Assembly (NCBI GenBank): GCA_964567675.1
Contig: CAZMNP010000074.1
Coordinates: 2,923 to 66,922 of the forward strand
Direction: 5' to 3'
Source: an uncultured Actinomycetes bacterium
GTDB lineage: Bacteria > Actinomycetota > UBA4738 > HRBIN12
Length of the DNA: 64,000 nt
In this document: positions 1 to 64,000 of the stretch, in pieces
Position numbering within the stretch: position 1 is the first letter of the stretch
Layout: each line of letters starts with the position of its first letter
The notes under the pieces: generated by a model
Database searches by the model: none
Seen by the model: only the letters and a program-made list of their open reading frames with translations
What the model was told of the DNA's origin: nothing
Position numbers and translations under genes: made by a program

Positions 1-106
1 CCAGGGCAAGGACGTCCTTCGGTGTGGCCATGCCTTCGCCCTCCCCTTCGTTCGATGGGACGGGTTCAGGGTAGGAGCGCGAACGGGGCGGACGGTTTCC
101 GGCGCG

Positions 107-469
107 TTAACTCTGCGTTACCGGACGGCGGACGACCGCCGTCGGCGACGGATCCCAGTCCCGGATCAGGTCGGCCACCTTCGCGAGAAGCGCGACTCCG
201 CCGGCGACCTCGACCAGTCGTCCGGCGGGCGTTCGGAAGAACGGGTGCCGCAGGATCGCCGGTGCCGCCAGCACGAGCGCGCGCGCCGCGATCGCCCGGT
301 AGCGGCGGCCTTGCTCCGAGGCGAGCCAGGCCCGAGCCTCATCCGCTCCCCGAGCGAGGGCGTTCTCGAGCTCCTGCGCGAGGACGCGGAGCTCGGCACG
401 GGAGGGGATCGAACCGGTCACGGTTCGAGCGTACCCACGGAGGGTGAGCCCGGAACGCATGTCGGGCAC
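107..469 (-). CDS. hypothetical protein (weak call)
   Basis: The 120-aa ORF has protein-like composition but no recognisable motifs. Its start is ambiguous (MPDM.. or MRSG..). Confidence 0.3.
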   Translation of the reverse strand: MPDMRSGLTLRGYARTVTGSIPSRAELRVLAQELENALARGADEARAWLASEQGRRYRAIAARALVLAAPAILRHPFFRTPAGRLVEVAGGVALLAKVADLIRDWDPSPTAVVRRPVTQS

Positions 470-522
470 GCTACCGGAGGTTTTCGGGAAAGCCCGGATT
501 CAGCGGGACGAAGCGCCGGTCG

Positions 523-846
523 ATGGGGACCAGCATGGAGGTCCTCGCCACCCCGGAGGTACGGTCGATGATCCGCGAGAACGGCGGGCTGTTGTTCGTG
601 ACCCTCTCGCCGCTCGCGAGCATCCGGGGGGCGATGCGGCGGCTGTTGACCTCGACGAACCTTCCCGATGACGCGCTCGACTACCAACGGTTCGAGACGA
701 AGGGGTTCGTGGTCTTCCTCGAGCCGGGCATCCGCGCCCCGCGGGAGCTGCATCTCCAGATGGTGGGCCGGCTTCATCGCCGTCTGAAGGCCTTCTGGAA
801 CGGTTACGCGTTCGTGCCCGCGAGGATCCGACCCGCCGAGCAGTGA
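523..846 (+). CDS. hypothetical protein
   Basis: The 107-aa ORF has an ATG start and balanced composition (..LFVTLSPLASIRGAM..FETKGFVVFLEPGI..). No family is recognised. Confidence 0.35.
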   Translation: MGTSMEVLATPEVRSMIRENGGLLFVTLSPLASIRGAMRRLLTSTNLPDDALDYQRFETKGFVVFLEPGIRAPRELHLQMVGRLHRRLKAFWNGYAFVPARIRPAEQ

Positions 847-873
847 CCACGGGAGAGCGCTCCGGGCGGTCAC

Positions 874-1533
874 TCAGACGTCGGCGGCGCGGTAGCCGAC
901 GCCGCGGACCGTCTCGATCAGGTTCTCGAACTCGGGTCCGAGCTTCGCGCGAAGACGCCGGATGTGCACGTCCACGGTCCGGGTTCCTCCGTAGAAGTCG
1001 TACCCCCACACCTCACGAAGGAGCCCCGGCCGGGTGAACACACGCCCCGATCGCTCGGCGAGGTAGCGCAGGAGCTCGAACTCCTTGTAGGTAAGGTCGA
1101 GTGGCCGGCCCTGCACCGTGACCCGGTAGGACTCCACATCGAGCACGAGGGCGCCCAGCCGCACCGTCGAGGCCTCGCCCGCGCCCGACCGGCGAAGGAG
1201 CATCGCCAGGCGGAGCCGGATCTCGGCCTCGGGGGCGCCGGGGAACAGGAGCTCGTCGGCGATCTCCTCCCACCGGAACCGATCGAGGTCGGCGCGCTCC
1301 GCCACGATCACCACCGGGACCCTGACGTCGCGTTCGATGAGCGCCCGAGCCACGGCATGCCCGTGACCGGGGTTCTCCGCCGCATCGACGAGCACGACCT
1401 GCGGGTCGAGCTCCAGCGCAGGGGCGAGGGCGACGATCGACAGGTGCTCCGTCTTCACGTCGAGCGCGAGCCCGGCGAGAGCGGGAAGCACCTCGTCGGG
1501 GGAGCGATCCGAGAGCAGGACGATGCGGGCCAT
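874..1533 (-). CDS. OmpR/PhoB-family response regulator (receiver + winged-helix), atypical receiver
   Basis: The C-terminus has a trans_reg_C pattern (LTYKEFELLRYLAERSGRVFTRPGLLREVWGYDFYGGTRTVDVHIRRLRAKL). I chose the ATG at 1533 (MARIVLLSD...). The receiver keeps the Asp (VVLVDAAE) but lacks the usual conserved Lys. No kinase gene is adjacent. Confidence 0.7.
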   Translation of the reverse strand: MARIVLLSDRSPDEVLPALAGLALDVKTEHLSIVALAPALELDPQVVLVDAAENPGHGHAVARALIERDVRVPVVIVAERADLDRFRWEEIADELLFPGAPEAEIRLRLAMLLRRSGAGEASTVRLGALVLDVESYRVTVQGRPLDLTYKEFELLRYLAERSGRVFTRPGLLREVWGYDFYGGTRTVDVHIRRLRAKLGPEFENLIETVRGVGYRAADV

Positions 1534-1584
1534 GATCTCTCGAGGGTACAGGCTCGGCACGAGCGCCGGTACCCTTGACCTGCG

Positions 1585-1830
1585 ATGACCGTGGTCAAGG
1601 TGCGTCTGTTCGCCGCCCTGCGCGAGCTCGCCGGCTCGAACGAGGTCGAGGCCGAGGCTGCGAGCGTGGGCGAGCTCGTCGAGGCGCTCTCGCTCCGATA
1701 CGGGGAGCGGTTCGAAAGGGTCGCGCGTGCCGGCTCGGTCGTCGTCGACGGAGCGCGGGCCGGGCCCGAGACCACGTTGACCGGCGGATCCCAGGAGGTC
1801 GCACTGCTCCCTCCCGTCTCGGGCGGCTGA
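1585..1830 (+). CDS. moaD: MoaD/ThiS/CysO-type sulfur-carrier protein
   Basis: The 81-aa protein ends in ...PPVSGG, matching the diglycine C-terminus of the E. coli MoaD fold (FPPVTGG). The N-terminal VKVRLFAALRELAG also fits. The overlapping longer ORF from 1575 reads as an Arg-rich junk N-terminus. Confidence 0.7.
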   Translation: MTVVKVRLFAALRELAGSNEVEAEAASVGELVEALSLRYGERFERVARAGSVVVDGARAGPETTLTGGSQEVALLPPVSGG

Positions 1831-1877
1831 AGTCCGGGAACGGCGTCAGCCCGCATTTGTCATACTGGCCGCTCCAG

Positions 1878-2792
1878 ATGCGCTTCCAGCGGCTCTTCCT
1901 CATCGTCAATCCGGTCGCCCGCACGTTCACGAAGCCGGTCCTCGCCGTGATCGAGAAGGCGCTCTCGGCCGACTTCAAGCTCGAGGTCGCCGAGACCAAG
2001 GAGCGCGGTCACGCGTTCGAGCTCGCGACCCAGGCGGTCGACGACGGTGTCGACCTGATCGTCGTCTTCTCGGGCGACGGGACGGTGAACGAGGTCGTCA
2101 ACGCCCTCGCCGGCACGGACTCGGCGATCGCCGCGCTCCCGGGCGGGGCGACGAACATCTTCTGCCGGGCGCTCGGTTTCCCGCTCGATCCCGTCGAGGC
2201 GACGGGAACGTTGATCGGCAAGGCCCTGGACGACGTGGCCTTCAAGCTCTCGCTCGGCCGGGCCGACGGACGCTACTTCGCGGTGAATTGCGGCGCCGGC
2301 GTCGACGCGGCGGCGATGCGACGCCTCGATGCGAAGTTCCCGAAGACGAAGGCGAAGTTCGACCGAGTGGCGTTCCGCGCGGCGGCGTGGGAGCTACTGG
2401 TCGGATACGCGGGCCGCAGCGCGGACCTGGAGGTCCGGGTCGACGACGGCGAGCCGTCGCCGTCGCTGTCGGTCATGGTGGGCCGAACCGATCCGTACAC
2501 CTACTACAAGGGGCGCGGGCTCCGGATGACGCCGGACGCGTCCCTCGATGGGGGTCTCGACGTCCTGTCGGTGCGGAAGCTCCGGCGCCGCAGCGTTCCG
2601 CGGATCGCGTGGCAGGTCTTCGGCTCGGCACGGCACGTGCACGGTCGCGACATCGACTACGCGCACGACGCTTCCCACGTCCTCGTGACTTCCGAGAAGC
2701 CGTTCCCCGTGCAGGTCGACGGAGACTCGCTCGGCGACCACCGCAGGCTCGAGATCGACCTCGCGCCCGAGGCGCTGTGGGTGGTGGCCTGA
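1878..2792 (+). CDS. diacylglycerol-kinase-family lipid kinase (DAGK_cat)
   Basis: The protein has the GDGT motif (VVFSGDGTVNEVVNAL) and GGATN (ALPGGATNIFCRALG). I chose the ATG at 1878 (MRFQRLFLIVNP). The first 101 codons of the listed ORF are low-complexity Arg/Gly junk. Confidence 0.75.
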   Translation: MRFQRLFLIVNPVARTFTKPVLAVIEKALSADFKLEVAETKERGHAFELATQAVDDGVDLIVVFSGDGTVNEVVNALAGTDSAIAALPGGATNIFCRALGFPLDPVEATGTLIGKALDDVAFKLSLGRADGRYFAVNCGAGVDAAAMRRLDAKFPKTKAKFDRVAFRAAAWELLVGYAGRSADLEVRVDDGEPSPSLSVMVGRTDPYTYYKGRGLRMTPDASLDGGLDVLSVRKLRRRSVPRIAWQVFGSARHVHGRDIDYAHDASHVLVTSEKPFPVQVDGDSLGDHRRLEIDLAPEALWVVA

Positions 2793-2793
2793 C

Positions 2794-3522
2794 CTAGGCG
2801 CGCGGCGTCTCGTGCTGCTGGATGCCGCACTCCCATTTCGACAACCCGGCCCATCGCCCGGCGCGCTCGGGCTCGCCCGGGAGTCGCATCCGCGTGCACG
2901 GCGCACAACCGATCGATGCGTAGCCGAGGTCGTACAGCGGATTGTGCGGGAGGTCGTGCTCTTTCAGGTACTCCCAGGCGTCGCGACGGGTCCAGGCCGC
3001 GACCGGATTGACCTTCACGATGGGCCGGCCGGGTTCCAACTCGTAGCGGTCGAGGATCGGAGCATCCGCGCGCGTCGGCGAGGAATCCCGGCGGAACGCC
3101 GTCACCCATGCATCGAGTCCACGGAGCGCCTCGTGCATCGGTTGGACCTTGTTGATCTCGCAGCACCGATCGGGGTCGCGTTCGTAGAGCCGCGGCCCGA
3201 ATGTGCGGGTCTGCGACTCGTTCGTGTGGTCGCCCACGAGATCGATCACGTTCAGGCCGAGCCGCTCGGTGAGCCTGGTCTTGAACGCGAGGGTCTCGGC
3301 GAAGTGGAAACCCGTTTCCAGGAACAGGACGGCGACATCGGGGCGGATCTCGGTCGCCATGTGCATCACGCAGGTCCCCTCCGCCTGGAAGGCCGACGCG
3401 AGCGCGATCCGCGGCAGCGCAGGCTCCTGGAGTGCCCAGCGAACGATCTCGCGCGGATGCACGCGCTCGAACCGCGCGTTGAGTTCCTGGAGATCCTCGT
3501 CGGAAAGGAGTGTCTGGGCCAT
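2794..3522 (-). CDS. cysH: phosphoadenosine-phosphosulfate / APS reductase
   Basis: The PAPS_reduct fold is present (VAVLFLETGFHFAETL..). A C-terminal CC...CAPC cysteine cluster suggests an Fe-S (APS-reductase type) enzyme. Confidence 0.85.
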   Translation of the reverse strand: MAQTLLSDEDLQELNARFERVHPREIVRWALQEPALPRIALASAFQAEGTCVMHMATEIRPDVAVLFLETGFHFAETLAFKTRLTERLGLNVIDLVGDHTNESQTRTFGPRLYERDPDRCCEINKVQPMHEALRGLDAWVTAFRRDSSPTRADAPILDRYELEPGRPIVKVNPVAAWTRRDAWEYLKEHDLPHNPLYDLGYASIGCAPCTRMRLPGEPERAGRWAGLSKWECGIQQHETPRA

Positions 3523-3725
3523 GGGGCCTCTCGGTCGGGGCGCCGGACGGCGGGAAGTATAGGGCCGGTCGTCGTTGCCGGTCGTCGTTGCCGGGCATCG
3601 GAGGCGGTCGGTGACGCGCCGTTGCCCGGGTCCGCGCCGGGAGCCCGCGGCTATGCTTGCTTCGCCGCGCCGCGTCCGATACGGCCCGGGTCAACGCTTC
3701 CGTCGAGGAAAGGAACCCGACCCGC

Positions 3726-4910
3726 ATGTCCACGCACGAGACCATCGCGCCCCACGGCGGAACGCTCGTCGACCTGCTCGTGCCCGAAGGCGATCGCGCG
3801 AAGCTCGAAGAGGAAGCGCGGCACTTCCCCAAGGTCGTCGTGAGCCCCCGCGAGCTCTCCGACCTCGAGATGCTCGCGGTGGGGGCGCTCTCACCACTCA
3901 CCGGCTTCCAAGGGCAGGCCGACTACGCCTCGATCCTGGAGACCATGCACCTTTCGACGGGACCCGCTTGGACGATCCCCGTCACGCTTTCGCTCACCGA
4001 CGACGAGGCGAAGCGGATAGGCGGGGCCGACGCCGTCACGCTCCTCGCGGAAGAGGGCGGCGAGCCGATCGCGATCTTGGAGGTCTCGGGGCTGTTCCGA
4101 CGCGATCGCGAGCGCGAGGCCGACGCGGTGTTCGGCACCCAGGACCTGGATCACCCCGGCGTCCAGGCGCTGCAGGAAGCCGGAGACCTCTGCGTGGCTG
4201 GAGAGCTTCGGGTGTTGCGGCTGCCGGCGCACGACGACTTCGTGAAGTACCGGCTCACCCCCGCGCAGACGCGCGCGGAGTTCGCGCGGCGGGAATGGAG
4301 AACGGTGGTCGGATTCCAGACGCGGAACCCGATCCACCGGGCCCACGAGTACATCCAGAAGTGCGCGCTCGAGATCGTCGACGGACTGCTCGTGCACCCG
4401 CTCGTCGGCGCGACGAAAGGCGACGACGTGCCGGCAGAGGTTCGGATGCGTTGCTACGAAGCGCTCTTCGAGGGCTACTACCCGAAAGACCGCGCGATGG
4501 TCAGCGTGTTCCCGGCCGCGATGCGCTACGCGGGGCCGAAGGAGGCCATCTGGCATGCGATCGCCCGCAAGAACTACGGGTGCACGCACTTCATCGTGGG
4601 GCGGGACCACGCCGGCGTCGGCGACTACTACGGCACGTACGACGCGCAGAAGATCTTCGAGCGCTTCGAGCCCGGTGAGCTCGGCATCACGCCCCTCATG
4701 TTCGAGCACTCGTTCTGGTGCAACCGGTGCGAGGGTATGGCGTCGCCGAAGACGTGTCCGCACGGGGAGCAGGACCGCGTCTCGCTCTCGGGGACCAAGG
4801 TCCGAGACATGCTTCGCGCAGGAGAACGGCCGCCGATCGAGTTCAGTCGCGCCGATGTCGCCGACATCCTGATCGACGCGATGCGCGGATCAGACGCCGG
4901 AGCGGGTTGA
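3726..4910 (+). CDS. sat: sulfate adenylyltransferase (ATP sulfurylase)
   Basis: The protein has QTRNPIHRAHE and GRDHAGVG motifs. I chose the ATG at 3726 (MSTHETIAPHGGTL). The gene is divergent from cysH. Confidence 0.85.
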   Translation: MSTHETIAPHGGTLVDLLVPEGDRAKLEEEARHFPKVVVSPRELSDLEMLAVGALSPLTGFQGQADYASILETMHLSTGPAWTIPVTLSLTDDEAKRIGGADAVTLLAEEGGEPIAILEVSGLFRRDREREADAVFGTQDLDHPGVQALQEAGDLCVAGELRVLRLPAHDDFVKYRLTPAQTRAEFARREWRTVVGFQTRNPIHRAHEYIQKCALEIVDGLLVHPLVGATKGDDVPAEVRMRCYEALFEGYYPKDRAMVSVFPAAMRYAGPKEAIWHAIARKNYGCTHFIVGRDHAGVGDYYGTYDAQKIFERFEPGELGITPLMFEHSFWCNRCEGMASPKTCPHGEQDRVSLSGTKVRDMLRAGERPPIEFSRADVADILIDAMRGSDAGAG

Positions 4911-5053
4911 CCTTTCGCGAACCCCGGAGGTTTGCTCGAGGCCCGCGCGTTCGGTACTCTGCGGCCGCCTGAGGGGGGCCGACCACCGCCAAGGAGGCAT
5001 CGACGACCGCTCGCAGGAGTCCTATCCCATCATTCCTCGTCCTGGCCCTCGTC

Positions 5054-6019
5054 TTGGGCCTCATCTGCCTCTCCCCCGCGCTCGCCGACACGAAGCAGGA
5101 GCTCGACCGGGCGAAGGCCGAGCTGGCGGCGATCCAGGCCGATCTGGACCGAGCCACTGCCGCGTGGAACGCCGCGATGACCCGCCTGAACCAGACGAAG
5201 TCGGAGATCATCGCGACCCGCGTGCGGATCTCCGACGTCGAGCGAAACCTCGAGCGGATCGACGCGCGCCTCGCCAGGCGTGCGGTCCTGGCGTTCACGA
5301 CCGGACCGGCGGGCACGATCGACCTGTTGCTGTCCTCCGGCTCCTTCGTCGAGTTCTCCGACCGATTGGAGTTCCTCGGAAGCGTCGCCCAGGACGACGT
5401 CGACCTCGCGCTCGAACGGCAGGTGGCGCAGGCGGAGCTCCGGCGGCAGCGTGGGGACCTGCTCTCGCTCGAACAACGCCAGGTCGAGACCGCCGGCCAG
5501 TTGAACGCGGCGCGAGAGAGCATCGACGCGCGGTTCCAGAACTACCAAGACCGGGTCGCGGAGCTCACGAGGAAGTACAACGCCGAACAGGCCGCCGTAC
5601 GAGAGCTCAACATCATCGGGCAGACGCCGGTCTCCAGCGGGATGATCCAGCGCTGTCCGGTGGCCGGGCCGAACTCGTTCGTCGACTCCTTCGGCTGGCC
5701 TCGCGTGGGCCACACCCACCAGGGGATCGATCTGATCGCTCCCTACGGGACACCGATCGTCGCCGCCCACCCGGGCTCGGTCTCGAGGAGCTCGAGCTCC
5801 TCGGGAGGGCTCCAGGCCTATGTCTACGGTTCCGGCGGTTACACCTTCTACGCGCACCTGTCGAGCTACGGGGCCAGCGGGAGCGTCGCAGCGGGCACGG
5901 TGATCGGGTACGTCGGCAGCACCGGGAATGCCGGCAGCACGAACCACCTCCACTTCGAGCTGCACCCGGGCGGGGGAGCAGCCGTCAACCCGTACCAGCT
6001 GCTCCTCGCGGTCTGCTGA
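5054..6019 (+). CDS. secreted M23-family metallopeptidase with N-terminal coiled-coil
   Basis: The C-terminus has the M23 signature (HQGIDLIAPYGTPIVAAHPG ... HLHFELH). The N-terminal half is a coiled coil (ELDRAKAELAAIQADLDRA..). A signal-like segment reads upstream in frame (FLVLALVLGLICLSPALA). An AAGGAGG RBS lies at 4991-4997. The true start may therefore be 15-50 nt upstream of the listed TTG. Confidence 0.7.
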   Translation: MGLICLSPALADTKQELDRAKAELAAIQADLDRATAAWNAAMTRLNQTKSEIIATRVRISDVERNLERIDARLARRAVLAFTTGPAGTIDLLLSSGSFVEFSDRLEFLGSVAQDDVDLALERQVAQAELRRQRGDLLSLEQRQVETAGQLNAARESIDARFQNYQDRVAELTRKYNAEQAAVRELNIIGQTPVSSGMIQRCPVAGPNSFVDSFGWPRVGHTHQGIDLIAPYGTPIVAAHPGSVSRSSSSSGGLQAYVYGSGGYTFYAHLSSYGASGSVAAGTVIGYVGSTGNAGSTNHLHFELHPGGGAAVNPYQLLLAVC

Positions 6020-6119
6020 GCGGCCGCGGGCTGGTTCGAAGGCTCGGCGGCGAGTTCCCAGCCGGGCGGCGCGCTACGATTCCCCCGACCGCAGAACCCG
6101 TCCATCTCCAGGAGCGCTC

Positions 6120-6647
6120 GTGAGCGACCAGGCGAACCGCAGGATCGACCGGATCCGCCAGCCCGAGTTCGTGACGGGCCTCCCCGAGCTCTCCCTCGAC
6201 GAGCTCCGGGAGCGCCGCGACGTCTGTCTGGCCGAGCGCGAGTACCTCTCGCTCCTGCGACGCCTGGTCCAGGGTCGTGCCGAGATCCTTCGCGCCGAGA
6301 TCGAACGCCGGGGGGCCGGCGGCGACGGGGAGCCGCTCGTGGACCGGCTGGCCGAGATCCTGTCGGGGGAGATCCAGGGGCCTTCCCGTGGCGAGGCCGT
6401 CCGGGTCGCGATGCCGGAGGAAGAGATGCTCCTCGCGCGCCGGCGGGTGGAACGGCTGGTGGCCGATGCCGGACTCTCGGACCCGGGAGCGCTGGATGAC
6501 GACCGCCTCGCGAAGGCGGTCGAGGTGCTCGCCAGCGAGGAGCGAGAGGTGTCCGAGTCCCGGGGCGCCGTCCACTCGGCCCTGGACGCCGTTCAGGACG
6601 AGCTCAAGCGCCGCTACAAGGACGATCCCTCACTCGTCCTGACCTGA
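6120..6647 (+). CDS. coiled-coil protein, possible RsiG-like c-di-GMP-binding anti-sigma factor
   Basis: I chose the GTG at 6120 (VSDQANRRIDRIRQPEF..). The protein is predicted helical. It carries two degenerate copies of the RsiG E(x)3S(x)2R(x)3Q(x)3D motif (SLLRRLVQGRAE and EREVSESRGAVHSALD). The next gene encodes an HD-GYP phosphodiesterase. Confidence 0.45.
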   Translation: MSDQANRRIDRIRQPEFVTGLPELSLDELRERRDVCLAEREYLSLLRRLVQGRAEILRAEIERRGAGGDGEPLVDRLAEILSGEIQGPSRGEAVRVAMPEEEMLLARRRVERLVADAGLSDPGALDDDRLAKAVEVLASEEREVSESRGAVHSALDAVQDELKRRYKDDPSLVLT

Positions 6648-6823
6648 GCGACTCCCTCGATCGGGGGATGCGGCGCAGGCCGGTCGACCGAAGGGCGGTC
6701 CGCCCGGGGGACCCCACAGGACCAATCGGTTTGGCTCCTGCGGCCTATGGACCCGGCCGACCCAGATCGTCACCCTGAACCGGCTCCCGGCGTCTTCGGG
6801 AGCGGTAACGTGCGGCCCCAATC

Positions 6824-7597
6824 ATGAAAGACACGACGCGCTTCCCCGCGGCGCCGGTGGTCCACGCGGATCCCGAGCTGCCGGCAGTCCACGAGCAGTT
6901 GATCGTGTTCGCCCGGGAGCTCGGCGACCTTTACCGGCTCGAGCGATCTCGGTCCGCCGAGCTCGAGCGGGTGCTCGAGAGCCTCCAGGAGACCTACATC
7001 GCGACGATGAAGTCGCTCGCGCAGGTGATCGAGGCCAAGGACCGCACGACCCGAGGCCATCTGGACCGGACGCAGGCCTACGGTCTGGCTCTCGCCCGCC
7101 GGATCGCGCCCGAGCTGCTCGCGACGCCGAACCTCGGGTACGGCTTCTTCCTGCACGACATCGGCAAGGTGGGAGTGCCCGAGCAGATCCTCTGCAAGGA
7201 AGGACCGCTCACCAGCGAGGAATGGACGGTGATGCGGAACCACCCCGTCGTCGGTGCGCAGATCGTCGCCCCGATCGCGTTCCTCACCGGAGCCGTGGAG
7301 CTGATCCGGCACCACCACGAGCGCTTCGACGGGAGCGGGTACCCCGACGGCCTCCGCGCTGAGGAGATCCCGCTCGCCGCTCGCATCTTCGCGGTTGCCG
7401 ACTCGTTCGACGCCATGACGAGCGACCGGCCCTACCGCGGTGCGATGCAGGTCGACCGCGCCCTGGCCGAGATCGGCGGAGGGGCCGGGACCCAATTCGA
7501 CCCCGAGGTCGTGCGGGTGTTCGTCCGCATGATCGGCGAGGGGCCCGAGACGGCGAGCGAAGAGGACTTCGCCGCCGCGCTCTGTCAGGCGGGCTGA
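6824..7597 (+). CDS. HD-GYP domain phosphohydrolase (c-di-GMP phosphodiesterase family)
   Basis: The HD motif is present (GFFLHDIGKVGVP), as is the GYP motif (HHERFDGSGYPDGL). Confidence 0.8.
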   Translation: MKDTTRFPAAPVVHADPELPAVHEQLIVFARELGDLYRLERSRSAELERVLESLQETYIATMKSLAQVIEAKDRTTRGHLDRTQAYGLALARRIAPELLATPNLGYGFFLHDIGKVGVPEQILCKEGPLTSEEWTVMRNHPVVGAQIVAPIAFLTGAVELIRHHHERFDGSGYPDGLRAEEIPLAARIFAVADSFDAMTSDRPYRGAMQVDRALAEIGGGAGTQFDPEVVRVFVRMIGEGPETASEEDFAAALCQAG

Positions 7598-7635
7598 CCG
7601 CCGCTCCGGAACCACGACCCCGATAGGCTTCGAGC

Positions 7636-8619
7636 ATGCCTTCCGCGGTGCCGCTCGTGCGCGTCGTCCGTTCCGGGTTCGAGGAGAGCGTGCACCTCGG
7701 TCACGTCGCCGTGTGCGACGCCGATGGCCGGCTCGTGGCGGCCGCCGGCGACCCGAACCGGCTCGTCTTCGCGCGTTCCTCGATGAAGCCGCTGCAGGCA
7801 GCGGTCTCCATCCGGCGGATCCCGGCGGCGCTCGCCGACGATCTCGTCGCCGTGGCGTGCGGTTCCCACAACGCGGAGCCCGACCATGTGCGCGTCGTCC
7901 GCCGCCTGCTGCGGGCCGGAGGCGCGACCGAGTCCATGTTGCGGTGCCCTGAAGCGTTCCCGTCCCGCACCGAGGACGCCATCCGGGCTGGGAAGGCACG
8001 GCGCGTCTTCTACAACTGCTCGGGCAAGCACGCCGCGATGCTCGCGGCCTGCATCGGTGAGGGCTGGCCCGTCGAGACCTATCTCGAGCCCCGCCACCCG
8101 CTCCAGCGCGAGATCCTTCGAGCGGTGCGCCGGGGGACGGGCGTCGACACCCCGGCCATCGGCATCGACGGGTGTGGTGTCCCGGTCCACGGCGTGCCGC
8201 TCTTCGCGATGGCGACCCTGTTCGCGCGCCTTGCCCGGCCGGATCGGTTGGGTGGCCTCGAGCCCACGGCCTCCCGGGCGGTCGCCGCCATGCGAGCACA
8301 CCCGTTCCTGGTCGCCGGGACCGGCCGGAGCGACACCCAGCTGATGGCGTCGGCTCCGCGCATCGTGTCGAAGGTGGGCGCCGAGGGGTTGCACTGCGCG
8401 GGCGTGCTCGATGAGGGGTTCGGCGTGGCGGTGAAGATTGCCGACGGCGGCGACCGGGCGGCCGGATCGGCCCTCGTCCGGGTGCTTTCGCAGATCGGCG
8501 CCATCGGCGAAGAGGAGCTCGGCCGGCTCTCGTCCGTCGCGCGCCCGCCGGTGCTCGGCGGAGGGCGGCCCGTAGGTGAGATGGTCGCCGAGTTCCGGCT
8601 TCGGCGCCCGCGAGCGTGA
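7636..8619 (+). CDS. asparaginase-II-family protein (PF06089-like)
   Basis: Family-typical segments are present (SSMKPLQA, YNCSGKHAAMLAAC, GIDGCGVP). Confidence 0.65.
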   Translation: MPSAVPLVRVVRSGFEESVHLGHVAVCDADGRLVAAAGDPNRLVFARSSMKPLQAAVSIRRIPAALADDLVAVACGSHNAEPDHVRVVRRLLRAGGATESMLRCPEAFPSRTEDAIRAGKARRVFYNCSGKHAAMLAACIGEGWPVETYLEPRHPLQREILRAVRRGTGVDTPAIGIDGCGVPVHGVPLFAMATLFARLARPDRLGGLEPTASRAVAAMRAHPFLVAGTGRSDTQLMASAPRIVSKVGAEGLHCAGVLDEGFGVAVKIADGGDRAAGSALVRVLSQIGAIGEEELGRLSSVARPPVLGGGRPVGEMVAEFRLRRPRA

Positions 8620-8693
8620 GGGCTCGTCCGCGCCGCGGACCGACTTGCCTCGCGGGCAGCGTTCGCAGGACCCGCAGGTACGATTTCGGTCGG

Positions 8694-9965
8694 ATGGGCG
8701 CACCGTCGACCTCGAACGGCTCACGACCACGCGTCGCCGTCGTGAGCCTGCACACCTCCCCCCTCGATCAACCCGGTTCGGGCGATTCCGGGGGCATGAA
8801 CGTGTTCATCCGCGCGGCCGCCGAGCGGGTGGCGGCGAACGGTGTCGACGTCGACGTGTTCACGCGGTGCCGCGGGCTGGACCTGCCCGAGGTCCAGTCG
8901 CTGGGCGGCCGGTCGAGGCTCATCCAGGTGAAGGCGGGACCGTGCGGCCCCGTCCCCAAGGACGAGCTCCCGCGCTACCTGCCGGAGTTCCTCGGAGGAC
9001 TGCTGCGGCGCCAACGACTCGAGGATGCGGGATACGACCTCGTTCACAGCCACTACTGGCTCTCGGGTTGGGTCGGCAGGAGCGCGAAGGAGATCTGGGG
9101 CGTGCCGCTCGTCGCCTCGTTCCACACTCTGGGCAAGGTCAAGAACTATTCGCTGGCGCTCGGCGAGACCCCGGAACCTCCCGCCCGGCTCTCGGGCGAG
9201 GAACGTGTCATCACCGATGCCGACCGGCTCGTCGCGGCCACTCCGGCGGAGGCCGCCCAACTGGTTGGCCTGTACCGCGCCGACCCCGACCGGATCCGCA
9301 TCATCCCGCCGGGTGTGGACCACGGTCTCTTCTCTCCTCGGTCACGAGATGAGGCCAGGGCGCGCCTGCACCTCGTCGATGTTCGGCTGCTTGTCTTCGT
9401 GGGGAGACTGCAGGCGCACAAGGGGCCCGACCTGGCCGTCCGCGCGCTGGCGGAGGCGATCGCGCGCGATCCCGTGGGCACCGCCGACGTCGTCCTCGCG
9501 ATCGTCGGAGGGCCGAGTGGGAGCGGTCACGGTGTGGAGGTCGCGCGCTTGATGGACCTCGCCGCCGCGCTCGGGATCGGCGAACGCGTGATGCTCTTCC
9601 CGCCGCAGCCCCAATCCAGGCTGGCGGACTTCTACGCCGCCGCCGAGGCGGTCCTGGTGCCGTCGCGCTCGGAGTCCTTCGGGCTGGTGGCTCTGGAAGC
9701 GCAAGCGTGCGGCACGCCCGTCGTCGCTGCTGCGGTCGGCGGCCTTCGATTCGTCATCGAGAACGGCGTGACGGGGTTCCTCGTCGAGGGTCACGACCCC
9801 GCCGATCACGCCGACCGGATCCTGGCCGTGCTCGCCGATCCCGCCGCCGCTGCCCGGATGGGCACCGCGGCGCTCGAGCGTTCCATGCGCTTCTCGTGGG
9901 ACGCCACCGCGAACGAGATGCTCTCCGTGTACCGCGAGCTGTTCGCGACCGCCGTCCCCGCGTGA
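8694..9965 (+). CDS. mshA: D-inositol-3-phosphate glycosyltransferase (mycothiol biosynthesis)
   Basis: A GT4 glycosyltransferase with the MshA-typical N-terminus (VAVVSLHTSPLDQPGSGDSGGMNVF) and a C-terminal EAQACGTPVVAA motif. I chose the ATG at 8694. Confidence 0.8.
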   Translation: MGAPSTSNGSRPRVAVVSLHTSPLDQPGSGDSGGMNVFIRAAAERVAANGVDVDVFTRCRGLDLPEVQSLGGRSRLIQVKAGPCGPVPKDELPRYLPEFLGGLLRRQRLEDAGYDLVHSHYWLSGWVGRSAKEIWGVPLVASFHTLGKVKNYSLALGETPEPPARLSGEERVITDADRLVAATPAEAAQLVGLYRADPDRIRIIPPGVDHGLFSPRSRDEARARLHLVDVRLLVFVGRLQAHKGPDLAVRALAEAIARDPVGTADVVLAIVGGPSGSGHGVEVARLMDLAAALGIGERVMLFPPQPQSRLADFYAAAEAVLVPSRSESFGLVALEAQACGTPVVAAAVGGLRFVIENGVTGFLVEGHDPADHADRILAVLADPAAAARMGTAALERSMRFSWDATANEMLSVYRELFATAVPA

Positions 9966-10405
9966 CGTTTCGAGTGGTGGAACGCTGCGGAGTCGACGAT
10001 CCCAAAACGCCGTTCACGATGAGGTTCTTCATCTGAGGCGCCTCGTGAACGCTGCGCTGCAACGCTCTCGAGCGTTCGATGCGCGTTGTGTTCATCTTCT
10101 TGTCACTCTGAATCCGGTGCCCTCTACCTGCGCATATGTTCGTGACCAGCGCGTTCGTGGAGTTGACCCGACGCCGCGCCGCCGTTACATTTCGCCTCGC
10201 TCCGAGCAGCCGGAGCGGCCGAGTCAGGGAACCGAGTGCGGGACCCCTGGGAAAGCCGTAAGGCCAACTGGGTGCAACTTTGCGGGACGGTTGGGAAAGC
10301 CAACTGGCTGTTCCGTAGGGGTAACTCGGGAGGCCCCAAAGCCCAACGAAAGGGTCTACGGCGAGGAAACCAAGACGGTTGCCAGAGGTTGCTCGGAGCA
10401 CCTGA

Positions 10406-10476
10406 GCCCGAGGGGCTGACGGTGGCTGGAAGCTTCGGCTTCCGGCGAGCCGGAGGTCCCTCGGGTTCTTTTCTTG
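10406..10476 (+). terminator. compound hairpin + U-tract, intrinsic-terminator-like
   Basis: An outer stem (CCCGAGG 10408-10414 with CCTCGGG 10459-10465) encloses a perfect GGAAGC-UUCG-GCUUCC tetraloop hairpin (10428-10443). The run TTCTTTTCTT (10466-10475) follows. The structure sits 40 nt upstream of the TetR start. Confidence 0.4.
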
Positions 10477-10514
10477 CCCTCTTTCTCGTTCCGTCCGGTA
10501 GCGTTCCCGCCGTG

Positions 10515-11168
10515 ATGGCGGCCGGACGCGAACCCCCCCGAGCGCAGAGCCAGACGCCGAGCCGTCGCGAGCAGATCGTCGATGTCGCGATGCGCCACTT
10601 CGCCGAGCACGGGTATCGCGGGACCCGGGTCGAGGACATCGCCGCCGAGGTCGGCGTCGCCAAGGGGACGGTCTTCCTGCACTTCGGCAACAAAGAAGGC
10701 CTGTTCCTCGCGGCGTTCGAACAGGCGGTCGGTCAGATCCCCGCGTGGCTCGACGCCCCCGAGGAGGTCATCGCCCGCGGGTTCTGGGTCGTTCTGGATT
10801 ACTGGCTGGAGCGGACCGAGGAGTTCCTGAAGCAGGAGTGGATCCCGAACCGGGTCGCGATGATGGGTCGCTACGACACCGACCTCGGGCTGCGCCGCCC
10901 GATCGATCGGTTCATGCGGAGGGAAGACCCGTACGGCACCCTCGAGTTCGTGGAGTTCGGGGTGCGGCGAGGCGAGATCCGAGACGACGTGGACGTCGAG
11001 ATGCTCGCTGCGATGCTCGACTGGGTCGCCGAGCGCTTCCAGGACGCGCTCGGCAGCGAGGAGCTCGACCCGGGCCTGGTCCACCGGAAGCCCTTCGTGC
11101 CCGAGCGCCGAGCCATCAGGATCCGGGAGTTCCTGGAGGTCCTCCGGACCGGGATCGCCGCGCGCTGA
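10515..11168 (+). CDS. TetR-family transcriptional regulator
   Basis: An N-terminal HTH is present (REQIVDVAMRHFAEHGYRGTRVEDIAAEVGVAKGTVFLHFGNKEGL). I chose the ATG at 10515. The upstream part of the listed ORF is junk. Confidence 0.8.
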   Translation: MAAGREPPRAQSQTPSRREQIVDVAMRHFAEHGYRGTRVEDIAAEVGVAKGTVFLHFGNKEGLFLAAFEQAVGQIPAWLDAPEEVIARGFWVVLDYWLERTEEFLKQEWIPNRVAMMGRYDTDLGLRRPIDRFMRREDPYGTLEFVEFGVRRGEIRDDVDVEMLAAMLDWVAERFQDALGSEELDPGLVHRKPFVPERRAIRIREFLEVLRTGIAAR

Positions 11169-11250
11169 CTCCCGAGCGAACCGGCCCCGCCACGGCCGGG
11201 GGGTCGCCCCGGACTCGACGCCTCCCCGCGTGGCCTGCCAACATGGCGTC

Positions 11251-12087
11251 ATGAACGAGCGGACGGTGGCGTTCCTGGGCGGCGGACGGATGGGCGAGGC
11301 CCTCGTGTCCGGATTGATCCGTTCGGGGGGTCGAGCGGCGGACGAGATCGTCGTGACGACCCGGCGCGAGGAACGCGCCCGCGAGCTCCAGGAGCGCTAC
11401 GGGATCTCGGCGACCACCTCGAACCCAGAGGCCGCCGGGCGCGCCCAGACCCTCGTGCTGATGGTCAAGCCGCAGGACATGGAGGGGCTCCTGGAGCAGA
11501 TCTCCGGGAGCGTGACCGCCGAGCATCTCGTGATCAGCTTCGCGGCGGGGATCCGGACCTCCTTCGTGGAGAAGCACGTCCCACCCGGCGTCCCGGTCGT
11601 CCGAGTCATGTCGAATGTGGCCGTCCTGGTCGACGAGGCGATGTCGGTGGTGTCGGCCGGCGCGAATGCCGAGGACAAGCACCTCGCCGTCGCCGAGGAG
11701 CTGCTCGGGTACGTCGGCAGGGTCCTCCGGTTGAAGGAAACGCACCTCGACGCCATCACCGCGACGAGCGGGAGCGGGCCGGCCTACTTCTTCCTCCTCG
11801 CCGAAGCCATGATCGAGGCGTGCATCCTGCTCGGGCTCGCGCGCGACGTCGCGACCGAGCTGATCATCCAGACGATGCTCGGCTCGGCGAAGATGCTGCG
11901 CGATACCGGGAAGCACCCGGTCGAGTTGCGCGAGATGGTCACCTCGCCCGGGGGGACGACCATCGCGGCGATCCGTCACCTGGAGGAGGCGGGCGTTCGG
12001 GCGGCCTTCCTGAACGCCATCGACGCGGCTCGTCACCGGAGCGCCGAGCTCGCGCAGGGTGGCGACGAAGACGAAGGGCTCAAGTAG
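11251..12087 (+). CDS. proC: pyrroline-5-carboxylate reductase
   Basis: The protein has a Rossmann N-terminus (VAFLGGGRMGEALVSGL) and the ProC C-terminal domain (SPGGTTIAAIRHLEEAGVRAA). Confidence 0.85.
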   Translation: MNERTVAFLGGGRMGEALVSGLIRSGGRAADEIVVTTRREERARELQERYGISATTSNPEAAGRAQTLVLMVKPQDMEGLLEQISGSVTAEHLVISFAAGIRTSFVEKHVPPGVPVVRVMSNVAVLVDEAMSVVSAGANAEDKHLAVAEELLGYVGRVLRLKETHLDAITATSGSGPAYFFLLAEAMIEACILLGLARDVATELIIQTMLGSAKMLRDTGKHPVELREMVTSPGGTTIAAIRHLEEAGVRAAFLNAIDAARHRSAELAQGGDEDEGLK

Positions 12088-12175
12088 CGAAGCGGTAGCC
12101 AAAGTAGGAAGGGCTCAAGTAGCGAAGCAGAAGCCAAGGCAAGTAGGCGAACGAGCAAGAGGAAAGAGGACGCTG

Positions 12176-12298
12176 ATGGGAAGAGGCGATCGAGCTCGGG
12201 TGCGATGGGCGCACGACCGCGAGAGGAAGAAGAAGGCGGCGGAGAAGCGCAAGGCCGCCGAGGCCGGCAGGGCCCGGAAGGCAGCCGGGAAGCGCTAG
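12176..12298 (+). CDS. small (40 aa) highly basic protein, uncharacterised
   Basis: The protein reads MGRGDRARVRWAHDRERKKKAAEKRKAAEAGRARKAAGKR. A GGAAAGAGGA RBS lies 5-14 nt upstream of the ATG. A purine-rich repeated motif precedes it. The same frame is open from the GTG at 12059, which overlaps the proC 3' end. Confidence 0.3.
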   Translation: MGRGDRARVRWAHDRERKKKAAEKRKAAEAGRARKAAGKR

Positions 12299-12321
12299 CT
12301 CCCGAGGGACCGACGGGCCAG

Positions 12322-13104
12322 TCAGCGCAGCCGGCCGAGCCGGTTGCGAAGCACGCCGATCCCCTCGGCTTCGATCTCGACCTCGGCGCCGGGCCAAAGT
12401 CGGTGCTGGAAGCCGGGGATGTCGAACGGCGCGGAGGCGAACGCCTCGCCGGACGCGAGTGCTTCCCCACGCGAGGCGGTGGCGACCTCCTTCAGCAGGC
12501 TCCGCGCGATCCCGTTCAGATTCCCCTTCACCCACTCCTGGCCGTCGACGCGAACGGTGACGAACGCGGCCTGCGGGTCGAGCTCGTCCGGTGTGACGAC
12601 AACCGGGCCGATCGAGACCGGCACGCCCGCCGGCGTCGGCATCGGGCTTCCGGTCGCCCGGAAGGCGAGCCAGTCCCCGACCAGCGTGTAGCCGAGGACC
12701 ACCGACGGGATCTCGTCCTCGGAGAGCGGGCCCCGGACACCTCGGCGAAGTACGGCGGCGATCTTCGGCTGGAACTCGAGCCAACCGGCGCCCGCCGGCC
12801 AGGGGATCTCGTCCTCGGGTCCGAAGACCGGTCGCGCGCCCTCGGACGCGTCGGCGGAGCGCAGCGAGGTCGGAAGGATCGGCGCGAGCAGGCGTGGGTC
12901 ATCGACGACGCAGGCCTCTGCCTCGTCGCGCTCGAGGGCGGCCCGGGCGGCGTCGAGCACCGTGCCCCCGTTGCCCTTGACCAAGTGCTCCATCGTCGAG
13001 GGGAAGGCGGGGTGACCGACGAGATCCGGCAGGTCCACGACCTTCCCGTCGAGGAGCGCTCCCAGTCGCCGGTGCCCCCTCCGGTCGAAGGTCACGAGCC
13101 TCAA
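12322..13104 (-). CDS. fumarylacetoacetate-hydrolase (FAH) family protein
   Basis: The FAH fold is recognisable (..VLGYTLVGDWLAFR.. acidic metal-binding residues). Confidence 0.75.
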   Translation of the reverse strand: MRLVTFDRRGHRRLGALLDGKVVDLPDLVGHPAFPSTMEHLVKGNGGTVLDAARAALERDEAEACVVDDPRLLAPILPTSLRSADASEGARPVFGPEDEIPWPAGAGWLEFQPKIAAVLRRGVRGPLSEDEIPSVVLGYTLVGDWLAFRATGSPMPTPAGVPVSIGPVVVTPDELDPQAAFVTVRVDGQEWVKGNLNGIARSLLKEVATASRGEALASGEAFASAPFDIPGFQHRLWPGAEVEIEAEGIGVLRNRLGRLR

Positions 13105-13260
13105 GGGAGGCCGATGGTACGCCCGCCGGAGCGGTGATTCCAGGCTATCCGGCGGTCAGGCGCGCCGCGGCGCCCATTTGGGGGGCTCCGTTCGCGGCGG
13201 CTACGATGGAAGCGCGCACGGCCCGGTTCTCCAGGGTTCGGCACTCACAGGAGGCACCTG

Positions 13261-14826
13261 ATGGCAGAGCAAGGATTCCGCATCACCTACGCAACCATGT
13301 CGGCCGACAACGAGGACCTGCACAAGGGCTACGAGGAAGGCATCGAGGTCGCCAAGTCCTGGCTCGGCCAGAAGCATCCGCTCTACGTGAACGGCGAAGC
13401 GAGGTGGGGTTCTGGGACGAAGGAGGCGCGTTCACCGATCGACGGCACCCCGATCGGCGAGTTCGCTCAGGGAACTCGCGAAGACGTCCGCGATGCCGTC
13501 GCCGCCGCCAAAGCCGCCTTCCCCGAGTGGGCGAACCGTCCCTGGCAGGAGCGCGTGGCGATCATCCGCAAGGCCGCCGACCTCATGAGCGAGCAGCGCA
13601 ACGAGCTGTCGGCGCTCATGGCGATGGAGGTCGGGAAGAACCGGCTCGAGGCGCTCGGGGACGTGGAGGAATCCGCCGACCTGCTGCGGTGGAACGCCGA
13701 CCAGCTGGAGAAGAACAACGGGTTCCAGACGCCGATGCAGGCCATGGGCGCGCCGGGCGAGTACTACGACGTCCTGCGCCCGTATGGGATCTGGGCGGTG
13801 ATCAGCCCGTTCAACTTCCCCATGGCGCTCGCGGCCGGCCCGTCCTCGGCCGCGCTCGTTGCCGGCAACACGGTGGTCTTCAAGCCGGCGCACATGGGCG
13901 TGTTCACCGGATCGAAGCTGTATGAGATCTACATGGCCGCCGGGGTCCCCAAGGGCGTATTCCACTACCTCAGCGGTCCCGGCAGCGTCATCGGCGACGA
14001 GATCGTGAACCACCCCGACGTCGACGGCATCACGTTCACCGGCTCGTACGAGGTCGGCATGGGGATCTACAAGAACTTCGCGAAGGACTTCCCTAAGCCG
14101 GCGATCTGCGAGATGGGCGGTAAGAACCCGGCGATCGTTTCGGACAAGGCCGACCTGGACAAGGCGACCGACGGAGTGATGCGATCGGCGTTCGGGTTCG
14201 GCGGACAGAAGTGCTCGGCGAACTCCCGCGTCTATGTGCACCGTTCCGTCTACGACGAGTTCGTCCGCCTGTTGAAGGAGAAGACCGAGAAGGTCCAGGT
14301 GGGCAACCCGCTCGAGCGGGAGAAGTGGCTGGGACCGGTTATCGACGAGAACGCCGTCGCGACGTTCGAGCGCGCCGCCGACGAGGCGAAGAAGAACGGC
14401 ACGATCGTCACGGGCGGCGAGCGGCTCACCGAGGGCGAGTTCGGCAACGGCACGTTCGTCCAGCCAACCGTCGCCGAGGTCCCGCTCGACTCGTGGATCT
14501 GGAAGGAGGAGCTGTTCGTCCCGTTCGTGGCCGTGGCTCCCTACGACGACCTGAACGAGGCGATCCGCCTGTCCAACGAGACCGAGTACGGCCTGACCGC
14601 CGGCCTGTACAGCGAGGACCGAGCCGAGATCGACAAGTGGCTGGCCTCGATCGAGGCGGGCGTCGTGTACGTCAACCGTCGCGCCGGAGCGACCACGGGC
14701 GCGTGGCCGGGCGTGCAGCCGTTCGGCGGCTGGAAGGGTTCGGGAACCAGCGGCAAGGCCGGCGGTGGCCCCTACTACCTCCAGCAATATCTCCGGGAGC
14801 AGTCCCGGACGGTGATCGAGGAGTGA
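13261..14826 (+). CDS. aldehyde dehydrogenase, L-glutamate-gamma-semialdehyde (P5C) dehydrogenase type
   Basis: The ALDH catalytic motifs are present (EMGGKNPAIV, FGFGGQKCSANSR). The 521-aa length fits the RocA/PruA type. Confidence 0.75.
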   Translation: MAEQGFRITYATMSADNEDLHKGYEEGIEVAKSWLGQKHPLYVNGEARWGSGTKEARSPIDGTPIGEFAQGTREDVRDAVAAAKAAFPEWANRPWQERVAIIRKAADLMSEQRNELSALMAMEVGKNRLEALGDVEESADLLRWNADQLEKNNGFQTPMQAMGAPGEYYDVLRPYGIWAVISPFNFPMALAAGPSSAALVAGNTVVFKPAHMGVFTGSKLYEIYMAAGVPKGVFHYLSGPGSVIGDEIVNHPDVDGITFTGSYEVGMGIYKNFAKDFPKPAICEMGGKNPAIVSDKADLDKATDGVMRSAFGFGGQKCSANSRVYVHRSVYDEFVRLLKEKTEKVQVGNPLEREKWLGPVIDENAVATFERAADEAKKNGTIVTGGERLTEGEFGNGTFVQPTVAEVPLDSWIWKEELFVPFVAVAPYDDLNEAIRLSNETEYGLTAGLYSEDRAEIDKWLASIEAGVVYVNRRAGATTGAWPGVQPFGGWKGSGTSGKAGGGPYYLQQYLREQSRTVIEE

Positions 14827-16106
14827 GCACGACGGAGATCACCGACCTCGCGAACGCGCAGGCCCCGCGGCTGCTCACCGAGGTCCCGGGCCCCGAGGCC
14901 CTCGCGCGGATCGAGCGCGACCGCAAGGTCACGAGTCCGTCACTACCACGCGCGTATCCTCTCGTGCCGAAGCGCGGGGCGGGATCGGTGGTCGAGGACG
15001 TCGACGGGAACCTGTTCCTCGACGTGAACGCCGGGATCGCGGTGACCTCGACGGGGCACTCGCATCCCGAGGTCGTCCAGGCGATCCGCCGGCAGGCCGA
15101 GGACCTGCTCCACTACTCGGCCAGCGACTTCTACCTCCCGATCTACTCCGACGTCTGCGAGGAGCTCGACCGGATCGCGCCCTTCTCCAAGCCCGCGCGG
15201 AGCTTCTTGACCAACTCGGGGACCGAAGCGGTCGAGGGCGCGATCAAGCTGGCACGCTTCGCGACCGGACGGCAGTACGTCATCGCGATGCTCGAGTCGT
15301 TCCACGGCCGCTCGTACGGGTCGGTCTCGCTGACCGCGAGCAAGGCGAAGTACCGCACCGGCTTCGGTCCGCTGCTGCCGGGGATCCACCACACGCGATT
15401 CGGGGACTTCGAGCACCTGGAGCAGGTGCTCTTCAAGCGGCTGGTCTCTCCGAGCGAGGTCGCGGCGATCGTCGTCGAGCCGATCCAGGGTGAGGGCGGC
15501 TACGTGCTTCCCCCCGACGGCTGGTTCGCGTACCTCCGCGAGCTGTGTGACCGGCACGGGATCCTGCTCGTCGCCGACGAGGTGCAGAGCGGCATGGGAC
15601 GGACCGGGAAGATGTGGGCGATCGAGCACTTCGGCGCCGAACCGGACATCGTCCTTGCCGGCAAGGGCATCGCGAGCGGGATGCCGCTCGGGGCGATGAT
15701 CGCTCGAGAGGACCTCATGACCTGGGAGGTCGGCGCCCACGGCTCGACGTACGGCGGGAACCCGGTCGCGTGCGCCGCGGCGCTCGCGTCGCTTCGGCTG
15801 ATCGAGGGCGGCCTGATGGACAACGCTCGCGAGATGGGAGACCTCCTCATGCAGGGGCTCCGCCGGATCGCCGAGCGTCACCCTGCGATCCGCGACGTCC
15901 GCGGGCTCGGACTGATGATCGGGATCCAGTTCCCCGACCACGATGTCATGAGCGCGGTCGAGCAGGCCGCCTTCCACAAGGGTCTGCTCGTCCTCGGATG
16001 CGGCGACGACGTGATCCGGATGTCGCCGCCGCTCGTGATCCGTCGCGACCAGGTCGATACGGCGCTCGAGGTGTTCGAGGAGGCCGTCGCCGAGGTCTCG
16101 TCGTAG
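14823..16106 (+). CDS. class-III aminotransferase (4-aminobutyrate / omega-amino-acid type)
   Basis: The protein has a PLP fold and the lysine region (DEVQSGMGRTGKMWAIEHFG). Its GTG start overlaps the upstream stop (GTGA), which suggests translational coupling. Confidence 0.8.
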   Translation: MSTTEITDLANAQAPRLLTEVPGPEALARIERDRKVTSPSLPRAYPLVPKRGAGSVVEDVDGNLFLDVNAGIAVTSTGHSHPEVVQAIRRQAEDLLHYSASDFYLPIYSDVCEELDRIAPFSKPARSFLTNSGTEAVEGAIKLARFATGRQYVIAMLESFHGRSYGSVSLTASKAKYRTGFGPLLPGIHHTRFGDFEHLEQVLFKRLVSPSEVAAIVVEPIQGEGGYVLPPDGWFAYLRELCDRHGILLVADEVQSGMGRTGKMWAIEHFGAEPDIVLAGKGIASGMPLGAMIAREDLMTWEVGAHGSTYGGNPVACAAALASLRLIEGGLMDNAREMGDLLMQGLRRIAERHPAIRDVRGLGLMIGIQFPDHDVMSAVEQAAFHKGLLVLGCGDDVIRMSPPLVIRRDQVDTALEVFEEAVAEVSS

Positions 16107-16113
16107 GGCGCCG

Positions 16114-16503
16114 ATGACGTCGGTCCTGGACACCCTCACGTTCGACTGCGCCGACCCAGTGCGGCTTGCCGACTTCTGGGCGGCGTCGCTCGGCTGGGAG
16201 GTCGGTGACGTCGACGACGAGGACGCGTTCGTGTCGCCGGCCGGGACGCCGGACAACACGCCGTGGCAGGGACTGCTCTTCCAGAAGGTCCCCGAAGGCA
16301 AGGTCGTGAAGAACCGCCTGCATCTCGACCTGCGGCCGGAGGACTCGATGGCCGCCGAGGTCGAGCGCTCGGTGGCGCTCGGGGCGACGGTCCACGCGCG
16401 CGTGGACGTCGAGGGCAGCTTCTGGACGGTCATGCTCGACCCCGAGGGCAACGAGTTCTGCATCCTGCGCGGCCCGCAGGATGGTTGGTCGCGCGAGGTG
16501 TGA
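16114..16503 (+). CDS. VOC / glyoxalase-family protein
   Basis: A 129-aa protein with a VOC-like fold pattern (LTFDCADPVRLADFWAASLGWEV..). Confidence 0.65.
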   Translation: MTSVLDTLTFDCADPVRLADFWAASLGWEVGDVDDEDAFVSPAGTPDNTPWQGLLFQKVPEGKVVKNRLHLDLRPEDSMAAEVERSVALGATVHARVDVEGSFWTVMLDPEGNEFCILRGPQDGWSREV

Positions 16504-16510
16504 GGGTATC

Positions 16511-17425
16511 GTGAGTAAGCTCGCGACGATGCGCGATGCCGTCGCCGAGCTGGTTCGCGACGGCGACACGGTCGCGATCGAGGGCTTCACCCATCTGATC
16601 TGCTTCGCGGCCGGGCACGAGATCGTCCGCCAGCGCAAACGAGACCTGACCCTCGCCCGGCTGACGCCCGACGTGATTTACGACCAGATGATCGGTGCCG
16701 GCGTCGCGCGCAAGCTGATCTTCTCGTGGCTGGGCAACCCCGGTGTCGGCTCCCTGCATGCCGTCCGTCGTCGGATCGAGAAGGCCAACCCCGAACCGCT
16801 CGAGATCGAGGAGTATTCGCACTTCGGGATGGTGTGCCGGTACGTCGCCGGGGCGTCGAACCTCCCGTTCTTCCCGATCCGCTCGTACTACGAGAGCGAC
16901 ATCCCGAAGGTCAACCCGAACATCAAACCGATGCGCTCGCCGTACGACGACGGCGACGAGGTCTACGTCGTTCCCCCGCTCACGCCGGACGTCACGATCG
17001 TGCACGCGCAGCGCGCGACCGCGAGCGGCGATACGCAGATCTGGGGTCTCCTCGGCTGTCAGAAGGAGGCGGCCTTCGCCGCGGAGCGTGTGATCGTCGT
17101 CTGCGAGGAGGTCGTGGAGGAATCGGTCGTCCGCCGCGATCCCAACCGGACCGCGATCCCCGGGATCGTCGTCGACGCGGTCGTGGAGCAGCCGTTCGCG
17201 TGCCATCCGAGCTACGCGCAGGGCTACTACGACCGGGACAACGCCTTCTATCGCGAGTGGGAGCAGATCTCGAAGGACCCTGAGGTGCTCGAGCGGTGGC
17301 TCGAGGAATGGGTCTACGGCCTGGAGACCCACGCGGACTACGTCGAGAAGATGGGCGACCGGTGGGAGTCGTTGAAGCCGGGGGAGCAGCGTTCGGGCGA
17401 GGTCAACTACGGGGACTACTCGTGA
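16511..17425 (+). CDS. CoA-transferase subunit A (glutaconate/3-oxoacid CoA-transferase family)
   Basis: The family I CoA-transferase alpha subunit pattern is present (VAIEGFTHLICFAAGHEIVRQ). I chose the GTG at 16511, the first start after the upstream stop. Confidence 0.75.
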   Translation: MSKLATMRDAVAELVRDGDTVAIEGFTHLICFAAGHEIVRQRKRDLTLARLTPDVIYDQMIGAGVARKLIFSWLGNPGVGSLHAVRRRIEKANPEPLEIEEYSHFGMVCRYVAGASNLPFFPIRSYYESDIPKVNPNIKPMRSPYDDGDEVYVVPPLTPDVTIVHAQRATASGDTQIWGLLGCQKEAAFAAERVIVVCEEVVEESVVRRDPNRTAIPGIVVDAVVEQPFACHPSYAQGYYDRDNAFYREWEQISKDPEVLERWLEEWVYGLETHADYVEKMGDRWESLKPGEQRSGEVNYGDYS

Positions 17426-18225
17426 ACGGCTCAAGGAGCCAAGCGATAGCCGGCGCCGAACGGAACGGCTACACGAAGAACGAGATCATGATCGTCGCGA
17501 GCGCGCGCACCCTCGCCGCCGAACGCATCTGCTTCGTCGGGGTCGGCCTTCCGAACATCGTCTGCAACCTCGCGCAGCGAACGGTCGCGCCCGAGCTTCA
17601 GCTCGTGTACGAGGCCGGCGTGTTCGGCGCCCGGCCGAGCCGACTCCCGCTCTCGATCGGCGACCCCACGCTCGTCTCGGGTTCGACGGCGGTGACCTCG
17701 ATGTTCGAGCTGTTCGCCTTCTACCTGCAGGCCGGACTCATCGACGCAGCGTTCCTCGGCGGCGCGCAGATCGACCGGTTCGGGAACCTCAACACCACGG
17801 TGATCGGCGACTACGCCAGCCCGAAGGTCCGGCTCCCCGGCTCGGGCGGCGCGTGCGAGATCGCGATCCACGCGCGGCGGATCCTCGTCATCATGCGCCA
17901 GGCCCGGCGGTCCTTCGTCGACGAGCTCGACTTCCGCACGTCGCCCGGACACTCGGGTGATCCCGTGCACGACCGGGCGCGTGGCTGGTCCGGCAGCGGA
18001 CCGACCAGTGTCGTCACGGATCTGGGGACGTACGGGTTCGACGAGCGGACCGGGGAGATGACGCTGCTGACCTTGCACGCCGGCGTCACGCTGGACGACG
18101 TGCGCACGAACATGGCGTGGGAGCCGAAGGTCACGGACGACCTCGGCGAGACCCCGCCGCCCACCGAGGAAGAGCTGCGCTTGCTCCGGACCGAGCTCGA
18201 TCCCGACGGGGTGCTGACGGCATGA
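17422..18225 (+). CDS. CoA-transferase subunit B
   Basis: The beta-subunit glutamate region is present (RLPGSGGACEIA). The GTG start overlaps the subunit-A stop. An internal ATG near 17486 is an alternative start. Confidence 0.7.
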   Translation: MNGSRSQAIAGAERNGYTKNEIMIVASARTLAAERICFVGVGLPNIVCNLAQRTVAPELQLVYEAGVFGARPSRLPLSIGDPTLVSGSTAVTSMFELFAFYLQAGLIDAAFLGGAQIDRFGNLNTTVIGDYASPKVRLPGSGGACEIAIHARRILVIMRQARRSFVDELDFRTSPGHSGDPVHDRARGWSGSGPTSVVTDLGTYGFDERTGEMTLLTLHAGVTLDDVRTNMAWEPKVTDDLGETPPPTEEELRLLRTELDPDGVLTA

Positions 18226-19535
18226 GTCACGTCTTCTACCGGGTCCTCTCGCGCGAGTTGCCGAGAGCCGTTCGCGCGGACGGCGTGTGGATCGAGGACG
18301 CCGACGGCAAGCGGTACCTCGACGGGTCCGGCGGTGCGATCGTGGTGAGTCTCGGTCACGGAGATCGCGCGCTGGTCGAGGCCATGACCGAACAGGCCTC
18401 GCGCCTGCCATACGTCCACGGGACGGCGTTCACCACCGGCGCGCTCGAGGACTACGCCGAGGACGTGGCGTCCCTGCTCCCGCTCGAGGACGCGCGCATC
18501 TACCCCGTCTCCGGCGGCAGCGAGGCGGTGGAGACGGCGCTCAAGCTCGCGCGCGCGTACCACCTGGCGCGAGGGGAGGGTTCGCGCACCGTGGTGATCG
18601 GCCGCCGGGCGTCGTACCACGGCAACACGCTCGGTGCGCTCGACGTGGGAGGCAAGGACAAGCTGAAACGCCCGTACGCGCCGTGGCTCGGTCGGTTCGG
18701 TCATGTGGAGGCGGCCTACGAGTATCGATGCGCGAACCCCGGCCACCCGGCCGGTTGCGGCCGCTGGCTCGCCGAGCAGCTCGAGCGCGCGATCGTCGAA
18801 GCGGGGCCGGCGACCGTCGCGGCGTTCATCGCGGAGCCCGTCGTCGGCGCGACGCTCGCGGCGGCAGTTCCGGCGGACGACTACTGGTCCTCGGTGGTCG
18901 AGGTGTGCCGCAAGCATGGCGTCCTCGTGATCGCCGACGAGGTGATGACCGGGTTCGGCCGCACGGGACGGTGGTTCGGGCTCGACCATTGGGGTGTTCG
19001 CCCGGACATCCTCACCGCCGGGAAGGGATCGACGAGCGGCTATTGGCCCTTCGGCTTCGCCGCGTGTTCCGGCGAGGTCTTCGAGACCGTTCGGCCGAAC
19101 GGATTCGTGCACGGTTTCACCTGGTCGCACAACGGCGTCGGCGCTGCGGTCGCGCACGCCACGCTCCGCAGACTCCGTGAGTCCAACCTCGTCCAGGCGA
19201 GCGCGTTGCAGGGCGAGCTCCTCCTGAAGGACCTCACCGGCGCGCTCGCCGACCATCCGACGGTCGGAGACGTTCGGGGGATCGGCTCGATGATCGGGAT
19301 CGAGCTCGTCGCCGACCGGGACACCAGGGCTCCGTTCGCGCGAGCCGAGCAACGGACCGAGCGCGTCGTGGCGGCCGCCCGAGAGCGAGGTCTCTTGCTC
19401 TACTCGAGCACCGGGCACGTCGACGGGGTCGACGGGGACCTGTTGATGCTCGGACCGCCGTTCACGATCACCGACGAGGAACGCGGCCTCCTCGCCGAAC
19501 GGACCGTGGCCGCCATCGCGAGCCTGGACGGATAG
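18222..19535 (+). CDS. class-III (PLP) aminotransferase
   Basis: The family motif is present (DEVMTGFGRTGRWFGLDHWGVRPDILTAGKG). The ATG overlaps the upstream stop (ATGA). Confidence 0.8.
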   Translation: MSHVFYRVLSRELPRAVRADGVWIEDADGKRYLDGSGGAIVVSLGHGDRALVEAMTEQASRLPYVHGTAFTTGALEDYAEDVASLLPLEDARIYPVSGGSEAVETALKLARAYHLARGEGSRTVVIGRRASYHGNTLGALDVGGKDKLKRPYAPWLGRFGHVEAAYEYRCANPGHPAGCGRWLAEQLERAIVEAGPATVAAFIAEPVVGATLAAAVPADDYWSSVVEVCRKHGVLVIADEVMTGFGRTGRWFGLDHWGVRPDILTAGKGSTSGYWPFGFAACSGEVFETVRPNGFVHGFTWSHNGVGAAVAHATLRRLRESNLVQASALQGELLLKDLTGALADHPTVGDVRGIGSMIGIELVADRDTRAPFARAEQRTERVVAAARERGLLLYSSTGHVDGVDGDLLMLGPPFTITDEERGLLAERTVAAIASLDG

Positions 19536-19538
19536 CGC

Positions 19539-20687
19539 GTGGGCGGACGCGCCGGCCTCGTGCTCTGTCCGGAGGCGAAGATCTACGACCACGGCCCCGA
19601 ACACCCGCTCCGGCCTCAGCGGGTCCAGTACACGTGGGACCTGATCTCGGCGTGCGGGTTGCTCGAACGGCCCGGCGTCTCGACCCTGCACTGTCGTTCC
19701 GCCGGCGACGAGGAGCTCGGGTTGGTCCACTCGGATGCGTACATCGACGCGACGCGCCGTGCCGGCCACGGCGAGGACGGCGACTGGAGCCGGTTCGGCT
19801 ACGGTCCCGGAGACAACCCGATCTTCCCGCAGATGCACGAGGCGGGGGCCCTCGTCGCCGGCGCATCGATCGTGGCCGCCGAGTCGGTGCACACCGGTGT
19901 GGTCGACCATGCCTTCAACGCCGCCGGTGGCCTGCACCACGCGATGCCCTCCCGAGCCTCGGGTTTCTGCGTGTACGACGATCCGGCGATCGCGATCGCG
20001 TGGCTCCTGGGAGAAGGCGTTCACCCGATCGCGTACGTGGACGTCGACGTGCATCACGGCGATGGTCCGCAGGCGATCTTCTACGAGGACCCGCGCGTGC
20101 TCACGATCTCGCTGCACGAGTCCGGCGAGTACCTGTTCCCCGGGACCGGCTTCGTGACCGAGCGAGGTGCCGCGGCGGCCGAGGGGACCAAGGTAAACGT
20201 CCCGCTCGCACCCGGGACCGGCGACCTGGCATGGCTCGCGGCGTTCGATTCGATCGTCCCGCCCATCCTTCGCGCGTTCCGTCCCGCGGTCCTTGTCTCC
20301 CAGCTCGGGTGCGACACGCACGCCGGCGATCCGCTGGCGCACTTCCGCCTCACGACCCGCGCCTATCGTGAGACCGCCGCCCGGCTGCATGCACTTGCCC
20401 ATGAGGCGGCGGGCGGCCGATGGATCGCGACGGGCGGAGGCGGGTACCGTTGGGCCGACGTGGTGCCTCGAGCGTGGACCCTGTACTTCGCCGAGATGTG
20501 CGAGGCCGAGCTCCCCGACGCGCTGCCGGAGGCCTGGATCGAGACAGTCGAGTTCGAGGTCCGCCGTGAGGTGCCGGCGACGTTCAGCGAGCCGCCGTTG
20601 CCGGAGGACCGCCAATCGGCCGAGAACGAGGCGATCATCGAACAGGTGCGCCGAACGTGCTTCCCGCACTTCGGGCTCGACGCATGA
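19539..20687 (+). CDS. histone-deacetylase-family amidohydrolase (AcuC / acetylpolyamine amidohydrolase type)
   Basis: The protein has the HDAC zinc ligands and motifs (GFCVYDDPAIA, YVDVDVHHGDG). It starts with GTG. Confidence 0.8.
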   Translation: MGGRAGLVLCPEAKIYDHGPEHPLRPQRVQYTWDLISACGLLERPGVSTLHCRSAGDEELGLVHSDAYIDATRRAGHGEDGDWSRFGYGPGDNPIFPQMHEAGALVAGASIVAAESVHTGVVDHAFNAAGGLHHAMPSRASGFCVYDDPAIAIAWLLGEGVHPIAYVDVDVHHGDGPQAIFYEDPRVLTISLHESGEYLFPGTGFVTERGAAAAEGTKVNVPLAPGTGDLAWLAAFDSIVPPILRAFRPAVLVSQLGCDTHAGDPLAHFRLTTRAYRETAARLHALAHEAAGGRWIATGGGGYRWADVVPRAWTLYFAEMCEAELPDALPEAWIETVEFEVRREVPATFSEPPLPEDRQSAENEAIIEQVRRTCFPHFGLDA

Positions 20688-22123
20688 GCGTTCCGGCGGC
20701 GGCCGGCCGCCGTGGTGTGAAGCTCGTGTGCACGCTCGGGCCGGCCACGTCGACGATCGAGTCCGTTCGCGCCCTCGCCGAGGCGGCGACGAACGTGTTC
20801 CGCGTGAACCTGTCGCACGGAGACGCCGACGCTCGCCGGCACCTGGTGGAGCTCGTACGCGCGGTCTCCGAGGAGCGAGGCGAGGATCACGCGGTGATGA
20901 TGGACCTGCCCGGACCCAAGATCCGGCTCGGCGAGCTCCGGGGAGGGGAGGCCCGGCTCGAGGTGGGAGCGCGGTTCGAGTTCCGCTCCGACGGCGCCGA
21001 GGGCGATGGAACCGGCGCGAGCACCACGTACGCGGGCCTCGCCGCCGACGTTCGGCCAGGCGACCGTATCCTGCTCTCGGACGGCGCGGTGGAGTTGACG
21101 GTCGTGTCGACCGAGGGCTCGGTCGTGGTGTGCGAGGTCGTGCGGGCCGGCCGGATCCGTTCGGGCGCCGGAGTGAACGTCCCGGCCGAGCGGCTCAGCC
21201 TTCCGGGCATCACCGATCGCGATCGCGCGGGACTTCACGAGGCGATGGACGTCGGCGCCGACCTTCTCGCACAGTCGTTCGTCCGGGCGGCGTCGGACGT
21301 CATCGGCCTGCGCGCCCTGATGGCCGAGCGCGCGATCCCGATCGTCGCGAAGATCGAGACGCGGCCGGCGGTGGACGACATCGCGGCCATCCTCGGCCAC
21401 GCCGACGCGGTCATGGTGGCGCGAGGCGATCTCGGCGTCGAGCTTCCGATGGAGGAGATCCCGATCCTCCAGAAAGAGCTGCTGAAGGCCGCTCGGATAG
21501 CCGGGCGCCCGGCCATCGTGGCGACCCAGATGCTGGAGTCCATGATCGGCTCGCCGCGTCCGACCCGCGCGGAGGCGACCGACGTCGCCACCGCGGTCCT
21601 GGACGGCGCCGACGCGATCATGCTCTCGGGGGAGACGGCCATCGGGGAGTTCCCCGTCGAGGCGTCGCGAGCTGCTTCCCGCATCGCCGAGGTCGCGGAA
21701 GCTCGAGCGGGCGGGTATGCCGCGGTCCGCGACCCGTGCACCCACACCGACGAGGCGGCGGCGATCGCGCACGCGGCGGCCCAGATCGCGAACACCGACC
21801 CGTCCGTCGTCGCGATCGCGTGCTACACGCGGACCGGGCGGACCGCGTCGTTGCTGTCGGCCGAGCGGCCGGGCGTGCCGATCTACGCGTTCGTCCCGGA
21901 GACCTCGCCCCGCAGAGCCCTGTCCCTGCGCTGGGGCGTCCGGGCGCTGCCGGCTCGCGTGCCCGAGGACACCGACGCGATGATCGCCTCGATGGCGGAG
22001 GGCCTGCTCGCGATCGGGTTCGCGGCGCCGGGCCAGTCCGTGGTCATGGCCGCGTCATCGCCGGCGGGGAAGTCGCACACGAACATGCTGAAGGTCCACC
22101 ACATCGGCGACGCCGTTCGCTGA
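20684..22123 (+). CDS. pyk: pyruvate kinase
   Basis: The pyruvate kinase motifs are present (KLVCTLGPAT, MVARGDLGVE). I chose the ATG at 20684, which overlaps the upstream stop (ATGA). Confidence 0.85.
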   Translation: MSVPAAAGRRGVKLVCTLGPATSTIESVRALAEAATNVFRVNLSHGDADARRHLVELVRAVSEERGEDHAVMMDLPGPKIRLGELRGGEARLEVGARFEFRSDGAEGDGTGASTTYAGLAADVRPGDRILLSDGAVELTVVSTEGSVVVCEVVRAGRIRSGAGVNVPAERLSLPGITDRDRAGLHEAMDVGADLLAQSFVRAASDVIGLRALMAERAIPIVAKIETRPAVDDIAAILGHADAVMVARGDLGVELPMEEIPILQKELLKAARIAGRPAIVATQMLESMIGSPRPTRAEATDVATAVLDGADAIMLSGETAIGEFPVEASRAASRIAEVAEARAGGYAAVRDPCTHTDEAAAIAHAAAQIANTDPSVVAIACYTRTGRTASLLSAERPGVPIYAFVPETSPRRALSLRWGVRALPARVPEDTDAMIASMAEGLLAIGFAAPGQSVVMAASSPAGKSHTNMLKVHHIGDAVR

Positions 22124-22135
22124 GGACCTCGGGCG

Positions 22136-22912
22136 CTATCGCGGCCGGTATCGACGGGCGGCGACGTTCATCCCCCATCGATACGCGGGCGGCGCGATCA
22201 AGCGGACGACCTGGAACAGTGCCAGCGTCCGTGGCACCGAGACCTCCGGGGCGCGTTCCCGACGCACGACGTCGATGATGGTCTCGGCGACGCGATCGGG
22301 CTTCATGACGAACGGCCGCCGCCAGCCGGCCTGCGGGAAGCCTTCCGTCCGAGTGAGTCCGGGATTCACCGCGGTGACCAGGATCCCGGATGGGTGGAGC
22401 TCGGCCGACAACGCCTCGGAGAACGCGACGACCCCGTGCTTGGTCGCCCCGTACACGGCGGCACCCGGCGTCGCGACCCGGCCGGCCACGGAGGCGACGT
22501 TGACCACGTGGCCCGCCTCTCGCTCGAGCAGGTGCGGCAGGAACGCCTTCGTGACGAGCAGCACCCCGAGCAGGTTGACGCGCACCAGACGCTCGATCTG
22601 CTCCGTCGAGACGTCTCGGAACACGCCGCCGCCGGGGATCCCGGCGTTGTTCACCAGGACGTCGCAGCGACCGTAGGCGCCGATCGTCGAGTCGACGAGC
22701 CCCGCGATCTCGTCCGGTTCCGTGACGTCGCAACGGACGGGCAATGCCTCCCCTCCACGAGAGCGGATCGCGCCGGCGAGTGCCTCGAGGCGCTCCATCC
22801 GGCGAGCAGCGAGGACGGTGCGCGAACCCGCGCGCGCGAAATGAAGCGCCGTCGCTTCGCCGATCCCCGCCGAGGCTCCCGTGATGACCACGACGGCGTT
22901 CCGAAGATCCAC
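22136..22912 (-). CDS. SDR-family short-chain dehydrogenase
   Basis: The protein has TGASAGIG, NNAG and YGATK motifs. Confidence 0.8.
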   Translation of the reverse strand: MDLRNAVVVITGASAGIGEATALHFARAGSRTVLAARRMERLEALAGAIRSRGGEALPVRCDVTEPDEIAGLVDSTIGAYGRCDVLVNNAGIPGGGVFRDVSTEQIERLVRVNLLGVLLVTKAFLPHLLEREAGHVVNVASVAGRVATPGAAVYGATKHGVVAFSEALSAELHPSGILVTAVNPGLTRTEGFPQAGWRRPFVMKPDRVAETIIDVVRRERAPEVSVPRTLALFQVVRLIAPPAYRWGMNVAARRYRPR

Positions 22913-22953
22913 GGCCCAAGCCTACGGTCATCGCTCCCGTACCATGGGAACGT

Positions 22954-23781
22954 ATGGACGTCATCGAATCGCACGCAGCGAAGCTTCCGCGGATCGACGA
23001 TCGCTGGAGGCCGGGGCCCGTCGACCGCGACGAGCTGGTGCTCGGCCTGCTCGAAGGGCGTGTCGCGTTCGAGGAGACCAGCCACGCGTTCGACAACGTC
23101 CTGCGCAACATCGGGCTCTTGCTGAACGGCGATCCCGACAAGCAGTTCGGGATGACTGGCTTGCAGACGTTCACCGAGGACGAGGTGCTCGCGATGGTCG
23201 GCCGTGCGGCCGGCTTTCGGCCGGATCCTCAGATCCGCACCGGCCCGGTCCCCATCGATCCAGAACTGGTCCTGGACGCGTGCACGGCGGCCGGGGACCG
23301 TCTGGCTCGAGCCGTGCGCAACCGGGAGACCGTGATCCTCGCGACCGGTCATCCGGTCGGGCTCGCCCACCTCTACATGGCGGTCGGCCGGGAGCTGCGG
23401 GAGCGTGGGCTAGCGCTCCTGAAGCCGGCCGACGGGCTTCGGTGGCGCGAAGAAATGCTCCCGCATCCCTGGCAGATCCGGTATCTGGACGGCGTCGCGT
23501 TGCTCACCGACGAAGCCAGCGCTCGCCACACCCACAGCGGCGACGCGATGGCCAGGATGCTCGACGAGGAACGCCCCCAGCTCGTCTTCGCCGACCACGG
23601 GTTCGCCGGGGCGGCCATCGAGCGCGGGATCGATACGGTCTCGATCGCCGACGTGAACGACCCGGCGCTCCTTGTCGCAAAGGAGCAGGGCAGGACGGAG
23701 AACGTCATCGTCATGGACGACAACGTCAGTCCGGAGGACTACTGGCCCTGTTTCCAGGCTATCGCGGCTCGCCTGCCCTGA
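22954..23781 (+). CDS. conserved hypothetical protein
   Basis: The 275-aa ORF has an ATG start and globular composition (..TGHPVGLAHLY.., HTHSGDAMA, FADHGFAGAA). I could not confidently assign a family. Confidence 0.5.
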   Translation: MDVIESHAAKLPRIDDRWRPGPVDRDELVLGLLEGRVAFEETSHAFDNVLRNIGLLLNGDPDKQFGMTGLQTFTEDEVLAMVGRAAGFRPDPQIRTGPVPIDPELVLDACTAAGDRLARAVRNRETVILATGHPVGLAHLYMAVGRELRERGLALLKPADGLRWREEMLPHPWQIRYLDGVALLTDEASARHTHSGDAMARMLDEERPQLVFADHGFAGAAIERGIDTVSIADVNDPALLVAKEQGRTENVIVMDDNVSPEDYWPCFQAIAARLP

Positions 23782-23996
23782 GCGGCCTCGAGGACTCACC
23801 TGCTCCGACGCCGCGCGGCGGGCTCGCCCGCCCGTGAGTAGGATGAGCGGACCGTGAACCACACACCCGACCCAGAGGCACGCTTCGAACGCGTGAACGG
23901 ACGCACCATGCGCCCATCCATCGACCCCCAGACCGGTCTCCGCTCTCGCCGACGGAGGAAGCCGACGGCGTAGGCGGCACGCACGCGCGCGAACGG

Positions 23997-24019
23997 GCCT
24001 CCGGGAGAAACCCGGAGGC
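23997..24019 (+). promoter_or_regulatory. perfect 9-bp stem hairpin (GCCUCCGGG-AGAAA-CCCGGAGGC) that sequesters the GGAGG RBS of the downstream gene
   Basis: The inverted repeat can be read directly. The GGAGG at 24014-24018 sits inside the 3' arm, 4 nt before the GTG start at 24023. Confidence 0.3.
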
Positions 24020-24022
24020 GGA

Positions 24023-24913
24023 GTGAACCAGTACGAGGCGCTCGTCGACGACGCGGTGGGCAAGAAGCACACCGTCGTCCTGCTCGGCGCGCTCGATACG
24101 GGCAAGACCACCTTCGCGACCTCGTTGCTCGCCGCGGCGGTCGAGGCCGGACGGACGTCCGCCTACCTCGACGCCGACGTTGGGCAGAAACACGTCGGCC
24201 CACCCGCGACGGTGAGCTTGAAGCTCGTCCGTTCCGCCGAGGACCTGCAGGCCGACCGCATGGCCGTGGCCGACTCGATGTCGTTCGTCGGAGCGATCGC
24301 GCCGGAGGATCACCTCCTCGAGGTCGTCGCCGGCGTGGCGACGCTGCACCGAGCGGCGAAGGAAGCGGGGGCGGACTTCGTGGTCATGGACACATCCGGG
24401 CTCGTATCCGGGATCCACGGACAGATCTTGAAGTACCACAAGATCGAGCTGCTGCAACCCGACCTCGTCGTCGGCTTCCAACGCGGCGAGGAGATCCTGC
24501 CCCTGCTCGGGGTCATCCAGCGGTTCTTCCGCACGGAGGTCGTGCCGCTCGGCGTACCCCCGGGCGTCGTGCCCTCGACCGTGGATCAGAGAGCCGAGAA
24601 CCGTGAGGAGGCGATGCGCCGGTACTTCTCGGGCGAGCTCCACCGGTTCCGGGTCAAGCCCACGGTGTTCATGCCCGCTCTTCCCCCGTGGTTCGATTCC
24701 GCCAAACTGCACCGGATCCTCGTCGGCCTCTCGGACGGGGCAGGCTCGTACCCCGGTCTCGGCTACCTCGAGCACTCCCCGGAGGAGGGGGTGCTGCGCC
24801 TGATCACGCCGGTGGCAGCCGGCCCGAAGGCGCTTAGACTGGGTTCGGTTCGGCTCGAGGAGAGCTTCCACGCCAGGCGCGTGGACCTCCGGGATCTGTT
24901 CGGGTCGGAGTAA
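24023..24913 (+). CDS. Clp1/Grc3-like P-loop polynucleotide-kinase-family protein
   Basis: The protein has Walker A (GALDTGKTTF), a downstream YLDADVGQ (the DxDxGQ motif) and VMDTSG (Walker B/lid). This is the Clp1 P-loop domain pattern. It starts with GTG. Confidence 0.55.
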   Translation: MNQYEALVDDAVGKKHTVVLLGALDTGKTTFATSLLAAAVEAGRTSAYLDADVGQKHVGPPATVSLKLVRSAEDLQADRMAVADSMSFVGAIAPEDHLLEVVAGVATLHRAAKEAGADFVVMDTSGLVSGIHGQILKYHKIELLQPDLVVGFQRGEEILPLLGVIQRFFRTEVVPLGVPPGVVPSTVDQRAENREEAMRRYFSGELHRFRVKPTVFMPALPPWFDSAKLHRILVGLSDGAGSYPGLGYLEHSPEEGVLRLITPVAAGPKALRLGSVRLEESFHARRVDLRDLFGSE

Positions 24914-24938
24914 GCCGCAGAGAAGAGAGAGGAAACGC

Positions 24939-25040
24939 GTGCCGTCGCTGATCAAGAAGCGCCGCAAGAAGATGCGGAAGAAGAAGCACAAGAAGCTGCT
25001 CAAGAAGACCCGCTGGCAGCGACGCCAGCAAGGCCGCTAG
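24939..25040 (+). CDS. rpsV: 30S ribosomal protein bS22 (33 aa, Actinobacteria-specific)
   Basis: The protein reads VPSLIKKRRKKMRKKKHKKLLKKTRWQRRQQGR and closely parallels mycobacterial bS22 (..[26 protein letters not shown]..). An AGGAAA RBS precedes the GTG. The gene is absent from the ORF track because it is shorter than 60 aa. Confidence 0.75.
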   Translation: MPSLIKKRRKKMRKKKHKKLLKKTRWQRRQQGR

Positions 25041-25056
25041 GACCGGCCGCGCGGCG

Positions 25057-25806
25057 ATGAGCGCGCCCGGTCGGCGCCGGTATCGGCCGCCCGCCGCGGT
25101 TCTCCTGCTCGCCTTCCTCGTCCTGACCGGCTGCTCCGCCGAGCCCGTCGCCGACCTCTCCGATTCCCGGAAGGTCTCGTTCCCCGCGGCCGACGGCGTC
25201 CGACTCGACGGGCGCCTGTTCGGTGACGGCTCCTCGGCCGTCGTCCTGTCGCATATGCGTCCGTCGGATCAGACGTCCTGGTTCCGCTTCGCGGGGCGGC
25301 TCGCGGACGCCGGCTACCTCGTCCTGACGTACGACTTCCGCGGCTATTGCCCAGGCGGCGACGGGGGGTGCTCGCAGGGGAGTCGCGACGTGGCGGCGAT
25401 GTGGCAGGACGTGGTGGGCGCGGTCGAGTTCGTTCGCTCCCGCGGGGCGACATCGGTCTCGCTCGTCGGGGCGAGCATGGGCGGCACCGCATCGCTCGTC
25501 GCCGCGTCTCGAGAGGGTGACGACCTCCGAGCGGTGATCGCGCTGTCGGCGCCGGCCTCGATCGAGGGTCTGGTGGTCGACGGCGCGCTGCTGTCCCAGG
25601 TGTCCGTCGGCAAGCTCTTCATCGCGGGCGTCGGCGACGCGGCCGCCGCCATCGACGCCGAGTCCCTGTACGCACAGGCGCCGCCGCCGAAGCGGGTCGA
25701 GATCGTGCCAGCCGACGATCACGGCACCGACCTGCTCACCGGCAGCCAAGCCGAGGTCGTTCGCCGCCTGATCGAGACGTATCTGCAGCAGAGCGGGGGA
25801 CCCTGA
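25057..25806 (+). CDS. alpha/beta-hydrolase-fold lipoprotein
   Basis: A signal peptide with a lipobox is present (LLAFLVLTGCSAEP). The nucleophile elbow is GASMGG. Confidence 0.7.
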   Translation: MSAPGRRRYRPPAAVLLLAFLVLTGCSAEPVADLSDSRKVSFPAADGVRLDGRLFGDGSSAVVLSHMRPSDQTSWFRFAGRLADAGYLVLTYDFRGYCPGGDGGCSQGSRDVAAMWQDVVGAVEFVRSRGATSVSLVGASMGGTASLVAASREGDDLRAVIALSAPASIEGLVVDGALLSQVSVGKLFIAGVGDAAAAIDAESLYAQAPPPKRVEIVPADDHGTDLLTGSQAEVVRRLIETYLQQSGGP

Positions 25807-26058
25807 CCTCGTCGAAGCGGGATCAGGACGTCGACGAGGGGCTGGGCAACGGCGTGCCGGGAACCGGACCCGGGAAACGTTCATCGTTCCGGTTCGCTAG
25901 GACGAGCTGGTAGATCGCCGCGGCACCGAGCAACGCGAAGAGCACGACGATCGTGATGAAGGTGAAGCGACGCACGCGCCGAGGCTAGCAGGAGGACCGA
26001 AGCGCCTGCGGTGAACGCCACGAGGGGCGGGCTTTGCCCGCCCCTCGCGACTTCGTTC

Positions 26059-27804
26059 CTACCGCACGACCTGAACGGTGAAGCCGGCCCGGCCGCGAAC
26101 GATCACGTCCTGGACCTGCGAGACGGTCTGCCCGAACCCCTTCACGATGAGGTCGTTCGCGTGATCCCCTCCGTTCAGCGCGGCGATCAGGTCGTCGAGC
26201 GAGCCGATGCCCCGGCCATAGTTGAAACGTCCTCGCCCTCCGCTGATCCGGATCTCCTCGGAGCCTCGAGCGCCGCGCGGCACCCGGAACGTCAGCTGGG
26301 AAACGACGTTCGTGTCGCGGCCGATCGGGTTCAAGGTGACCTCGATCGTCACCCGGTCGCCCGGCCCGGCCCGCAGGACCGACCGCTGCTTCAGGGACGG
26401 CTGGAGCGGGCTCGAGACGCGGATGCGCTCGATCTGCGACGTCAGGTCGTCGTTGGTGATCTCGCCGGTCATGTCCACCCCGGTGAACTCGATGTCCTCG
26501 AACCCGTTGAACGCCAGGGTGTAGAGCATGCTCGCGACCGGGTAGGCCTCGTTCGCGCCGCTGAACGGGCTGAACGACATCAGCCGGTTCGAGACGGTGA
26601 ACGGCGATCCGTCCTCACGCGTACCCGAGATCGTCCACTCGAGCTCGAGCGTTCCCGGCCCGTCCTGCTGTGCGACGAAGCTCAGGTTGGCCCACGCGTG
26701 ATAGTAGGTTGCGTCGGCGACGAAGGAATCCTCGTCCCACGCCACCTCGGTCTCACCCTCGCGCGACAGGCCGGTGTCGGGGCTCGACACGTCGCTCGTG
26801 ATCGGAATCAGGGTCGGAAGCGTTCCGAACACCCCGGCGACGCCGGAGAAACGGTCCTGGGTCATCGTTCCACGTGCGTCACCCAGGATGCCGATCTTCG
26901 TCCCCCAGAAGTTGCCGTTGTCGATCGCGATCACCACGACCTCGTTCATGCCGAGCGACACGGGACCGATCCCCCAGAACATCGGGTGACCGAAGCCGAT
27001 CACCGTGTCTCCGCACACCGCCGTCGCCGTCCCGAATCCGTAGACGGACGCGTCGCCGTAGGCCAGCGCGACGCCGAGGCCCTCACCGGGCGCGAGCGGG
27101 GTCGGATCGAGCGTGACGGAGCTCGGCGCTCGGACGGAGCCGGAACGGAACGCCTGGACGCGGATCCCGCGATCGGCGAACGAGCGCTCGACCTTGGAAA
27201 GCGGCATCCCGGCGAGGCCGGAGACGCCGATCGGGATCGGCAACGACTCCAGCGTGGCACCCGGCGCGAGGTTGCTGCCCGCAGCCGCGGCCGCGCGACG
27301 GACCTGCGGCGACAGCGCGACGCTCGAGGGCATCGATCCCGAGGATCCACCCGGCAGGGAGAACATCTGCACCATGTCCTCAGCGGCGGTCAACCCGAAG
27401 ATCTCCCGGTCCTCGGCGATCGCCCAGGCGACCGCCCCGGCGAGCTGTCCGTTGATGTAGACCGGCGACCCCGACATCCCGGCGACCGCCCCACCGGTCG
27501 TCGCGACGAAGTCCGCCGGCCCGGTGATCTTCGCGGCGACGATGTCGACGCCGAGGAAGATCGCGTTCGGCATGACGCCGAGGATCTCGACGTTGAAGGG
27601 CTCGAGGGTCGTGCCCTCGAGAACGGTGTAGCCCACCCCGGTCATCCCACGGGTCATCTGGCTCGTGGGGAAGGTCTGAGGAGGACTGGTGCACGGGACC
27701 GCGGCGGGCGCGGGGCCCGCGGCGAGGAGCGTCGCGACGAGCGCGATTGCCACCACGCCGGTCACGGGCATGGATCGACTGAGTCGGACACGGCGAACGG
27801 ACAT
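26059..27804 (-). CDS. secreted peptidase S55 (SpoIVB-type serine peptidase) domain protein
   Basis: The active-site region GGAVAGMSGSPVYINGQLAGAV matches the SpoIVB GMSGSPI catalytic serine motif. An N-terminal signal peptide is present (MSVRRVRLSRSMPVTGVVAIALVATLLAAGPAPA), so I chose the ATG at 27804. Confidence 0.7.
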   Translation of the reverse strand: MSVRRVRLSRSMPVTGVVAIALVATLLAAGPAPAAVPCTSPPQTFPTSQMTRGMTGVGYTVLEGTTLEPFNVEILGVMPNAIFLGVDIVAAKITGPADFVATTGGAVAGMSGSPVYINGQLAGAVAWAIAEDREIFGLTAAEDMVQMFSLPGGSSGSMPSSVALSPQVRRAAAAAGSNLAPGATLESLPIPIGVSGLAGMPLSKVERSFADRGIRVQAFRSGSVRAPSSVTLDPTPLAPGEGLGVALAYGDASVYGFGTATAVCGDTVIGFGHPMFWGIGPVSLGMNEVVVIAIDNGNFWGTKIGILGDARGTMTQDRFSGVAGVFGTLPTLIPITSDVSSPDTGLSREGETEVAWDEDSFVADATYYHAWANLSFVAQQDGPGTLELEWTISGTREDGSPFTVSNRLMSFSPFSGANEAYPVASMLYTLAFNGFEDIEFTGVDMTGEITNDDLTSQIERIRVSSPLQPSLKQRSVLRAGPGDRVTIEVTLNPIGRDTNVVSQLTFRVPRGARGSEEIRISGGRGRFNYGRGIGSLDDLIAALNGGDHANDLIVKGFGQTVSQVQDVIVRGRAGFTVQVVR

Positions 27805-27900
27805 GACGTCACCCCTCTCAGCTGAGCCGGATGCTATGCCTCTGACGCAACACATGCCGGGTCCGTTCCTCGCTCGTCGTCCATTCGAAGGGACCTGCGA

Positions 27901-28707
27901 TCAAACGGCGAGGGGGAGCCGGTCCGTGCAGAACGCGCGGTTCTCGGCCAGGACCCTGCGGAGGGCTTCGGGGTCGCCGAGGTGACGCCGGAGGTCGATC
28001 TCGAGCGAGACCGAGCCCGCGAACCCGCTCCCGGCAAGCGCGTCGAGGAACGATCCCAGCGGCAGGACGCCCTCGGTCACCGGAAGGTGGGAGTCCCATC
28101 CCTTGCCGGCGTTGTTCGACAGGTGCACGTGGGCCAGGCGCGTCCGGAGCCGGTCGAGGATCTCCAGAAGGTCGAGGCCGGCGACCGCTGCGTGACTGGT
28201 GTCGAGGACCACGTGGTCGAACCCCTCGAGGTCCTCGAGCGTGCGGACGGCGTGGAACGCTCCCACCTTCCGGCCTCGAACGCGGACGGGGAACATGTTC
28301 TCCACCGCAACGTGGATGTCGGTGCGTTCCTCGAGCATCGGCAGCCGCTCCTCGGTCCAGCGGCGATACGCCGTCTGCCACCGGTACGGTGGGTGGACCA
28401 CGACGAGGGGAGCGCCGACGCTCTCGGCGAGCTCGAGCGCGTGATCGATCTTCCCGATCGGGTCGGTGCCCCAAACGGTCCGCGTCATCAACAGGAACGG
28501 CGCATGGATCGCGACGATCGCGAGCGAGTGCTCCTCGGCGAGCTCGAGCAACCGGCGAGCGTCGCGGGTGTCGGGATCCTTGGTGACCATCACCTCGACG
28601 CTGCCGAAGCCGGCCTCCGCCAGGAGCGGGAACACTTCGTGGAGCGGTGTCGGGATGAGGCTCACCGTCGAGCAGGCGATCCGAGGTCCGTGGGCGGGTT
28701 CGGTCAC
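27901..28707 (-). CDS. sugar-phosphate isomerase/epimerase (xylose-isomerase-like TIM barrel)
   Basis: The AP-endonuclease-2/TIM-barrel pattern is present (..HAPF.. ..VENMFP.. HVHLSNN). It starts with GTG. Confidence 0.7.
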   Translation of the reverse strand: MTEPAHGPRIACSTVSLIPTPLHEVFPLLAEAGFGSVEVMVTKDPDTRDARRLLELAEEHSLAIVAIHAPFLLMTRTVWGTDPIGKIDHALELAESVGAPLVVVHPPYRWQTAYRRWTEERLPMLEERTDIHVAVENMFPVRVRGRKVGAFHAVRTLEDLEGFDHVVLDTSHAAVAGLDLLEILDRLRTRLAHVHLSNNAGKGWDSHLPVTEGVLPLGSFLDALAGSGFAGSVSLEIDLRRHLGDPEALRRVLAENRAFCTDRLPLAV

Positions 28708-28715
28708 GGCGCTCG

Positions 28716-29477
28716 ATGGTAGCAGCGGGGTATCGGGCGCTCGTTATGCTGCCGGCCGTGTGGATCTTCCCCTCGCTCGCCGCGCTCGTTGCGCTCGTGT
28801 TCGCCGCCATGCTGCTTCGGCGTTTCGTCAGGCAGCGGCGTTCCTATCTGGCCCTGTGGGCGGTCGCGCTGCTCATGTACGCGGTCGCATCGGCGGTCGT
28901 CGCAGCCGGAGCGTTGGATGGATGGACCTCGGCGGAGTTCCGCGCGTACTGGGTTCTCGGCGCGGTGTTGAACGTGCCGTTCCTGGCTCAAGGGGAGCTC
29001 GATCTCCTGGTCAGGAACCGTTGGGTGCGCTCCGCGCTCTACGTGGCTCTTGCGTTCGTGACCGCCTACACGATCGCACGCGTCCGCACGGCGGCGATCG
29101 ACGTGGATGCCCTCGGCGCGCAGCTTCCGTCGGGCAAGGAGGTCTTCGGCGACGGAACTCCCGCGCATCGCCTCCCACAGCTCGTCTCGATCCCGGCGTA
29201 CCTGGTGCTGATCGGCGGGACGCTGTGGTCGGCGTGGGGGATGCGCGGCCGGCCGGAGCTTCGCGACCGCTTCTGGGGAACCCTTCTGATCGCGCTCGGT
29301 GCGACGGTGATCGCCGCCCTCGGTTCGGCGTTCGCGGCGCTGGGTGAGCTTCTTCCGTTCTCGCTCTCGCTCCTCGCCGGCGTCACGGTGATGTTCGTGG
29401 GCTTCCTCAGGGCTTCGCGCAGGACGACGTCCCAGCGCGTTTCCGCACCGACGCCTGATCGTCGTTCGTTCGAGTGA
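28716..29477 (+). CDS. integral membrane protein, uncharacterised
   Basis: A 253-aa protein with about 6 hydrophobic helices. Confidence 0.5.
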   Translation: MVAAGYRALVMLPAVWIFPSLAALVALVFAAMLLRRFVRQRRSYLALWAVALLMYAVASAVVAAGALDGWTSAEFRAYWVLGAVLNVPFLAQGELDLLVRNRWVRSALYVALAFVTAYTIARVRTAAIDVDALGAQLPSGKEVFGDGTPAHRLPQLVSIPAYLVLIGGTLWSAWGMRGRPELRDRFWGTLLIALGATVIAALGSAFAALGELLPFSLSLLAGVTVMFVGFLRASRRTTSQRVSAPTPDRRSFE

Positions 29478-29510
29478 TCCGACCTGACCCGCTCCGCGAA
29501 GCATGCGTGA

Positions 29511-29733
29511 CCGCGCCGCCACCGCGTCGCGTACGGGCTCGTCCTGATCGCCGCCTTCAGCCTCGGGCTCGCGTCCGCGCTGGTTCCCGTCGGGATCCTG
29601 GCGCTGCAGACCCGCGACGCCCTCGCGCACCGGCTGTCGACCCGGCTCGGCCGGCTCGTGCCGGTCGCGTCGGCGGCCGTGATCGCGATGCTCGGCTTGC
29701 TGCTCACCCTGAACGGAGCTTCGAGGCTCTAGG
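29511..29733 (+). pseudogene. C-terminal fragment of a membrane-protein gene (no start codon)
   Basis: The frame opens directly after a TGA at 29508-29510 and runs 74 codons to a TAG at 29731-29733. The first candidate start is the internal ATG at 29689, so the first 59 codons have no start. It encodes two TM-like helices (..[27 protein letters not shown].. ..VPVASAAVIAMLGLLLTLNG..). Confidence 0.3.
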
Positions 29734-29763
29734 GCGACGCGCGCGCGGCTCGAGACCGGCGTG

Positions 29764-30543
29764 CTACGCCAGCGACGCGCGCCACGACCGGCCGCTCACG
29801 CCCGGCGACGCGGGCGGTGACGAGGCCAGCTCTTCGGTGATCCAGACCTCGTCGAAGCGAGCGACGTCGACCGTGAGCTTGATCAGCACGGAGCCGCCCT
29901 TCGGCACGAACATCTCGCCGATCGGCTCGAACACGCCCTGGTCGCCGAGCCAGACCTGATACGCGTGTCCGGGCTTGGGCTCGGGACACAGGTCGGCGAC
30001 GAGGTAGAACCGCCGGATGTCGGGCGCGGCGACGCCGACGAAGGAGGCCGATGCGCTCCCCTCAGCGTCGACGTTCACCGGGCTCACACCGGGTGAGCTC
30101 ATCACGGACAGGAGCTCGAGCGCGAGACTGCGGTCGTCCTGAGCCTCCGAGGCGCGGTCCGCCATCACGAACGAGAGACCGCCCATGGCCACGAGGGCGA
30201 CGACGCCCACCGCGAGGGCGGCGACGAACGACCCGCGTCTGAGCGGGACACCAGGGATCTGTCCGATCCCGCGATGGATCCTTCCAAGCACGAGGTCCGG
30301 AGGCGATACGGGATCCGCGGCGAGCGCGAGCTCACCGGTCACCCTCTGGAAGTCCGAGACGGTTCGCAGGCAGGTGGGGCACGTGGGGACGTGGTCGACG
30401 AGGAGGAGATCCGCCTCGGCGGCGTCCTGCTCGGAGAGCGTGTGCAGCGCGTGGCCGGCGAGCAGTTCCTCGATCCGTTCGTGGTCGGGGCCGGTTCCGG
30501 AGCCCGTTCCCCGGCCGGTTCCCGGGTCAGCGCCTTGGCTCAC
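29764..30543 (-). CDS. zinc-binding anti-sigma factor (RskA/ZAS-like) with TM helix and extracytoplasmic domain
   Basis: The HxxxCxxC motif is present (HVPTCPTC), with a TM helix (FVAALAVGVVALVAMGGLSFV). It lies immediately downstream of an ECF sigma gene. Confidence 0.75.
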   Translation of the reverse strand: MSQGADPGTGRGTGSGTGPDHERIEELLAGHALHTLSEQDAAEADLLLVDHVPTCPTCLRTVSDFQRVTGELALAADPVSPPDLVLGRIHRGIGQIPGVPLRRGSFVAALAVGVVALVAMGGLSFVMADRASEAQDDRSLALELLSVMSSPGVSPVNVDAEGSASASFVGVAAPDIRRFYLVADLCPEPKPGHAYQVWLGDQGVFEPIGEMFVPKGGSVLIKLTVDVARFDEVWITEELASSPPASPGVSGRSWRASLA

Positions 30544-31110
30544 TCAGTCCTCCCGGTCGAGAACGCGCCGCATCTTGCGCATCGCGGCGAGCGTTCGGGT
30601 CTTCACCGTTCCCACCGGGATGCCGAGTGTTTCGGCGATCCGGGTCTGCGTGTAGCCGCCGAAGTATGCCAGCTCGATCACCTGCCGCTGCTCCGGGGGG
30701 AGGATCGTGAGGGCCTCACGGACCTCCCTGCGACGGACGCTCAGGTACGCGCCGTCGACGACCTCGTCCGCAACATCTTCGCCACGAATGGGCTCCAGGT
30801 TCGAGGCCCGCTCGGTTCTCCTGCGGAGGCGTTCCTCGCGCCGGACCACGTCCACCGCGCGGTGATGGACCAACGACAAGAAGAAGGAGCGGAACGCGCC
30901 CCGGGCAGGGTCGAAGGCCTCCGGCGCCTTCCACAGCGCGAGGAAGGCGTCCTGGACGACCTCCTGGGCGAGGGCTTCCTGGGCGGTGATCCGAAGCGCG
31001 AGGCCGTAGGCCGACGAGCCGTACCGGCGGTAGATCTCGTCGAAGGCTTCGCGGTCGCCGTGCCTGACCCGGCGGTGGAGGTCGAGATCGTGGATCTCTC
31101 CCTCGCTCAT
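30544..31110 (-). CDS. ECF (sigma-70 family) RNA polymerase sigma factor
   Basis: The sigma-2 region (VQDAFLALWK) and the sigma-4 HTH (YFGGYTQTRIAETLGIPVGTVKTR) are present. Confidence 0.85.
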   Translation of the reverse strand: MSEGEIHDLDLHRRVRHGDREAFDEIYRRYGSSAYGLALRITAQEALAQEVVQDAFLALWKAPEAFDPARGAFRSFFLSLVHHRAVDVVRREERLRRRTERASNLEPIRGEDVADEVVDGAYLSVRRREVREALTILPPEQRQVIELAYFGGYTQTRIAETLGIPVGTVKTRTLAAMRKMRRVLDRED

Positions 31111-31174
31111 CCGGCTTTCCTACCACATAGGTGCGGCGGCTCCGTGGCCGACCGAGGCGCTAGCATGCCCGCCC

Positions 31175-31411
31175 GTGCGACGCGTCGTGCTGTACTCGCG
31201 GCCGGGGTGCGGCCTCTGCGACGAGGCTCGCCGGGTCATCCTGGCCGAGCGGGGGCGCACGCCCTTCGAGTTCGAGGACGTCGACGTCACCGGGAGCGAC
31301 GCCCTGGAGCTGGAGTACGGGATCCGGATCCCCGTCGTCCTCGTGGACGAAGAGGAGCGGTTCGAGATTGCGCTCGACCAGGAGTCGTTCGCCCGCGCCG
31401 TTCGCCTCTGA
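31175..31411 (+). CDS. glutaredoxin-like (thioredoxin-fold) small protein
   Basis: A 78-aa protein with a CGLC active-site motif near the N-terminus (VLYSRPGCGLCDEA). Confidence 0.65.
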   Translation: MRRVVLYSRPGCGLCDEARRVILAERGRTPFEFEDVDVTGSDALELEYGIRIPVVLVDEEERFEIALDQESFARAVRL

Positions 31412-31435
31412 ACGCTCGCAGAGGCGGATTCACGA

Positions 31436-32125
31436 ATGCACTATCATCCGGCCGTGAGCCAGCGGCCGATCCCCGAGGCCACCGTCGGGCGACTCCCCAT
31501 CTACCTTCGGGCGCTCGTCGAGATCGCCGAGAACGGCTCGACCACCGTGTCGTCCGAGGCGCTCGCGGCGGCCTCGGGCGTGAACTCGGCGAAGGTCCGC
31601 AAGGACCTCTCGCACCTCGGCTCGTACGGGACTCGGGGGGTCGGCTACGACGTCGCGTACCTGATCCATCAGATCCGGCGCGAGCTCGGCCTGACGCAGC
31701 ACTGGCCCATCGTGATCGCCGGGATCGGGAACCTCGGGCACGCACTCGCCAACTACCGGGGCTTCGCCGAGCGAGGCTTCCGAACGGCGGCGCTCGTCGA
31801 CAACGACCCGGGCAAGATCGGGGAGGACGTCGCAGGCCTCGCGATCCGTCCGCTGGAGGACCTGCGCGCGATCGCGCGGGAGCACGAGACGCTGATCGGC
31901 GTCATCTCGACGCCGGCCGTCGCCGCCCAGCAGGTCGCCGACGCCATGGTGGAAGCCGGGATCCGATCGATCTTGAACTTCGCGCCGGCGGCGCTCGCGG
32001 TCCCCGAGGGCGTCTCGGTGCGGAAGGTGGACCTGGCCGTCGAGCTCCAGATCCTCACGTACTACGAGCAGCGCAATGCCGCGCTCGTGGACGTGAAGCG
32101 GCGGGGCCGAGCCCAGACCGCCTGA
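31436..32125 (+). CDS. rex: redox-sensing transcriptional repressor Rex
   Basis: The protein has an N-terminal wHTH (RLPIYLRAL..) and a Rossmann NADH domain (IVIAGIGNLGHALANY). Confidence 0.85.
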   Translation: MHYHPAVSQRPIPEATVGRLPIYLRALVEIAENGSTTVSSEALAAASGVNSAKVRKDLSHLGSYGTRGVGYDVAYLIHQIRRELGLTQHWPIVIAGIGNLGHALANYRGFAERGFRTAALVDNDPGKIGEDVAGLAIRPLEDLRAIAREHETLIGVISTPAVAAQQVADAMVEAGIRSILNFAPAALAVPEGVSVRKVDLAVELQILTYYEQRNAALVDVKRRGRAQTA

Positions 32126-32138
32126 ACCCTCGCCGGAC

Positions 32139-32252
32139 CTACTTGGCGATCGTGATCCACATGACGACGAAGATCACCAGGACCATGACGCCGAACAGGA
32201 TGAACTGCACCGAACCCTGTTCCATCAGCGGTGCCGCTTCCTGAGCGAGCAT
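32139..32252 (-). CDS. 37-aa single-TM small membrane protein
   Basis: The protein reads MLAQEAAPLMEQGSVQFILFGVMVLVIFVVMWITIAK. A GAGGAG RBS lies 6 nt upstream of the ATG. It sits 24 nt downstream of the last gene of the bc-complex operon. An alternative 28-aa start is at 32225. Confidence 0.35.
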   Translation of the reverse strand: MLAQEAAPLMEQGSVQFILFGVMVLVIFVVMWITIAK

Positions 32253-32275
32253 CTCGATCTCCTCGTGGTCGCGTT

Positions 32276-32947
32276 CTAGGCCGGTCCGTACCACGGCGGG
32301 GCCGTCCCGCCGGTCAGGATGTCCTTGCGCTTGCGCTCGGCGATGTCGAGCAGAGGCAGATGGACCGCCAGCCCGAACACCGAGCCGATCAGGAACATCC
32401 AGGAGTAGCGGTTCACGCTGCCGGAGTCGTGCCGCATGTACAGCTTGAGGAGCGGCCCACCGCCCGTGAAATACCCCTCCGCGGCGGCGAGCGACACGTC
32501 CTCGTCGGTCGCGAACTGGACGTTCTCGACGACGAAGTCCGTCGTTTGGAGGGCCAGGGGATCGTGTTCGGCGAGCCCAAGGTCCTCGTTCGCTCGCTCG
32601 GCGAGGAGCGCCTGCGCCGAGGACGTCACCGCCTGGATCGACGAGGTGTCGTTGTCGTTCTCGCCGGGCTCACGCCAGCCCTCCCCGTCGGGGTAGCGGT
32701 CGAACACCTCGTAGACGGGCTCCGGATCGGTGCCCGCCGCCTCGATGACCCAGGCCGGCTCGGCCCCGCGGGGGCCGAGGTTCACGGGCGTCTGGATCCC
32801 CTGGGAGTAGAACCCGAACGTCCAGATCGCCGAGAGCAGGATCATCCAGCCGAAGAAGGAGACGGCGAGGACGAGGTACCCCATCCGACGGCCGAAAACG
32901 AACGAGAGCATTAGCAGCACGCTGCCGACGAACAGGACGAACGCCAT
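32276..32947 (-). CDS. membrane protein, possible accessory subunit of the cytochrome bc complex
   Basis: I chose the ATG at 32947 (MAFVLFVGSVLLMLSFVFGRRMGYLVLAVSFFGWMILLSAIW..). It has two N-terminal TM helices, an acidic soluble domain and a C-terminal TM helix. It is the last long gene in the operon, after cytochrome c. Confidence 0.5.
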   Translation of the reverse strand: MAFVLFVGSVLLMLSFVFGRRMGYLVLAVSFFGWMILLSAIWTFGFYSQGIQTPVNLGPRGAEPAWVIEAAGTDPEPVYEVFDRYPDGEGWREPGENDNDTSSIQAVTSSAQALLAERANEDLGLAEHDPLALQTTDFVVENVQFATDEDVSLAAAEGYFTGGGPLLKLYMRHDSGSVNRYSWMFLIGSVFGLAVHLPLLDIAERKRKDILTGGTAPPWYGPA

Positions 32948-33015
32948 GATCGTGGTGAGCCCGCCCTTGAGCAGGGTCTCGCAGGGGATCTCGAATCCGA
33001 CGCATGACTGGGCGA

Positions 33016-33756
33016 TCACAGTTCCACGTTGTCCGTCGGGTTGGGCTTGTCCGTGATGACGCCGTTCAGGTAGTCCTCGACGGCCTTCGTCTGCGCTTCC
33101 GGGTTCAGGCAGACGTTCTCGCCGAAGGGGACCTCGTCCTCGTTCTGGATGCTGACGAGGTAGGTCACGATGTCGTTGATCTGCTGGTCGTTGAGGGCGC
33201 CCTCGAACCGGATGCTCCAGGACGGCATGATCCCCCGGCCCTGTTCGATGGTGGTGTAGATGTCCTTCAGGCTGTAGATCAGCGGGTGCCCGTGGAACGG
33301 GCCGCCGCAGACGGTCGTCAGGTTCGGCGTGATGATCGGCGTCAGGGTGGTGGGATTCAGGATGCGGCCGCCCTCGAGCGTCGGGCCGTGGCACTGCACG
33401 CATCCGACACCGCCCTGGTTCTCCTCGGTGAACAGCTCGACCGCCAGGCTGCCGCGGTGGATCGCGTCCGTCTTGAGGTCGCGTTCCTGCGCGAGGTTCG
33501 TGCCGGGCTCGAGGAGCCACGTCGCGGGGACCCACACGACCAAGAAGACGACGAGCAGGACGCCCCAGCCCTGCAGCTTCTGGAGCAGCGGCGTCTCGAG
33601 GTCCTCGTCCGAAGGTCCGGGGCGCATGCCCTGGGGGATGTCGGGTGCGGCCGCGCGGCGGCGGCCGCGGAGGAACAGGACGCTCCCGGCGATCGCGAGG
33701 AAGACCGCCCCTCCGATCGCGAGGATGATGCCCTGTGCCTGCGTGAGGGCGAGCAT
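33016..33756 (-). CDS. membrane-anchored monoheme cytochrome c
   Basis: There is a single CxxCH (GVGCVQCH), a Met ligand region (GIMPSW) and two N-terminal TM helices. Confidence 0.8.
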   Translation of the reverse strand: MLALTQAQGIILAIGGAVFLAIAGSVLFLRGRRRAAAPDIPQGMRPGPSDEDLETPLLQKLQGWGVLLVVFLVVWVPATWLLEPGTNLAQERDLKTDAIHRGSLAVELFTEENQGGVGCVQCHGPTLEGGRILNPTTLTPIITPNLTTVCGGPFHGHPLIYSLKDIYTTIEQGRGIMPSWSIRFEGALNDQQINDIVTYLVSIQNEDEVPFGENVCLNPEAQTKAVEDYLNGVITDKPNPTDNVEL

Positions 33757-33775
33757 CAGATCGCGAGCACTTCTC

Positions 33776-34510
33776 TCATCCCGTCGCCACGCAGAACGGC
33801 CCCGATTGTGGCCGGCGAAGGGTGTCCGCGCCCCGCGGCGGGCCGAGGATCACCTCGGCCGTGTCAACGAGGACGTCACCCGTTTCGGAGACGGAGACAC
33901 GGAACCGGTCCATGCCTCGCGGCGCGGGGCCGAGCTTGTACTCGCCCGCGGTGTTGTACTTCGATCCGTGACAGGGGCATTCGAACCACTGCGACTGCTG
34001 GCAGAAGGGGACCCGGCACCCCAGATGCACGCACCGCTGGTACAGGGGCATGATCCCTTGCGCGGAGAGGCCCTCGGCTTCGTAGTCGATGTCGTCCGAT
34101 GGCCGGCCGTTATACGCGATGATGTAGAACCGGCCGGTCCCCGAGTACACCGGTTGCTCCGTCTCGCTGATCGCGGCCTTGATCTCCTCCACCTTCCCCG
34201 CGTTGATCAGGGAACCGAAACCGCCCTTCAGGTTCGGCCAGAGGAAGGCGAGGGTCGCGCCTCCGAACTGCGCGCCGTAGACGAGGAGCGATCCCACGAG
34301 CGACCGGCGGAAGAACTCGCGCCGGCTGACCGGCTTCGCGGTCTTCGGCGGCGGTTGGCCGAATGCGTGGGCGGTCTCTCGAGCCTCCGCCTCTCGCTGC
34401 TCGCGCCGCGCTCGCCGGAACGAGAGACCGAAGACGATCGCGAACAGGTCCAGGACGACGATCACGACGATCGCCGCGATCGTGCCGCTCGACAGGGCCA
34501 GGACCGGCAT
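33776..34510 (-). CDS. Rieske [2Fe-2S] iron-sulfur subunit
   Basis: The Rieske boxes are present (CVHLGC and CPCHGS). I chose the ATG at 34510, which overlaps the upstream stop (ATGA). The listed ORF extends into junk. Confidence 0.85.
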
Positions 34511-35427
34511 CACAGCTCGAAGAACACCCCTTGTGCCCACGGCCAGACCCAGTTGTAGCCGGTGCCGCGGAAGAAGGACCCGATGATCGTCAGGGTCGCG
34601 CCGAACATCATCAGCATGGTGAACATGGTCATCGCGAGCTTTCGGTCGCCCGGCTTCGTGCTCGGGTTCCGGTCGACGAACGGGACGACGGCGAGCGCGA
34701 GCAGGACGATCGTCGGTGCGAAGAGCACCCCGGCCACCATCGGGTGGAAGTAGCGAAGGAGCTCCTGAAGGCCGAGGAAGTACCAAGGAGCCTTCGAGGG
34801 GTTCGGTGTCAGGTTCGGGTTCGCCAGCTCGCGGAGCGGCGCGTTCACGAACGTCGAGAAGATCACGAGGCCCACGGTCACGATGAGCATCGCGACGAAC
34901 TCCTCGATCAGCAGGTGCGGCCACACGTTCACGCGGTCGCCCTGTTCGCGTTCGACGCGCTGGATGCCCTCAGGCGGAACGAGCGCGAGGAGCCGGTGCT
35001 TTTCCTCGACCCCTTTCTTCGGCTCCGGCACGTTCCCCGTCGGCGCCGGAGCCTGCCGCGCCGGCGCCAACGTCGTCCCCGCCGGTGCGGCAACCGCCGC
35101 GGCTACCGGCGCCGGTGTGGCCGCAGGCGCCGGAGCGGCCGCAGGTGCAGGAGCGGAGGTCGCGGCCGGCGCCGGGGGCTGTGCGGCGCCCGAAGCCGCT
35201 CCGCCGTCTCCCGCCGTCGCCGCACCCTCCCCCGGCGTGGCCGCGGCCGGAGCGGGGGCGGCGGCCGGAGCAGCCGCCGGAGCTTCACCGTGCGCAGCCC
35301 GGTACGCCTGCACCGCCGCCCGCCGCGCGCGACCCTCCGCCACGCGGCGGTCGGTGCCCTTCGCGAGCTCCTCGGCCAGGACCCTGTCGAAGGTCTCCTG
35401 GTCGAGTTGCGCTTCCTCGCGAGCCAA
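34510..35427 (-). CDS. cytochrome b C-terminal half (subunit-IV/PetD-like) with ~150-aa Ala/Pro-rich N-terminal extension
   Basis: The C-terminal 150 aa resemble PetD ([23 protein letters not shown]). The N-terminal 150 aa are a low-complexity A/P tract. A TTG start is preceded by a GAGGAGGAA RBS. Confidence 0.7.
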
Positions 35428-35451
35428 CGTTCCTCCTCTTCGAGCGGTCCC

Positions 35452-36222
35452 TTACAGCGGCCCCGAGATCCCGCCGTCCTTGCGGATCCTCCAGAAGTGC
35501 ACGGAGAGGAATATCACCAGGACGAACGGCAACGCGAGAACGTGGAGCGTGTACCAACGAAGCAACGTGTCCGGGCCGACCACCACCCCGCCGAGCAGAA
35601 GGAAGTTCGCCTGTTTCGCGATGAGGGGGGAGTACCCGGCGAGCGACGTGCCGACCGTGACGGCCCAGATCGCGAGCTGGTCCCACGGCAGCAGGTACCC
35701 GGTGAACGAGAGTCCGAGCGTGAGGAACAGCAGGACCACGCCGACCACCCAGTTGAACTCACGCGGCGGCTTGTACGAGCCGGTGTAGAAGACCCGCGCC
35801 ATGTGGAGCGTGACGCTGAAGACCATGAGGTGAGCGCCCCACCGGTGCAGGTTGCGGACGAGGTCGCCGAAGAACACCGAGGTCCGGATGTTCTGCATGT
35901 CGGTGTAGGCCGAGGCCGCGCCGAGCTCGGCGGCCGGGCGGTAGAAGAACATCAAGAAGATGCCCGTGACGGTGAGCAGGATGAACAGGAAGAACGACAG
36001 GCCGCCCAGGCAGAACGTATAGGTCAGCTTCAGTCCGTGCCGCTTCAGCTTCACGGGGTGCAGGTGGTACAGCACGTTGTTCATCGTCGCGAGCGCCCGG
36101 TCGCGCGAGGTGTCCTTGTAGCCTCTTCGGAAGATCGAGCCGGGCCGGAACATCGACTTCCAGACCTCGGAGTCGCGGACGCGATCCATCACCTCGCTCG
36201 GCGAGGGCGGTTTGAGCTTCAC
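35452..36222 (-). CDS. cytochrome b6-type (N-terminal half of cytochrome b)
   Basis: Four TM helices with the heme-ligand His residues are present ([16 protein letters not shown] ... [24 protein letters not shown]). A GTG start with a GGAAGGA RBS is used. An internal ATG at 36189 is an alternative start. Confidence 0.85.
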
Positions 36223-36241
36223 CCCGTCCTTCCCCCTCGTC

Positions 36242-36640
36242 CTAGCCTTCGTCGGCCCGCTGCGTCTCGGGAACCGAGGCCATCGTGCGGCGGCCGCCCG
36301 AGCCTTCGGGCAGCCGGGCGTAGTACAGCGTGTCGGTGGGGCATCGCTCCACGCAAACGGAGCAGCGGGTGCAGGCGTTGTCGTCGACCACGAAGACCGA
36401 GTAGGACTCGGAGATCTCGGCCTCGACGGCCTCCTCTGTCGCGTCCCGCACGATCGTGGGGGCCATCATGAAGATGCAGTTCCACGGGCAGACGTCCTCG
36501 CACGCCCGGCACAGGATGCAGTTATCGGGATCGAGCATCAGGTGCTTGGGCGAGCGGACGCCCTTCGCGAGCCACGACGGGTCGACGGGCTCCACGACGT
36601 AGTCCGTGTGGATGTCGACCTCGGTCTTCGTGAACGGCAC
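36242..36640 (-). CDS. 2x[4Fe-4S] ferredoxin-type protein
   Basis: Two CxxCxxCxxxCP motifs are present ([12 protein letters not shown] and [12 protein letters not shown]). A GTG start is preceded by a GGAAGG RBS. Confidence 0.75.
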
Positions 36641-36663
36641 GGGCGGACCTTCCTATCCGTTCC

Positions 36664-37026
36664 TCATCGATAGCCGCCGGTCGGGCGCTCGGCCGAGGCC
36701 CCACGGAGCTTCCGCCGCCAGTTCTGAACGATCACGCCGGCGACGACCACCGTGAAGAAGGGTCCCGTCGAGAGCCCCGCGGCGACGGCGTCGCGCGCGA
36801 GCGGCCGCCAGTCCGACGTCCCTGACAGGCCGTCCCAACCCAGCTTCTGCTCGGCGAAGTACAACCAGAACGAGGGGATGACCGCCATCGAGATGACGCT
36901 GAAGAAGGCAAGTCCCAGGGAGAACGCAACTGCGGTGGTCCAGGACCACTCGAAATCCCTGAGGAAACGCTCGGCTCGCTCCTTCTGCTTGGCGTACTGC
37001 CGAAGGAGCCTCTCCGGGACCTTCAT
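36664..37026 (-). CDS. small membrane protein (120 aa)
   Basis: I chose the ATG at 37026 (MKVPERLLRQYAKQKERAERFLRDFEWSW..). Two TM helices are predicted. It is the first gene of the minus-strand operon. Confidence 0.45.
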   Translation of the reverse strand: MKVPERLLRQYAKQKERAERFLRDFEWSWTTAVAFSLGLAFFSVISMAVIPSFWLYFAEQKLGWDGLSGTSDWRPLARDAVAAGLSTGPFFTVVVAGVIVQNWRRKLRGASAERPTGGYR

Positions 37027-37243
37027 CCGACAGCCATCCCCACGCGGATCGCGCTTCCCCCGATCGTCGGTCGCCCTCGCGGCCGGCTGATTATAGACAT
37101 CGGCCCTTCCGCCACCCGGCGATGCGCCGGCCCCGCGGTGTCGCTGCCACCGCTCGTGAAAAGCTTCACAAGCACGCCTCACTATGGCAAGGATCGGCCG
37201 AGAGGTGCAACCGCATCCCCCCGGGATCGCACCTCACCCGGCG

Positions 37244-38005
37244 ATGCGCATCCCTTCCTACACTGGCCGCGTGATCGCCGACTTCGTGCAGGAGGGCCTC
37301 GGAGCCTGGTGGGCGCCCGCGCTCGCTTTCGCCGCCGGCCTGGTCTCGTTCGCCTCCCCTTGTGTGTTCCCGCTCGTGCCGGGCTATCTGTCCTTCGTCA
37401 CGGGCGAGGCGCGCGACGAACGGCGGCCGGTCGTGCCGATCCTGCTGTTCATCGCGGGTTTCGCCGCCGTGTTCACGGCCCTCGGGGCGTTCACGGGATC
37501 GGTGACCCGGATCCTGCGCTCGCCTGCGGGCATCCGGATCTCGGGCGGGATCATCATCGCGTTCGGAGTCCTGATGGTGCTGTATGCCCTGCGCGTCGGG
37601 TCGCCGGCGCTGTTCGCGGAACGCCGCCCGCTGCTCCAGCGGGTCCGGCCCGGACCGGCGTGGGCCTTCCCGCTCGGCGTCGCGTTCGGCGCCGGGTGGA
37701 CGCCGTGCATCGGACCGGTGCTCGCGGGTGTGCTCGGCATCGCGGCTGCCCAGGGGGGGTCGTTCCGCGGTGCGGTGCTCCTGTTCGTGTACTCGGCCGG
37801 GTTGGGGCTCCCGTTCCTGTTGGTCGGCGTGGGCGTGCGGCGACTCATGGGGGCGCTCGCGTTCGTCCGGCGCAACTACCACTGGATCGCGGGCGGCTCG
37901 GGCGTGGTCATGATCGCGATCGGAGTGCTCGTCGCGACGAACCAGTGGACGCTGCTGCTCGGGCCAGTCCTTCGCGCGATCCGGCAATTCGAGCCTCCGC
38001 TCTGA
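37244..38005 (+). CDS. ccdA: cytochrome c biogenesis protein CcdA (DsbD family)
   Basis: The CxxC motif lies in TM1 (SFASPCVFPLVPGY). Six TM helices are predicted. I chose the ATG at 37244. Confidence 0.8.
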   Translation: MRIPSYTGRVIADFVQEGLGAWWAPALAFAAGLVSFASPCVFPLVPGYLSFVTGEARDERRPVVPILLFIAGFAAVFTALGAFTGSVTRILRSPAGIRISGGIIIAFGVLMVLYALRVGSPALFAERRPLLQRVRPGPAWAFPLGVAFGAGWTPCIGPVLAGVLGIAAAQGGSFRGAVLLFVYSAGLGLPFLLVGVGVRRLMGALAFVRRNYHWIAGGSGVVMIAIGVLVATNQWTLLLGPVLRAIRQFEPPL

Positions 38006-38048
38006 GCGTGTCGGTCCGCTCCAGCGCCGAGCGTGGGTACTTTCAAGG

Positions 38049-39218
38049 ATGCTAGAGTGCGCCGGGTTCGGTGCCCGCCGAACGTCCGCGCGAGGGGAAA
38101 CGGGGAAGGTGCGCAGGAAGACGCAGTCGGCCCTCGGCCTAATTACCCTGGTCGCCGTCGCTGCCGCATGCGCTCCGAACGCCACGCAGTCTGCGCTCGA
38201 ACCCGCTGGACCGTACGCCGAGAAGGGCTACGACCTGTTCGTCCCGGTCTTCTGGGTTGCCGCGGCTGTCTTCTTCATCGTCGAGGGCGCCCTCGTGCTT
38301 TTCGTGATCCGCTACCGGCATCGCAAGGGCCGCGAGGGCATCCCGCCGCAGGTCCACGGCAACACGCGTCTTGAGATCGCGTGGACGATCCTTCCGGCCG
38401 TGATCCTCGCGGGCGTCTCGGTGCCGACCGTCGCGGGGATCTTCGAGCTCGCCCGGGACCCCGGGCCCCAGGCACTCGCCGTGCGGGTCCTCGGGCACCA
38501 GTGGTGGTGGGAGTTCGACTATCCCGAACAGCGGATCATCACGGCGAACGAGCTGCACATCCCCACCGGCCGGCCCGTCTATCTCACGTTGTGCGCGGTC
38601 GGCGTCGGGTACGGCGGCGTGCCGACCCCCAGCGAGTGCCAGCCCGGGCCTCCGGAGGGCGCCCCGCCGGCAACGCTCGGCGACGCGGTGATCCACTCCT
38701 TCTGGCCGCCCGAGCTTGCCGGAACCCAGGACGTGATCCCGGGGCGGGCGAACACCATGGTGCTCCAGGCCGACGAGCCGGGTACCTACGAGGGCCAGTG
38801 CAAGGAGTTCTGCGGCCTCTCGCATGCGTACATGCGATTCACGGTCGTCGCCCACACGCCGCAGGACTTCGAACGATGGGTGGCCGATCAACAGGCGCCC
38901 GCGCCGCAGTTCGAACCGGGCAGCGCCGCCGCGGCAGGGGCGGAGACGTTCATCCAAACGTGCGTTGCCTGTCACTCGGTCGACGGCCTGCAGGATGCGG
39001 AGGGAGTGCTCATCCCGGGGTCGAACAACGCCCCGAACCTCACGCACTTCGCGAGCAGCGAGTGCTTCGCCGGCTGCATCTTCGAGAACGACGACGAGAA
39101 TCTGCGACGATGGCTCAACGATCCTCCGGCGATGAAACCCGGATCGTTGATGCCGAACTACGGCTTGACGCCCGAGCAGATCGAACAGCTGATCGCGTAC
39201 CTGAGCACGCTGGAGTGA
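38049..39218 (+). CDS. ctaC: cytochrome c oxidase subunit II fused to a C-terminal cytochrome c domain (caa3-type)
   Basis: The CuA site is present (HSFWPPELAG...CKEFCGLSHAYM), with a C-terminal CVACH heme c motif. A lipoprotein-like signal is present (LVAVAAACAP). The start is uncertain between the ATG at 38049 and the GTG at 38111. Confidence 0.85.
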   Translation: MLECAGFGARRTSARGETGKVRRKTQSALGLITLVAVAAACAPNATQSALEPAGPYAEKGYDLFVPVFWVAAAVFFIVEGALVLFVIRYRHRKGREGIPPQVHGNTRLEIAWTILPAVILAGVSVPTVAGIFELARDPGPQALAVRVLGHQWWWEFDYPEQRIITANELHIPTGRPVYLTLCAVGVGYGGVPTPSECQPGPPEGAPPATLGDAVIHSFWPPELAGTQDVIPGRANTMVLQADEPGTYEGQCKEFCGLSHAYMRFTVVAHTPQDFERWVADQQAPAPQFEPGSAAAAGAETFIQTCVACHSVDGLQDAEGVLIPGSNNAPNLTHFASSECFAGCIFENDDENLRRWLNDPPAMKPGSLMPNYGLTPEQIEQLIAYLSTLE

Positions 39219-39233
39219 GGTGAAGAAGGAGCG

Positions 39234-41114
39234 ATGGCGAGCGTGAGCGTCCCGGCCGAGCGGCCTCGCGGCCTATTGAGCCGGCCCACCGCGACGACGG
39301 GATTCTGGAGCTGGTTCACGACGGTGGACCACAAGAAGATCGGGATCCTGTACGGCATCACGGCTTTCATGTTCTTCATCGTCGGTGGGATCGAGGCCCT
39401 GCTGATCCGGCTCCAGCTCGCAGGGCCCGACCAGGACATCCTGTCGGCGAGCGTCTACAACGAGATCTTCACGATGCACGGCATCACGATGGTGTTCCTG
39501 GTGGTCATGCCGCTGTCGGCCGCGTTCTTCAACTACCTGATCCCTCTGATGATCGGAGCCCGCGACGTCGCGTTCCCGCGGCTGAACGCGTACAGCTACT
39601 GGGCGTTCCTGTTCGGCGGGCTGTTCATCTACTCGAGCTGGTTCCTCGGCGGCGCTCCGAACGGCGGGTGGTTCGGTTACCCGCCGAACTCGAGTCTCGA
39701 CCCGACGCTCGGGATGACCTTCTACTCGCTCGGGTTGCTGATCACCGGCATCGCGTCCACGGTCTCCGCGGTCAACCTCGCCGTCACGATCATCAACATG
39801 CGCGCGCCGGGGATGACGCTGTTCCGGATGCCCGTCTTCATCTGGATGGGCTTGGTCGTCCAGCTGCTCCTGGCCTTCTCGCTGCCGATCATCACGATCG
39901 GGCTGACCGAGTTGTTCTTCGATCGCCGATTCGGGACCCACTTCTTCGATCCGGCAGCGGGCGGCGACCCGGTGCTGTGGCAGCACCTGTTCTGGCTGTT
40001 CGGGCACCCCGAGGTGTACATCCTGGTCCTGCCGGCGATGGGGATCGTGTCGGAGATCCTGCCGGTCTTCGCTCGCAAGCCGCTGTTCGGCTACCAGTTC
40101 GTGGTCTTCAGCGGCATGGCGATCGGGTTCATCGGCTTCGGCGTCTGGGCGCACCACATGTTCGCCGTGGGGCTCGGGCCGGTCGCCAACACCGCGTTCG
40201 GCATCTCCACGATGATCATCGCGGTCCCGACGGGCGTGAAGATCTTCAACTGGCTCGGGACGCTCTGGAGGGGCGACATCCGGTTCACGACGCCGATGCT
40301 GTTCTCGATTGGATTCATCGCGATGTTCGTGATCGGCGGGCTCTCGGGAGTCACGCACGCGGTCGTGCCGTCGGACTACCAGCAGACGGACACGTATTAC
40401 ATCGTCGCGCACTTCCATTACGTGCTGTTCGGCGGCGCGATCTTCGGGCTTTTCGGCGGCATCTACTACTGGTGGCCGAAGGTCTTCGGCCGGATGCTGG
40501 GTGAGGGGCTCGGCAAGCTGAACTTCTGGCTCATGCTGATCGGGTTCAACCTGGCCTTTGGGCCGATGCACATCCTCGGTCTCCAGGGGATGCCGAGACG
40601 GATCCAGAGCTATCCCGAGTCGCTCGGCCTCACCTTCTGGAACCTCGTGTCGTCGGTCGGCGCGTTCCTGATCGCGGTCGGCGTGCTGATCTTCCTCGTG
40701 AACGCCGTGGCGAGCTTCCGCAAGCCGAAGGAGATGGAGGCCGATCCGTGGGACGCGCGGACCCTCGAGTGGCTCACGACGTCGCCGCCTCCCGAGTACA
40801 ACTTCGACGAGGTGCCCGTCGTCCACTCCCTCGACGAGCTGTGGCATCGGAAGTACTCGCAGACGCAGGGCGGCCGCGTCGTGCCCGTTCCGGCGGGCGG
40901 CTCCGGCGAGGCGCACGGCGACCCGCACGGCGGTGGACACGGGAGTGGACACGGGATCCACCTACCGGGCCCGTCCTACTTCCCGCTGATCGCGGCGCTC
41001 GGTCTGCCGATCGCGGCCTACGGGCTCATCTTCAACTGGTGGCTCGTCGGCGCCGGGATCGTCCTGGTGCTTGCCGGGTTCTACGGCTGGATCCTGGAAC
41101 CCTCGGCGGAGTGA
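39234..41114 (+). CDS. ctaD: cytochrome c oxidase subunit I with C-terminal extra TM helix
   Basis: The protein has the canonical CoxI helices and His ligands (WFFGHPEVY, HHMF). An AAGGAG RBS precedes the ATG. A C-terminal Gly/His-rich loop is followed by an additional TM helix. Confidence 0.9.
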   Translation: MASVSVPAERPRGLLSRPTATTGFWSWFTTVDHKKIGILYGITAFMFFIVGGIEALLIRLQLAGPDQDILSASVYNEIFTMHGITMVFLVVMPLSAAFFNYLIPLMIGARDVAFPRLNAYSYWAFLFGGLFIYSSWFLGGAPNGGWFGYPPNSSLDPTLGMTFYSLGLLITGIASTVSAVNLAVTIINMRAPGMTLFRMPVFIWMGLVVQLLLAFSLPIITIGLTELFFDRRFGTHFFDPAAGGDPVLWQHLFWLFGHPEVYILVLPAMGIVSEILPVFARKPLFGYQFVVFSGMAIGFIGFGVWAHHMFAVGLGPVANTAFGISTMIIAVPTGVKIFNWLGTLWRGDIRFTTPMLFSIGFIAMFVIGGLSGVTHAVVPSDYQQTDTYYIVAHFHYVLFGGAIFGLFGGIYYWWPKVFGRMLGEGLGKLNFWLMLIGFNLAFGPMHILGLQGMPRRIQSYPESLGLTFWNLVSSVGAFLIAVGVLIFLVNAVASFRKPKEMEADPWDARTLEWLTTSPPPEYNFDEVPVVHSLDELWHRKYSQTQGGRVVPVPAGGSGEAHGDPHGGGHGSGHGIHLPGPSYFPLIAALGLPIAAYGLIFNWWLVGAGIVLVLAGFYGWILEPSAE

Positions 41115-41121
41115 TGTCCTG

Positions 41122-41745
41122 ATGGCGAGCGACGCGATGGAGGTCCATGCCTACGAGAGCGAGCACCTGGCGACGAGCACGGGCTTGCCGAACCTCAAGC
41201 TCGCGATGTGGCTCTTCCTCGCCTCGGACTGCCTGCTGTTCGGGGCGCTGATCTCGACGTACGTGCTCTACCGGGGTGCGAGCGTGGTCGGGCCCTATCC
41301 GAACGACGTCTTCGACATCCCGTACACGTCGGTCTCCTCCTTCGTGCTCCTCGCGAGCTCGCTCACGATGGTGCTCGCCCTCGCGGCGCTGCAGCGCGGC
41401 GACCTCGGCCGGTCGCGGGTATGGCTGCTCGCGACGGCGTTGCTGGGTATGACGTTCGTCGGCGGCCAGGTCTACGAGTTCACGACGTTCGCCGAGGAGG
41501 GACTCGTGCTCACGACGAACGTCTTCAGCACGAGCTTCTACGTGCTGACCGGGTTCCACGGGACGCACGTCGCGATCGGGATCTTGATGCTGTTGACGCT
41601 CCTCACGTTCTCGTTCGCCGGCCGGCTCGGGCCTGAGAAGGCGGAGACCGTCGAGCTCGTGGGCCTGTACTGGCACTTCGTCGACATCGTGTGGATCGTG
41701 ATCTTCACCGTCGTCTATCTGATCCCCACGGGGAACCCGGCATGA
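41122..41745 (+). CDS. ctaE: cytochrome c oxidase subunit III
   Basis: The protein matches the CoxIII family (LTGFHGTHVAIG, WHFVDIVW). I chose the ATG at 41122. Confidence 0.85.
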   Translation: MASDAMEVHAYESEHLATSTGLPNLKLAMWLFLASDCLLFGALISTYVLYRGASVVGPYPNDVFDIPYTSVSSFVLLASSLTMVLALAALQRGDLGRSRVWLLATALLGMTFVGGQVYEFTTFAEEGLVLTTNVFSTSFYVLTGFHGTHVAIGILMLLTLLTFSFAGRLGPEKAETVELVGLYWHFVDIVWIVIFTVVYLIPTGNPA

Positions 41746-42101
41746 GCGAGGCGGAGCGCTCGACCGAGCTCGCCCCGCAGGCCGAGGCCACGACGGGATC
41801 GCACCAGGGGTCCGGTCACGTCGCGCGCCACCCGAGCCCGAAGGAGTACGTCCGGATCGCGATCATCCTCGCGATCATCACCGCGGCCGAGGTCGCCATC
41901 TACTACATCGAGGCGATCGAGGGCCTGCTGATCCCACTCCTGTTCCTGTTCGCGCTGATCAAGTTCACGCTCGTCGTGCTCTGGTTCATGCACCTCAAGT
42001 TCGACAGCCGGACCTACGCGCGGTTCTTCATGATGGGCCTCGCGGGTGCGATCACCCTGTTCCTCATCGTGCTGCTCACGTTCCGGGTCTTCGTGGGGTA
42101 G
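41742..42101 (+). CDS. ctaF: cytochrome c oxidase subunit IV (prokaryotic caa3 type)
   Basis: The PF03626-like pattern is present (HPSPKEYVRIAIILAIITAAEVAIYY). The ATG overlaps the ctaE stop (ATGA). Confidence 0.7.
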   Translation: MSEAERSTELAPQAEATTGSHQGSGHVARHPSPKEYVRIAIILAIITAAEVAIYYIEAIEGLLIPLLFLFALIKFTLVVLWFMHLKFDSRTYARFFMMGLAGAITLFLIVLLTFRVFVG

Positions 42102-42104
42102 CCG

Positions 42105-42935
42105 ATGCCCACCTGGCACGCTCATCCCGACGTCTGGCTCCTCCTCGGAGGGGTGTGGGTGGCGTATCTCCTCGCCGTTCGCCGGCACCGATCGACGGCG
42201 CCGGAGGCCGGCCGAAGCGAGCGCCGGAAGCGCACGACGCTGTTCACCTTCGGGATGGGGCTGCTGTGGTTCGCCTCGGAATGGCCGATGCACGACCTGG
42301 CCGAGGGATACCTGTACTCGGCGCACATGGTCCAGCACATGGTCTACACGCTGGTCGCCGCGCCGCTGCTCGTGGCGGGGATCCCGGCCTGGATGTGGCG
42401 CGCGATCCTGCGGCCGCGGCCCCTCGGGCGCCTCTTCGGGTTCGCGACCCGGCCCGTCGTTGCACTGATCATCTTCAACGGAGTGCTCCTGTTCACGCAC
42501 TGGCCCGAGGTGGTCGAGGCATCCGTGGGGTCGGAGCTGCTCCATCTCTCGCTGCACGTGCTGATCGTTTGCTCGGCCGTCGTGATGTGGTGGCCGGTCA
42601 TGTCACCGCTCCCGGAGCGTCCGGCCCTCCCGCCGCCGGGGCAGCTGATGTACCTGTTCCTCCAGTCGCTCGCGCCGACGATCCCGGCGTCGTTCCTCAC
42701 GTTCGGGACGACGCTGCTGTACCCGGTGTACGGAACGTTCCCCCGGATCTGGGGGATCCCGGCGATCACCGACCAGCTGGTCGCCGGCCTGATCATGAAG
42801 ATCGGCGGCGGGTTGATCCTGTGGGGCTTCATCGTGGTCATCTTCTTCAACTGGCATGCGAAGGAGCGGGACGGGTGGGACGCCCTCGCGCTCCGCGGGG
42901 TCGAGCGGGACGTCCGGGCGGGGCTCGCGAAGTGA
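42105..42935 (+). CDS. ctaG: cytochrome c oxidase assembly factor CtaG (Caa3_CtaG family)
   Basis: A multi-TM protein with the conserved HMVQHMV motif. Confidence 0.7.
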   Translation: MPTWHAHPDVWLLLGGVWVAYLLAVRRHRSTAPEAGRSERRKRTTLFTFGMGLLWFASEWPMHDLAEGYLYSAHMVQHMVYTLVAAPLLVAGIPAWMWRAILRPRPLGRLFGFATRPVVALIIFNGVLLFTHWPEVVEASVGSELLHLSLHVLIVCSAVVMWWPVMSPLPERPALPPPGQLMYLFLQSLAPTIPASFLTFGTTLLYPVYGTFPRIWGIPAITDQLVAGLIMKIGGGLILWGFIVVIFFNWHAKERDGWDALALRGVERDVRAGLAK

Positions 42936-42964
42936 GGCCGAGATGAGGCCAAGGTGAGGTCAAG

Positions 42965-43957
42965 GTGAAGAAGGACGTCCGCGACCGGCTGCTCCTTCCG
43001 CTCCTGCTGCCGGTCGGCATCCTCCTGTTCATCGCGCTGATGCTCTGGGGGTTCTCGAGGATCCTGCTCGGTCTCACCGCGACGACCGCGACGGTCACAG
43101 CCGTCGTCGCGGCGCTCGGCGTCATGGTGATCGCCGCCATCGCGGCCGGCCGGACGACGGTCCGCGCCTCCACGATCGCCGCGATGTTCGCCGCCACGGC
43201 GGGCATCGCGATGCTGGCCGGCGGGATCGCCCTCGCCTTCGTCGCCGGCGGGGATGAGGGCGAAGAGCCGGGTCCGCCCGACGAGGGTGTCCCCGTCGTC
43301 GAGCTCGTCGCCCAGGACATCGCCTTCAACCCGACCGACCTGACGGTGCCGGCCGACGTGCCGTTCGAGATCGCGTTCGACAACCGCGACGCCGGGGTGC
43401 AGCACAACGTCTCGATCTACGACAACCCGGAGTTCAGCGGTACGCCGCTGCTCGAAGGCGAGCTCGTGACCGGTCCGACGCAGACGACCTATCGCGTCGA
43501 CCCCTTGTCGCCGGGTCCGTATTCGTTCCTGTGCGTCGTGCACCCCACGATGACCGGACAGATCGAAGCCGTCGAGGGCGAGGGTCCCGGAGGCGGTGAC
43601 GAGGAACCGGGAGGCGAGGAACCGGGAGGCGAGGAACCGGGCGGCGAGGAACCGGGCGGCGGTGAGGAGCCGGGAGACGGCCTCACGGTGGTGGCGCAGA
43701 ACCTCGCGTTCGACACGCAGACCCTCGACCTGCCGCCCGAGGCGGTCGCGACGATCACGTTCGACAACCGGGACGCGGGAACGCCGCACAACATCTCGAT
43801 CTACTCCGACGAAAGCCTCGGTGAGCTCCTCTTCCAAGGCGAGCTCGTCACGGGTCCCGCCACGATCCCGTATGAGGTCGGGCCGTTCCCGGCGGGCGAG
43901 TACTACTTCCATTGCGACGTGCACCCCAACATGAACGGGACGGTGAGGGTCGGCTGA
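42965..43957 (+). CDS. membrane-anchored tandem-cupredoxin protein (two type-1 copper sites)
   Basis: Two N-terminal TM helices are followed by two cupredoxin domains, each with H...C..H...M ligands (HNVSIY...FLCVVHPTMTG and HNISIY...YFHCDVHPNMNG). A (GEEPG)n linker joins them. A GTG start is preceded by an AAGGTGAGG RBS. Confidence 0.7.
   Translation: MKKDVRDRLLLPLLLPVGILLFIALMLWGFSRILLGLTATTATVTAVVAALGVMVIAAIAAGRTTVRASTIAAMFAATAGIAMLAGGIALAFVAGGDEGEEPGPPDEGVPVVELVAQDIAFNPTDLTVPADVPFEIAFDNRDAGVQHNVSIYDNPEFSGTPLLEGELVTGPTQTTYRVDPLSPGPYSFLCVVHPTMTGQIEAVEGEGPGGGDEEPGGEEPGGEEPGGEEPGGGEEPGDGLTVVAQNLAFDTQTLDLPPEAVATITFDNRDAGTPHNISIYSDESLGELLFQGELVTGPATIPYEVGPFPAGEYYFHCDVHPNMNGTVRVG
43601..43660 (+). 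repeat. 15-bp tandem coding repeat x4 (gaggaaccgggaggc), encoding a (EEPGG)n linker
   Basis: The direct tandem repeat can be read in the DNA inside the cupredoxin gene. Confidence 0.8.
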
Positions 43958-43994
43958 CGGCCCCGCTCACCGCCGGCAGCGAGTGGATGTCGTG

Positions 43995-44492
43995 ATGAAA
44001 CGCGTGGCCGTGCTCCTGCTGTTGACGGCGTGTGCTTCTCCCGCGGTGGTTCCCGGCGCGGCGGTGCAGGAGGTCTCCGGCAGGATGCCCGCGCTCGAGG
44101 GTGCCGCCCTCGCCGGTGGGACGCTGACGTCCTCGGACTACGCGGGGCGCGTCGTGGTCGTGAACTTCTGGGCCACGTCGTGCGCTCCCTGCAGAGACGA
44201 GCAGCCGATCCTGTCCGCCGCGCAGTCGCGAGCCGGCGACGACGGCCCGTTCTTCATCGGCGTCAACCATCGGGAGGGCGAGGACGCGGCTCGGGCGTAC
44301 CTGGATGAGTTCGATGTGCGGTACCCCAGCCTCGGGGATCAGGCGGGCGACATCGCATACCGGTTCGGTGTGCCGTTCCTGCCGACCACGGTCGTGATCG
44401 ACGCCGACGGCCGGCTCCGCTACCGGATCGCCGGGGCGATCGACGAAGAGACGCTCGCCGACCTGCTCTCGAGGGTGACCGCCGGCGAGTGA
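43995..44492 (+). CDS. TlpA/ResA-like thiol-disulfide oxidoreductase lipoprotein
   Basis: A lipobox is present (LLLTACAS), with a thioredoxin CxxC (WATSCAPC). I chose the ATG at 43995. Confidence 0.75.
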   Translation: MKRVAVLLLLTACASPAVVPGAAVQEVSGRMPALEGAALAGGTLTSSDYAGRVVVVNFWATSCAPCRDEQPILSAAQSRAGDDGPFFIGVNHREGEDAARAYLDEFDVRYPSLGDQAGDIAYRFGVPFLPTTVVIDADGRLRYRIAGAIDEETLADLLSRVTAGE

Positions 44493-44496
44493 GCGC

Positions 44497-46320
44497 TCAG
44501 GCGAGCGCCGCGAACGGCGATGCCGCGTCGACGGCGACCGCGGCGAAAAGCAGCCCGAGGTAGACGATCGAGAAGCGGAACAGGCGCATCGAGTCCGCCT
44601 TGGACGCACCCAGCCAGAGCCGAAGCGCTCGCCAGACGAACCAGCCACCGAGCACGAGCGCGGCGACCGCGTAGACCGGCCCCATGTCGCCGAAGGGCAC
44701 CAGCAGGAGCGACGTCCCGAACAGCACGAGGGAATACAGCAGGATCTGCTTGCGTGTCTCCTCCGGCCCTCGCACCACGGGAAGCATCGGGATGCCGGCC
44801 GCCGCGTAGTCGTCGCGGTAGCGCATCGCGAGCGCCCAGAAATGCGGCGGCGTCCAGACGAACACGATCGCGAACAGGATCCACGCGGGTACCCCGACCG
44901 TCCCGGTCACGGCGGCCCACCCGACGAGCGCGGGAGCGGCACCCGCGGCGCCCCCGATGACGATGTTCTGGACGCTCGTGCGCTTTAGCCACATCGTGTA
45001 GACGAAGACGTAGAAGGCGATCGCCGCGAGGGCGAGGCTCGCCGCCAGCACGTTGACGACGATCGAGAGGAACAGGAACGCGGCGGCCCCCAGGACGTAC
45101 CCGAAGGCGAGCGCGTTCTCCGGGGCGATCCGCTGTGCCGGGAGCGGACGCCGGCGTGTCCGCCGCATCACCTCGTCCACGTCGCGATCGAGGTAGCAGT
45201 TGATCGCGTTCGCCGAGCCCGCGGCGACGGCGCCGCCGCCAACGGTCGCCAGGATCAACAGGATGGAGGGCAGGCCGCGCTCGGCGAGCATCATCGCCGG
45301 CACGGTCGTGATCAACAGCAGGACGATGATCCGCGGCTTCGTGAGTTGGAAGTACGCGGCCGTCGTCTCGCGGAGCGAGGTGCGCTTGCCGTTCCTCCGG
45401 GCGTCCACGTCCGAGTGCGCGTGTCCGCCCCGGCGGGTTTCGTTGCGTGCGGCGACCCAGAGTGCGACCAGCGTCGCCCAGATCGCGGCCGACAGGGCCA
45501 CGTGGGCGGTCACCGCCGCGGGCTGCAGGCGGGACCAGACGTTTGCGGCACCGACGAGGATCTGCGCGACGATCAGTGCCAGCGCGACCAGGGACAGGAT
45601 CGAGAGCGGCCGGTTCCGCGGCCGGGTCCAAGCCCGGATGAACACGAAGAGCACCAGCAGGGCTGCCGCTGCGGCCAGGACACGATGGGCGAACATCCAG
45701 GTGGCGGCCCCACCGAGCGCCGGCACGAGGCGTCCGTCCATGAGCGGCCAGTCGCGGAAGGCCAGGCCCGAGCCGGTCGCCCGGACGTACGTGCCGATGA
45801 CCAGCGCGCCGAACGTCACGAGCGCGGTCCAACCGGCCAGCGCGACGAAACCGTCACCGGGCGAGGGCCGTTCGCGTCGGCGGCCGCGACCGAACGCATA
45901 GAGCGCCTCCGCGGCGTTCGCCACGACGACGGCGACGAGCGCCATCGCGAACGCGAAGTGGACGGTCACCCAGGCCGGGTCGAGATCGGTCTGCACCACG
46001 ATGCCTCCGAGCACCGCCTGCATGAGCACGAGGGGGACGGCGGCGACGGACAACCGGAAGATCGTCCGCTGCTCCTTGTGCCGGCGCCACGCCTCGACGG
46101 CCATCCACGCGATCAGGACGACGAGGACGAACGCGACGAACCGGTGCGAATACTCGATCCAGGACTTAGCCGTCGGGTAGGGGAGCCAGCGGTCCGGCCC
46201 GCACTTGGGCCAGCTGGTGCAGCCGAGGCCCGACTCGGTCGCCCGGACGAGCCCGCCCACGCCGAACAGGAGGACGGTCGTCGAGGCGGTCGCGATCGCG
46301 AGCTTCTGGAAGCGCGTCAT
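44497..46320 (-). CDS. ctaAB: fused heme A synthase (CtaA, N-terminal) and protoheme IX farnesyltransferase (CtaB/CyoE, C-terminal)
   Basis: The N-terminal 320 aa carry the paired Cys in loop 1 (CTSWPKC) and the His-containing helices of CtaA. The C-terminal 290 aa have UbiA-family motifs ([26 protein letters not shown]). I chose the ATG at 46320. Confidence 0.8.
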
Positions 46321-46394
46321 GCGAAAGGGTGGTTTGCGTTCGCGGGAACGATAGCAGCCGCCGCGACGACGCATCGTCTTGCGATACTCACGGC

Positions 46395-47288
46395 GTGACC
46401 GAGCGCCCGTCCGCCGAGCCGCCCGTCGTCTCCGCCGCGCTCGACCACGCGCGCCGCCGCGTCGACCCGGCGATCGAGCGGTTCCTCGCCGACCGGCGTG
46501 CGGAGCTCACGGGGATGGGACCCGGGTCCGCGGTGCTCGTGGACGAGCTTCGCCGGCTGATCGGCGCCGGCGGCAAGCGGATCCGCCCGGCGCTGTGCCT
46601 GTGGGCCCACCGGGCGTGTGGCGGTTCGGACGAGACACCGGTCGCGAAAGCCGCTGCTGCCCTCGAGTTCCTCCACACGTTCGCGCTCGTTCACGACGAC
46701 GTGATGGACCGGTCCGACGAGCGACGCGGAGCCCCGGCCAGCCACGTGCGGTTCGCCAAGGAGGCGCCGCCGGGAGCCGACCCGGACGCCTACGGCACCG
46801 CCGTCGCGATCCTCGTGGGCGACCTGGCCGCCGTGCTCTCCGAGCAGCTACTGCGCACCTGCGGTGCCGCGCCGGGCCCGCTCGCCGTCGCCCTCGGCCG
46901 CTTCGACCGGATGCGGGTCGAGATGGCCGCGGGGCAGTTCCTGGACCTTTCGACGACGGCCGCCGGCCCCGCGCCGGCCAGTGTGGCGGCCCTGAAGACC
47001 GGCTCGTACACGGCCGAGGGGCCCGTGCTGATCGGTGCGGCCCTCGCCGAGGCGGGTCCGTCGGCGGAGGGTCCACTGCGCGTCTACGGCAGGCTGGTCG
47101 GCGAGGCCTTTCAGCTTCGCGACGACGTGATCGACGGCGACGCGGCTCCGAACGCGGCCGCGCGGGTCGGCGACCTCGTGGACCGCGGCATCGCCGCGCT
47201 CGAGGGCGCCTCGCTCGAAGCGGAGGGCGTTTCCGCGCTGGTCGAGATCGCCGAACTCGTGCGTCTTCGCCGGGAGGGCGGGACCTGA
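46395..47288 (+). CDS. polyprenyl diphosphate synthase (trans-IPPS)
   Basis: Two Asp-rich motifs are present (LVHDDVMD and QLRDDVID). It starts with GTG. Confidence 0.8.
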
Positions 47289-47728
47289 TGCAGGTTCGAG
47301 ACGTGGACGCCACCGCCGCCCGGCGGATGTTCGCGGGGCTTCCGGTCGTGAGCGTCGCGACGTTGAACGCCGACGGGTCGCCCCACGTGGTCCCGCTCTG
47401 GTTCGTGTGGACCGCCGAGGCGATCTTCGTCTCGACCCGGCGCGAGGGACGGACGTGGGCGAACGTGTCGGCCGACCCGCGCGTCGCGCTGTCGATCGAT
47501 CTCGGCCGGGCTTGGGTCGAGATCGCCGGGATCGAGGTACGCGGCCGTGCCGAGCTCCTGCCCGCCGAGGACGCCGGGATGCGCAAGCCGCTGTCGGCGT
47601 GGCACGAGAAGTACCGCCCGCTGCTGACGGGGGATGGGTTCCCGAGGTTCGCCGAGGAGATCCGCGGACTCGGGTTCCTCCGCGTGACACCCGAGCGGAT
47701 CGCCGCCTGGGACCACGCGCGCGAGTAG
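47288..47728 (+). CDS. pyridoxamine-5'-phosphate-oxidase-family / F420-dependent PPOX-class protein
   Basis: A 146-aa protein with the split-barrel pattern (PHVVPLWFVW...VALSID). The ATG overlaps the upstream stop. Confidence 0.6.
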   Translation: MQVRDVDATAARRMFAGLPVVSVATLNADGSPHVVPLWFVWTAEAIFVSTRREGRTWANVSADPRVALSIDLGRAWVEIAGIEVRGRAELLPAEDAGMRKPLSAWHEKYRPLLTGDGFPRFAEEIRGLGFLRVTPERIAAWDHARE

Positions 47729-47796
47729 CGGTCCGGCTCCGCCGTCCGCCGCCCCGAGGCCCGGTTTGAACCGGTCTACGCGGCGCGACTAGGGTT

Positions 47797-47812
47797 TGTG
47801 ACGCGTTTCACA
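47797..47812. promoter_or_regulatory. perfect CRP/GlxR-type palindrome TGTGA-CGCGTT-TCACA
   Basis: The site can be read directly in a locally AT-rich patch. Confidence 0.5.
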
Positions 47813-47828
47813 AGTCGTTAGCATCCTT

Positions 47829-47844
47829 TGTGAATTTTTTCACA
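47829..47844. promoter_or_regulatory. perfect CRP/GlxR-type palindrome TGTGA-ATTTTT-TCACA
   Basis: The site can be read directly. Its centre is 32 bp from the first site. It lies 20 nt upstream of the GTG at 47864. Confidence 0.5.
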
Positions 47845-47863
47845 AGCGGTGGGGGGAGATCCG

Positions 47864-49114
47864 GTGTCGAGCCCGAGCGCGCACATCGAGACCGATGTCC
47901 TGATCGTCGGCGCCGGCCCCGGCGGCTCGACGGCCGCGTACCACCTCGCGCGGCACGGCATCGACGTCACCCTGATGGACAAGGCGTCGTTCCCCCGCGA
48001 GAAGGTCTGCGGCGACGGGCTCCCGCCGCGCGCGGTCGTCGCCGTGCAGCGCATGGGGATCGACACCGACGATCCCCGGTTCGAGCGACACGGCGGACTT
48101 CGGATCTACTCGCGCAAGACGATGCTCGAGCTCCCCTGGCCGGCGCTCGAGGACTTCCCCGCATCCGGCCTGACCATGACCCGGTACGGCTTCGACGAGA
48201 TCCTCGTCCGCCAGGCCGAGAAGGCAGGCGCCGGACTCCGGGAAAGGATGGAGGCGATCTCCCCGGCCATCGACAACGGCTGGGTGACGGGCGCGAGGGT
48301 GCGCGACCTCGAGCGGGACGAGGAGGTGGACGTCCGGGCCCGCTTCGTGATCGCGGCCGACGGCGCCGCATCGCGGTTCGCAGCCCAGGCGGGGGTCCGG
48401 CGGGACCCGACGAAGCCGCTCGGCATCGCCGCGCGCCGCTACTACCGGATCGACCGGCATCCCGGCCCATGGCTCGAGGTGTGGATGGACCTGTGGGAGG
48501 GCGACGAGATCATGCCCGGCTACGGATGGCTGTTCGCTCTCCCCGACGGCTCGGTGAACCTTGGCGCCGGCGTCCTCAACACGTTCAAGAGCTTCAAGGA
48601 CGTCTCTGCCCCGCGGGTGTTCGAGGCGTTCGCGAAGATGTTGCCCGAGGAATGGGGTGTCAGCGAGGAGACCGCCGAAGGACGGGCGCTCTCCGGTCCG
48701 TTGCCGATGGGAGGGTCCCGGGTCCCCACCGCGGTCCCGGGGATGTTGGTCGTCGGGGACGCCGCCGGGCTCGTGAATCCCTTCAACGGCGAGGGGATCG
48801 CGTACGCGATGGAAACGGGTGAGCTCGCGGCCGAGCTCATCCACGAGGCCCTCGTGCGCGACCGGCCGGGCATCGCGCAGCTGTATCCGGCCATCCTTCG
48901 CGAGCGGTACGCACGGTACTTCCGCGTCGGGAACAACTTCGTGCGGGCCATCGGCCACCCGGCCGTGATGCGGACGCTGACCGAGTACGGGCTGCCCCAG
49001 GAGTGGCTCATGCGGTTCGCCCTGCGGGTGATGGGGAACCTGACCGACGGGCGGAAGGGCGACTTCCAGGACAAGCTGATGAACGCGATCGTCCGGCTCG
49101 CGAGGGCCGCTTAG
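47864..49114 (+). CDS. geranylgeranyl-reductase-family FAD-dependent oxidoreductase (possible menaquinone reductase)
   Basis: An FAD site is present ([15 protein letters not shown]), with the GGR family C-terminus. The GTG at 47864 has a GGGGGAGA RBS. The GTG at 47849 is an alternative start. Confidence 0.75.
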
Positions 49115-49123
49115 GAGGATCGG

Positions 49124-49561
49124 ATGGAGCTCGCCGAGTACCTGCCGATCGTGATCTTGGCGACGCTCGCGCTCGCGTTCGCCGTGTTTTCCCTGTCGGC
49201 GTCGGCTCTGCTCCGTCCCCACAAGCCGACGCCGGCCAAGCTCGCGCCGTACGAGTGCGGCATCGTCCCCGAACGACTGCCGAAGGGAGAGCGGTTCAGC
49301 GTCAAGTTCTACGTCGTCGCGATGCTGTTCATCATCTTCGACATCGAGACGATCTTCCTGTTCCCCTGGGCCGTCGGGTTCCGCCAGCTCGGCCTGTTCG
49401 GGCTCGTCGAGATGGCCGTGTTCATCGCGCTCGTCTTCGTCGCCTACGTCTATGTCTGGAAGAAGGGCGGTCTGGACTGGCAGCGCGACGAGCGGCGCCG
49501 GGCGGGAGCAGCGGTGGATACGGCTCGAGCCGACGCGCGGGAGCTGACCCATGCCGGTTGA
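49124..49561 (+). CDS. nuoA: NADH-quinone oxidoreductase subunit A, with ~25-aa C-terminal extension
   Basis: The NuoA core is present (YECGIVPE...[15 protein letters not shown]). An AGGAGG RBS precedes the ATG. Confidence 0.85.
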
Positions 49562-49575
49562 GCGGGAGCCGACCC

Positions 49576-49587
<12 letters not shown>
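49538..49587 (+). repeat. 25-bp imperfect tandem duplication (cgggagCtgacccatgccGgttgag / cgggagCcgacccatgccCgttgag) spanning the nuoA stop and nuoB start
   Basis: This is a direct tandem repeat with 2 mismatches. Copy 2 supplies the nuoB ATG. Confidence 0.6.
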
Positions 49588-50094
<507 letters not shown>

Positions 50095-50125
50095 CCGGCC
50101 GCCGGACGGTGGAGCGGCGCGCCGC

Positions 50126-50623
50126 GTGAGGGTCGACGAGCTCGCCGCGAAGGTGCGCCCGCGACACCCCGATGTCGTCGTCGCCAGGGGCGAGGCGATG
50201 GTCGTGGTCGAACGCGGGGAGCTCCTGGGGGCCCTCGCCGAGCTGCGGGACGACCCCGCGCTCGAGCTCGACTTCCTCTCGAGCGTGACGGCGACGGACT
50301 GGCCCGATCGCGACCCGCGGTTCTGGATCTCCTACGAGCTCTACTCGCTCGCTCACCGACACCGGCTCCGGGTGCAGGTCGGTCTCCCGCACGACGACCC
50401 GAGCGTCCCCTCGGTCGTCGGTCTGTTCCCGACGGCGAACTGGCATGAACGCGAGACCTACGACTTCTACGGCATCGTCTTCGACGGCCATCCCGATCTC
50501 CGGCGGATCCTGCTGCCGGACGGGTGGCGGGGGTGGCCGCTGCGCAAGGACGAAGAGCTCGGCGGCGTCGACACCAGGTATCAGGGCGCGTTCATCCCAC
50601 CCGTCGACAAGAGGACCACGTGA
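50126..50623 (+). CDS. nuoC: NADH-quinone oxidoreductase subunit C
   Basis: The 30-kDa subunit pattern is present ([22 protein letters not shown]). Confidence 0.85.
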
Positions 50624-51870
50624 GCGACGACGCGCTGTGGACCGGCGAGCTCCGCCAGGAGACCTTGGTCATCAACATGGGCCCGCAGCACCCGTCGACG
50701 CACGGGGTGCTGCGGCTCCTGCTCGAGCTCGACGGCGAGACGGTCGTGACGTGCACGCCGATCATCGGCTACCTCCATACCGGCATCGAGAAGAACACCG
50801 AGTACCGCACCTGGCAGCAGGGTGTCGCCTACGTCACGCGAGCGGACTACCTGTCCCCGTTCTTCAACGAGACCGCGTACTGCCTCGCCGCCGAGCGCCT
50901 GCTCGGGATCGAGGCGCCCCCACGCGCCCAGGTGCTCCGCGTGCTCTTCATGGAGATGAACCGGATCGCCTCGCACCTGGTCTGGCTCGCCACAGCCGGG
51001 ATGGAGCTCGGCGCGATCAGCCTCATGCTGTACGGCTTCCGCGAACGCGAGGAGATCATGGAGATCTTCGAGGCGGCGACGGGACTTCGGATGAACCACG
51101 CGTACGTCCGGATCGGCGGCGTCATCATGGACCTGCCCGATGGCGGGCTCGACCAGGTCGGCGACTTCCTCGAGATGATGCCGGGCCGGATCCGCGAGTA
51201 TGAGAACCTGCTCTCGAAGAACCCGATCTGGCTCGAGCGCAACGTCGGTGTCGGCGTCCTGCCGGTGGCCGAGGCCCTTTCGTTCGGCGTCACCGGACCG
51301 ATCCTTCGCGCTTCCGGCCTCGCCCGGGACGTCCGGAAGGACGAGCCCTATTGCGGCTACGAGACCTACGAGTTCGACGTGCCGGTGCGCGAGGCCGGGG
51401 ACTGCTACGCGCGGTACGAGGTCCGGATCGACGAGATGCGGCAGTCCCTGCGGATCGTCGAGCAATGCGTGGAACGGCTGCGCGAGCCCGGTCTCGTGAT
51501 GATCGAGGACCCGAAGCTTCGCTGGCCCGCCCAGCTCGAGGTGGGACCGGACGGGATCGGGAACTCCCAGCGATACATCACGCACATCATGGAGGAGTCG
51601 ATGGAGGCCCTCATCCATCACTTCAAGATCGTGACCGAGGGCATCTCCGTCCCGGCGGGGGAGGTCTACCTCCCGGTCGAGTCCCCACGCGGCGAGCTCG
51701 GCATGTTCGTGGTGTCGGACGGCAGCAACAAGCCGTACCGCGTCAAGATCCGAGATCCCTCATTCGTGAACCTGCAGGCGGTTCCCGAGATGGTGGACGG
51801 CGGCCTCGTCGCCGACACCGTCGCGGTGATCTCGAGCGTCGACCCCGTGATGGGCGGGGTTGATCGCTGA
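50620..51870 (+). CDS. nuoD: NADH-quinone oxidoreductase subunit D
   Basis: The 49-kDa subunit pattern is present ([14 protein letters not shown]...). The GTG overlaps the nuoC stop. Confidence 0.9.
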
Positions 51871-52436
51871 TGCCCGTGCTCGCCGAGGACCTCCGCGGCA
51901 AGGCCGAGGAGATCAAGGCCCGCTACCCGCAAGGCCGCGAGCGCTCGGCGATCCTGCCGCTGCTCTACCTCGTGCAGTCCGTCGAGGGACACGTCTCGCG
52001 CGACGGGCTGCGTGAGGTGGCCGAGCTCCTTGGGCTCACGACGGCGGAGGTCGAGGCGGTCGCGACGTTCTACACGATGCTGCGGCTGGCCCCGACGGGG
52101 ACACATCTCGTGAACGTCTGCACGAACCTGTCCTGCGCACTCCGCGGGGCGAAAGTCGTGTACGAGACCGCCCACGACGTTACGGGGATCTCGAACGGTT
52201 CCGCCGTCTCGGACGACGGCTTGTTCTCGGTCGCCGAGGAGGAATGCCTCGGCGCGTGTGATGCCGCGCCCGTCGTCCAGATCGACTTCGCGAACCACGA
52301 CCGCGTCACGCCAGACCGGATGCGAGAGCTGATCGAGCAGGTCCGCGCGGGCCAGGTCCCGGCCCCGTCGCGCGGAGAAGCGCCGGCGGATCTCCGGCAC
52401 GCCTCGCGGATCCTCGCCGGGATCGAGGCCGACTGA
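51870..52436 (+). CDS. nuoE: NADH-quinone oxidoreductase subunit E
   Basis: The 2Fe-2S thioredoxin-like fold is present (CTNLSC, CLGACDAAP). Confidence 0.85.
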   Translation: MPVLAEDLRGKAEEIKARYPQGRERSAILPLLYLVQSVEGHVSRDGLREVAELLGLTTAEVEAVATFYTMLRLAPTGTHLVNVCTNLSCALRGAKVVYETAHDVTGISNGSAVSDDGLFSVAEEECLGACDAAPVVQIDFANHDRVTPDRMRELIEQVRAGQVPAPSRGEAPADLRHASRILAGIEAD

Positions 52437-53767
52437 TGGCCGAGAGGATCATCACGGCGAACTGGGGGAACCCCGACGTGGTCGGTATCGACGGCTACAT
52501 GGCCGCCGGTGGGTACGGGTCCCTGCGCACGGCGCTCGGGATGACCCCGGCCGACCTGATCGACGTGGTCAAGGCGTCGGGCCTGCGCGGTCGCGGGGGC
52601 GCCGGCTTCCCGACGGGCGTGAAGTGGTCCTTCGTGCCGCAGGACACGGGGAAGCCGACCTACGCGGTCGCGAACTTCGACGAGTCCGAGCCCGGCACGT
52701 TCAACAACCGCGAGCTGATCGAGCGCGATCCCCACCAGTTCCTCGAGGGACTCGCGATCGCCACGTACGCGATCGGCAGCCACGAGGCGTACGTGTACTG
52801 CCGGGGAGAGTTCCTGTGGCCGGACCAGGTCTTGGAACGCGCGATCGCCGAGGCGTACACGAAGGGCGTGTTCGGCGACGACGTCCTCGGCACCGGCTAT
52901 CAGATGAAGGTGATCCAGCACCGCGGCGCCGGCGCGTACATCTGCGGGGAGGAGACGGCGCTGCTCTCCTCGCTCGAGGGTTTCCGCGGGCAACCCCGGC
53001 TCCGGCCGCCGTTCCCGGCGGTCGAGGGCCTCTACGGATGCCCGACGCTGATCAACAACGTCGAGACCCTGTGCAACGTCCCGCACATCGTCCGCAACGG
53101 CGCCGCGTGGTTCGCCGGTATCGGCCCCGAGAAGTCGCCCGGGACGAAGGTCTTCAGCGTCTCGGGCAAGGTGGAGCGTCCCGGGAACTACGAGCTCCCG
53201 ATGGGGACGACGCTCGGGACCCTGCTCGAGGAGCACGCGGGCGGTGTCCTCGGCGGAAAGCGCCTGAAGGCGTGGACGCCGGGGGGCTCCTCGACGCCGA
53301 TGCTCACCGACGAGCATCGGGACGTCGCGCTCGACTTCGAGTCCGTCGCAGCCGCGGGATCGCTCCTGGGGACCGGGGCCATCATCGTGATGGACGAGAC
53401 CGATTGCATCGTCGAGGCGACGCGCCGGCTCGTCGCCTTCTACGCGCACGAGTCCTGCGGGAAGTGCACCCCGTGCCGTGAGGGGACGTGGTGGGTGAGT
53501 CGCGTCCTGGGCCGGATCGAGTCGGGCTACGGACGGCCCGAGGACCTTCCGCTCCTGGACGACATCGGGAAGAACATCCTGTTCCGCGCCTTCTGCGCGC
53601 TCGCCGACGGCGCGGTGAGCCCGATCCAGTCGAGCCTCAAGTACTTCCGGGACGAGTACGACCAGCACATCGCGGAGCGCCGGTGCCCGTTCACGGGCGT
53701 TGGTCCCGGCGTCCAGAAGCACGGCCGCGAGATCGCCGAACCGGGGCTGTCGGAGGTCCTGGGATGA
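52436..53767 (+). CDS. nuoF: NADH-quinone oxidoreductase subunit F
   Basis: The FMN/NADH site (GRGGAGFPTG) and the 4Fe-4S site (ESCGKCTPCREG) are present. Confidence 0.9.
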   Translation: MAERIITANWGNPDVVGIDGYMAAGGYGSLRTALGMTPADLIDVVKASGLRGRGGAGFPTGVKWSFVPQDTGKPTYAVANFDESEPGTFNNRELIERDPHQFLEGLAIATYAIGSHEAYVYCRGEFLWPDQVLERAIAEAYTKGVFGDDVLGTGYQMKVIQHRGAGAYICGEETALLSSLEGFRGQPRLRPPFPAVEGLYGCPTLINNVETLCNVPHIVRNGAAWFAGIGPEKSPGTKVFSVSGKVERPGNYELPMGTTLGTLLEEHAGGVLGGKRLKAWTPGGSSTPMLTDEHRDVALDFESVAAAGSLLGTGAIIVMDETDCIVEATRRLVAFYAHESCGKCTPCREGTWWVSRVLGRIESGYGRPEDLPLLDDIGKNILFRAFCALADGAVSPIQSSLKYFRDEYDQHIAERRCPFTGVGPGVQKHGREIAEPGLSEVLG

Positions 53768-56199
53768 CCGGCGCGCCCGCGGAGCTCGTCACGCTCACGG
53801 TGGACGGCAAGGAGGTGACCGTCCCGAAGGGAACGCTGATCATCCGCGCCGCCGAGCAGCTCGGGGTCGAGATCCCGCGCTTCTGCGACCACCCGTTCCT
53901 CGAGCCCGTCGGCGCCTGCCGCCAGTGCTACGTCGAGATCGAGGGGCAGCGGAAGCTGTTCACCTCGTGCACGACCGAGGTCGGCCCGGGCATGGTGGTG
54001 AAGACGCAGTACTCGTCGGAGGTGGCCCAGGACGCCCAGGTCGCGAACCTGGAGTTCCTGCTGCTCAACCACCCGCTCGACTGTCCGATCTGCGACCGGG
54101 GCGGCGAGTGCCCGCTGCAAGACCAGGCGCTCGCGTTCGGTCCCGGCGAGAGCCGGTACCGCGAGCCCAAGCGCGTCTACGAGAAGCCGATCGCGCTCTC
54201 GCCGCTCGTCGCGCTCGACCGCGAGCGCTGCGTGCTGTGCGCGAGGTGCACGCGCTTCTGCGACGAGATCAGCGGCGACCGCTTCATCGAGTTGTTCGCG
54301 CGGAGCGCCGGCGAGCGGGTGTCGATCGCGGCGGGGGAGGACTTCCGCTCGCCGTTCAGCGGGAACACGGTGCAGATCTGCCCCGTCGGCGCGCTCACCT
54401 CGACGACGTATCGATTCGCCGCGCGCCCGTTCGACCTGTCGACGGCCGACTCGGTCTGCGGACACTGCTCCTCCGGGTGCAACGTGCGGGTCGACCTGCG
54501 CCGAGGCGAGGTCGTTCGAGTCCTGGCCCGCGACAACGTGGACGTGAACGATGCCTGGATCTGCGACAAGGGGCGGTACGCGTTCCGCCACGCCGACCTC
54601 GACACGCGCGTCACGACCCCACTCCTGCGCGATCCGGGGCTCGAGCCGGTGTCGTTCGACGAGGTGTTCGGCGAGATCGCCCGGTGGTCGGGCGGGGGGC
54701 GGGTCGCGTTCCTCACGGGTGGACGCCTGCCCGACGAGGACGCCTACGCGCTCTCCAAGCTTGCTCGGACGGCGTTCGGAACGAACGACGTGGATCATCG
54801 CCGCGCGCCGCACGGCGGACAGGCCGAAGAGCTCGCTGCCGCGACGCCGCTCGCCACGACCTATCGCGACGTCGAGCGCGCGAAGGTGATCCTCGTCGCC
54901 GGGCTCGACGCCGAGCAGGAGGTGCCGATCCTGCACCTTCGGATCCGGAAGGCGGCCCGCCGGGGCGCGAAGGTCTTCGTGATCCACCCACGGACGACGC
55001 GGCTGCGCGACGTCGCCGAGCATCGGCTCTGCCGCCCCGAGCACCAGACCTACGTGCTGGAGCGGATCCATGACGGCGATGACGGGGCCGAGACCTTCGA
55101 GGGGCGCGTCGCCGCCGCGCTGCGCGAGGCCGGCGCGGCCGCCGTCGTGATCGCCGGGGAGCGGCTTGCCGAGCACCCGCTTGCCGCAGACGTCGCGCTC
55201 TCGGTCGCGCAGCGGTTCGGCGCGCGCTTCGCCTTCGTGACGCGGCGCGCGAACGATCGGGGAGCGCTCCGCGCCGGGCTGCACCCCGCGATGCTTCCCG
55301 GCGGCCGCCGCGTCTTGAACGACGTGGAGCGCGGCGAGGTCGAGGCCGTCTGGGGCCTGGTTGGCACCGGTGGTCCGGGACGCTCGGCGCGACAGATCCT
55401 CGAGGCGTGCGCGCGACGCGAGATCGAGGTCCTGTTCCTGATCGGGGCGGATCCGCTCCGCGACTTCCCCGATGGGGGACTCGCCCGGCGCGCCCTCGCG
55501 AACGTCCGGTTCAAGGTGGTCCAGGGGCTGGAGCTCGGCGAGCTCGAGCCGTACGCGGACGCCTTCCTGCCCGCGGCCGCCTGGTCCGAACGCGAGGGCA
55601 ACGTGACCGACTGGGAGGGGCGTTCCCAGCGGATGCGGCCGGTCCGCGGCCCGCTCGGCCTGTCACGGCCGGATTGGGAGATCTTCGCCGGCCTCGCCGA
55701 GGCGATGGGACGTGGGCTCGGGTTCGACTCGCTCGAGGACCTCCGGGAAGAGGCCGCAGGACTGCTCGCGCCTCGCGCCGTTCCGGTGCGCGGCACGGCG
55801 TGGACCGGGACCGGGCGGCCGCAACTGCTCGGCGACCTCACGTTGTTCTCGTACCCGCTCCTCGTGGACGAGGGTCGCATGCTCGAGGGCGCCACCGAGC
55901 TCAAGGCCGCGCTGGAGGATCCCGCGTTCGCCGAGATCCACCCCGACGACGCGGAGAAGCGCGGCGTGCAGGATGGAGCACGCGTTCGGGTGAAGACGGA
56001 GGCGGGCGAGCTCGTCCTGCCGGTCCGGATCACGCGAGACGTGGCGGCCGGCTCGGTCTTCGTGCCGTTCAATCAGCCGGGCGCGAGGGCGAACACGGTG
56101 CTTACGGGCGGGTTCGTCGGGCCTGTGACGGTCGCGCTCGCGGAAGAGGGGGCCCCAAGCAACGGAGCGGTCGCTCAGACGGAGGAGGTGGCCTCCTGA
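53764..56199 (+). CDS. nuoG: NADH-quinone oxidoreductase subunit G
   Basis: The N-terminal 2Fe-2S and 4Fe-4S motifs ([20 protein letters not shown]) and a molybdopterin-like domain are present. Confidence 0.9.
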
Positions 56200-57320
56200 T
56201 GGACTGGCTCGACTGGCTCCTGATGGTCGTCCGCGTCGTCGTCGTCTTCTTCGCACTCCTGATCATGGTGATGCTCCTCATCTGGGTCGAGCGGAAGGTG
56301 ATCGCCGACATGCAGACGAGGGTGGGCCCGATGAGAGCGGGCCCGCGAGGGGTGCTGATCACGCTCGCCGACGGCGTCAAGCTCTTCTTCAAGGAGGGCA
56401 TCACCCCGACCCTCGTCGACCGGCCCGTCTACGCGATCGCGCCCGTGATCGCGATGCTTCCCGCGTTCCTGTCCTTCGCGGTCATCCCGTTCGGGACGGG
56501 CATCGTGGTGTTCGGTCGCGAGGTCCCGTTCCAGCTCGCCGACCTCAACGTCGGGATCCTGTGGATCCTCGCGATGGGCTCGCTGATGGTGTACTCGATC
56601 GTCCTCGCGGGCTGGTCGAGCGGTTCCAACTACCCGCTGCTCGGGGCCATCCGGAGCTCGGCGCAGATGATCAGTTACGAGGTCGGCATGGGGCTCGCGC
56701 TGATCGCGGTGCTCATGTACTCGGGCTCGCTCCGGATGTCCGAGATCGTGTCGAGCCAGGACCAGGTCTGGAACGTGATCCCGCAGTTCCCCGCGTTCGT
56801 CATCTACCTGATCGCCGGGCTCGCAGAGACGAACCGCCCGCCGTTCGACCTTCCCGAGGCCGAGTCCGAGCTCGTCGCCGGGTACCACACCGAATACAGC
56901 GGGATCAAGTTCGCGATGTTCTACCTCGGCGAGTACCTCAACACCGTGACCGTCGCGGCCGTCGCGACGACGATGTGGCTCGGCGGCTGGCGCGGGCCCG
57001 CGCCCGACGTCCTTCCGTGGGTCTGGCCTCTGCTCTGGTTCCTGCTGAAGGTCCTCGTCGTGATCTACGTCTACATCTGGATCCGCGCGACACTCCCGCG
57101 GATCCGCTACGACCGGCTCATGGCGTTCGGCTGGAAGTTCCTGATCCCGTTCGGCCTGGTGTGGGTGCTCGCGACGGGCGCGGTCGTGGTCCTGCCCGAC
57201 GTCTACGGTCGGCGCACGGTCGTCACCGGCGCCGCGATCCTCGTCGGAGCGGTGCTCGTCCTGTCCCTGATCTGGCCGCTGTTCGCCCGCAGGCCCGAGG
57301 CGGAGCAGGCGGCGCGGTGA
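56199..57320 (+). CDS. nuoH: NADH-quinone oxidoreductase subunit H
   Basis: The ND1 family pattern is present ([19 protein letters not shown]...). Confidence 0.9.
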
Positions 57321-57886
57321 ACGAGGACCCGCGCGTGCCGCCCTCGCAGCCCGCCGAACGCCCCGCCGAGCTGTCGCCACCCACCGGCCCCCCGGCGAAC
57401 CGCCCGCGGATCGACCTGGGCTCGGCGGTGGTCGCGATCGCGAAGGGCATGGGCACGGTGTTCAAGCAGATCTTCCGTCCCGACGTCACCGAGCGCTATC
57501 CGACCGAGATCGTGCCGCCACCGGCCCGCAGCCACATCGGTCGTCATCTCCTGAACCGTCACGAGAACGGCCTGGAGAAGTGCATCGGCTGCGAGCTCTG
57601 TGCCTTCGCCTGCCCGGCCGACGCGATCTGGGTCGTCGGTGAGGACAACGACCCGGAGAACCCGACGAGCCCGGGGGAGCGGTTCGCGAAGGACTACCAG
57701 ATCAACTACCTCCGTTGCATCATGTGCGGCCTCTGCGTCGAGGCCTGTCCGACGCGAGCGCTCACGCTGACGAGCTTCTACGAGATGTCGTTCACGTCGC
57801 GAGAGGACGCCGTCCTCACCAAGGAGCAGCTCCTGGAGCCTCCTCCACCGCTCGGGACCGCACCCGGGACCGAGGAAGGCCGGTAG
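57317..57886 (+). CDS. nuoI: NADH-quinone oxidoreductase subunit I (start uncertain; conserved core begins near 57430)
   Basis: Two 4Fe-4S motifs are present ([12 protein letters not shown] and [12 protein letters not shown]). A Pro-rich segment in front of the core may not be translated. Confidence 0.8.
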
Positions 57887-58473
57887 TGCCGCTCGACAAC
57901 GTCGTCTTCTGGGTGTTCGCGCCGGTGTCGGTCGCGAGCGCGATCGCGATGCTGCTCCAGCGGAACGCCGTCCACGCGGCGCTGTTCCTGATCGTGAACT
58001 TCTTCACGATCTCGGTGTTCTACCTGGTCCTGGGCGCCTCGTTCCTGTTCGCCGTGCAGATCATCGTCTACGCGGGCGCGATCATGGTGCTCTTCCTGTT
58101 CGTGCTGATGCTGCTCGGGGTCGACCGCGACGAGCCGCTGATCGAACGCCTCAAGGGTCAGCGGCCGATGGCCGTCCTGCTGGGCGCCGGGATCTTCCTC
58201 GAGCTGTTCTTCGCGATCCGCGCAGGCATCGGGTTCGCGACGAAGGCGCCGGCGGGGTTCGACGAAACCGTGAATCGGGGCGGGAACGCCGCCGCCCTCG
58301 CCCGGGTGCTGTTCCGCGACTACTTCTTCCCGTTCGAAGTGACCTCGATCCTGTTGATCATCGCGGCCGTGGCCGTGATGGTTCTCGCGTCCCGGCAGGC
58401 ACCGGCGATCACCCGTGCGGAGCAGGCGACCGCGGCGGCGGCCGAGGCCCGCGCGACGGAGCCGGCACCGTGA
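57886..58473 (+). CDS. nuoJ: NADH-quinone oxidoreductase subunit J
   Basis: The ND6 family is recognisable. It starts with GTG. Confidence 0.8.
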
Positions 58474-58775
58474 GGACGCCGATCTCCTACTTCCTGGTGC
58501 TCTCGGCGCTGTTGTTCTCGATCGGGACGGTGGGCGTTCTCATCCGCCGGAACGCGCTCGTGATCTTCATGTCGGTCGAGCTCCAGCTGAACGCGGTGAA
58601 CCTCGCGCTGGTCTCGTTCAGCCGGATGCACGACAACCTGGACGGCCAGGTGCTGGCCTTCTTCTCGATGGTCGTCGCGGCGGCCGAGGTGGTCGTCGGC
58701 CTGGCCATCATCCTGAACGTCTATCGGCGCCGCCAGAGCGCGAGCGTCGACGACGCGAGCGTCTTGCGTGGGTGA
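58470..58775 (+). CDS. nuoK: NADH-quinone oxidoreductase subunit K
   Basis: The ND4L family is recognisable (101 aa). Confidence 0.9.
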
Positions 58776-60669
58776 CGCGGTGCTCGATCAGGCGTGGCTG
58801 ATCCCCGCGTTGCCGCTGGCCGGGGCGGTGGTGAATCTGTTCTTCGGGCGGCGCCTTGGCAAGACGGCGGGATGGGTCGCATCGGCGACGGTCGGGCTCG
58901 CCTTCGCGATCGGCGTGGCCGTCCTGCTCGACCTCCTCTCGCTGCCCGCCGAGCAGCGGGAGCACGTCGTTGAGCTGTTCCCGTGGATCGATGCCGGGGG
59001 CCTCAGCCTTCGCGTCTCGTTCCTGGTCGACCCGCTGTCCCTCACGATGGTGCTGGTCGTGACCGGCGTCGGGGCGCTCATCCACGTCTACGCGGTCGGC
59101 TACATGGACGGAGATCCGCGGTTCGAGCGCTTCTTCGCCTACCTGAACCTGTTCGTCTTCTTCATGCTCGTCCTCGTCCTGGCCAACGACTACCTCCTGC
59201 TGTACCTCGGTTGGGAGGGCGTCGGCCTCTGCTCGTACCTGTTGATCGGGTTCTGGTACGAGCGGCCGAGCGCCGCGAGCGCCGCGAAGAAGGCGTTCGT
59301 CACGACACGGATCGGCGACGCCGCCATGATGCTGGGGATCGTCCTGATCTTCGTGCACTTCGGATCGCTGGAGTTCGGTGAGGTTCTGGTCGAGCGGACC
59401 GCCGTGGGTCCGCTGATCGCGCCGTCCGAGGGCCTCTACACCGCGATCTCGCTCCTGCTGCTCGCGGGCGCCGTCGGCAAGTCGGCGCAGATCCCGCTGC
59501 ACGTCTGGCTTCCGGACGCGATGGAGGGACCGACGCCCGTCTCGGCCCTGATCCACGCGGCGACGATGGTGACGGCCGGCGTCTACCTGGTCGTGCGGTC
59601 GCACGTCCTTTTCGAGGGATCCGGGATCGCCCTGACGGTGGTGCTCGTCATCGGGCTCGTCTCTGCGATCTACGCGGCGCTCGCTTCGATCGGGCAGTTC
59701 GACATCAAACGCGCGCTCGCGTACTCGACGATGAGCCAGATCGGATTCATGTTCTTCGCCGCGGGGATGCGCTTCTACGCGGGCGCGATGCTCCTGCTCG
59801 TCTGTCACGCCTTCTACAAGGCGTTGCTGTTCCTCACGGCGGGCAACGTCCTGCACGGGCTCCACGACGAGGCCGACCTGCGCCGGATGGGCGGCCTGCG
59901 GGAGGAGATGCCCGTCACGGCCCCGTTGTTCGCGATCGGTGCGCTCGCCCTGGCCGGCATCCCTCCGCTCGCGGGGTTCTTCGCCAAGGACCACATCGTG
60001 AACTTCGCGGCGGAAAGTGGGCGCGTCGCCGCGTGGGTCGTGGCGTCGGTCGGCGCGTTCCTTTCCGCCCTGTACATCGCGCGGCCGCTGTTCCTCGCGT
60101 TCTTCGGCACCAAGCGGAACGACGCACGCGCCCACGAGGCGCCGTGGGCGATGAACGCTCCGCTCGTCGTCCTCGCGGCAGGAGCGGTCCTGGGCGGACT
60201 CGTCCTCGGTCTCCAGGCGGAGGGCGGCCTCCTCGAGCGGTTCCTCGAGCCGGTGATCGGCGCGGCCGAGCACGGGCACCTCGGGCTCTCCGAAGCCGTC
60301 CTCGTCGGCATCTCGATCGTCCTCGCGGTGCTGGCGGTCCTAGTTGCCTGGTACGTGTGGGCGTCCGGGCGCGTGAACTGGGCGGCCTTCCCCGAGCGCC
60401 AGCCCGAGCTCGCCGCCTGGCTGGCGAACGCGTTCTACATCAACGCGTTGTACGCGTGGCTGGTTCGGACGGCCGGGATGGGGGTCGGGCGGGCGTTCCG
60501 AACGGTCGATGACCGGGTCGTCGACGGGGCCGTCAACGAGGTCGCCGAGGAGATCGGCCAGGCCTCTCGCCTCGCCTCGGTGCTGCAGTCGGGATACGTC
60601 CGTTCGTACGCGCTCGCCTTCCTGCTCGGGGCCGCGGCGCTCCTCCTGTACCTGGGACTGAGGTTCTGA
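58768..60669 (+). CDS. nuoL: NADH-quinone oxidoreductase subunit L
   Basis: The ND5 antiporter-like family is recognisable. Confidence 0.9.
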
Positions 60670-60671
60670 CG

Positions 60672-62255
60672 ATGCCCTGGTTGAGCGTCCTCGTGTTCCT
60701 GCCGCTGGTCGGGATCCCCGTCCTCATGCTGTGGAAGGGGATGGGAGACGCGCGGGCGAAGTGGGTGACGCTCGCGGTGATGGCCGCCGACCTCGTCGTC
60801 GCCATGGGCGTGCTCGGCGCGTTCGATCCGGAGCGGTCGGGCTATCAGCTCGTCGAGCAGGTGAGCTGGGTGCCGTCGGTGGGCCTTTCCTACCTCGTCG
60901 GGGTGGACGGGTTCAGCATCTGGCTCGTGGTGCTCACGGCGTTCATGTTCCCGGTCGGGCTGATCGCCGCATGGAGGACGGAGCACCGCGTGCGCCTGTT
61001 CATGGGGCTCTCGCTGCTCCTTGAGACCGTCGTGCTGGGTTCGTTCTGTGCCCTGGACCTCCTCCTGTTCTTCGTGTTCTTCGAGGCGCTGCTCGTCCCG
61101 ATGTTCCTGATCACCGGCGTCTGGGGTTCCTCGCGCAGGGTGTACGCGAGCCTGAAGTTCTTCCTGTTCACGATGTTCGGATCCGCGTTCATCCTCGTCG
61201 CGACGCTCTATCTCTGGTTCCAGACGTCCGAGCAGTTCGGGAGCGGAAGCTTCGACATCCGGCAGATGGAACAGCTCTCGCTCGGCGTCGGCGTCCAGCG
61301 ATGGCTGTTCCTCGCCTTCTTCATCGGTCTTGCCGTGAAGGTCCCGATCTTCCCGCTCCACACATGGCTTCCCGACGCGCATACCGAGGCGCCGACGATG
61401 GGCTCGATCGTCCTTGCGGCGCTGCTGCTGAAGGCCGGCCCGTATGGGATCCTGCGGTTCAACCTCGACCTGTTCCCCGAGGCGTCCCGCTACTTCGCCG
61501 ACGCGATCAACGTCCTCGCGGTCGTGGGCATCGTGTACGGCGCGATCGTGGCGATGATGCAGACGGACGTGAAGCGTCTGGTGGCGTACTCGTCCGTCAG
61601 TCACATGGGCTTCGTGATCCTCGGCATCTTCACCTTCACCCCGGAGGGCATGAGCGGAGCCGTGATCCAGATGGTGAACCACGGCCTGTCGACCGGTCTC
61701 CTGTTCTTCGCGATCGGGATGCTGTACGAGCGCACGCACACGCGCGAGATGGGCGAGATGGGCGGCCTGGGCCGGGTCACGCCCTGGATCGCGGCGGCGT
61801 TCCTGGTCGCCACGCTCTCCTCGATCGGCCTGCCCGGCCTGAACAACTTCGTGGGCGAGTTCCTGGTCGTCCTCGGGGCGTTCGCGACGAACCGGCTCCT
61901 CGGCGCGCTCGCGGTGACCGGCGTCGTGCTGGGCGCGATCTACATGCTTTGGGCGTTCCAGCGGACGTTCCAGGGGGCCGTCCCCGAGCGCTTCCGGAGC
62001 CTGCACGACATGGTCCCGCGCGAGCTCGCCGCCGTCGTCCCCATCGTGGCCGCGATGCTGTTCATCGGTGTGTACCCGAAGGTCGTGCTGGACCGCATCA
62101 ACCCGTCGTCGGAAGGGGTCGTGCGCTGGGTGCGATCCGTCGACCTCGAGCAGCCGGGTCTCCCGGGCGGCCTGCGTGCACGGATCCAGCCCGACTACCG
62201 CCCGCCGGAGGGTATCGATGTGGCGACCCCGGCTGGCGAAGGGGAGATCCCGTGA
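60672..62255 (+). CDS. nuoM: NADH-quinone oxidoreductase subunit M
   Basis: The ND4 family is recognisable. Confidence 0.9.
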   Translation: MPWLSVLVFLPLVGIPVLMLWKGMGDARAKWVTLAVMAADLVVAMGVLGAFDPERSGYQLVEQVSWVPSVGLSYLVGVDGFSIWLVVLTAFMFPVGLIAAWRTEHRVRLFMGLSLLLETVVLGSFCALDLLLFFVFFEALLVPMFLITGVWGSSRRVYASLKFFLFTMFGSAFILVATLYLWFQTSEQFGSGSFDIRQMEQLSLGVGVQRWLFLAFFIGLAVKVPIFPLHTWLPDAHTEAPTMGSIVLAALLLKAGPYGILRFNLDLFPEASRYFADAINVLAVVGIVYGAIVAMMQTDVKRLVAYSSVSHMGFVILGIFTFTPEGMSGAVIQMVNHGLSTGLLFFAIGMLYERTHTREMGEMGGLGRVTPWIAAAFLVATLSSIGLPGLNNFVGEFLVVLGAFATNRLLGALAVTGVVLGAIYMLWAFQRTFQGAVPERFRSLHDMVPRELAAVVPIVAAMLFIGVYPKVVLDRINPSSEGVVRWVRSVDLEQPGLPGGLRARIQPDYRPPEGIDVATPAGEGEIP

Positions 62256-63700
62256 TCCGCACGCCGGCGATCGATCTGTGGCCGATCCTGCCCGAGCTGA
62301 TCCTCGTGGGGACCGGGATCGTCGTGCTCCTGTGGGGCGCGATCGCTCCGTCCGTCCGTTCGCCGGCGCTGCTGTCCGTCTCGCTGGTCGGTGTGGCCGG
62401 CGCGGCGGGCGCGTCGATCCGGCTCTGGGACTGGGAAGGAGCCACGACCGTCCTCGGCGGATCCGTGGCGGTGGACCGGTTCGGCGTGGTCGTTCGGTTG
62501 ATCCTGCTCGCGACGGCGGCGATCGGCCTGTTCTACGGGCATCACTACTTCGAGCGCTCGGGCGAGTCGCGGGCGGAGTTCTTCCCACTCGTGCTGTTCG
62601 CGACGTCGGGGATGACTCTGATCGCGATCGCGTCCGAGCTCATCCTGGTGTTCCTCGCGCTCGAGATCCTGTCGCTCGCGCTCTACGTGCTGACCGGGTT
62701 CTCGCGGCGCATCGGTTCGGTCGAGGGCGCCATGAAGTATTTCCTCCTGGGCGCGTTCTCTTCCGCGTTCTTCCTGTTCGGCATCGCGATGGCGTACGGC
62801 GCCACCGGGACGACACGGCTGCCGGAGGTCGCGCAGGCCCTGTCGGGGCGAACGGAGGGTCTCGCGCTTGCCCTCGCGGCGACGGGGCTCCTCGCGGTGG
62901 GCTTCGCGTTCAAGGTCTCGGCCGTCCCGTTCCACATGTGGACGCCCGACGTCTACCAGGGGGCGCCAACCGCGGTGACGGCGTTCATGTCGGCCGGCAC
63001 GAAGGTCGCCGGTTTCGCCGCGCTGATGCGCGTGTTCAACGTGGCGTTCCAGCCGCTCGCCTGGGATTGGCGGCCACTCGTCTGGACGCTGGCCGCGGTC
63101 TCGGTGGTCGTGGGGATCCTCTTCGCGATCGCGCAGACGGACGTGAAGCGGCTGCTCGCCTACTCGAGCATCAGCCACGCCGGATTCGTCCTCACGGGCC
63201 TGGTGGCGACTGGCGAGAGCGGCATGAGCGCCGCCCTGTATTACCTGGTCGCGTACGCCATGACGATCCTCGGCGCCTTCGGGGTCGTGATGCTCGTGTC
63301 CTCGCGAGGCGAGCGCCGGACGTCGCTGTCGTCGTATGCCGGACTCGGGTCCCGCAGCCCGGTTCTGGCGGGTCTGCTCGCGCTCTTCTTGCTGTCGCTC
63401 ACCGGTATCCCACCGACCGCGGGCTTCGTCGCGAAGGTGGAGGTCTTCCGGGCCGCGATCGATGCCGGCGCCTGGCCGCTCGCGCTGATCGGCGTCATCG
63501 CGAGCGTGGTGGCCGCGTTCGTGTACCTCCGCCTCATCGTGCTGATGTTCATGCAGGAGCCGGAGGGTGAGCCCGAGACGGACGAGTCGGTCCTCCCGCG
63601 CGTCGTCGTCGCGATCCCGGCGATCTTGGTGCTCGTGTTCGGCGTGTTCCCCAGCCTCCTGTTGGGGTTCCTGGACCGGGCGGCGGTGCTCCGATGGTGA
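62252..63700 (+). CDS. nuoN: NADH-quinone oxidoreductase subunit N
   Basis: The ND2 family is recognisable. The GTG at 62252 overlaps the nuoM stop. Confidence 0.85.
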   Translation: MIRTPAIDLWPILPELILVGTGIVVLLWGAIAPSVRSPALLSVSLVGVAGAAGASIRLWDWEGATTVLGGSVAVDRFGVVVRLILLATAAIGLFYGHHYFERSGESRAEFFPLVLFATSGMTLIAIASELILVFLALEILSLALYVLTGFSRRIGSVEGAMKYFLLGAFSSAFFLFGIAMAYGATGTTRLPEVAQALSGRTEGLALALAATGLLAVGFAFKVSAVPFHMWTPDVYQGAPTAVTAFMSAGTKVAGFAALMRVFNVAFQPLAWDWRPLVWTLAAVSVVVGILFAIAQTDVKRLLAYSSISHAGFVLTGLVATGESGMSAALYYLVAYAMTILGAFGVVMLVSSRGERRTSLSSYAGLGSRSPVLAGLLALFLLSLTGIPPTAGFVAKVEVFRAAIDAGAWPLALIGVIASVVAAFVYLRLIVLMFMQEPEGEPETDESVLPRVVVAIPAILVLVFGVFPSLLLGFLDRAAVLRW

Positions 63701-63752
63701 GCGCGACGGACGCGATGGTCTGCACGAGGCGGACCCGGGTAGGGTCGGACCG

Positions 63753-64000
63753 ATGAGCCGCCGCGTCATCCCCGGCCTGGAGGCACCCGACCCGCTCCTG
63801 GAGAGCGAGGTGCGGGGTCGCCTCGACGAGGTCGAGGCCGCCCTGGAGAAGGCCGTTCGCGCCGATTCGGACCTGCTGGCCCAGACGGCCTCCTACCTGC
63901 TGCATGCCGGCGGCAAGCGCTTCCGCCCCATGCTGGTGCTGCTCGCGGGCTACTTCGGCGATCCGAGGGACCCACGGCTGGTCCCGGGCTCGGTCTCGAT
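63753..64000 (+). CDS. polyprenyl diphosphate synthase, 5' partial (runs off window)
   Basis: The N-terminus matches the trans-IPPS family (..LLHAGGKRFRPMLVLLAGYFG..). Confidence 0.7.
   Translation, partial: MSRRVIPGLEAPDPLLESEVRGRLDEVEAALEKAVRADSDLLAQTASYLLHAGGKRFRPMLVLLAGYFGDPRDPRLVPGSVS

Follow-up and report, generated by a model that had tools for sequence, protein, structure and literature searches.

Split cytochromes b in deep-branching Actinobacteria have been known since 2014, when Kao and Hunte reported a clade of such proteins with an APWY Qo motif in Rubrobacter, Conexibacter, Patulibacter and Ilumatobacter (PMC4122944), and a short actinobacterial cytochrome b was described in 2017 (PMC5600118). 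According to the accessible sections of the 2014 study, no member of the APWY clade has been characterised. Those sections classify cytochrome b and Rieske sequences only and describe no co-encoded 2x[4Fe-4S] protein, no subunit IV extension and none of the membrane protein families that we call A, G and H. They also state that the clade goes with a Ser/Tyr signature of the Rieske protein, which marks centres above ~260 mV. Among b6-type complexes, those of Kuenenia stuttgartiensis contain the Rieske proteins Kuste4569 and Kustd1480, whose measured potentials are +303 and +335 mV, respectively (PMC12954380). The split cytochrome b of the locus described below is thus not new for Actinobacteria. 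In the literature, we found neither its co-encoded ferredoxin nor the families A, G and H described.

The operon belongs to an uncultured soil actinobacterium and spans positions 32139-37026 of the 64,000-nucleotide stretch of DNA that we analysed (hereafter the window). It consists of eight co-directional, tightly packed genes, separated by gaps of 19-24 nt or overlapping by 1-4 nt. All eight reading frames called in the first-pass annotation are present at their positions on the minus strand, with those for a ferredoxin and a 120-residue membrane protein preceding b6 and that for a 37-residue single-TM peptide at the trailing end. The gene set also includes b6, subunit IV, a Rieske protein, a monoheme cytochrome c and a further membrane protein, and Pfam scans give matches for Fer4, Cytochrome_B, Cytochrom_B_C and Rieske. 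Membership of this operon is equally compatible with assembly factors or a soluble carrier.

Cytochrome b6 (35452..36222, minus strand; 256 residues; Pfam Cytochrome_B, 4.6e-42) harbours the heme ligands His126/His140 and His227/His242, with the helix D spacing of b6-type proteins, and the heme-ci motif FC71LGG with its CxGG cysteine. FCLGG is found in 42 of the 45 b6 sequences scored, and two more differ at flanking residues only. The N-terminal extension of ~28 residues is conserved and basic, and the conserved cytoplasm-facing extension covers residues 19-66. The protein ends with GGISGPL in 44 of 47 homologues scored and with GGISGPM in two more; cyanobacterial b6 ends at the same point. 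Its closest PDB sequences are chloroplast and cyanobacterial b6 proteins, i.e. those of b6f complexes (157 bits), the most distant class of PDB cytochrome b being QcrB (85 bits). On the NCBIfam cytochrome b6 model PRK03735, it scores 203 bits for a cut-off of 325.

Subunit IV (34510..35427, minus strand; 305 residues; Cytochrom_B_C, 1.7e-9) has a TTG start codon behind a GGAGG site. It consists of an N-terminal helix of ~45 residues, an Ala/Pro-rich linker, a segment at residues 125-165 and three TM helices. The cytoplasm-facing residues 1-45 and 125-165 are conserved, the linker between them is variable, and diverged lineages have the same N-terminal architecture. Its Qo motif is APWY, within a KAPWYF sequence present in 65/65 relatives. 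The proposal that b6 and a PetD-like subunit IV replace a long QcrB is borne out by the NCBIfam scores, which fall far below the cut-offs for QcrB (112/500), QcrA (32/275) and QcrC (17/200). A single qcrB split by a sequencing frameshift is ruled out, since all relatives keep the split cytochrome b.

The Rieske protein (33776..34510, minus strand; 244 residues; Pfam Rieske, 9.3e-8; CVHLGC...CPCHG) is predicted to have an additional N-terminal TM helix, followed by a twin-arginine motif, SRREFF, and a second TM helix. CVHLGC is present in 76/76 relatives, and box II, CPCHGSKY in this protein, conforms to CPCHGS[K/R/N]Y, the Ser/Tyr high-potential signature, in 77/77. The nearest PDB sequences are those of Kuenenia, 9rk4 and 9rk3 (Kuste4569 and Kustd1480), although their lead over PetC is small (E 4e-14 vs 2e-11 in the PDB sequence search). 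The cytochrome c (33016..33756, minus strand; 246 residues) is a class I monoheme protein with one CVQCH motif and two N-terminal TM helices, without relatives among PDB sequences; its counterparts in diverged lineages are diheme.

The ferredoxin gene (36242..36640, minus strand) has a GTG start codon and encodes a 132-residue protein with two CxxCxxCxxxCP motifs (Pfam Fer4, 3.9e-13), whose Cys residues are invariant in 44/44 relatives. No TM helix, signal peptide or Tat motif was predicted, and the protein is thus probably cytoplasmic. Its layout, with ~38 residues between the two cluster motifs, is NuoI-like, and it aligns collinearly with the genome's own NuoI at 26% identity. Orthology with NuoI was rejected, as it scores 40.7 bits on TIGR01971 for a cut-off of 113 and the gene for the genuine NuoI is part of a distinct nuo operon in another part of the window. 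Among the 120 homologues listed, which are 131-143 residues long, none is fused to b6 or subunit IV. The AlphaFold2 model of the ferredoxin has a pLDDT of 32.

The remaining three genes code for membrane proteins. Gene A (36664..37026, minus strand) encodes a 120-residue protein with two TM helices and basic, predicted cytoplasmic N- and C-termini, with no match in Pfam or NCBIfam. The conserved C-terminal GGYR is GGYR or GGYK in homologues from diverged groups, and homologues of gene A occupy the same position in all related loci. Gene G (32276..33019, minus strand) was annotated in the first pass as encoding a 224-residue membrane protein with an acidic domain. The protein most likely has 247 residues, with a GTG start at 33019 overlapping the stop codon of the cytochrome c gene, as its database homologues are all 247-248 residues long and the extra N-terminus is partly conserved. 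The protein has three TM helices, and its acidic domain, of alpha/beta type, lies between TM2 and TM3 and is predicted to be extracellular. His220 in TM3 is invariant, as are Trp residues, and G has no Pfam match and no sequence or structural relative in the PDB. Gene H (32139..32252, minus strand) encodes the 37-residue single-TM peptide MLAQEAAPLMEQGSVQFILFGVMVLVIFVVMWITIAK, of which 65 distinct variants occur across 79 related loci.

Synteny was analysed in 80 of the 196 matching species-level genomes, all from uncultured Actinomycetota. The order A, ferredoxin, b6, subunit IV, Rieske, cytochrome c, G and H holds without exception in related loci whose flanks are long enough; in tblastn searches, gene order was identical in 42/42 related loci spanning ccdA to gene A, 34 of which harbour all 12 tested genes. 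With the same order across related loci and H found so widely, the eight-gene arrangement is far beyond chance. The ferredoxin and membrane-protein genes co-occur with bc genes without exception, rather than belonging to unrelated, characterised families found apart from them. Over the 34 loci, mean identity is 91.5% for b6, 80.4% for the ferredoxin and 80.5% for CoxI, so that the ferredoxin is the second most conserved operon product, level with CoxI; its conservation extends to the N- and C-terminal tails outside the cluster motifs. A core of A-like, ferredoxin, b6, subunit IV, Rieske, cytochrome c and G-like genes recurs in three far more diverged groups, namely Nitriliruptorales (Nitriliruptoria) and two other metagenomic lineages, with identities of ~25-35% for G, ~50-55% for the ferredoxin (four loci) and 74-80% for b6.

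A Rex operator (37154..37171; TCGTGAAAAGCTTCACAA, one mismatch to TTGTGAA-N4-TTCACAA) is located between gene A and ccdA, in the divergent promoter common to the operon, ccdA and the caa3 oxidase genes. It is found at the same place in 40/42 related loci, and the window contains five matches to the operator for 0.24 expected by chance. The gene for the redox-sensing repressor Rex itself (31436..32125, plus strand; Put_DNA-bind_N and CoA_binding domains) is convergent with the operon and ends 13 nt from the end of H, a position conserved in related loci. The divergent cluster (37184..44492, plus strand) encodes CcdA, the caa3 oxidase (CoxII with a cytochrome c domain, CoxI with a CoxIV-like tail, CoxIII and CoxIV), CtaG, a two-domain cupredoxin and a thioredoxin-like protein. 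Both the oxidase and the di-cupredoxin noted in the first pass are confirmed; the latter has no demonstrated link to the operon. The ccdA-CoxII-CoxI genes are syntenic in 42/42 loci with enough flank. Three diverged lineages keep the ferredoxin-b6c module with cytochrome c biogenesis genes as neighbours instead of caa3, and adjacency to caa3 is therefore lineage-specific; the supercomplex variant suggested in the first pass would be hypothetical. Genes for cytochrome c biogenesis (ccdA, resB, ccsA, resA) are invariably found next to the operon, and a complete complex I is encoded nearby. In one diverged locus only, L093, POR/PFOR-type genes are found ~6 kb downstream.

We propose, with a probability of roughly 55%, that the operon encodes a Rex-controlled b6c-type complex III that feeds the caa3 oxidase and bears a NuoI-like Fe-S protein at its cytoplasmic side. 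This putative main complex III of an uncultured Actinomycetota lineage would be a b6-type Rieske/cytochrome b quinol:cytochrome c oxidoreductase of the 'APWY' clade, oxidising quinol at a Qo site built from b6 and subunit IV. The first electron would pass from the Tat-exported Rieske cluster to the membrane-anchored monoheme cytochrome c and then to the cytochrome c domain of caa3, and the second would cross the membrane through hemes bL and bH to a covalently bound heme ci. The likeliest role of the 2x[4Fe-4S] protein is that of a peripheral subunit of the complex or of a partner dedicated to it, possibly anchored by the N-terminal extensions of b6 and subunit IV, which are conserved and basic, together with the basic tails of A and G; in that position, it could connect bH/ci with a redox partner in the cytoplasm. 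We consider A, G and H most likely to be supernumerary subunits in the membrane, with a role like that of PetG/L/M/N in b6f, and expression would be coupled to the NADH/NAD+ ratio through Rex. The analysis shows the gene content, the cofactor motifs, the predicted topology, the strict co-conservation and the Rex operator; that the ferredoxin, A, G and H physically associate with the complex is inferred, as are the type of quinone, the oxidase that it serves and the way in which electrons pass through the Fe-S clusters. According to the accessible text of Kao and Hunte (PMC4122944), APWY-type complexes may run in reverse, in which case the direction of the proposed mechanism would change.

Alternatively, although we consider this unlikely, the enzyme might bifurcate electrons and reduce the ferredoxin, as has been proposed for anammox bacteria. 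Between a high-potential Rieske protein and low-potential menaquinol, the chain of b hemes would be driven to very low potential, and bH/ci electrons would reduce both [4Fe-4S] clusters and then a cytoplasmic low-potential acceptor, replacing or adding to quinone reduction at Qi; low-potential reductant would thus be made from quinol at the expense of oxygen reduction. Actinomycetota generally use menaquinone, and the heme ci motif and the invariant Ser/Tyr signature are consistent with such a scheme. The nearest solved Rieske proteins, those of Kuenenia, sit in complexes with a cytoplasmic Fe-S/FAD module for which the same mechanism has been proposed (PMC12954380), but their margin over PetC is small and the anammox mechanism is itself unproven. 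Furthermore, no FAD or NAD(P) domain encoded in the operon was detected by Pfam scan, the ferredoxin having just 132 residues, and subunit IV has three TM helices rather than the five of the anammox complexes (PMC12954380). Electrons might also enter by this route, from low-potential donors such as 2-oxoacid:ferredoxin oxidoreductases through the Fe-S protein and heme ci to the Qi quinone. The nearly invariant heme ci cysteine and the predicted location of the Fe-S protein on the same, cytoplasmic side would fit a ferredoxin:quinone reductase. The same path has long been postulated for b6f during cyclic electron flow, and that b6f itself acts as the ferredoxin-quinone reductase through its extra c heme is an open proposal (PMC7908018). 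The POR/PFOR-type genes of L093 point the same way; however, their presence in a single locus may be coincidental, a complete complex I is available for NADH, and the sequence does not dictate which way electrons flow. We regard this possibility as unlikely.

It is similarly improbable that the extra genes encode biogenesis or regulatory factors, for instance for CCB-like heme ci attachment on the cytoplasmic side or a redox-sensing Fe-S protein, the mature enzyme being an ordinary four-subunit b6c complex. Some heme ci maturation system must presumably exist, given the conserved motif, and Pfam scans revealed no CCB1-4 homologues among the operon products. The invariant Trp residues of G and its invariant His in TM3 are features frequent in heme-handling proteins, and the constant proximity of cytochrome c biogenesis genes also argues for this explanation. 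Nevertheless, assembly factors are seldom as conserved as catalytic subunits, and the ferredoxin matches CoxI in this respect; the soluble domain of G is predicted to be extracellular, on the opposite side from heme ci attachment; H resembles a structural micro-subunit; and the extra genes are embedded in the structural operon, where stop and start codons overlap. The proposed complex III with a cytoplasmic Fe-S partner may offer a natural system to determine whether b6-type complexes exchange electrons with ferredoxin.

Like the operon, the Bacillus/Geobacillus QcrABC complex (menaquinol:cytochrome c reductase, b6c) and the heliobacterial Rieske/cytochrome b complex have a split b6/subunit IV and the heme-ci CxGG motif, in a Gram-positive respiratory setting with a caa3-type partner oxidase carrying a fused cytochrome c domain. 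Unlike in qcrABC, where the Rieske gene comes first, b6 and subunit IV precede it in the operon, and subunit IV lacks the cytochrome c fusion of QcrABC. The operon's Qo motif reads APWY, not PDWY or PEWY, its Rieske protein has the high-potential Ser/Tyr signature, and a ferredoxin gene and three membrane proteins of no known family are added. With the APWY clade, as presented in the accessible part of PMC4122944, the operon has in common the split cytochrome b, the Qo motif, mid- to high-potential Rieske signatures and deep-branching actinobacterial hosts. The Kuenenia complexes Kustd1480-1485 and Kuste4569-4574 likewise combine a b6-type core with heme ci, a high-potential Rieske protein and a co-encoded cytoplasmic-side [4Fe-4S] protein, proposed to take electrons from the bH/ci end (PMC12954380). 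However, the Kuenenia protein is a large, FAD-containing NAD(P) oxidoreductase with ~four clusters, in contrast to a small two-cluster protein without flavin domain, and the cytochromes c are multiheme or octaheme rather than monoheme (diheme in sister lineages). Kuenenia is an anaerobic member of Planctomycetota, whereas the operon's host belongs to Actinomycetota and encodes a caa3 oxidase and complex I.

The b6 protein scores 289.6 bits on the NCBIfam cytb_ExtP model, for a cut-off of 290, indicating that b6 and ExtP proteins are close relatives. Nevertheless, the Geobacter ExtOPQ (Cbc6) cluster has multiheme cytochromes and a porin but no ferredoxin (PMC5877670), the ExtQ model gives 55.9 bits for a cut-off of 150, and the operon's Rieske protein matches no Ext model. 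The actinobacterial bcc complex (QcrCAB) of the CIII2CIV2 supercomplex, from the same phylum, similarly has a membrane-anchored cytochrome c requiring no soluble carrier, additional N-terminal TM helices before the Rieske Tat motif and a diheme cytochrome c, as in the sister lineages of the operon, but its QcrB is long, unsplit and devoid of the CxGG motif. [quoted passage not shown] Four always co-encoded extra products set the operon apart from every characterised bc1, bcc, b6f and b6c complex.

Raw ORF lists are noisy in this window because of its G+C content of ~69%. Genes were called by third-position GC filtering and inspection of start codons, which yielded eight genes, all in the same direction on the minus strand, between positions 32139 and 37026. 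In the order of transcription, they code for a 120-residue membrane protein called A hereafter (36664-37026), a ferredoxin-like protein of 132 residues (36242-36640), cytochrome b6 (35452-36222, 256 residues), subunit IV (34510-35427, 305 residues, with a TTG start codon six bases after a GGAGG site), a Rieske protein (33776-34510, 244 residues), a cytochrome c (33016-33756, 246 residues) and two more membrane proteins, G (32276-33019) and H (32139-32252, 37 residues). The genes are separated by gaps of 19-24 nt or else overlap by 1-4 nt, and scans of the operon for promoter and terminator consensus sequences gave nothing above chance, including no internal terminator-like site. The operon products match the Fer4, Cytochrome_B, Cytochrom_B_C, Rieske and Cytochrom_C domains of Pfam and NCBIfam, so that the gene content proposed for this operon in the first-pass annotation is correct. 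In contrast with the 224 residues proposed there, G most likely has 247 residues, as do all its homologues in the databases. A, G and H have no Pfam or NCBIfam match.

The operon is flanked on one side by a convergent rex gene and on the other by divergent genes coding for CcdA, a caa3 oxidase, CtaG, a two-domain cupredoxin and a thioredoxin-like protein. The cupredoxin gene (42965-43957, plus strand), located between those of the CtaG assembly factor and the thioredoxin-like protein, codes for a Cupredoxin_1 domain and a plastocyanin/azurin-like domain, and its product may serve as a copper chaperone or carry electrons. The C-terminal residues 577-622 of CoxI (39234-41114, plus strand) match Cyt_c_ox_IV (PF12270), and COX4_pro is encoded by a separate gene after that of CoxIII; the same weak CoxIV match was found for CoxI of a related locus, L002. 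Just past rex, the window harbours an ECF sigma factor gene (30544-31110, minus strand) and L002 a sigma/anti-sigma (RskA_C) pair, and in another locus, L085, an ECF-type sigma factor gene directly follows the G-like gene.

Cytochrome b is encoded by two separate ORFs 24 nt apart, b6 with four helices and subunit IV with three. The first-pass annotation had raised the possibility that the two halves represent a single qcrB gene interrupted by a sequencing frameshift. This is ruled out by the separate ORFs, by the ribosome-binding site of subunit IV, which also has a conserved N-terminus, and by the presence of the split in every relative, showing that the split between b6 and a PetD-like subunit IV is genuine. 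The b6 protein ends with GGISGPL in 44 of the 47 homologues scored and with GGISGPM in two more; cyanobacterial b6 has the same C-terminal motif. Its heme ligands are His126 and His140 in helix B, with 13 residues between them, and His227 and His242 in helix D, with the b6-type spacing of 14 residues. In searches against PDB sequences, b6 scored 157 bits with its chloroplast and cyanobacterial homologues, 109 with proteobacterial cytochrome b and 85 with actinobacterial QcrB. It also harbours a CxGG motif (FC71LGG), which is unchanged in 42 of 45 sequences scored; two of the other three keep the CLGG core (TFCLGGIS and TYCLGGTS), and the last is a regular-expression mis-hit at the C-terminus. 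CLGG was also read directly in the b6 proteins of three diverged loci, L089, L091 and L093. As the Cys of this motif binds heme ci, also called cn (see PMC5600118 for the motif definition), Cys71 is a predicted heme ci attachment site.

Subunit IV ends after its third TM helix, and its Qo motif is APWY in place of PEWY, with KAPWYF found in 65 of 65 relatives. Segments 1-45 and 125-165 are conserved, with a non-conserved Ala/Pro-rich linker between them. This linker, at residues ~50-125, is of low complexity and varies in both length and sequence after the conserved 45-residue N-terminal helix, and all four lineages share this tethered-helix design. The N-terminal extension of b6 (residues 19-66), which faces the cytoplasm, is conserved as well, including His53, His55 and His62 in all diverged lineages. 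In AlphaFold3 models of the Rieske/cytochrome b complexes of the anammox bacterium Kuenenia, an N-terminal His of the cytochrome b of each monomer (His62 or His43) binds an additional heme b at the dimer interface (PMC12954380). No Pfam family was matched by the N-terminal helix of subunit IV, the b6 extension or the ectodomain of G.

The Rieske protein harbours the cluster-binding boxes CVHLGC and CPCHGSKY, the latter being conserved as CPCHGS.Y in 77 of 77 relatives. It has two TM helices overall, including an extra one that precedes its twin-arginine motif (SRREFF), and is predicted to be exported by the Tat system. Its nearest solved sequences are, by a small margin over PetC, the Kuenenia Rieske proteins 9rk4 and 9rk3, whose reported potentials are +303 and +335 mV, respectively (PMC12954380). 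The cytochrome c is a class I monoheme protein with a single CVQCH motif and two N-terminal TM helices.

A gene for a 2x[4Fe-4S] ferredoxin is found directly upstream of the b6 gene in all relatives. The protein has two CxxCxxCxxxCP motifs and almost invariant N- and C-terminal tails, and as it has neither a TM helix nor an export signal, it should be cytoplasmic. Its best NCBIfam match is NuoI (TIGR01971, 40.7 bits for a cut-off of 113), and its matches among PDB sequences include the polyferredoxin FwdF, NuoI/TYKY and PsaC. With the NuoI protein of the same genome, it gives a collinear alignment at 26% identity, including a long insert between the cluster motifs common to both, which points to a NuoI-like fold in a protein distinct from NuoI. 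That it might be the NuoI of the organism was rejected, since it scores below the TIGR01971 cut-off and the genuine NuoI is encoded within the ORF 56561-57886 of the nuo operon. We also considered Cys55 as a ninth ligand, but this residue is replaced by Ala in L093, indicating that eight cysteines bind the two clusters. The AlphaFold2 model has a pLDDT of 32, a low confidence probably caused by too shallow an alignment (33 sequences, 77% mean column identity).

According to the positive-inside rule, A has two TM helices and both of its basic termini inside, G has three TM helices with an acidic domain of ~135 residues outside and an RKRK tail inside, and the N-terminus of H is outside. The AlphaFold2 model of G (pLDDT 81) consists of three TM helices and an alpha/beta ectodomain, and the invariant residues of the family include Trp66, Trp90, His220 and Glu228. 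We found 1121 G homologues in 5.8 billion clustered proteins, labelled 'Actinomycetota bacterium' where a label is given, and only 214 representative clusters among 1.84 billion proteins. H, with its single TM segment, has no homology to Pet subunits detectable with Pfam or NCBIfam. It was found in 79 loci, in 65 distinct versions that differ by conservative substitutions, and its gene is therefore real. The conserved segments of b6 and subunit IV, the basic tails of A and G and the acidic ferredoxin (net charge about -11) fit together, from which we infer that they may form a docking platform at the cytoplasmic face.

We scanned one genome per GTDB species with the G alignment; 196 genomes encode a relative, and the best 80 of the 196 loci were fetched. 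All of these 80 come from uncultured Actinomycetota MAGs, two of them with evidently loose labels. The latter two, L042 (JBHGAT010000115.1, labelled 'Candidatus Velamenicoccus archaeovorus') and L040 ('Solirubrobacterales bacterium'), harbour the same operon as the Actinomycetota MAGs, with 62-64% identity for G, and the label of L042 is probably a binning or labelling artefact. Synteny was analysed by tblastn of twelve window proteins against the 80 fetched loci. The gene order CoxI, CoxII, (ResB/CcsA), CcdA / A, ferredoxin, b6, subunit IV, Rieske, cytochrome c, G, H / Rex was found in every locus with sufficient flanking sequence. Over the 34 complete loci, mean identity is highest for b6 (91.5%), followed by CoxI (80.5%), the ferredoxin (80.4%), subunit IV (79%), Rex (78%), CcdA and the Rieske protein (71% each), H (69%), the cytochrome c (65%), G (64.5%), A (63%) and CoxII (59%). 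The cofactor motifs of the operon are all invariant or nearly so across relatives.

More distant G homologues (25-35% identity), collected in an exhaustive search, come from short contigs, where their genes follow those of a Rieske protein and a cytochrome c. With one of these homologues as the query, a further search assigned its group to the Nitriliruptoria (Egibacteraceae, Nitriliruptorales), and the same module was identified on long contigs in this group (L089 and L090) and in two other diverged groups (L091 and L093). It encompasses genes for an A-like protein ending with GGYR or GGYK, a ferredoxin with 50-55% identity, a b6 with 74-80% identity and the CLGG motif, a subunit IV that likewise has the N-terminal helix, the Ala/Pro-rich linker and APWY, a Rieske protein with CPCHGS.Y, a diheme cytochrome c and a G-like protein. 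The neighbouring genes code for cytochrome c biogenesis proteins rather than a caa3 oxidase, with in addition rex, hem and nuo genes in L091. In L093, FixO/FixP-like genes are found upstream of the operon, and genes for a 2-oxoacid:ferredoxin oxidoreductase (POR, PFOR_II) and an Fe-S/pyridine-nucleotide oxidoreductase (15511-18711) lie ~6 kb downstream. The presence of the same module in these groups indicates that the ferredoxin-b6c core is old and stable within Actinomycetota; as judged from these loci, adjacency to caa3 and a monoheme cytochrome c are confined to the lineage of the window. The latter protein is monoheme in the window and diheme in L089 (8960-9979), L091 (8126-9001) and L093 (8140-8988), which suggests the loss or relocation of one heme domain. 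The caa3 oxidase of the monoheme lineage has a fused cytochrome c domain.

A site at 37154-37171, between the A and ccdA genes, matches the Rex operator with one mismatch, and 40 of 42 related loci harbour a Rex site in the same intergenic region. Five Rex-type sites were found in the window for 0.24 expected by chance. Tandem operators at 47796-47813 and 47828-47845, with one and no mismatch, respectively, lie just upstream of a gene for an FAD-dependent geranylgeranyl-reductase-like protein (47849-49114) and of nuoA (49124-49561), and weaker Rex-like sites are found within the nuo operon at 52108-52125 and 57992-58009. This operon (49124-62255, plus strand) appears to be complete, with NuoA, C, D, E, F, G, H, I, J, L and M identified. 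Complex I thus seems to be under Rex control in common with the b6c and caa3 genes. Given the conserved operator and the Rex sites that precede nuo, the b6c operon is most likely a member of the Rex regulon, which would also include complex I and the oxidase.

Altogether, we favour a joint reading, to which we give a probability of roughly 0.55, of a Rex-controlled b6c-type complex III that feeds the caa3 oxidase, with a NuoI-like protein as a bound or dedicated partner of its cytoplasmic face and with A, G and H as supernumerary membrane subunits. Electrons would flow from quinol to the Rieske centre, the anchored cytochrome c and the caa3 oxidase, with the two-cluster protein positioned near hemes bH and ci. 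Since both c-type domains are membrane-anchored, the supercomplex idea of the first-pass annotation is plausible. Three other explanations remain. The complex might bifurcate electrons and thereby reduce the Fe-S protein, a mechanism put forward for anammox, or the ferredoxin might feed electrons to quinone through heme ci, along the lines of the FQR idea reviewed in PMC7908018; the sequences are compatible with either direction of flow through the Fe-S clusters. Alternatively, the extra genes might code for maturation or regulatory factors.

A bolder version of the favoured b6c reading, which we regard as rather doubtful, is a ferredoxin-b6c complex whose dedicated two-cluster subunit, wired to hemes bH and ci on the cytoplasmic side, would connect the quinone pool electronically with low-potential carriers of the cytoplasm. 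Such a link could operate as a quinol-driven, oxygen-pulled bifurcation yielding reduced ferredoxin in an aerobe or, in the opposite direction, as a ferredoxin:quinone reductase. If true, heme ci, whose role has long been debated, would for the first time have a tractable model outside photosynthesis and anammox. Why b6-type complexes have this heme has been an open question since 2003, as has the question whether ferredoxin can pass electrons via heme ci to quinone (FQR, cyclic flow; PMC7908018). The pairing of a minimal two-cluster ferredoxin with a heme-ci-type b6 is found, with adjoining aerobic respiratory genes, in ~200 species-level Actinomycetota genomes (best 80 of 196 loci fetched) and in at least three further diverged groups. 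To our knowledge, a cytoplasmic Fe-S module has otherwise been proposed only for the Rieske/cytochrome b complexes of anammox organisms, which are difficult to grow and to manipulate genetically. Should the association be physical, it would offer a simple system, possibly culturable within Nitriliruptoria, for the link between ferredoxin, heme ci and quinone, and it could make this question experimentally accessible, the evidence being purely genomic. Our analyses also add three uncharacterised membrane-protein families tied to complex III and show that many soil Actinomycetota rely on an enzyme other than the textbook QcrCAB, an anti-tubercular drug target.

Actinobacterial QcrCAB has a long, unsplit QcrB, a three-TM QcrA and a diheme QcrC, whereas the operon encodes a split cytochrome b, a two-TM Rieske protein and a monoheme cytochrome c; its NCBIfam scores for QcrB, QcrA and QcrC are 112.4, 31.9 and 17.4, for cut-offs of 500, 275 and 200, respectively. 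In Bacillus QcrABC, subunit IV is fused to a C-terminal cytochrome c (QcrC) and the Rieske gene comes first, while here the Rieske gene follows that of subunit IV and the cytochrome c is encoded separately, two positions past the latter. Cyanobacterial and chloroplast b6f complexes have cytochrome f, PetG/L/M/N and PEWY, in place of which the operon has a class I monoheme cytochrome c and APWY. As b6 nearly passes the Geobacter ExtP model (NF040969, 289.6 for a cut-off of 290; 55.9 for 150 with ExtQ, NF040970), we asked if the Ext cluster of Geobacter has this ferredoxin too, a lead that was rejected: the Ext neighbourhood features multiheme cytochromes, including ExtM and ExtN, and no ferredoxin (PMC5877670), whereas our operon has no multiheme cytochrome.

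Kao and Hunte (PMC4122944) described an 'APWY clade' of split cytochromes b in several phyla, including Rubrobacter, Conexibacter, Patulibacter and Ilumatobacter, none of whose members had been characterised according to these authors. They associated APWY with Rieske signatures of mid and high potential and suggested that such complexes might run in reverse. The operon displays both the APWY motif and such a Rieske signature, a likeness of motifs rather than a tree placement. The same study mentions a PDWF-FeS branch of cytochromes b fused to 4Fe-4S domains, without a Rieske partner. According to Dibrova et al. (PMC5600118), Rubrobacter and Conexibacter have a cytochrome b of the short type, but with TLGS instead of CxGG. 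In light of these two studies, the interpretation given in the first-pass annotation stands in part: the split b6-type complex is genuine, but the split gene and the APWY motif are not new. We found no description of the co-encoded ferredoxin or of the A, G and H families in the literature, of which our coverage is incomplete; the core enzyme belongs to a known class, while neither the invariant ferredoxin nor the three orphan families seem to have been described.

The Rieske/cytochrome b complexes of Kuenenia have a cytoplasmic NAD(P) reductase with a [4Fe-4S] chain, for which electron bifurcation from quinol to NAD(P)+ was proposed (PMC12954380). Like these anammox complexes, the operon includes a gene for an Fe-S protein of the cytoplasmic side, in this case a 2x[4Fe-4S] protein without an export signal. 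The anammox complexes have an FAD/NAD(P)-binding domain, a five-TM subunit IV and a multiheme cytochrome c, whereas the operon has no flavin or NAD domain in any of its products, a three-TM subunit IV and a one-heme cytochrome c. The pair of Kuenenia complexes with their cytoplasmic NAD(P) reductase is the nearest concept to the system described here.

Follow-up and report, generated by a model that had tools for sequence, protein, structure and literature searches.

The cup gene lies at positions 42965..43957 of the forward strand in the window, the whole 64-kb stretch of DNA that was analysed. It is a genuine gene, and its product is a membrane-anchored tandem cupredoxin of 330 amino acids, here called Cup, with full-length homologues. 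The reading frame starts with GTG and ends with the stop codon at 43955-43957. A Shine-Dalgarno-like GAGG motif is found 5 nt 5' of the start, and the GC3 of the gene is 0.90, which is of the coding type. In the alignment, the N-terminus of Cup matches those of the homologues end to end (MKKDVRDR / MRKDVRDR).

Genes surrounding cup

The cup gene is the final gene of the cytochrome c oxidase operon. The caa3 oxidase genes directly upstream (38049..42935, forward strand) were recognized with Pfam and by motifs in the translations. They encode CtaC (38049-39218), which combines COX2, with the CuA motif CKEFCGLSHAYM, and cytochrome c, with the heme motif CVACH; CtaD (39234-41114); CtaE (about 41137-41745, in an ORF from 41071); CtaF (about 41742-42101, in an ORF from 41691); and Caa3_CtaG (42105-42935). 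The first gene before ctaC, at 37184..38005 on the forward strand, encodes a CcdA/DsbD_TM thiol-reductant transporter for cytochrome c maturation (Pfam PF02683), and its position is conserved among related loci.

The gene downstream of cup, at 43983..44492 on the forward strand, encodes an extracytoplasmic thiol-disulfide oxidoreductase (Pfam Redoxin/AhpC-TSA). The product is a ResA/TlpA-like lipoprotein with the lipobox LLLTAC and the active site WATSCAPC; the NCBIfam ResA/DsbE/TlpA models match it below their cutoffs. An earlier interpretation made from the DNA letters (the sequence-only reading) had placed cup after ctaCDEFG and before a thiol-disulfide oxidoreductase gene, and the Pfam matches on both sides confirm this placement. 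The convergent gene at 44497..46374 on the reverse strand encodes a CtaA-CtaB fusion of heme A synthase and heme O synthase (Pfam COX15-CtaA and UbiA).

The presumed source of the electrons is a divergent Rieske/cytochrome b operon at 32276..37020 on the reverse strand (Pfam, motifs, ORFs). It contains a small membrane ORF (about 36664-37020) and the genes for a 2x[4Fe-4S] ferredoxin (36242-36640), a cytochrome b6-like protein (35452-36222), a subunit-IV-like protein (34510-35427), the Rieske protein (about 33776-34513), a monoheme TM-anchored cytochrome c with CVQCH (33016-33756), and a membrane protein (about 32276-33022), all on the reverse strand. The same genes were called in the related locus L001. 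A scan of 36600-44700 for promoters and terminators found none between the genes, with scores no better than those of shuffles.

Anchor, linkers, and cupredoxin domains of Cup

Residues 1-96 (42965..43252, forward strand) constitute the N-terminal anchor, as judged from AF2 helices, hydropathy, and conservation. The sequence-only reading had counted two TM helices. This number has to be corrected, since the AF2 model places TM helices at residues 3-34, 39-61, and 68-95, and the hydropathy profile of the anchor has three maxima. The segments flanking the helices are basic at the N-terminus (KK.R.R) and in the 62-69 loop (GRTTVRAS). With both of these segments inside, three helices put the chain outside the cell from the acidic linker onward, including both copper domains; with two helices only, the copper domains would end up in the cytoplasm. 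Thus, the predicted topology of Cup is N-in and C-out, with extracytoplasmic copper domains.

The anchor contains the conserved motifs RDR..LP.LLP.GI and LWGFSR.LLG, and 41 positions within residues 1-96 are invariant in 27 aligned sequences. The identity to homologues is 0.53-0.64 in the anchor versus 0.50-0.66 in the redox domains. Anchor conservation equal to that of the redox domains points to an intramembrane partner and suggests that the anchor docks specifically to a membrane complex. A search with residues 1-100 retrieved three proteins, all of which are fragments or frameshifted copies of cup in the same caa3 locus. The anchor was found in no other context by this word-based search, which is probably insensitive to hydrophobic sequence.

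Two acidic linkers follow. Linker 1, residues 97-110 (DEGEEPGPPDEGVP; 43253..43294, forward strand), contains six D/E and no K/R, and disorder is predicted here by AF2 pLDDT values under 50 at residues 86-106. Linker 2, residues 204-239 (43574..43681, forward strand), is an acidic Gly/Pro linker that includes (EEPGG)4. TRF detected a 15-nt x 4.1 tandem repeat at 43600-43661, which encodes (EEPGG)n, and pLDDT is below 50 over residues 207-237, predicting disorder here as well. The description of a repetitive (EEPGG)n acidic linker between the domains is therefore accurate. Linker 2 differs in both length and sequence between homologues.

Cup belongs to the cupredoxin superfamily, as both Pfam models score above their gathering thresholds. 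Cupredoxin_1 (PF13473) matches two stretches of Cup with an E-value of 1.7e-21 and 76.6 bits against a cutoff of 27, and Copper-bind (PF00127) matches with 30.4 bits against a threshold of 21.2. Each cupredoxin domain has ~93 residues. The membrane-proximal domain 1 covers residues 111-203 (43295..43573, forward strand; Pfam stretch 106-200), and the distal domain 2 covers residues 240-330 (43682..43954, forward strand; PF00127 over 244-329 and the amicyanin alignment). The ligand codons of domain 1 are those of H147 (43403-43405), C190 (43532-43534), H193 (43541-43543), and M196 (43550-43552), and its ligand loop is CVVHPTM. In domain 2, the codons, read directly, are those of H275 (43787-43789), C317 (43913-43915), H320 (43922-43924), and M323 (43931-43933), and the loop is CDVHPNM. 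All eight residues are invariant in the 27 aligned homologues, and each domain of 147 full-length relatives, whether of the two- or the three-domain form, contains the C..H..M motif. The claim of two cupredoxin domains, each with H..C..H..M, holds.

The C-x2-H-x2-M loop in both domains has the length seen in amicyanin. The best PDB sequence match of Cup is also amicyanin, and the ligands align to His53, Cys92, His95, and Met98. Both domains reach pLDDT of about 90 in the full AF2 model, and domain 2 folded alone reaches 96.4. Foldseek against PDB gave domain 2 a TM of 0.73 and an rmsd of 3.0 A to amicyanin and a TMq of 0.81-0.85 to auracyanin. Single-domain electron carriers account for all of the top structural matches of domain 2, namely amicyanin, auracyanin, plastocyanin, and rusticyanin. 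The Pfam HMMs and the structure prediction, which had been proposed as checks, agree on the cupredoxin assignment, and the modelled fold of domain 2 is amicyanin/auracyanin-like. Both domains are genuine single-domain type-1 cupredoxins, with a conserved ligand set and a Greek-key beta-sandwich fold that matches solved cupredoxins. We infer that both domains bind copper.

Domain 1 forms its own orthologous class across the two- and three-domain forms, distinct from the distal domains, and the three-domain forms carry a second copy of the distal type as their third domain. These position-specific classes fit a proximal/distal division of labour.

When the whole model was used as a query, Foldseek put two-domain laccases and NirK of PDB first (E-values of 1e-9 to 1e-11), as expected of a small two-domain multicopper oxidase or a nitrite-reductase-like enzyme. 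Such an identity is extremely improbable. The alignments have an rmsd of 14-19 A and a TM of about 0.23, and the minimal domains (about 93 aa) are held apart by a 36-residue disordered linker. The domain count varies, being two or three. HxH motifs for the type-2/type-3 cluster are absent; the conserved His residues in the 27-sequence alignment are two per domain, both type-1 ligands. This candidate was rejected because the type-2/type-3 ligands are absent, and the whole-model matches are regarded as an artefact of cupredoxins in tandem, as domain 2 alone retrieved amicyanin and auracyanin.

The same features bear on a non-redox role, in which Cup would be a structural or stabilizing subunit of the oxidase, or a copper-buffering/resistance protein (CopI-like), and the copper sites would be mainly protective or stabilizing. 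AcoP was first described as keeping oxidase activity optimal while bound to the enzyme (PMC4059628), and a permanent subunit is suggested by how strongly the anchor is conserved. However, every type-1 ligand is kept in two or three domains across the family, which argues for redox-active copper as the selected feature, and tethers that are long and disordered are better suited to mobile domains than to a rigid structural role. Copper-resistance genes are absent nearby among the window ORFs. We consider a non-redox role very unlikely.

Conserved linkage to the oxidase genes

In all 63 related loci with upstream DNA, ctaG of the ctaCDEFG (caa3) operon is directly upstream of cup, and the order ctaCDEFG is identical in 63/63. 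The gap between ctaG and cup ranges from -4 to +62 nt, and the stop and start codons overlap in more than half of the 63 loci. The thiol-disulfide oxidoreductase gene is next after cup in 49 of 59 loci, and CtaA-CtaB is encoded within 1.5 kb of cup in 56 of 59. Most related loci have the cup cluster beside the bc operon and complex I. Divergent loci with separate ctaA and ctaB genes, or with no bc and nuo genes, still have the ctaG-cup pairing. Thus, Cup shows conserved linkage of the co-transcription type with ctaCDEFG. Co-occurrence with caa3 clusters in relatives, suggested earlier as a check, was found in every locus, including rearranged ones. Homologues outside respiratory loci had been named as evidence against a respiratory carrier; in the TM-anchored family, 63/63 are beside ctaG.

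At an E-value of 1e-30 or lower, the family is present in at least 312 species-level genomes and comprises at least 226 clusters at 50% identity. Every Cup homologue derives from a MAG of uncultured Actinomycetota or from a metagenome. When the search was repeated from L056, the most divergent locus, the proteins retrieved were again only metagenomic or from MAGs, with no cultured host among them. There is also a class of paralogues that match only residues about 111-329 of Cup. In these, the matching region is the C-terminus of a ~670-aa lipoprotein encoded between uvrA and uvrC. The class was set aside as evidence against respiratory linkage, since it lacks the anchor and represents a different protein.

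The position of cup raises the alternative that Cup is a copper chaperone or an assembly factor in the role of PCuAC, CtaK, or Sco, passing extracytoplasmic copper to CuA in CtaC or, via CtaG, to CuB. The cup gene lies between those for Caa3_CtaG, which we take to be a putative CuB insertion factor, and the ResA/TlpA-like oxidoreductase, adjoining ctaA-ctaB, and it is often translationally coupled to ctaG. At this "assembly" end of the cluster, an assembly factor would fit the position alone equally well. No gene for PCuAC, CtaK, or Sco was seen among the ORFs of the 64-kb window, leaving room for such a role, and PCuAC itself has a cupredoxin-like fold (PMC9145763). However, the ligands of Cup are the classical buried His/Cys/His/Met set, not the exposed His/Met site of PCuAC, whose motif is H(M)x10Mx21HxM (PMC9145763). 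This motif is absent from the Cup sequence, as is a His/Met-rich tail, and Cup has no Pfam match to PCuAC (DUF461/PF04314) or to the Sco family model. The only two conserved His residues per domain serve as type-1 ligands, and the structural neighbours of domain 2 are electron carriers. Copper is held tightly by type-1 sites, which are not known as copper donors. The thioredoxin and CcdA are accounted for by cytochrome c maturation, since ResB and ResC are encoded in the same cluster in the related loci L002 and L084. A chaperone or assembly factor is therefore quite unlikely.

A possible role in electron transfer to the caa3 oxidase

The established features of Cup are the gene, its domain architecture, the ligand sets, the fold, the predicted topology, and the strict operon linkage. 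With these in hand, we lean slightly towards Cup being an extracytoplasmic tethered carrier with two type-1 coppers, which would act as the electron-entry module of the co-produced caa3 oxidase. The three-helix anchor (N-in, C-out) would probably dock Cup to the oxidase or to a bc-caa3 supercomplex, and flexible acidic Gly/Pro tethers would connect it to the two small amicyanin-like cupredoxin domains. By the predicted topology, the copper domains are on the side of the membrane where CtaC has its cytochrome c and CuA domains. Electrons would pass from menaquinol to the Rieske/cytochrome b complex and the monoheme cytochrome c of that complex, then to one or both cupredoxin domains and the cytochrome c domain of CtaC, and finally through CuA and heme a to heme a3/CuB. 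We infer the segment from the bc complex through the cupredoxin to the cytochrome c of CtaC from the gene context; Cup would transfer electrons between these partners while docked by its anchor. Of the interpretation in the sequence-only reading, which had suggested this relay as a possibility, the type-1 cupredoxins and the link to the caa3 operon are supported.

A third carrier between the bc cytochrome c and CtaC is plausible by analogy. The cytochrome c of the bc complex has one CXXCH motif, and the oxidase has its own cytochrome c domain, as seen from motifs in the translations. The caa3 systems of Bacillus and Thermus are the basis for expecting a third carrier, and Cup is the one further redox protein that the locus was found to encode. 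Electrostatic complementarity between the cupredoxins and the cytochromes c was considered as support and discarded as uninformative, since acidic pI values (4.0-4.7) were obtained for everything compared, namely the cupredoxin domains, the cytochrome c domain of CtaC, and the cytochrome c of the bc complex. In a supercomplex, the bc cytochrome c could also pass electrons to the cytochrome c domain of CtaC without an intermediate, which would make a shuttle dispensable. A further proposal makes Cup a stoichiometric subunit in an obligate Rieske/b-caa3 supercomplex, with its anchor wedged between the complexes and its two or three coppers forming a "copper wire" in place of QcrC, the dihaem cytochrome cc bridge of cultured Actinobacteria. 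We regard this as rather doubtful.

Electrons may instead enter Cup from an extracytoplasmic donor, such as Fe(II) or a periplasmic dehydrogenase, and reach caa3 without the bc complex, as with rusticyanin/AcoP or amicyanin. Amicyanin of Paracoccus and Methylobacterium, the acceptor of methylamine dehydrogenase, is the nearest in fold and ligand loop and the best match in sequence and structure. It shares with Cup the C-x2-H-x2-M length, HN at the first His ligand, and a similar domain size of about 95-105 residues. However, amicyanin is a soluble single domain encoded in the mau cluster, whereas Cup is a TM-anchored tandem encoded in the caa3 operon, and the amicyanin equivalog model (NCBIfam TIGR02657) gives Cup only 35.8 bits, far under its cutoff of 110.2. 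In the rus operon of the iron oxidizer Acidithiobacillus ferrooxidans, rusticyanin and AcoP (also named "cup") are, like Cup, encoded with oxidase (aa3) genes (PMC4059628; bioRxiv 10.1101/2020.03.01.968255). AcoP is a TM-anchored cupredoxin that binds tightly to cytochrome c oxidase and also interacts with cytochrome c (PMC4059628; 10.1101/2020.03.01.968255). It is a single-domain protein with a green site, one TM helix, and a ligand loop of unusual length, whereas Cup has the shortest type of loop and three TM helices; the AcoP gene precedes coxB in the context of acidophilic iron oxidation. No AcoP chain is among the PDB sequence matches of Cup at an E-value of 1 or lower, and AcoP was otherwise compared by description. 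That cup stays by the oxidase in divergent loci where the bc operon is not adjacent is in favour of such a donor. Against it, no dehydrogenase, outer-membrane cytochrome, or mau-type gene, including those for methylamine dehydrogenase, was found in the window or the conserved neighbourhood, and the cluster is, in most loci, a neighbour of the bc operon and complex I, which represents a standard aerobic chain. This alternative input is unlikely.

For the preferred role as a carrier from the bc complex to caa3, precedents are found in other lineages. Auracyanin of Chloroflexus and Roseiflexus is a bacterial membrane-tethered blue-copper carrier of the aerobic/photosynthetic chain, close to domain 2 in structure (TMq given above) and a weak sequence match to domain 1. 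Its partner is Alternative Complex III, not a Rieske/b complex. Unlike Cup, it has a single larger domain (about 125-140 aa) and is encoded outside an oxidase operon. Bacillus subtilis provides a functional analogue: it is Gram-positive, with a split-b Rieske/b6c-type complex, a caa3 oxidase, and the membrane-tethered one-electron carriers c550/c551 as the link from complex III to caa3. These carriers contain heme instead of copper, are single domains, and are encoded outside the cta operon. The set of assembly genes in this species includes Caa3_CtaG and CcdA/ResA (PMC9145763).

Archaeal carriers are also comparable. Sulfocyanin (SoxE) of the Sulfolobus SoxM system is, like Cup, a membrane-anchored blue-copper protein encoded with terminal oxidase genes, and in the SoxM supercomplex it is the intermediate that links a bc1-analogous complex to the oxidase (PMC3062577). 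It differs from Cup in being archaeal and in having one domain on a single anchor. The sulfocyanin model PF06525 has no match to Cup at an E-value of 0.01 or lower in Pfam; precomputed matches to it, of unstated strength, exist on some Cup homologues. Halocyanin is a membrane-tethered type-1 copper donor to oxidase that replaces cytochrome c (PMC3062577), and it is genetically tied to the oxidase, even being fused to an oxidase subunit (PMC8305020). The halocyanin of Natronomonas and the halocyanin/CbaD fusions of haloarchaea thus share with Cup a tethered, oxidase-linked type-1 copper. They are archaeal and lipid-anchored, and they donate to ba3/aa3 oxidases without a cytochrome c domain, whereas the oxidase beside Cup keeps one.

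The sequence-only reading had called such a protein not a textbook respiratory component, which goes too far. The principle of blue-copper donors to, or partners of, heme-copper oxidases is already well established by halocyanin and sulfocyanin (PMC3062577), the halocyanin fusion (PMC8305020), and AcoP (PMC4059628). The novelty of Cup lies in its tandem architecture, its conserved 3-TM anchor, and its lineage. Literature searches found no description of Cup or of tandem type-1 cupredoxins in cta operons. With a small soluble part of about 230 residues that is easily expressed, Cup allows the central claim to be tested directly.

If the proposed role is true, widespread uncultured soil Actinomycetota wire their main aerobic chain via a tethered poly-cupredoxin, not a c-type cytochrome. 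The use of blue-copper carriers with heme-copper oxidases would then extend from archaea, Chloroflexi, and acidophilic iron oxidizers to Actinomycetota, with a new architecture in which a conserved 3-TM docking module carries two or three type-1 domains on disordered tethers. The aerobic respiration of these soil organisms would depend on copper by one more route. If the supercomplex with a "copper wire" were true, it would represent a previously unrecognized copper-based coupling of complexes III and IV in a large uncultured soil lineage.

Genomic neighbourhood of cup

The cupredoxin gene cup is an ORF of 330 codons at 42965-43957 (+), with a GTG start codon and a GAGG motif 5 nt ahead of it. 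Its third-position GC (0.90) is usual for coding sequence in this window of 69% GC. The N-terminus of the product matches homologues position by position in a 27-sequence alignment, and thus the start codon is considered sound. The ctaG-cup spacer is occupied by an 11-nt x 3.3 tandem repeat (TGAGGCCAAGA) at 42933-42968 (+), resulting in repeated GAGG Shine-Dalgarno-like motifs. Relatives mostly have overlapping stop and start codons in its place.

Upstream of cup on the same strand are the genes for CcdA (37184-38005 (+)), CtaC (38049-39218 (+)), CtaD, CtaE, CtaF, and, last ahead of cup, Caa3_CtaG (42105-42935 (+)). The CuA motif of CtaC is CKEFCGLSHAYM, and CVACH lies in its C-terminal cytochrome c domain. 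Downstream of cup are a ResA/TlpA-like lipoprotein thioredoxin (43983-44492; lipobox LLLTAC, WATSCAPC) and a convergent CtaA-CtaB fusion (44497-46374 (-)). The position after ctaCDEFG and before a thiol-disulfide oxidoreductase, proposed in the sequence-only reading, is therefore correct. The divergent Rieske/cytochrome b (bc) operon upstream of CcdA (32276-37020 (-)) encodes cytochrome b in split form, a Rieske protein, and a monoheme cytochrome c that has one CXXCH and a TM anchor. A polyprenyl synthase, a geranylgeranyl-reductase-like flavoprotein, and the nuo operon lie 3' of the cluster. Since the bc operon, the cta genes, and the nuo operon occur together, the window contains a respiratory super-cluster; its remainder is unrelated housekeeping genes.

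Several neighbours have features of their own. A 2x[4Fe-4S] ferredoxin-like gene (36242-36640 (-)) lies in the bc operon directly upstream of the cytochrome b6-like gene and keeps this place in most related loci; such an Fe-S subunit is not usual for Rieske/b operons. Two membrane-protein genes flank the bc operon, one of ~120 aa as the first (about 36664-37020 (-)) and one of ~248 aa as the last (about 32276-33022 (-)). Neither has a match in Pfam, both are also present in the related locus L001, and they may encode extra subunits. In CtaD (39234-41114 (+), 626 aa), residues 577-622 match the actinobacterial subunit IV family PF12270, and a separate Bacillus-type COX4_pro gene is present at 41691-42101; by these matches, the oxidase would in effect have two "subunit IV" elements. 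CtaA (heme A synthase) and CtaB (heme O synthase) constitute one 625-aa protein, a fusion kept in most relatives and split in the divergent locus L085.

Cupredoxin domains and membrane anchor

Cup matches Cupredoxin_1 in two stretches (Pfam, E 1.7e-21, 76.6 bits vs cutoff 27) and also Copper-bind. In both domains, the upstream His belongs to an HN motif and the loop is of the form C-x2-H-x2-M (CVVHPTM and CDVHPNM); all eight ligand positions are invariant across the 27 aligned homologues. The linker between the domains includes (EEPGG)4, from a 15-nt x 4.1 tandem repeat at 43600-43661. Both the full ligand sets and the acidic linker had been recognized from the sequence alone.

The distal domain D2, modelled alone (pLDDT 96.4), is structurally closest to amicyanin (TM 0.73, rmsd 3.0 A, 26-28% identity) and auracyanin (TMq 0.81-0.85), followed by a Bacillus anthracis Cupredoxin_1 protein, plastocyanin, and rusticyanin. 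Amicyanin is also the top PDB relative by sequence (E 1e-5), and its His53/Cys92/His95/Met98 align with the four Cup ligands. The site is thus amicyanin-like, but the protein itself is not an amicyanin, as it scores just 35.8 bits against the NCBIfam amicyanin equivalog model (cutoff 110.2). A two-domain multicopper oxidase or NirK is extremely improbable, as whole-model Foldseek matches are at rmsd 14-19 A and type-2/type-3 ligands are missing.

The site also bears on whether Cup is a copper chaperone. The gene is placed among assembly genes, and neither Sco nor PCuAC was found in the 64-kb window. However, the Cup site is of the buried electron-transfer type, while PCuAC has an exposed His/Met motif (PMC9145763), and Cup matches no chaperone family. 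Cytochrome c maturation explains the thioredoxin and CcdA, as two related loci (L002 and L084) have ResB and ResC within this cluster. A chaperone is therefore quite unlikely.

The AlphaFold2 model, with the 27-sequence alignment as input, shows three N-terminal helices (residues 3-34, 39-61, and 68-95), a disordered acidic stretch (86-106), a disordered linker (207-237), and two beta-sandwiches (111-203 and 240-329; pLDDT about 90). Hydropathy likewise peaks three times, so the two TM helices originally counted must be revised to three. This matters because the copper domains are exported only with an odd helix number. The predicted arrangement, N-in and C-out, fits basic residues at the N-terminus and in loop 62-69 (GRTTVRAS). 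A stabilising or buffering subunit is improbable: all ligands are perfectly conserved and sit on mobile tethers, which conflicts with such a role.

The anchor has 41 invariant positions within residues 1-96 of the 27-sequence alignment. Across 146 homologues, the anchor shares a mean identity of 0.53-0.64 with the window Cup, and the domains 0.50-0.66; the anchor is thus conserved to the same degree as the redox domains. Plain membrane anchors are usually poorly conserved, and this conservation hints at a specific partner within the membrane.

Relatives and synteny

Among 5.8 billion proteins searched, 919 relatives came up, all from metagenomes or MAGs and annotated as "plastocyanin" or [quoted passage not shown]. 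When a profile HMM was run in full against 1.84 billion representatives clustered at 50% identity, 226 clusters reached E <= 1e-30. Scanning one genome per GTDB species revealed 312 genomes with a relative, the best 80 of which are all MAGs. A further search, started from the most divergent locus, likewise turned up no relative from a cultured organism.

By length, the relatives fall at about 320 aa or at about 420-450 aa; proteins of the longer class carry three domains, and no ligand is missing from any of these. The membrane-proximal D1 is its own orthologous class across two- and three-domain proteins, while the third domain is a duplicate of the distal type (D2-D3 identity 0.60 vs D1-D2 0.46). 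By these comparisons, the family architecture is anchor-D1-(D2)n, with proximal and distal domains keeping separate identities.

Synteny was analyzed by tblastn of window proteins against 82 fetched loci. In all 63 loci with a full-length homologue (anchor plus domains) and at least 900 nt of upstream DNA, ctaG is immediately upstream of cup (gap -4 to +62 nt); the stop and start codons of the two genes overlap in more than half. The thioredoxin gene is next after cup in 49/59 loci, and in 56/59 ctaAB lies no more than 1.5 kb away. Three divergent loci retain the same ctaG-cup junction, two of them with a 4-nt overlap. In L085, ctaA and ctaB are separate genes located upstream; in L086, bc and nuo genes are absent. 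As the junction holds in such loci, cup is a member of the oxidase operon, not of its bc or nuo neighbours. Electron input through Cup from an external donor is unlikely, since the tblastn of the 82 loci revealed no donor enzyme conserved nearby.

In L083, a long-read MAG contig, cup is split into three ORFs (anchor, domain, domain; 7386-8988), most likely by frameshift assembly errors rather than as a naturally split gene. Profile-search matches P0225 (636 aa), P0232, P0237, P0268, and P0271 are 575-660 aa long, and as many as four stretches of them match. They could represent four-domain forms or, alternatively, a paralogue class found in many of these MAGs and located between uvrA and uvrC each time (L073 8651-10666 (+); also L066, L071, L075, L079, and L081). 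This paralogue, a lipoprotein of ~670 aa (lipobox LALGAAAC), has an N-terminal region of ~430 aa without a family assignment, and two type-1 cupredoxins (CVVHPTTM, CDVHPTM) at the C-terminal end.

Predicted function

Architecture, ligand sets, fold, and operon membership of Cup are established here and its outward topology is predicted; copper binding, a redox role, and the partners are what we infer. The best-supported reading, favored with some reserve, is an oxidase-associated type-1 copper electron-entry module. Cup would accept electrons from the Rieske/b complex, through the monoheme cytochrome c of the latter, and pass them on to the cytochrome c domain of CtaC. This reading is based on analogy with the caa3 oxidases of Bacillus and Thermus, which take electrons from a third carrier, on the membrane-tethered nature of Gram-positive electron carriers, and on Cup being the only additional redox protein found at the locus. 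Cultured relatives of this Actinomycetota lineage use a dihaem QcrC bridge. A role for Cup as a "copper wire", present as a stoichiometric subunit in a bc-caa3 supercomplex, is conceivable but rather unlikely.

Precedents exist for blue-copper proteins in exactly this role, as partners of heme-copper oxidases, and the principle is known. Halocyanin is an oxidase substrate and sulfocyanin an intermediate inside the SoxM supercomplex (PMC3062577), and halocyanin is also found fused to an oxidase subunit (PMC8305020). AcoP is TM-anchored, binds cytochrome c oxidase tightly, and interacts with cytochrome c (PMC4059628). In iron oxidisers, a "cup" gene is part of cox operons (10.1101/2020.03.01.968255; PMC8239418). 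In the literature, no description was found of the Cup protein or of tandem type-1 cupredoxins in cta operons. What is new is the conserved three-helix anchor, the two or three type-1 domains tethered by disordered acidic segments, the constant place of cup after ctaG, and the restriction of the family to a large uncultured Actinomycetota lineage.

Follow-up and report, generated by a model that had tools for sequence, protein, structure and literature searches.

Two palindromes of the form TGTGA-N6-TCACA, situated directly upstream of an operon that carries a geranylgeranyl-reductase-family gene and nuoA-N, are very probably tandem operators of the redox-sensing repressor Rex, with Rex as the principal regulator of that operon. 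The stretch of DNA analysed (64 kb in all, referred to simply as the window) also contains a rex gene and a third site of the same kind, and the motif was found to be conserved upstream of the corresponding genes in other actinobacterial loci. A sequence-only reading had assigned the palindromes to cAMP/CRP-family (GlxR/Crp) control. Given that Crp1 represses nuo in Mycobacterium smegmatis, this was a reasonable idea beforehand, but the sites fit the 18-bp Rex operator, their Rex-specific positions are conserved, and the outer position of the CRP core varies.

The core 16-mers of the two sites are TGTGACGCGTTTCACA (site 1, 47797-47812) and TGTGAATTTTTTCACA (site 2, 47829-47844), 32 bp apart from start to start. 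When the 64-kb window was scanned for exact TGTGA-N6-TCACA, these were the only two matches, compared with 0.01 expected from 100 dinucleotide-preserving shuffles; a chance origin of the palindromes is effectively excluded. No other 61-nt stretch of the window is as poor in GC as the one around them, at 47782-47855 (42.6% GC against 69.2% for the whole window). Site 2 ends at 47844, 20 nt before the probable GTG start of the reductase gene at 47864, and the GTG is preceded by a Shine-Dalgarno sequence, GGGGGGAGA. The description given in the sequence-only reading was therefore accurate as to the palindromes, their spacing, the AT-rich island, the distance to the start codon and, as family and Pfam matches agree, the operon that follows. 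It had stopped short of the flanks. Both palindromes gain one conserved base per side (TTGTGA...TCACAA), and the arms of site 2 are flanked inward by A and T. With these extra outer bases and the inner A/T, the sites become 18-bp operators of the Rex type.

For Rex, the operator (ROP) given in the literature is the 18-bp sequence TTGTGAA-N4-TTCACAA (PMC5355995, PMC2883068). A search of the window with the corresponding 18-mer, TTGTGAANNNNTTCACAA, at up to three mismatches gave five matches, against 0.24 expected. Three of these are listed in the table as ROP1, ROP2 and ROP3. The deviation of ROP1 from the consensus counts against the Rex model, since site 1 has C and not A at the Rex-specific position 7. 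The other two matches (52108 and 57992) lie within nuo coding sequence. The match at 52108, with three mismatches, was considered as an internal operator and set aside. The match at 57992-58009, inside nuoJ, is a perfect, Rex-like palindrome (TCGTGAACTTCTTCACGA); at the two positions where it departs from the consensus it has common natural variants. It was likewise rejected as an internal operator: in frame it reads V-N-F-F-T, with preferred codons throughout, and it is not kept as a site outside the nearest relatives, a similar string being found in two close relatives only. The nuoJ palindrome is probably a coding by-product, though it could be an internal roadblock site. When the CRP core TGTGA-N6-TCACA was searched for in the same window at up to two mismatches, five matches were obtained compared with 10.45 expected, and three of the five were the ROP sites. 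Degenerate matches to the CRP core were thus not enriched in the window.

Features of the window that bear on the proposed Rex regulation (positions are those of the window)
Feature	Position	Strand	Remarks
rex, redox-sensing transcriptional repressor gene	31436..32125	+	NCBIfam NF003992 (Rex equivalog) 341.6 bits, cutoff 226; PDB Rex chains
ROP3, third candidate Rex operator, TCGTGAAAAGCTTCACAA	37154..37171	.	1 mismatch; divergent bc-type / ccdA-ctaC-ctaD intergenic region
-10-like hexamer TAGGGT, putative promoter P1	47790..47795	+	abuts ROP1; TAGG(G/C)T invariant in 9/9 aligned sequences
ROP1, probable distal Rex operator, TTGTGACGCGTTTCACAA	47796..47813	.	1 mismatch to TTGTGAA-N4-TTCACAA: C at position 7
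-10-like hexamer TAGCAT, putative promoter P2	47819..47824	+	between the operators; TAGCAT/TAGCCT in 7/9 aligned sequences
ROP2, probable proximal Rex operator, TTGTGAATTTTTTCACAA	47828..47845	.	0 mismatches to Rex consensus
Geranylgeranyl-reductase-family flavoprotein gene, first in operon	47864..49114	+	TIGR02032; Pfam FAD_binding_3
nuoA-N, NADH:quinone oxidoreductase (complex I)	49124..63700	+	Pfam NuoA, C, D, E, F, G, J, K, M

The product of the rex gene has 229 amino acids. It aligned from end to end with Rex proteins of known structure (5zz5 from Thermotoga; 3ikv, 1xcb and 2dt5 from Thermus; 2vt2 from Bacillus), with E values of 1e-42 to 1e-44, and both the DNA-binding segment RKDLS...G.RGVGY and the dinucleotide-binding motif GxGxxG were aligned between them. 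The window was also probed by tblastn with the sequences of Thermus Rex and Mycobacterium tuberculosis Crp, which served as probes only. The Rex probe gave one strong match, at 31.4-32.1 kb (E=1e-40). With the Crp probe no CRP homologue was found in the 64-kb window, the best match having an E value of 0.24. The rex gene adjoins a cytochrome bc-type cluster and is located 5 kb from ROP3 and 16 kb from the ROP1/ROP2 pair. No ROP that might serve autoregulation was present upstream of rex at up to three mismatches, which is a point against the Rex model. The rex gene is immediately preceded, on its own strand, by a small ORF (31166-31411) that is glutaredoxin-like and matches the Uxx-star family weakly, and before that an ORF judged by eye to resemble an ECF-type sigma factor lies on the opposite strand (30544-31110).

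Conservation of the nuo-side operator was examined in 80 loci carrying relatives of the reductase gene. These ranged from 75% identity, the best public relatives, from uncultured Actinomycetota MAGs, down to 44%, where Streptomyces, Nocardiopsis, Microbispora, Nonomuraea, Streptosporangium, Nocardioidaceae and others are represented. Most of the non-Streptomyces loci had a Rex-type 18-mer ahead of the reductase gene, often with no mismatch. When all 1.44 Mb of the 80 loci was scanned, 49 sites with at most one mismatch were found; every one of them (49/49) lay between -400 and +60 of the reductase start, and none elsewhere. The double site also occurs in the eight closest relatives (L001-L008), with the distal site 31-34 bp upstream of the proximal one. 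In these relatives the distal site is more degenerate than in the window, with two or three mismatches in several of them, and this too weighs against the Rex model. Four loci in which no ROP was detected (L020, L024, L040 and L067) were checked for CRP-type sites, and nothing informative emerged.

A profile of the sites selected by the Rex consensus (n=57) is partly circular. To remove this bias, upstream sites were re-selected on GTG-N8-CAC alone, which is the part common to the CRP and Rex models. In the sites so selected, position 1 was T at a frequency of 0.77, position 7 was A at 0.70, position 12 was T at 0.73 and position 18 was A at 0.68, compared with about 0.2 elsewhere. At position 2, the first T of TGTGA, T was found at 0.49 and C at 0.35. 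Conservation across orthologues hence extended beyond the CRP core, to the Rex-specific positions 1, 7, 12 and 18. Among the 57 Rex-selected sites, 53 had an exact GTGAA-N4-TTCAC and 29 an exact CRP 16-mer. When only distinct sites were counted (n=44), positions 7 and 12 were A and T in 41, and position 2 was C in 19. The centre of the site (N4) was variable, without a preference for TA.

In 20 loci, mostly of Streptomyces, other genes separate nuoA from the reductase gene by more than 2.5 kb, and the reductase gene has no ROP ahead of it. A ROP was found before nuoA instead in 19 of these 20 loci, at a distance of 92-156 nt, where the background rate is 0.034 per 430 nt. The commonest of these nuoA-side sites, TTGTGACCTGCTTCACAT, is the exact sequence footprinted with Rex in S. 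avermitilis (PMC5355995). At the nuoA1 promoter of that organism Rex protects -42 to -16 from DNase I, nuoA1 transcripts go up in a rex deletion mutant, ChIP places Rex on the promoter in vivo, and NADH lowers the binding of Rex (PMC5355995). Since the Streptomyces nuoA ROP is a proven Rex site, the sites of the window appear to be functionally orthologous to an experimentally proven Rex operator.

Crp1 and Crp2 of mycobacteria recognise TGTGA-N6-TCACA, and deletion of crp1 in M. smegmatis derepresses nuo 7- to 14-fold (PMC12713383, PMC7739888). With such a precedent for repression of nuo by Crp1 (PMC12713383), and with both sites of the window perfect with respect to TGTGA-N6-TCACA, it may be asked whether a cAMP-bound Crp dimer, without Rex, represses or activates nuo from these palindromes. 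Several of the results above are at odds with this. Positions 1, 7, 12 and 18, outside the core, are as conserved as the core itself, and the outer core base is replaced by C in the 19 distinct sites mentioned. GlxR sites are expected to show a central TA, and the bases inside the arms of E. coli CRP sites are T/A; the orthologous sites have no TA preference in their centre. Moreover, the degenerate core is not enriched, the window has a rex gene and no CRP homologue was found in it, and the identical site in Streptomyces is a proven Rex site (PMC5355995). We therefore rejected CRP/GlxR as the main explanation on the strength of the core enrichment, the Crp tblastn search, the conservation pattern and the literature, and consider control by CRP/GlxR without Rex very unlikely.

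Crp/GlxR homologues are generally widespread in Actinomycetota, and one of them may compete or co-regulate at the same sites with Rex as the main repressor, so that NADH/NAD+ and cAMP signals would be integrated at the complex I promoter. The two sites of the window keep the full CRP core, which many orthologues do not, and this, together with the repression of nuo by Crp in mycobacteria (PMC12713383), is what could be expected under such dual control. However, the Rex consensus includes the whole CRP core, so that any perfect Rex site matches the core perfectly as well. A match to the core does not tell the two families apart, and nothing was seen that selects for the CRP core beyond what Rex requires. 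Dual control of this kind is quite unlikely in our estimate.

The palindromes were also considered as RNA hairpins of the 5' leader, with a role in attenuation, stability or translation, in place of DNA operators. A stem of 7 bp closed by a 4-nt loop could arise from each 18-mer, and ROP2 probably falls in the transcribed leader. The stem positions were invariant without covariation, however: a compensating G at position 17 was present in only 2 of the 19 sites with C at position 2. Such independent change of the half-sites fits a protein-binding site and argues against a hairpin. There was no Rfam match in the leader, and the motif is also found at a divergent intergenic region and overlaps the -35 region in Streptomyces (PMC5355995). 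On the uncompensated half-site changes and the lack of an Rfam match the hairpin reading was rejected, and we hold it to be extremely improbable.

The operon that would be under the control of Rex begins with the reductase gene. Its product scored 227.7 bits with TIGR02032 (cutoff 158.8). With the MenJ equivalog model it scored 258.9 bits, below the cutoff of 700, so the role in menaquinone side-chain metabolism proposed in the sequence-only reading is not established. The start of nuoA is 9 nt past the reductase stop codon. Among the nuo genes, nuoB, H, I, L and N were assigned by the order of ORFs, and the end of the operon near 63700 is approximate.

A scan of 47600-47950 for E. coli-type sigma-70 promoters found none. 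The promoter model therefore rests on TANNNT hexamers conserved in alignments, and the hexamers, their promoter function and the positions of the transcription starts are all putative. The alignment comprised the window and eight close relatives (9 sequences). Some 18 nt before the hexamer of P1 there is a conserved TTG, which in the window forms part of TTGAAC (47766-47771). The putative start regions of P1 and P2 would fall near 47802 and 47831, respectively. For P2, the left half of ROP1, TTGTGA (47796-47801), is located 17 nt upstream of TAGCAT, at the position of a -35 element. In relatives with a single site (L009-L016), TAG(C/G)(A/C)T occurs 3-5 nt before the ROP, and in L011-L016 a TTGC-type -35 box stands at exactly the place taken in the window by the left half of ROP1. 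Among L014-L080, many distant lineages of actinobacteria have a -10-like hexamer, TAGACT, 19-21 nt upstream of the ROP, at a near-fixed distance. This spacing implies a conserved arrangement with the operator just downstream of the transcription start.

Rex of S. avermitilis is placed over the -35 element at nuoA1, atpI and rex, and at -3 to +25 at cydA1 (PMC5355995). The positions of ROP1 and ROP2 relative to the putative promoters would be repressor positions like those of the reported Rex targets, and do not suit a class-II activator. The sequence-only reading had foreseen transcription-factor operators over the reductase-nuoA-N operon and either repression or class-II control. The operators are supported and repression is the most likely mode, while class-II activation does not fit the geometry deduced here.

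We propose the following mechanism, in which the response to NADH and the direction of regulation are taken from what is known of the Rex family. At a low NADH/NAD+ ratio, Rex dimers would occupy both 18-bp sites. Rex on ROP1 would then cover the -35 and spacer region of P2 and perhaps the start region of P1, and Rex on ROP2 the start region of P2. RNA polymerase would be excluded or blocked, and the reductase-nuoA-N operon repressed. On build-up of NADH, its binding would close the Rex dimer, Rex would leave the DNA and the operon would be derepressed. More complex I could then be made, giving a greater capacity for re-oxidation of NADH. Through ROP3, the promoters of the bc-type genes, of ccdA-ctaCD, or of both would belong to the same Rex regulon. 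The target genes, nuoA-N and those of the bc-type/ccdA-ctaCD region, match the respiratory and NADH-oxidising functions known for Rex regulons.

A more elaborate arrangement may also be imagined for this uncultured clade, in which one 50-bp region of the complex I promoter holds a duplicated module of a -10 hexamer and a Rex operator, giving two tandem Rex-gated promoters, and a Crp-family protein competes with Rex through the perfect CRP core kept by both operators, integrating the NADH/NAD+ and cAMP signals. We regard it as unlikely. If true, it would link the Rex-controlled regulation of nuo in Streptomyces with the Crp-controlled one in Mycobacterium.

ROP3 has on its minus-strand side a cytochrome bc-type cluster (genes for a small membrane protein, a 4Fe-4S ferredoxin, a split cytochrome b, a Rieske protein and cytochrome c), and on its plus-strand side ccdA-ctaC-ctaD. 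Its conservation was followed in 80 metagenome loci anchored on a ccdA-like gene. Of these, 29 were syntenic, having the small membrane protein, ferredoxin and cytochrome b genes divergent from ccdA, and 51 carried distant ccdA homologues. Exactly one ROP at up to two mismatches was found in 23 of the 29 syntenic loci, always in the bc/ccdA intergenic region, and none in the 51 loci with distant homologues. In the five syntenic loci whose contigs extend so far, rex lies about 5 kb upstream. The sequence-only reading had suggested a search for its motif upstream of other respiratory genes such as cta and the bc operon. A motif does occur there, as ROP3 and its counterparts demonstrate, but it is that of Rex.

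Across the relatives, the distance of ROP3 to the minus-strand bc-type operon is steadier than that to ccdA, and by this the true target of ROP3 may be the bc-type operon. On the other side, in the region 37184-37273, homologues of the ccdA-like protein align only from about residue 30. A GTG there (near 37271) comes 6 nt after a TACACT hexamer, which suggests that the ccdA-like gene is shorter and possibly leaderless. The make-up of the bc-type cluster (32276-37032, minus strand) is unusual and differs from the canonical actinobacterial qcrCAB arrangement: the ferredoxin is of the 2x[4Fe-4S] type, the N- and C-terminal parts of cytochrome b are separate genes, as in b6/subunit IV, and there is a Rieske-like protein. 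It may be noted that a single ORF of 625 amino acids at 44497-46374 (minus strand) carries both a COX15-CtaA (heme A synthase) and a UbiA/CtaB (heme O synthase) domain, apparently through fusion of ctaA and ctaB.

In a high-GC actinobacterium, a perfect TGTGA-N6-TCACA thus need not be a CRP site, since the CRP core forms part of the Rex consensus. Rex and CRP sites can be told apart by positions 7 and 12 and by the outer T and A, and the Rex flanks should be checked before a site is assigned in Actinomycetota. In the present case this corrects a plausible mis-annotation of a Rex operator as a CRP site. Control of complex I by Rex appears to be conserved across many actinobacterial lineages, uncultured ones included, and the operator stays with the nuo promoter both where the reductase gene is joined to the operon and where it is not. 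In the clade of the window, this control would be reinforced by a second operator and extended to the bc/cta region. Three sites and their regulator within one window provide a seed of a regulon for annotating respiratory regulation in these MAG lineages.

The Rex/ROP system was first described in Streptomyces. The system of the window shares with the nuoA1-N1 ROP of S. avermitilis and S. coelicolor (PMC5355995) the 18-bp inverted repeat, complex I as the target, the Rex family of the regulator and the presence of rex in the genome. As in Streptomyces, moreover, the operators of the window would overlap promoter elements, in a position that implies repression. The two differ in that nuoA1 of Streptomyces has one operator with two mismatches to the consensus, whereas the window has two, 32 bp apart, with none and one. 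In the window, as in most non-Streptomyces lineages, the reductase gene is joined to the operon ahead of nuoA and behind the operators. Streptomyces has an autoregulated rex-hem operon, but in the window no hem genes follow rex and no recognisable ROP precedes it. Unlike the nuoA1 system of Streptomyces, the regulon of the window would also reach the bc-type/ccdA-ctaCD intergenic region.

The cydA1 promoter of S. avermitilis has one full ROP and a half-site, with protection by Rex from -3 to +25 (PMC5355995). It resembles the window in having more than one Rex-binding element at one respiratory promoter, and an operator over or after the transcription start, a putative one in the window. The window, however, has two full sites in place of a full site and a half-site, each after its own -10-like hexamer. 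In M. smegmatis, Crp1 (MSMEG_6189) activates cydAB through two TGTGA-N6-TCACA sites and represses nuo (PMC7739888, PMC12713383). That system has in common with the window the TGTGA/TCACA half-sites, the paired sites at a respiratory promoter and nuo as a target of repression. It operates with a CRP/FNR-family protein and cAMP, whereas Rex and NADH/NAD+ would be at work in the window. The cydA sites of M. smegmatis, at -58 to -101, have the geometry of an activator, and those of the window carry Rex-specific flanks conserved across orthologues. Repression of nuo by Crp1 in M. smegmatis (PMC12713383) and by Rex in Streptomyces (PMC5355995), through motifs with common TGTGA/TCACA half-sites, suggests that different lineages put different regulators on related nuo operators. 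The system of the window is a known type of complex I control by Rex; it differs from that of Streptomyces in degree and reveals no new mechanism.
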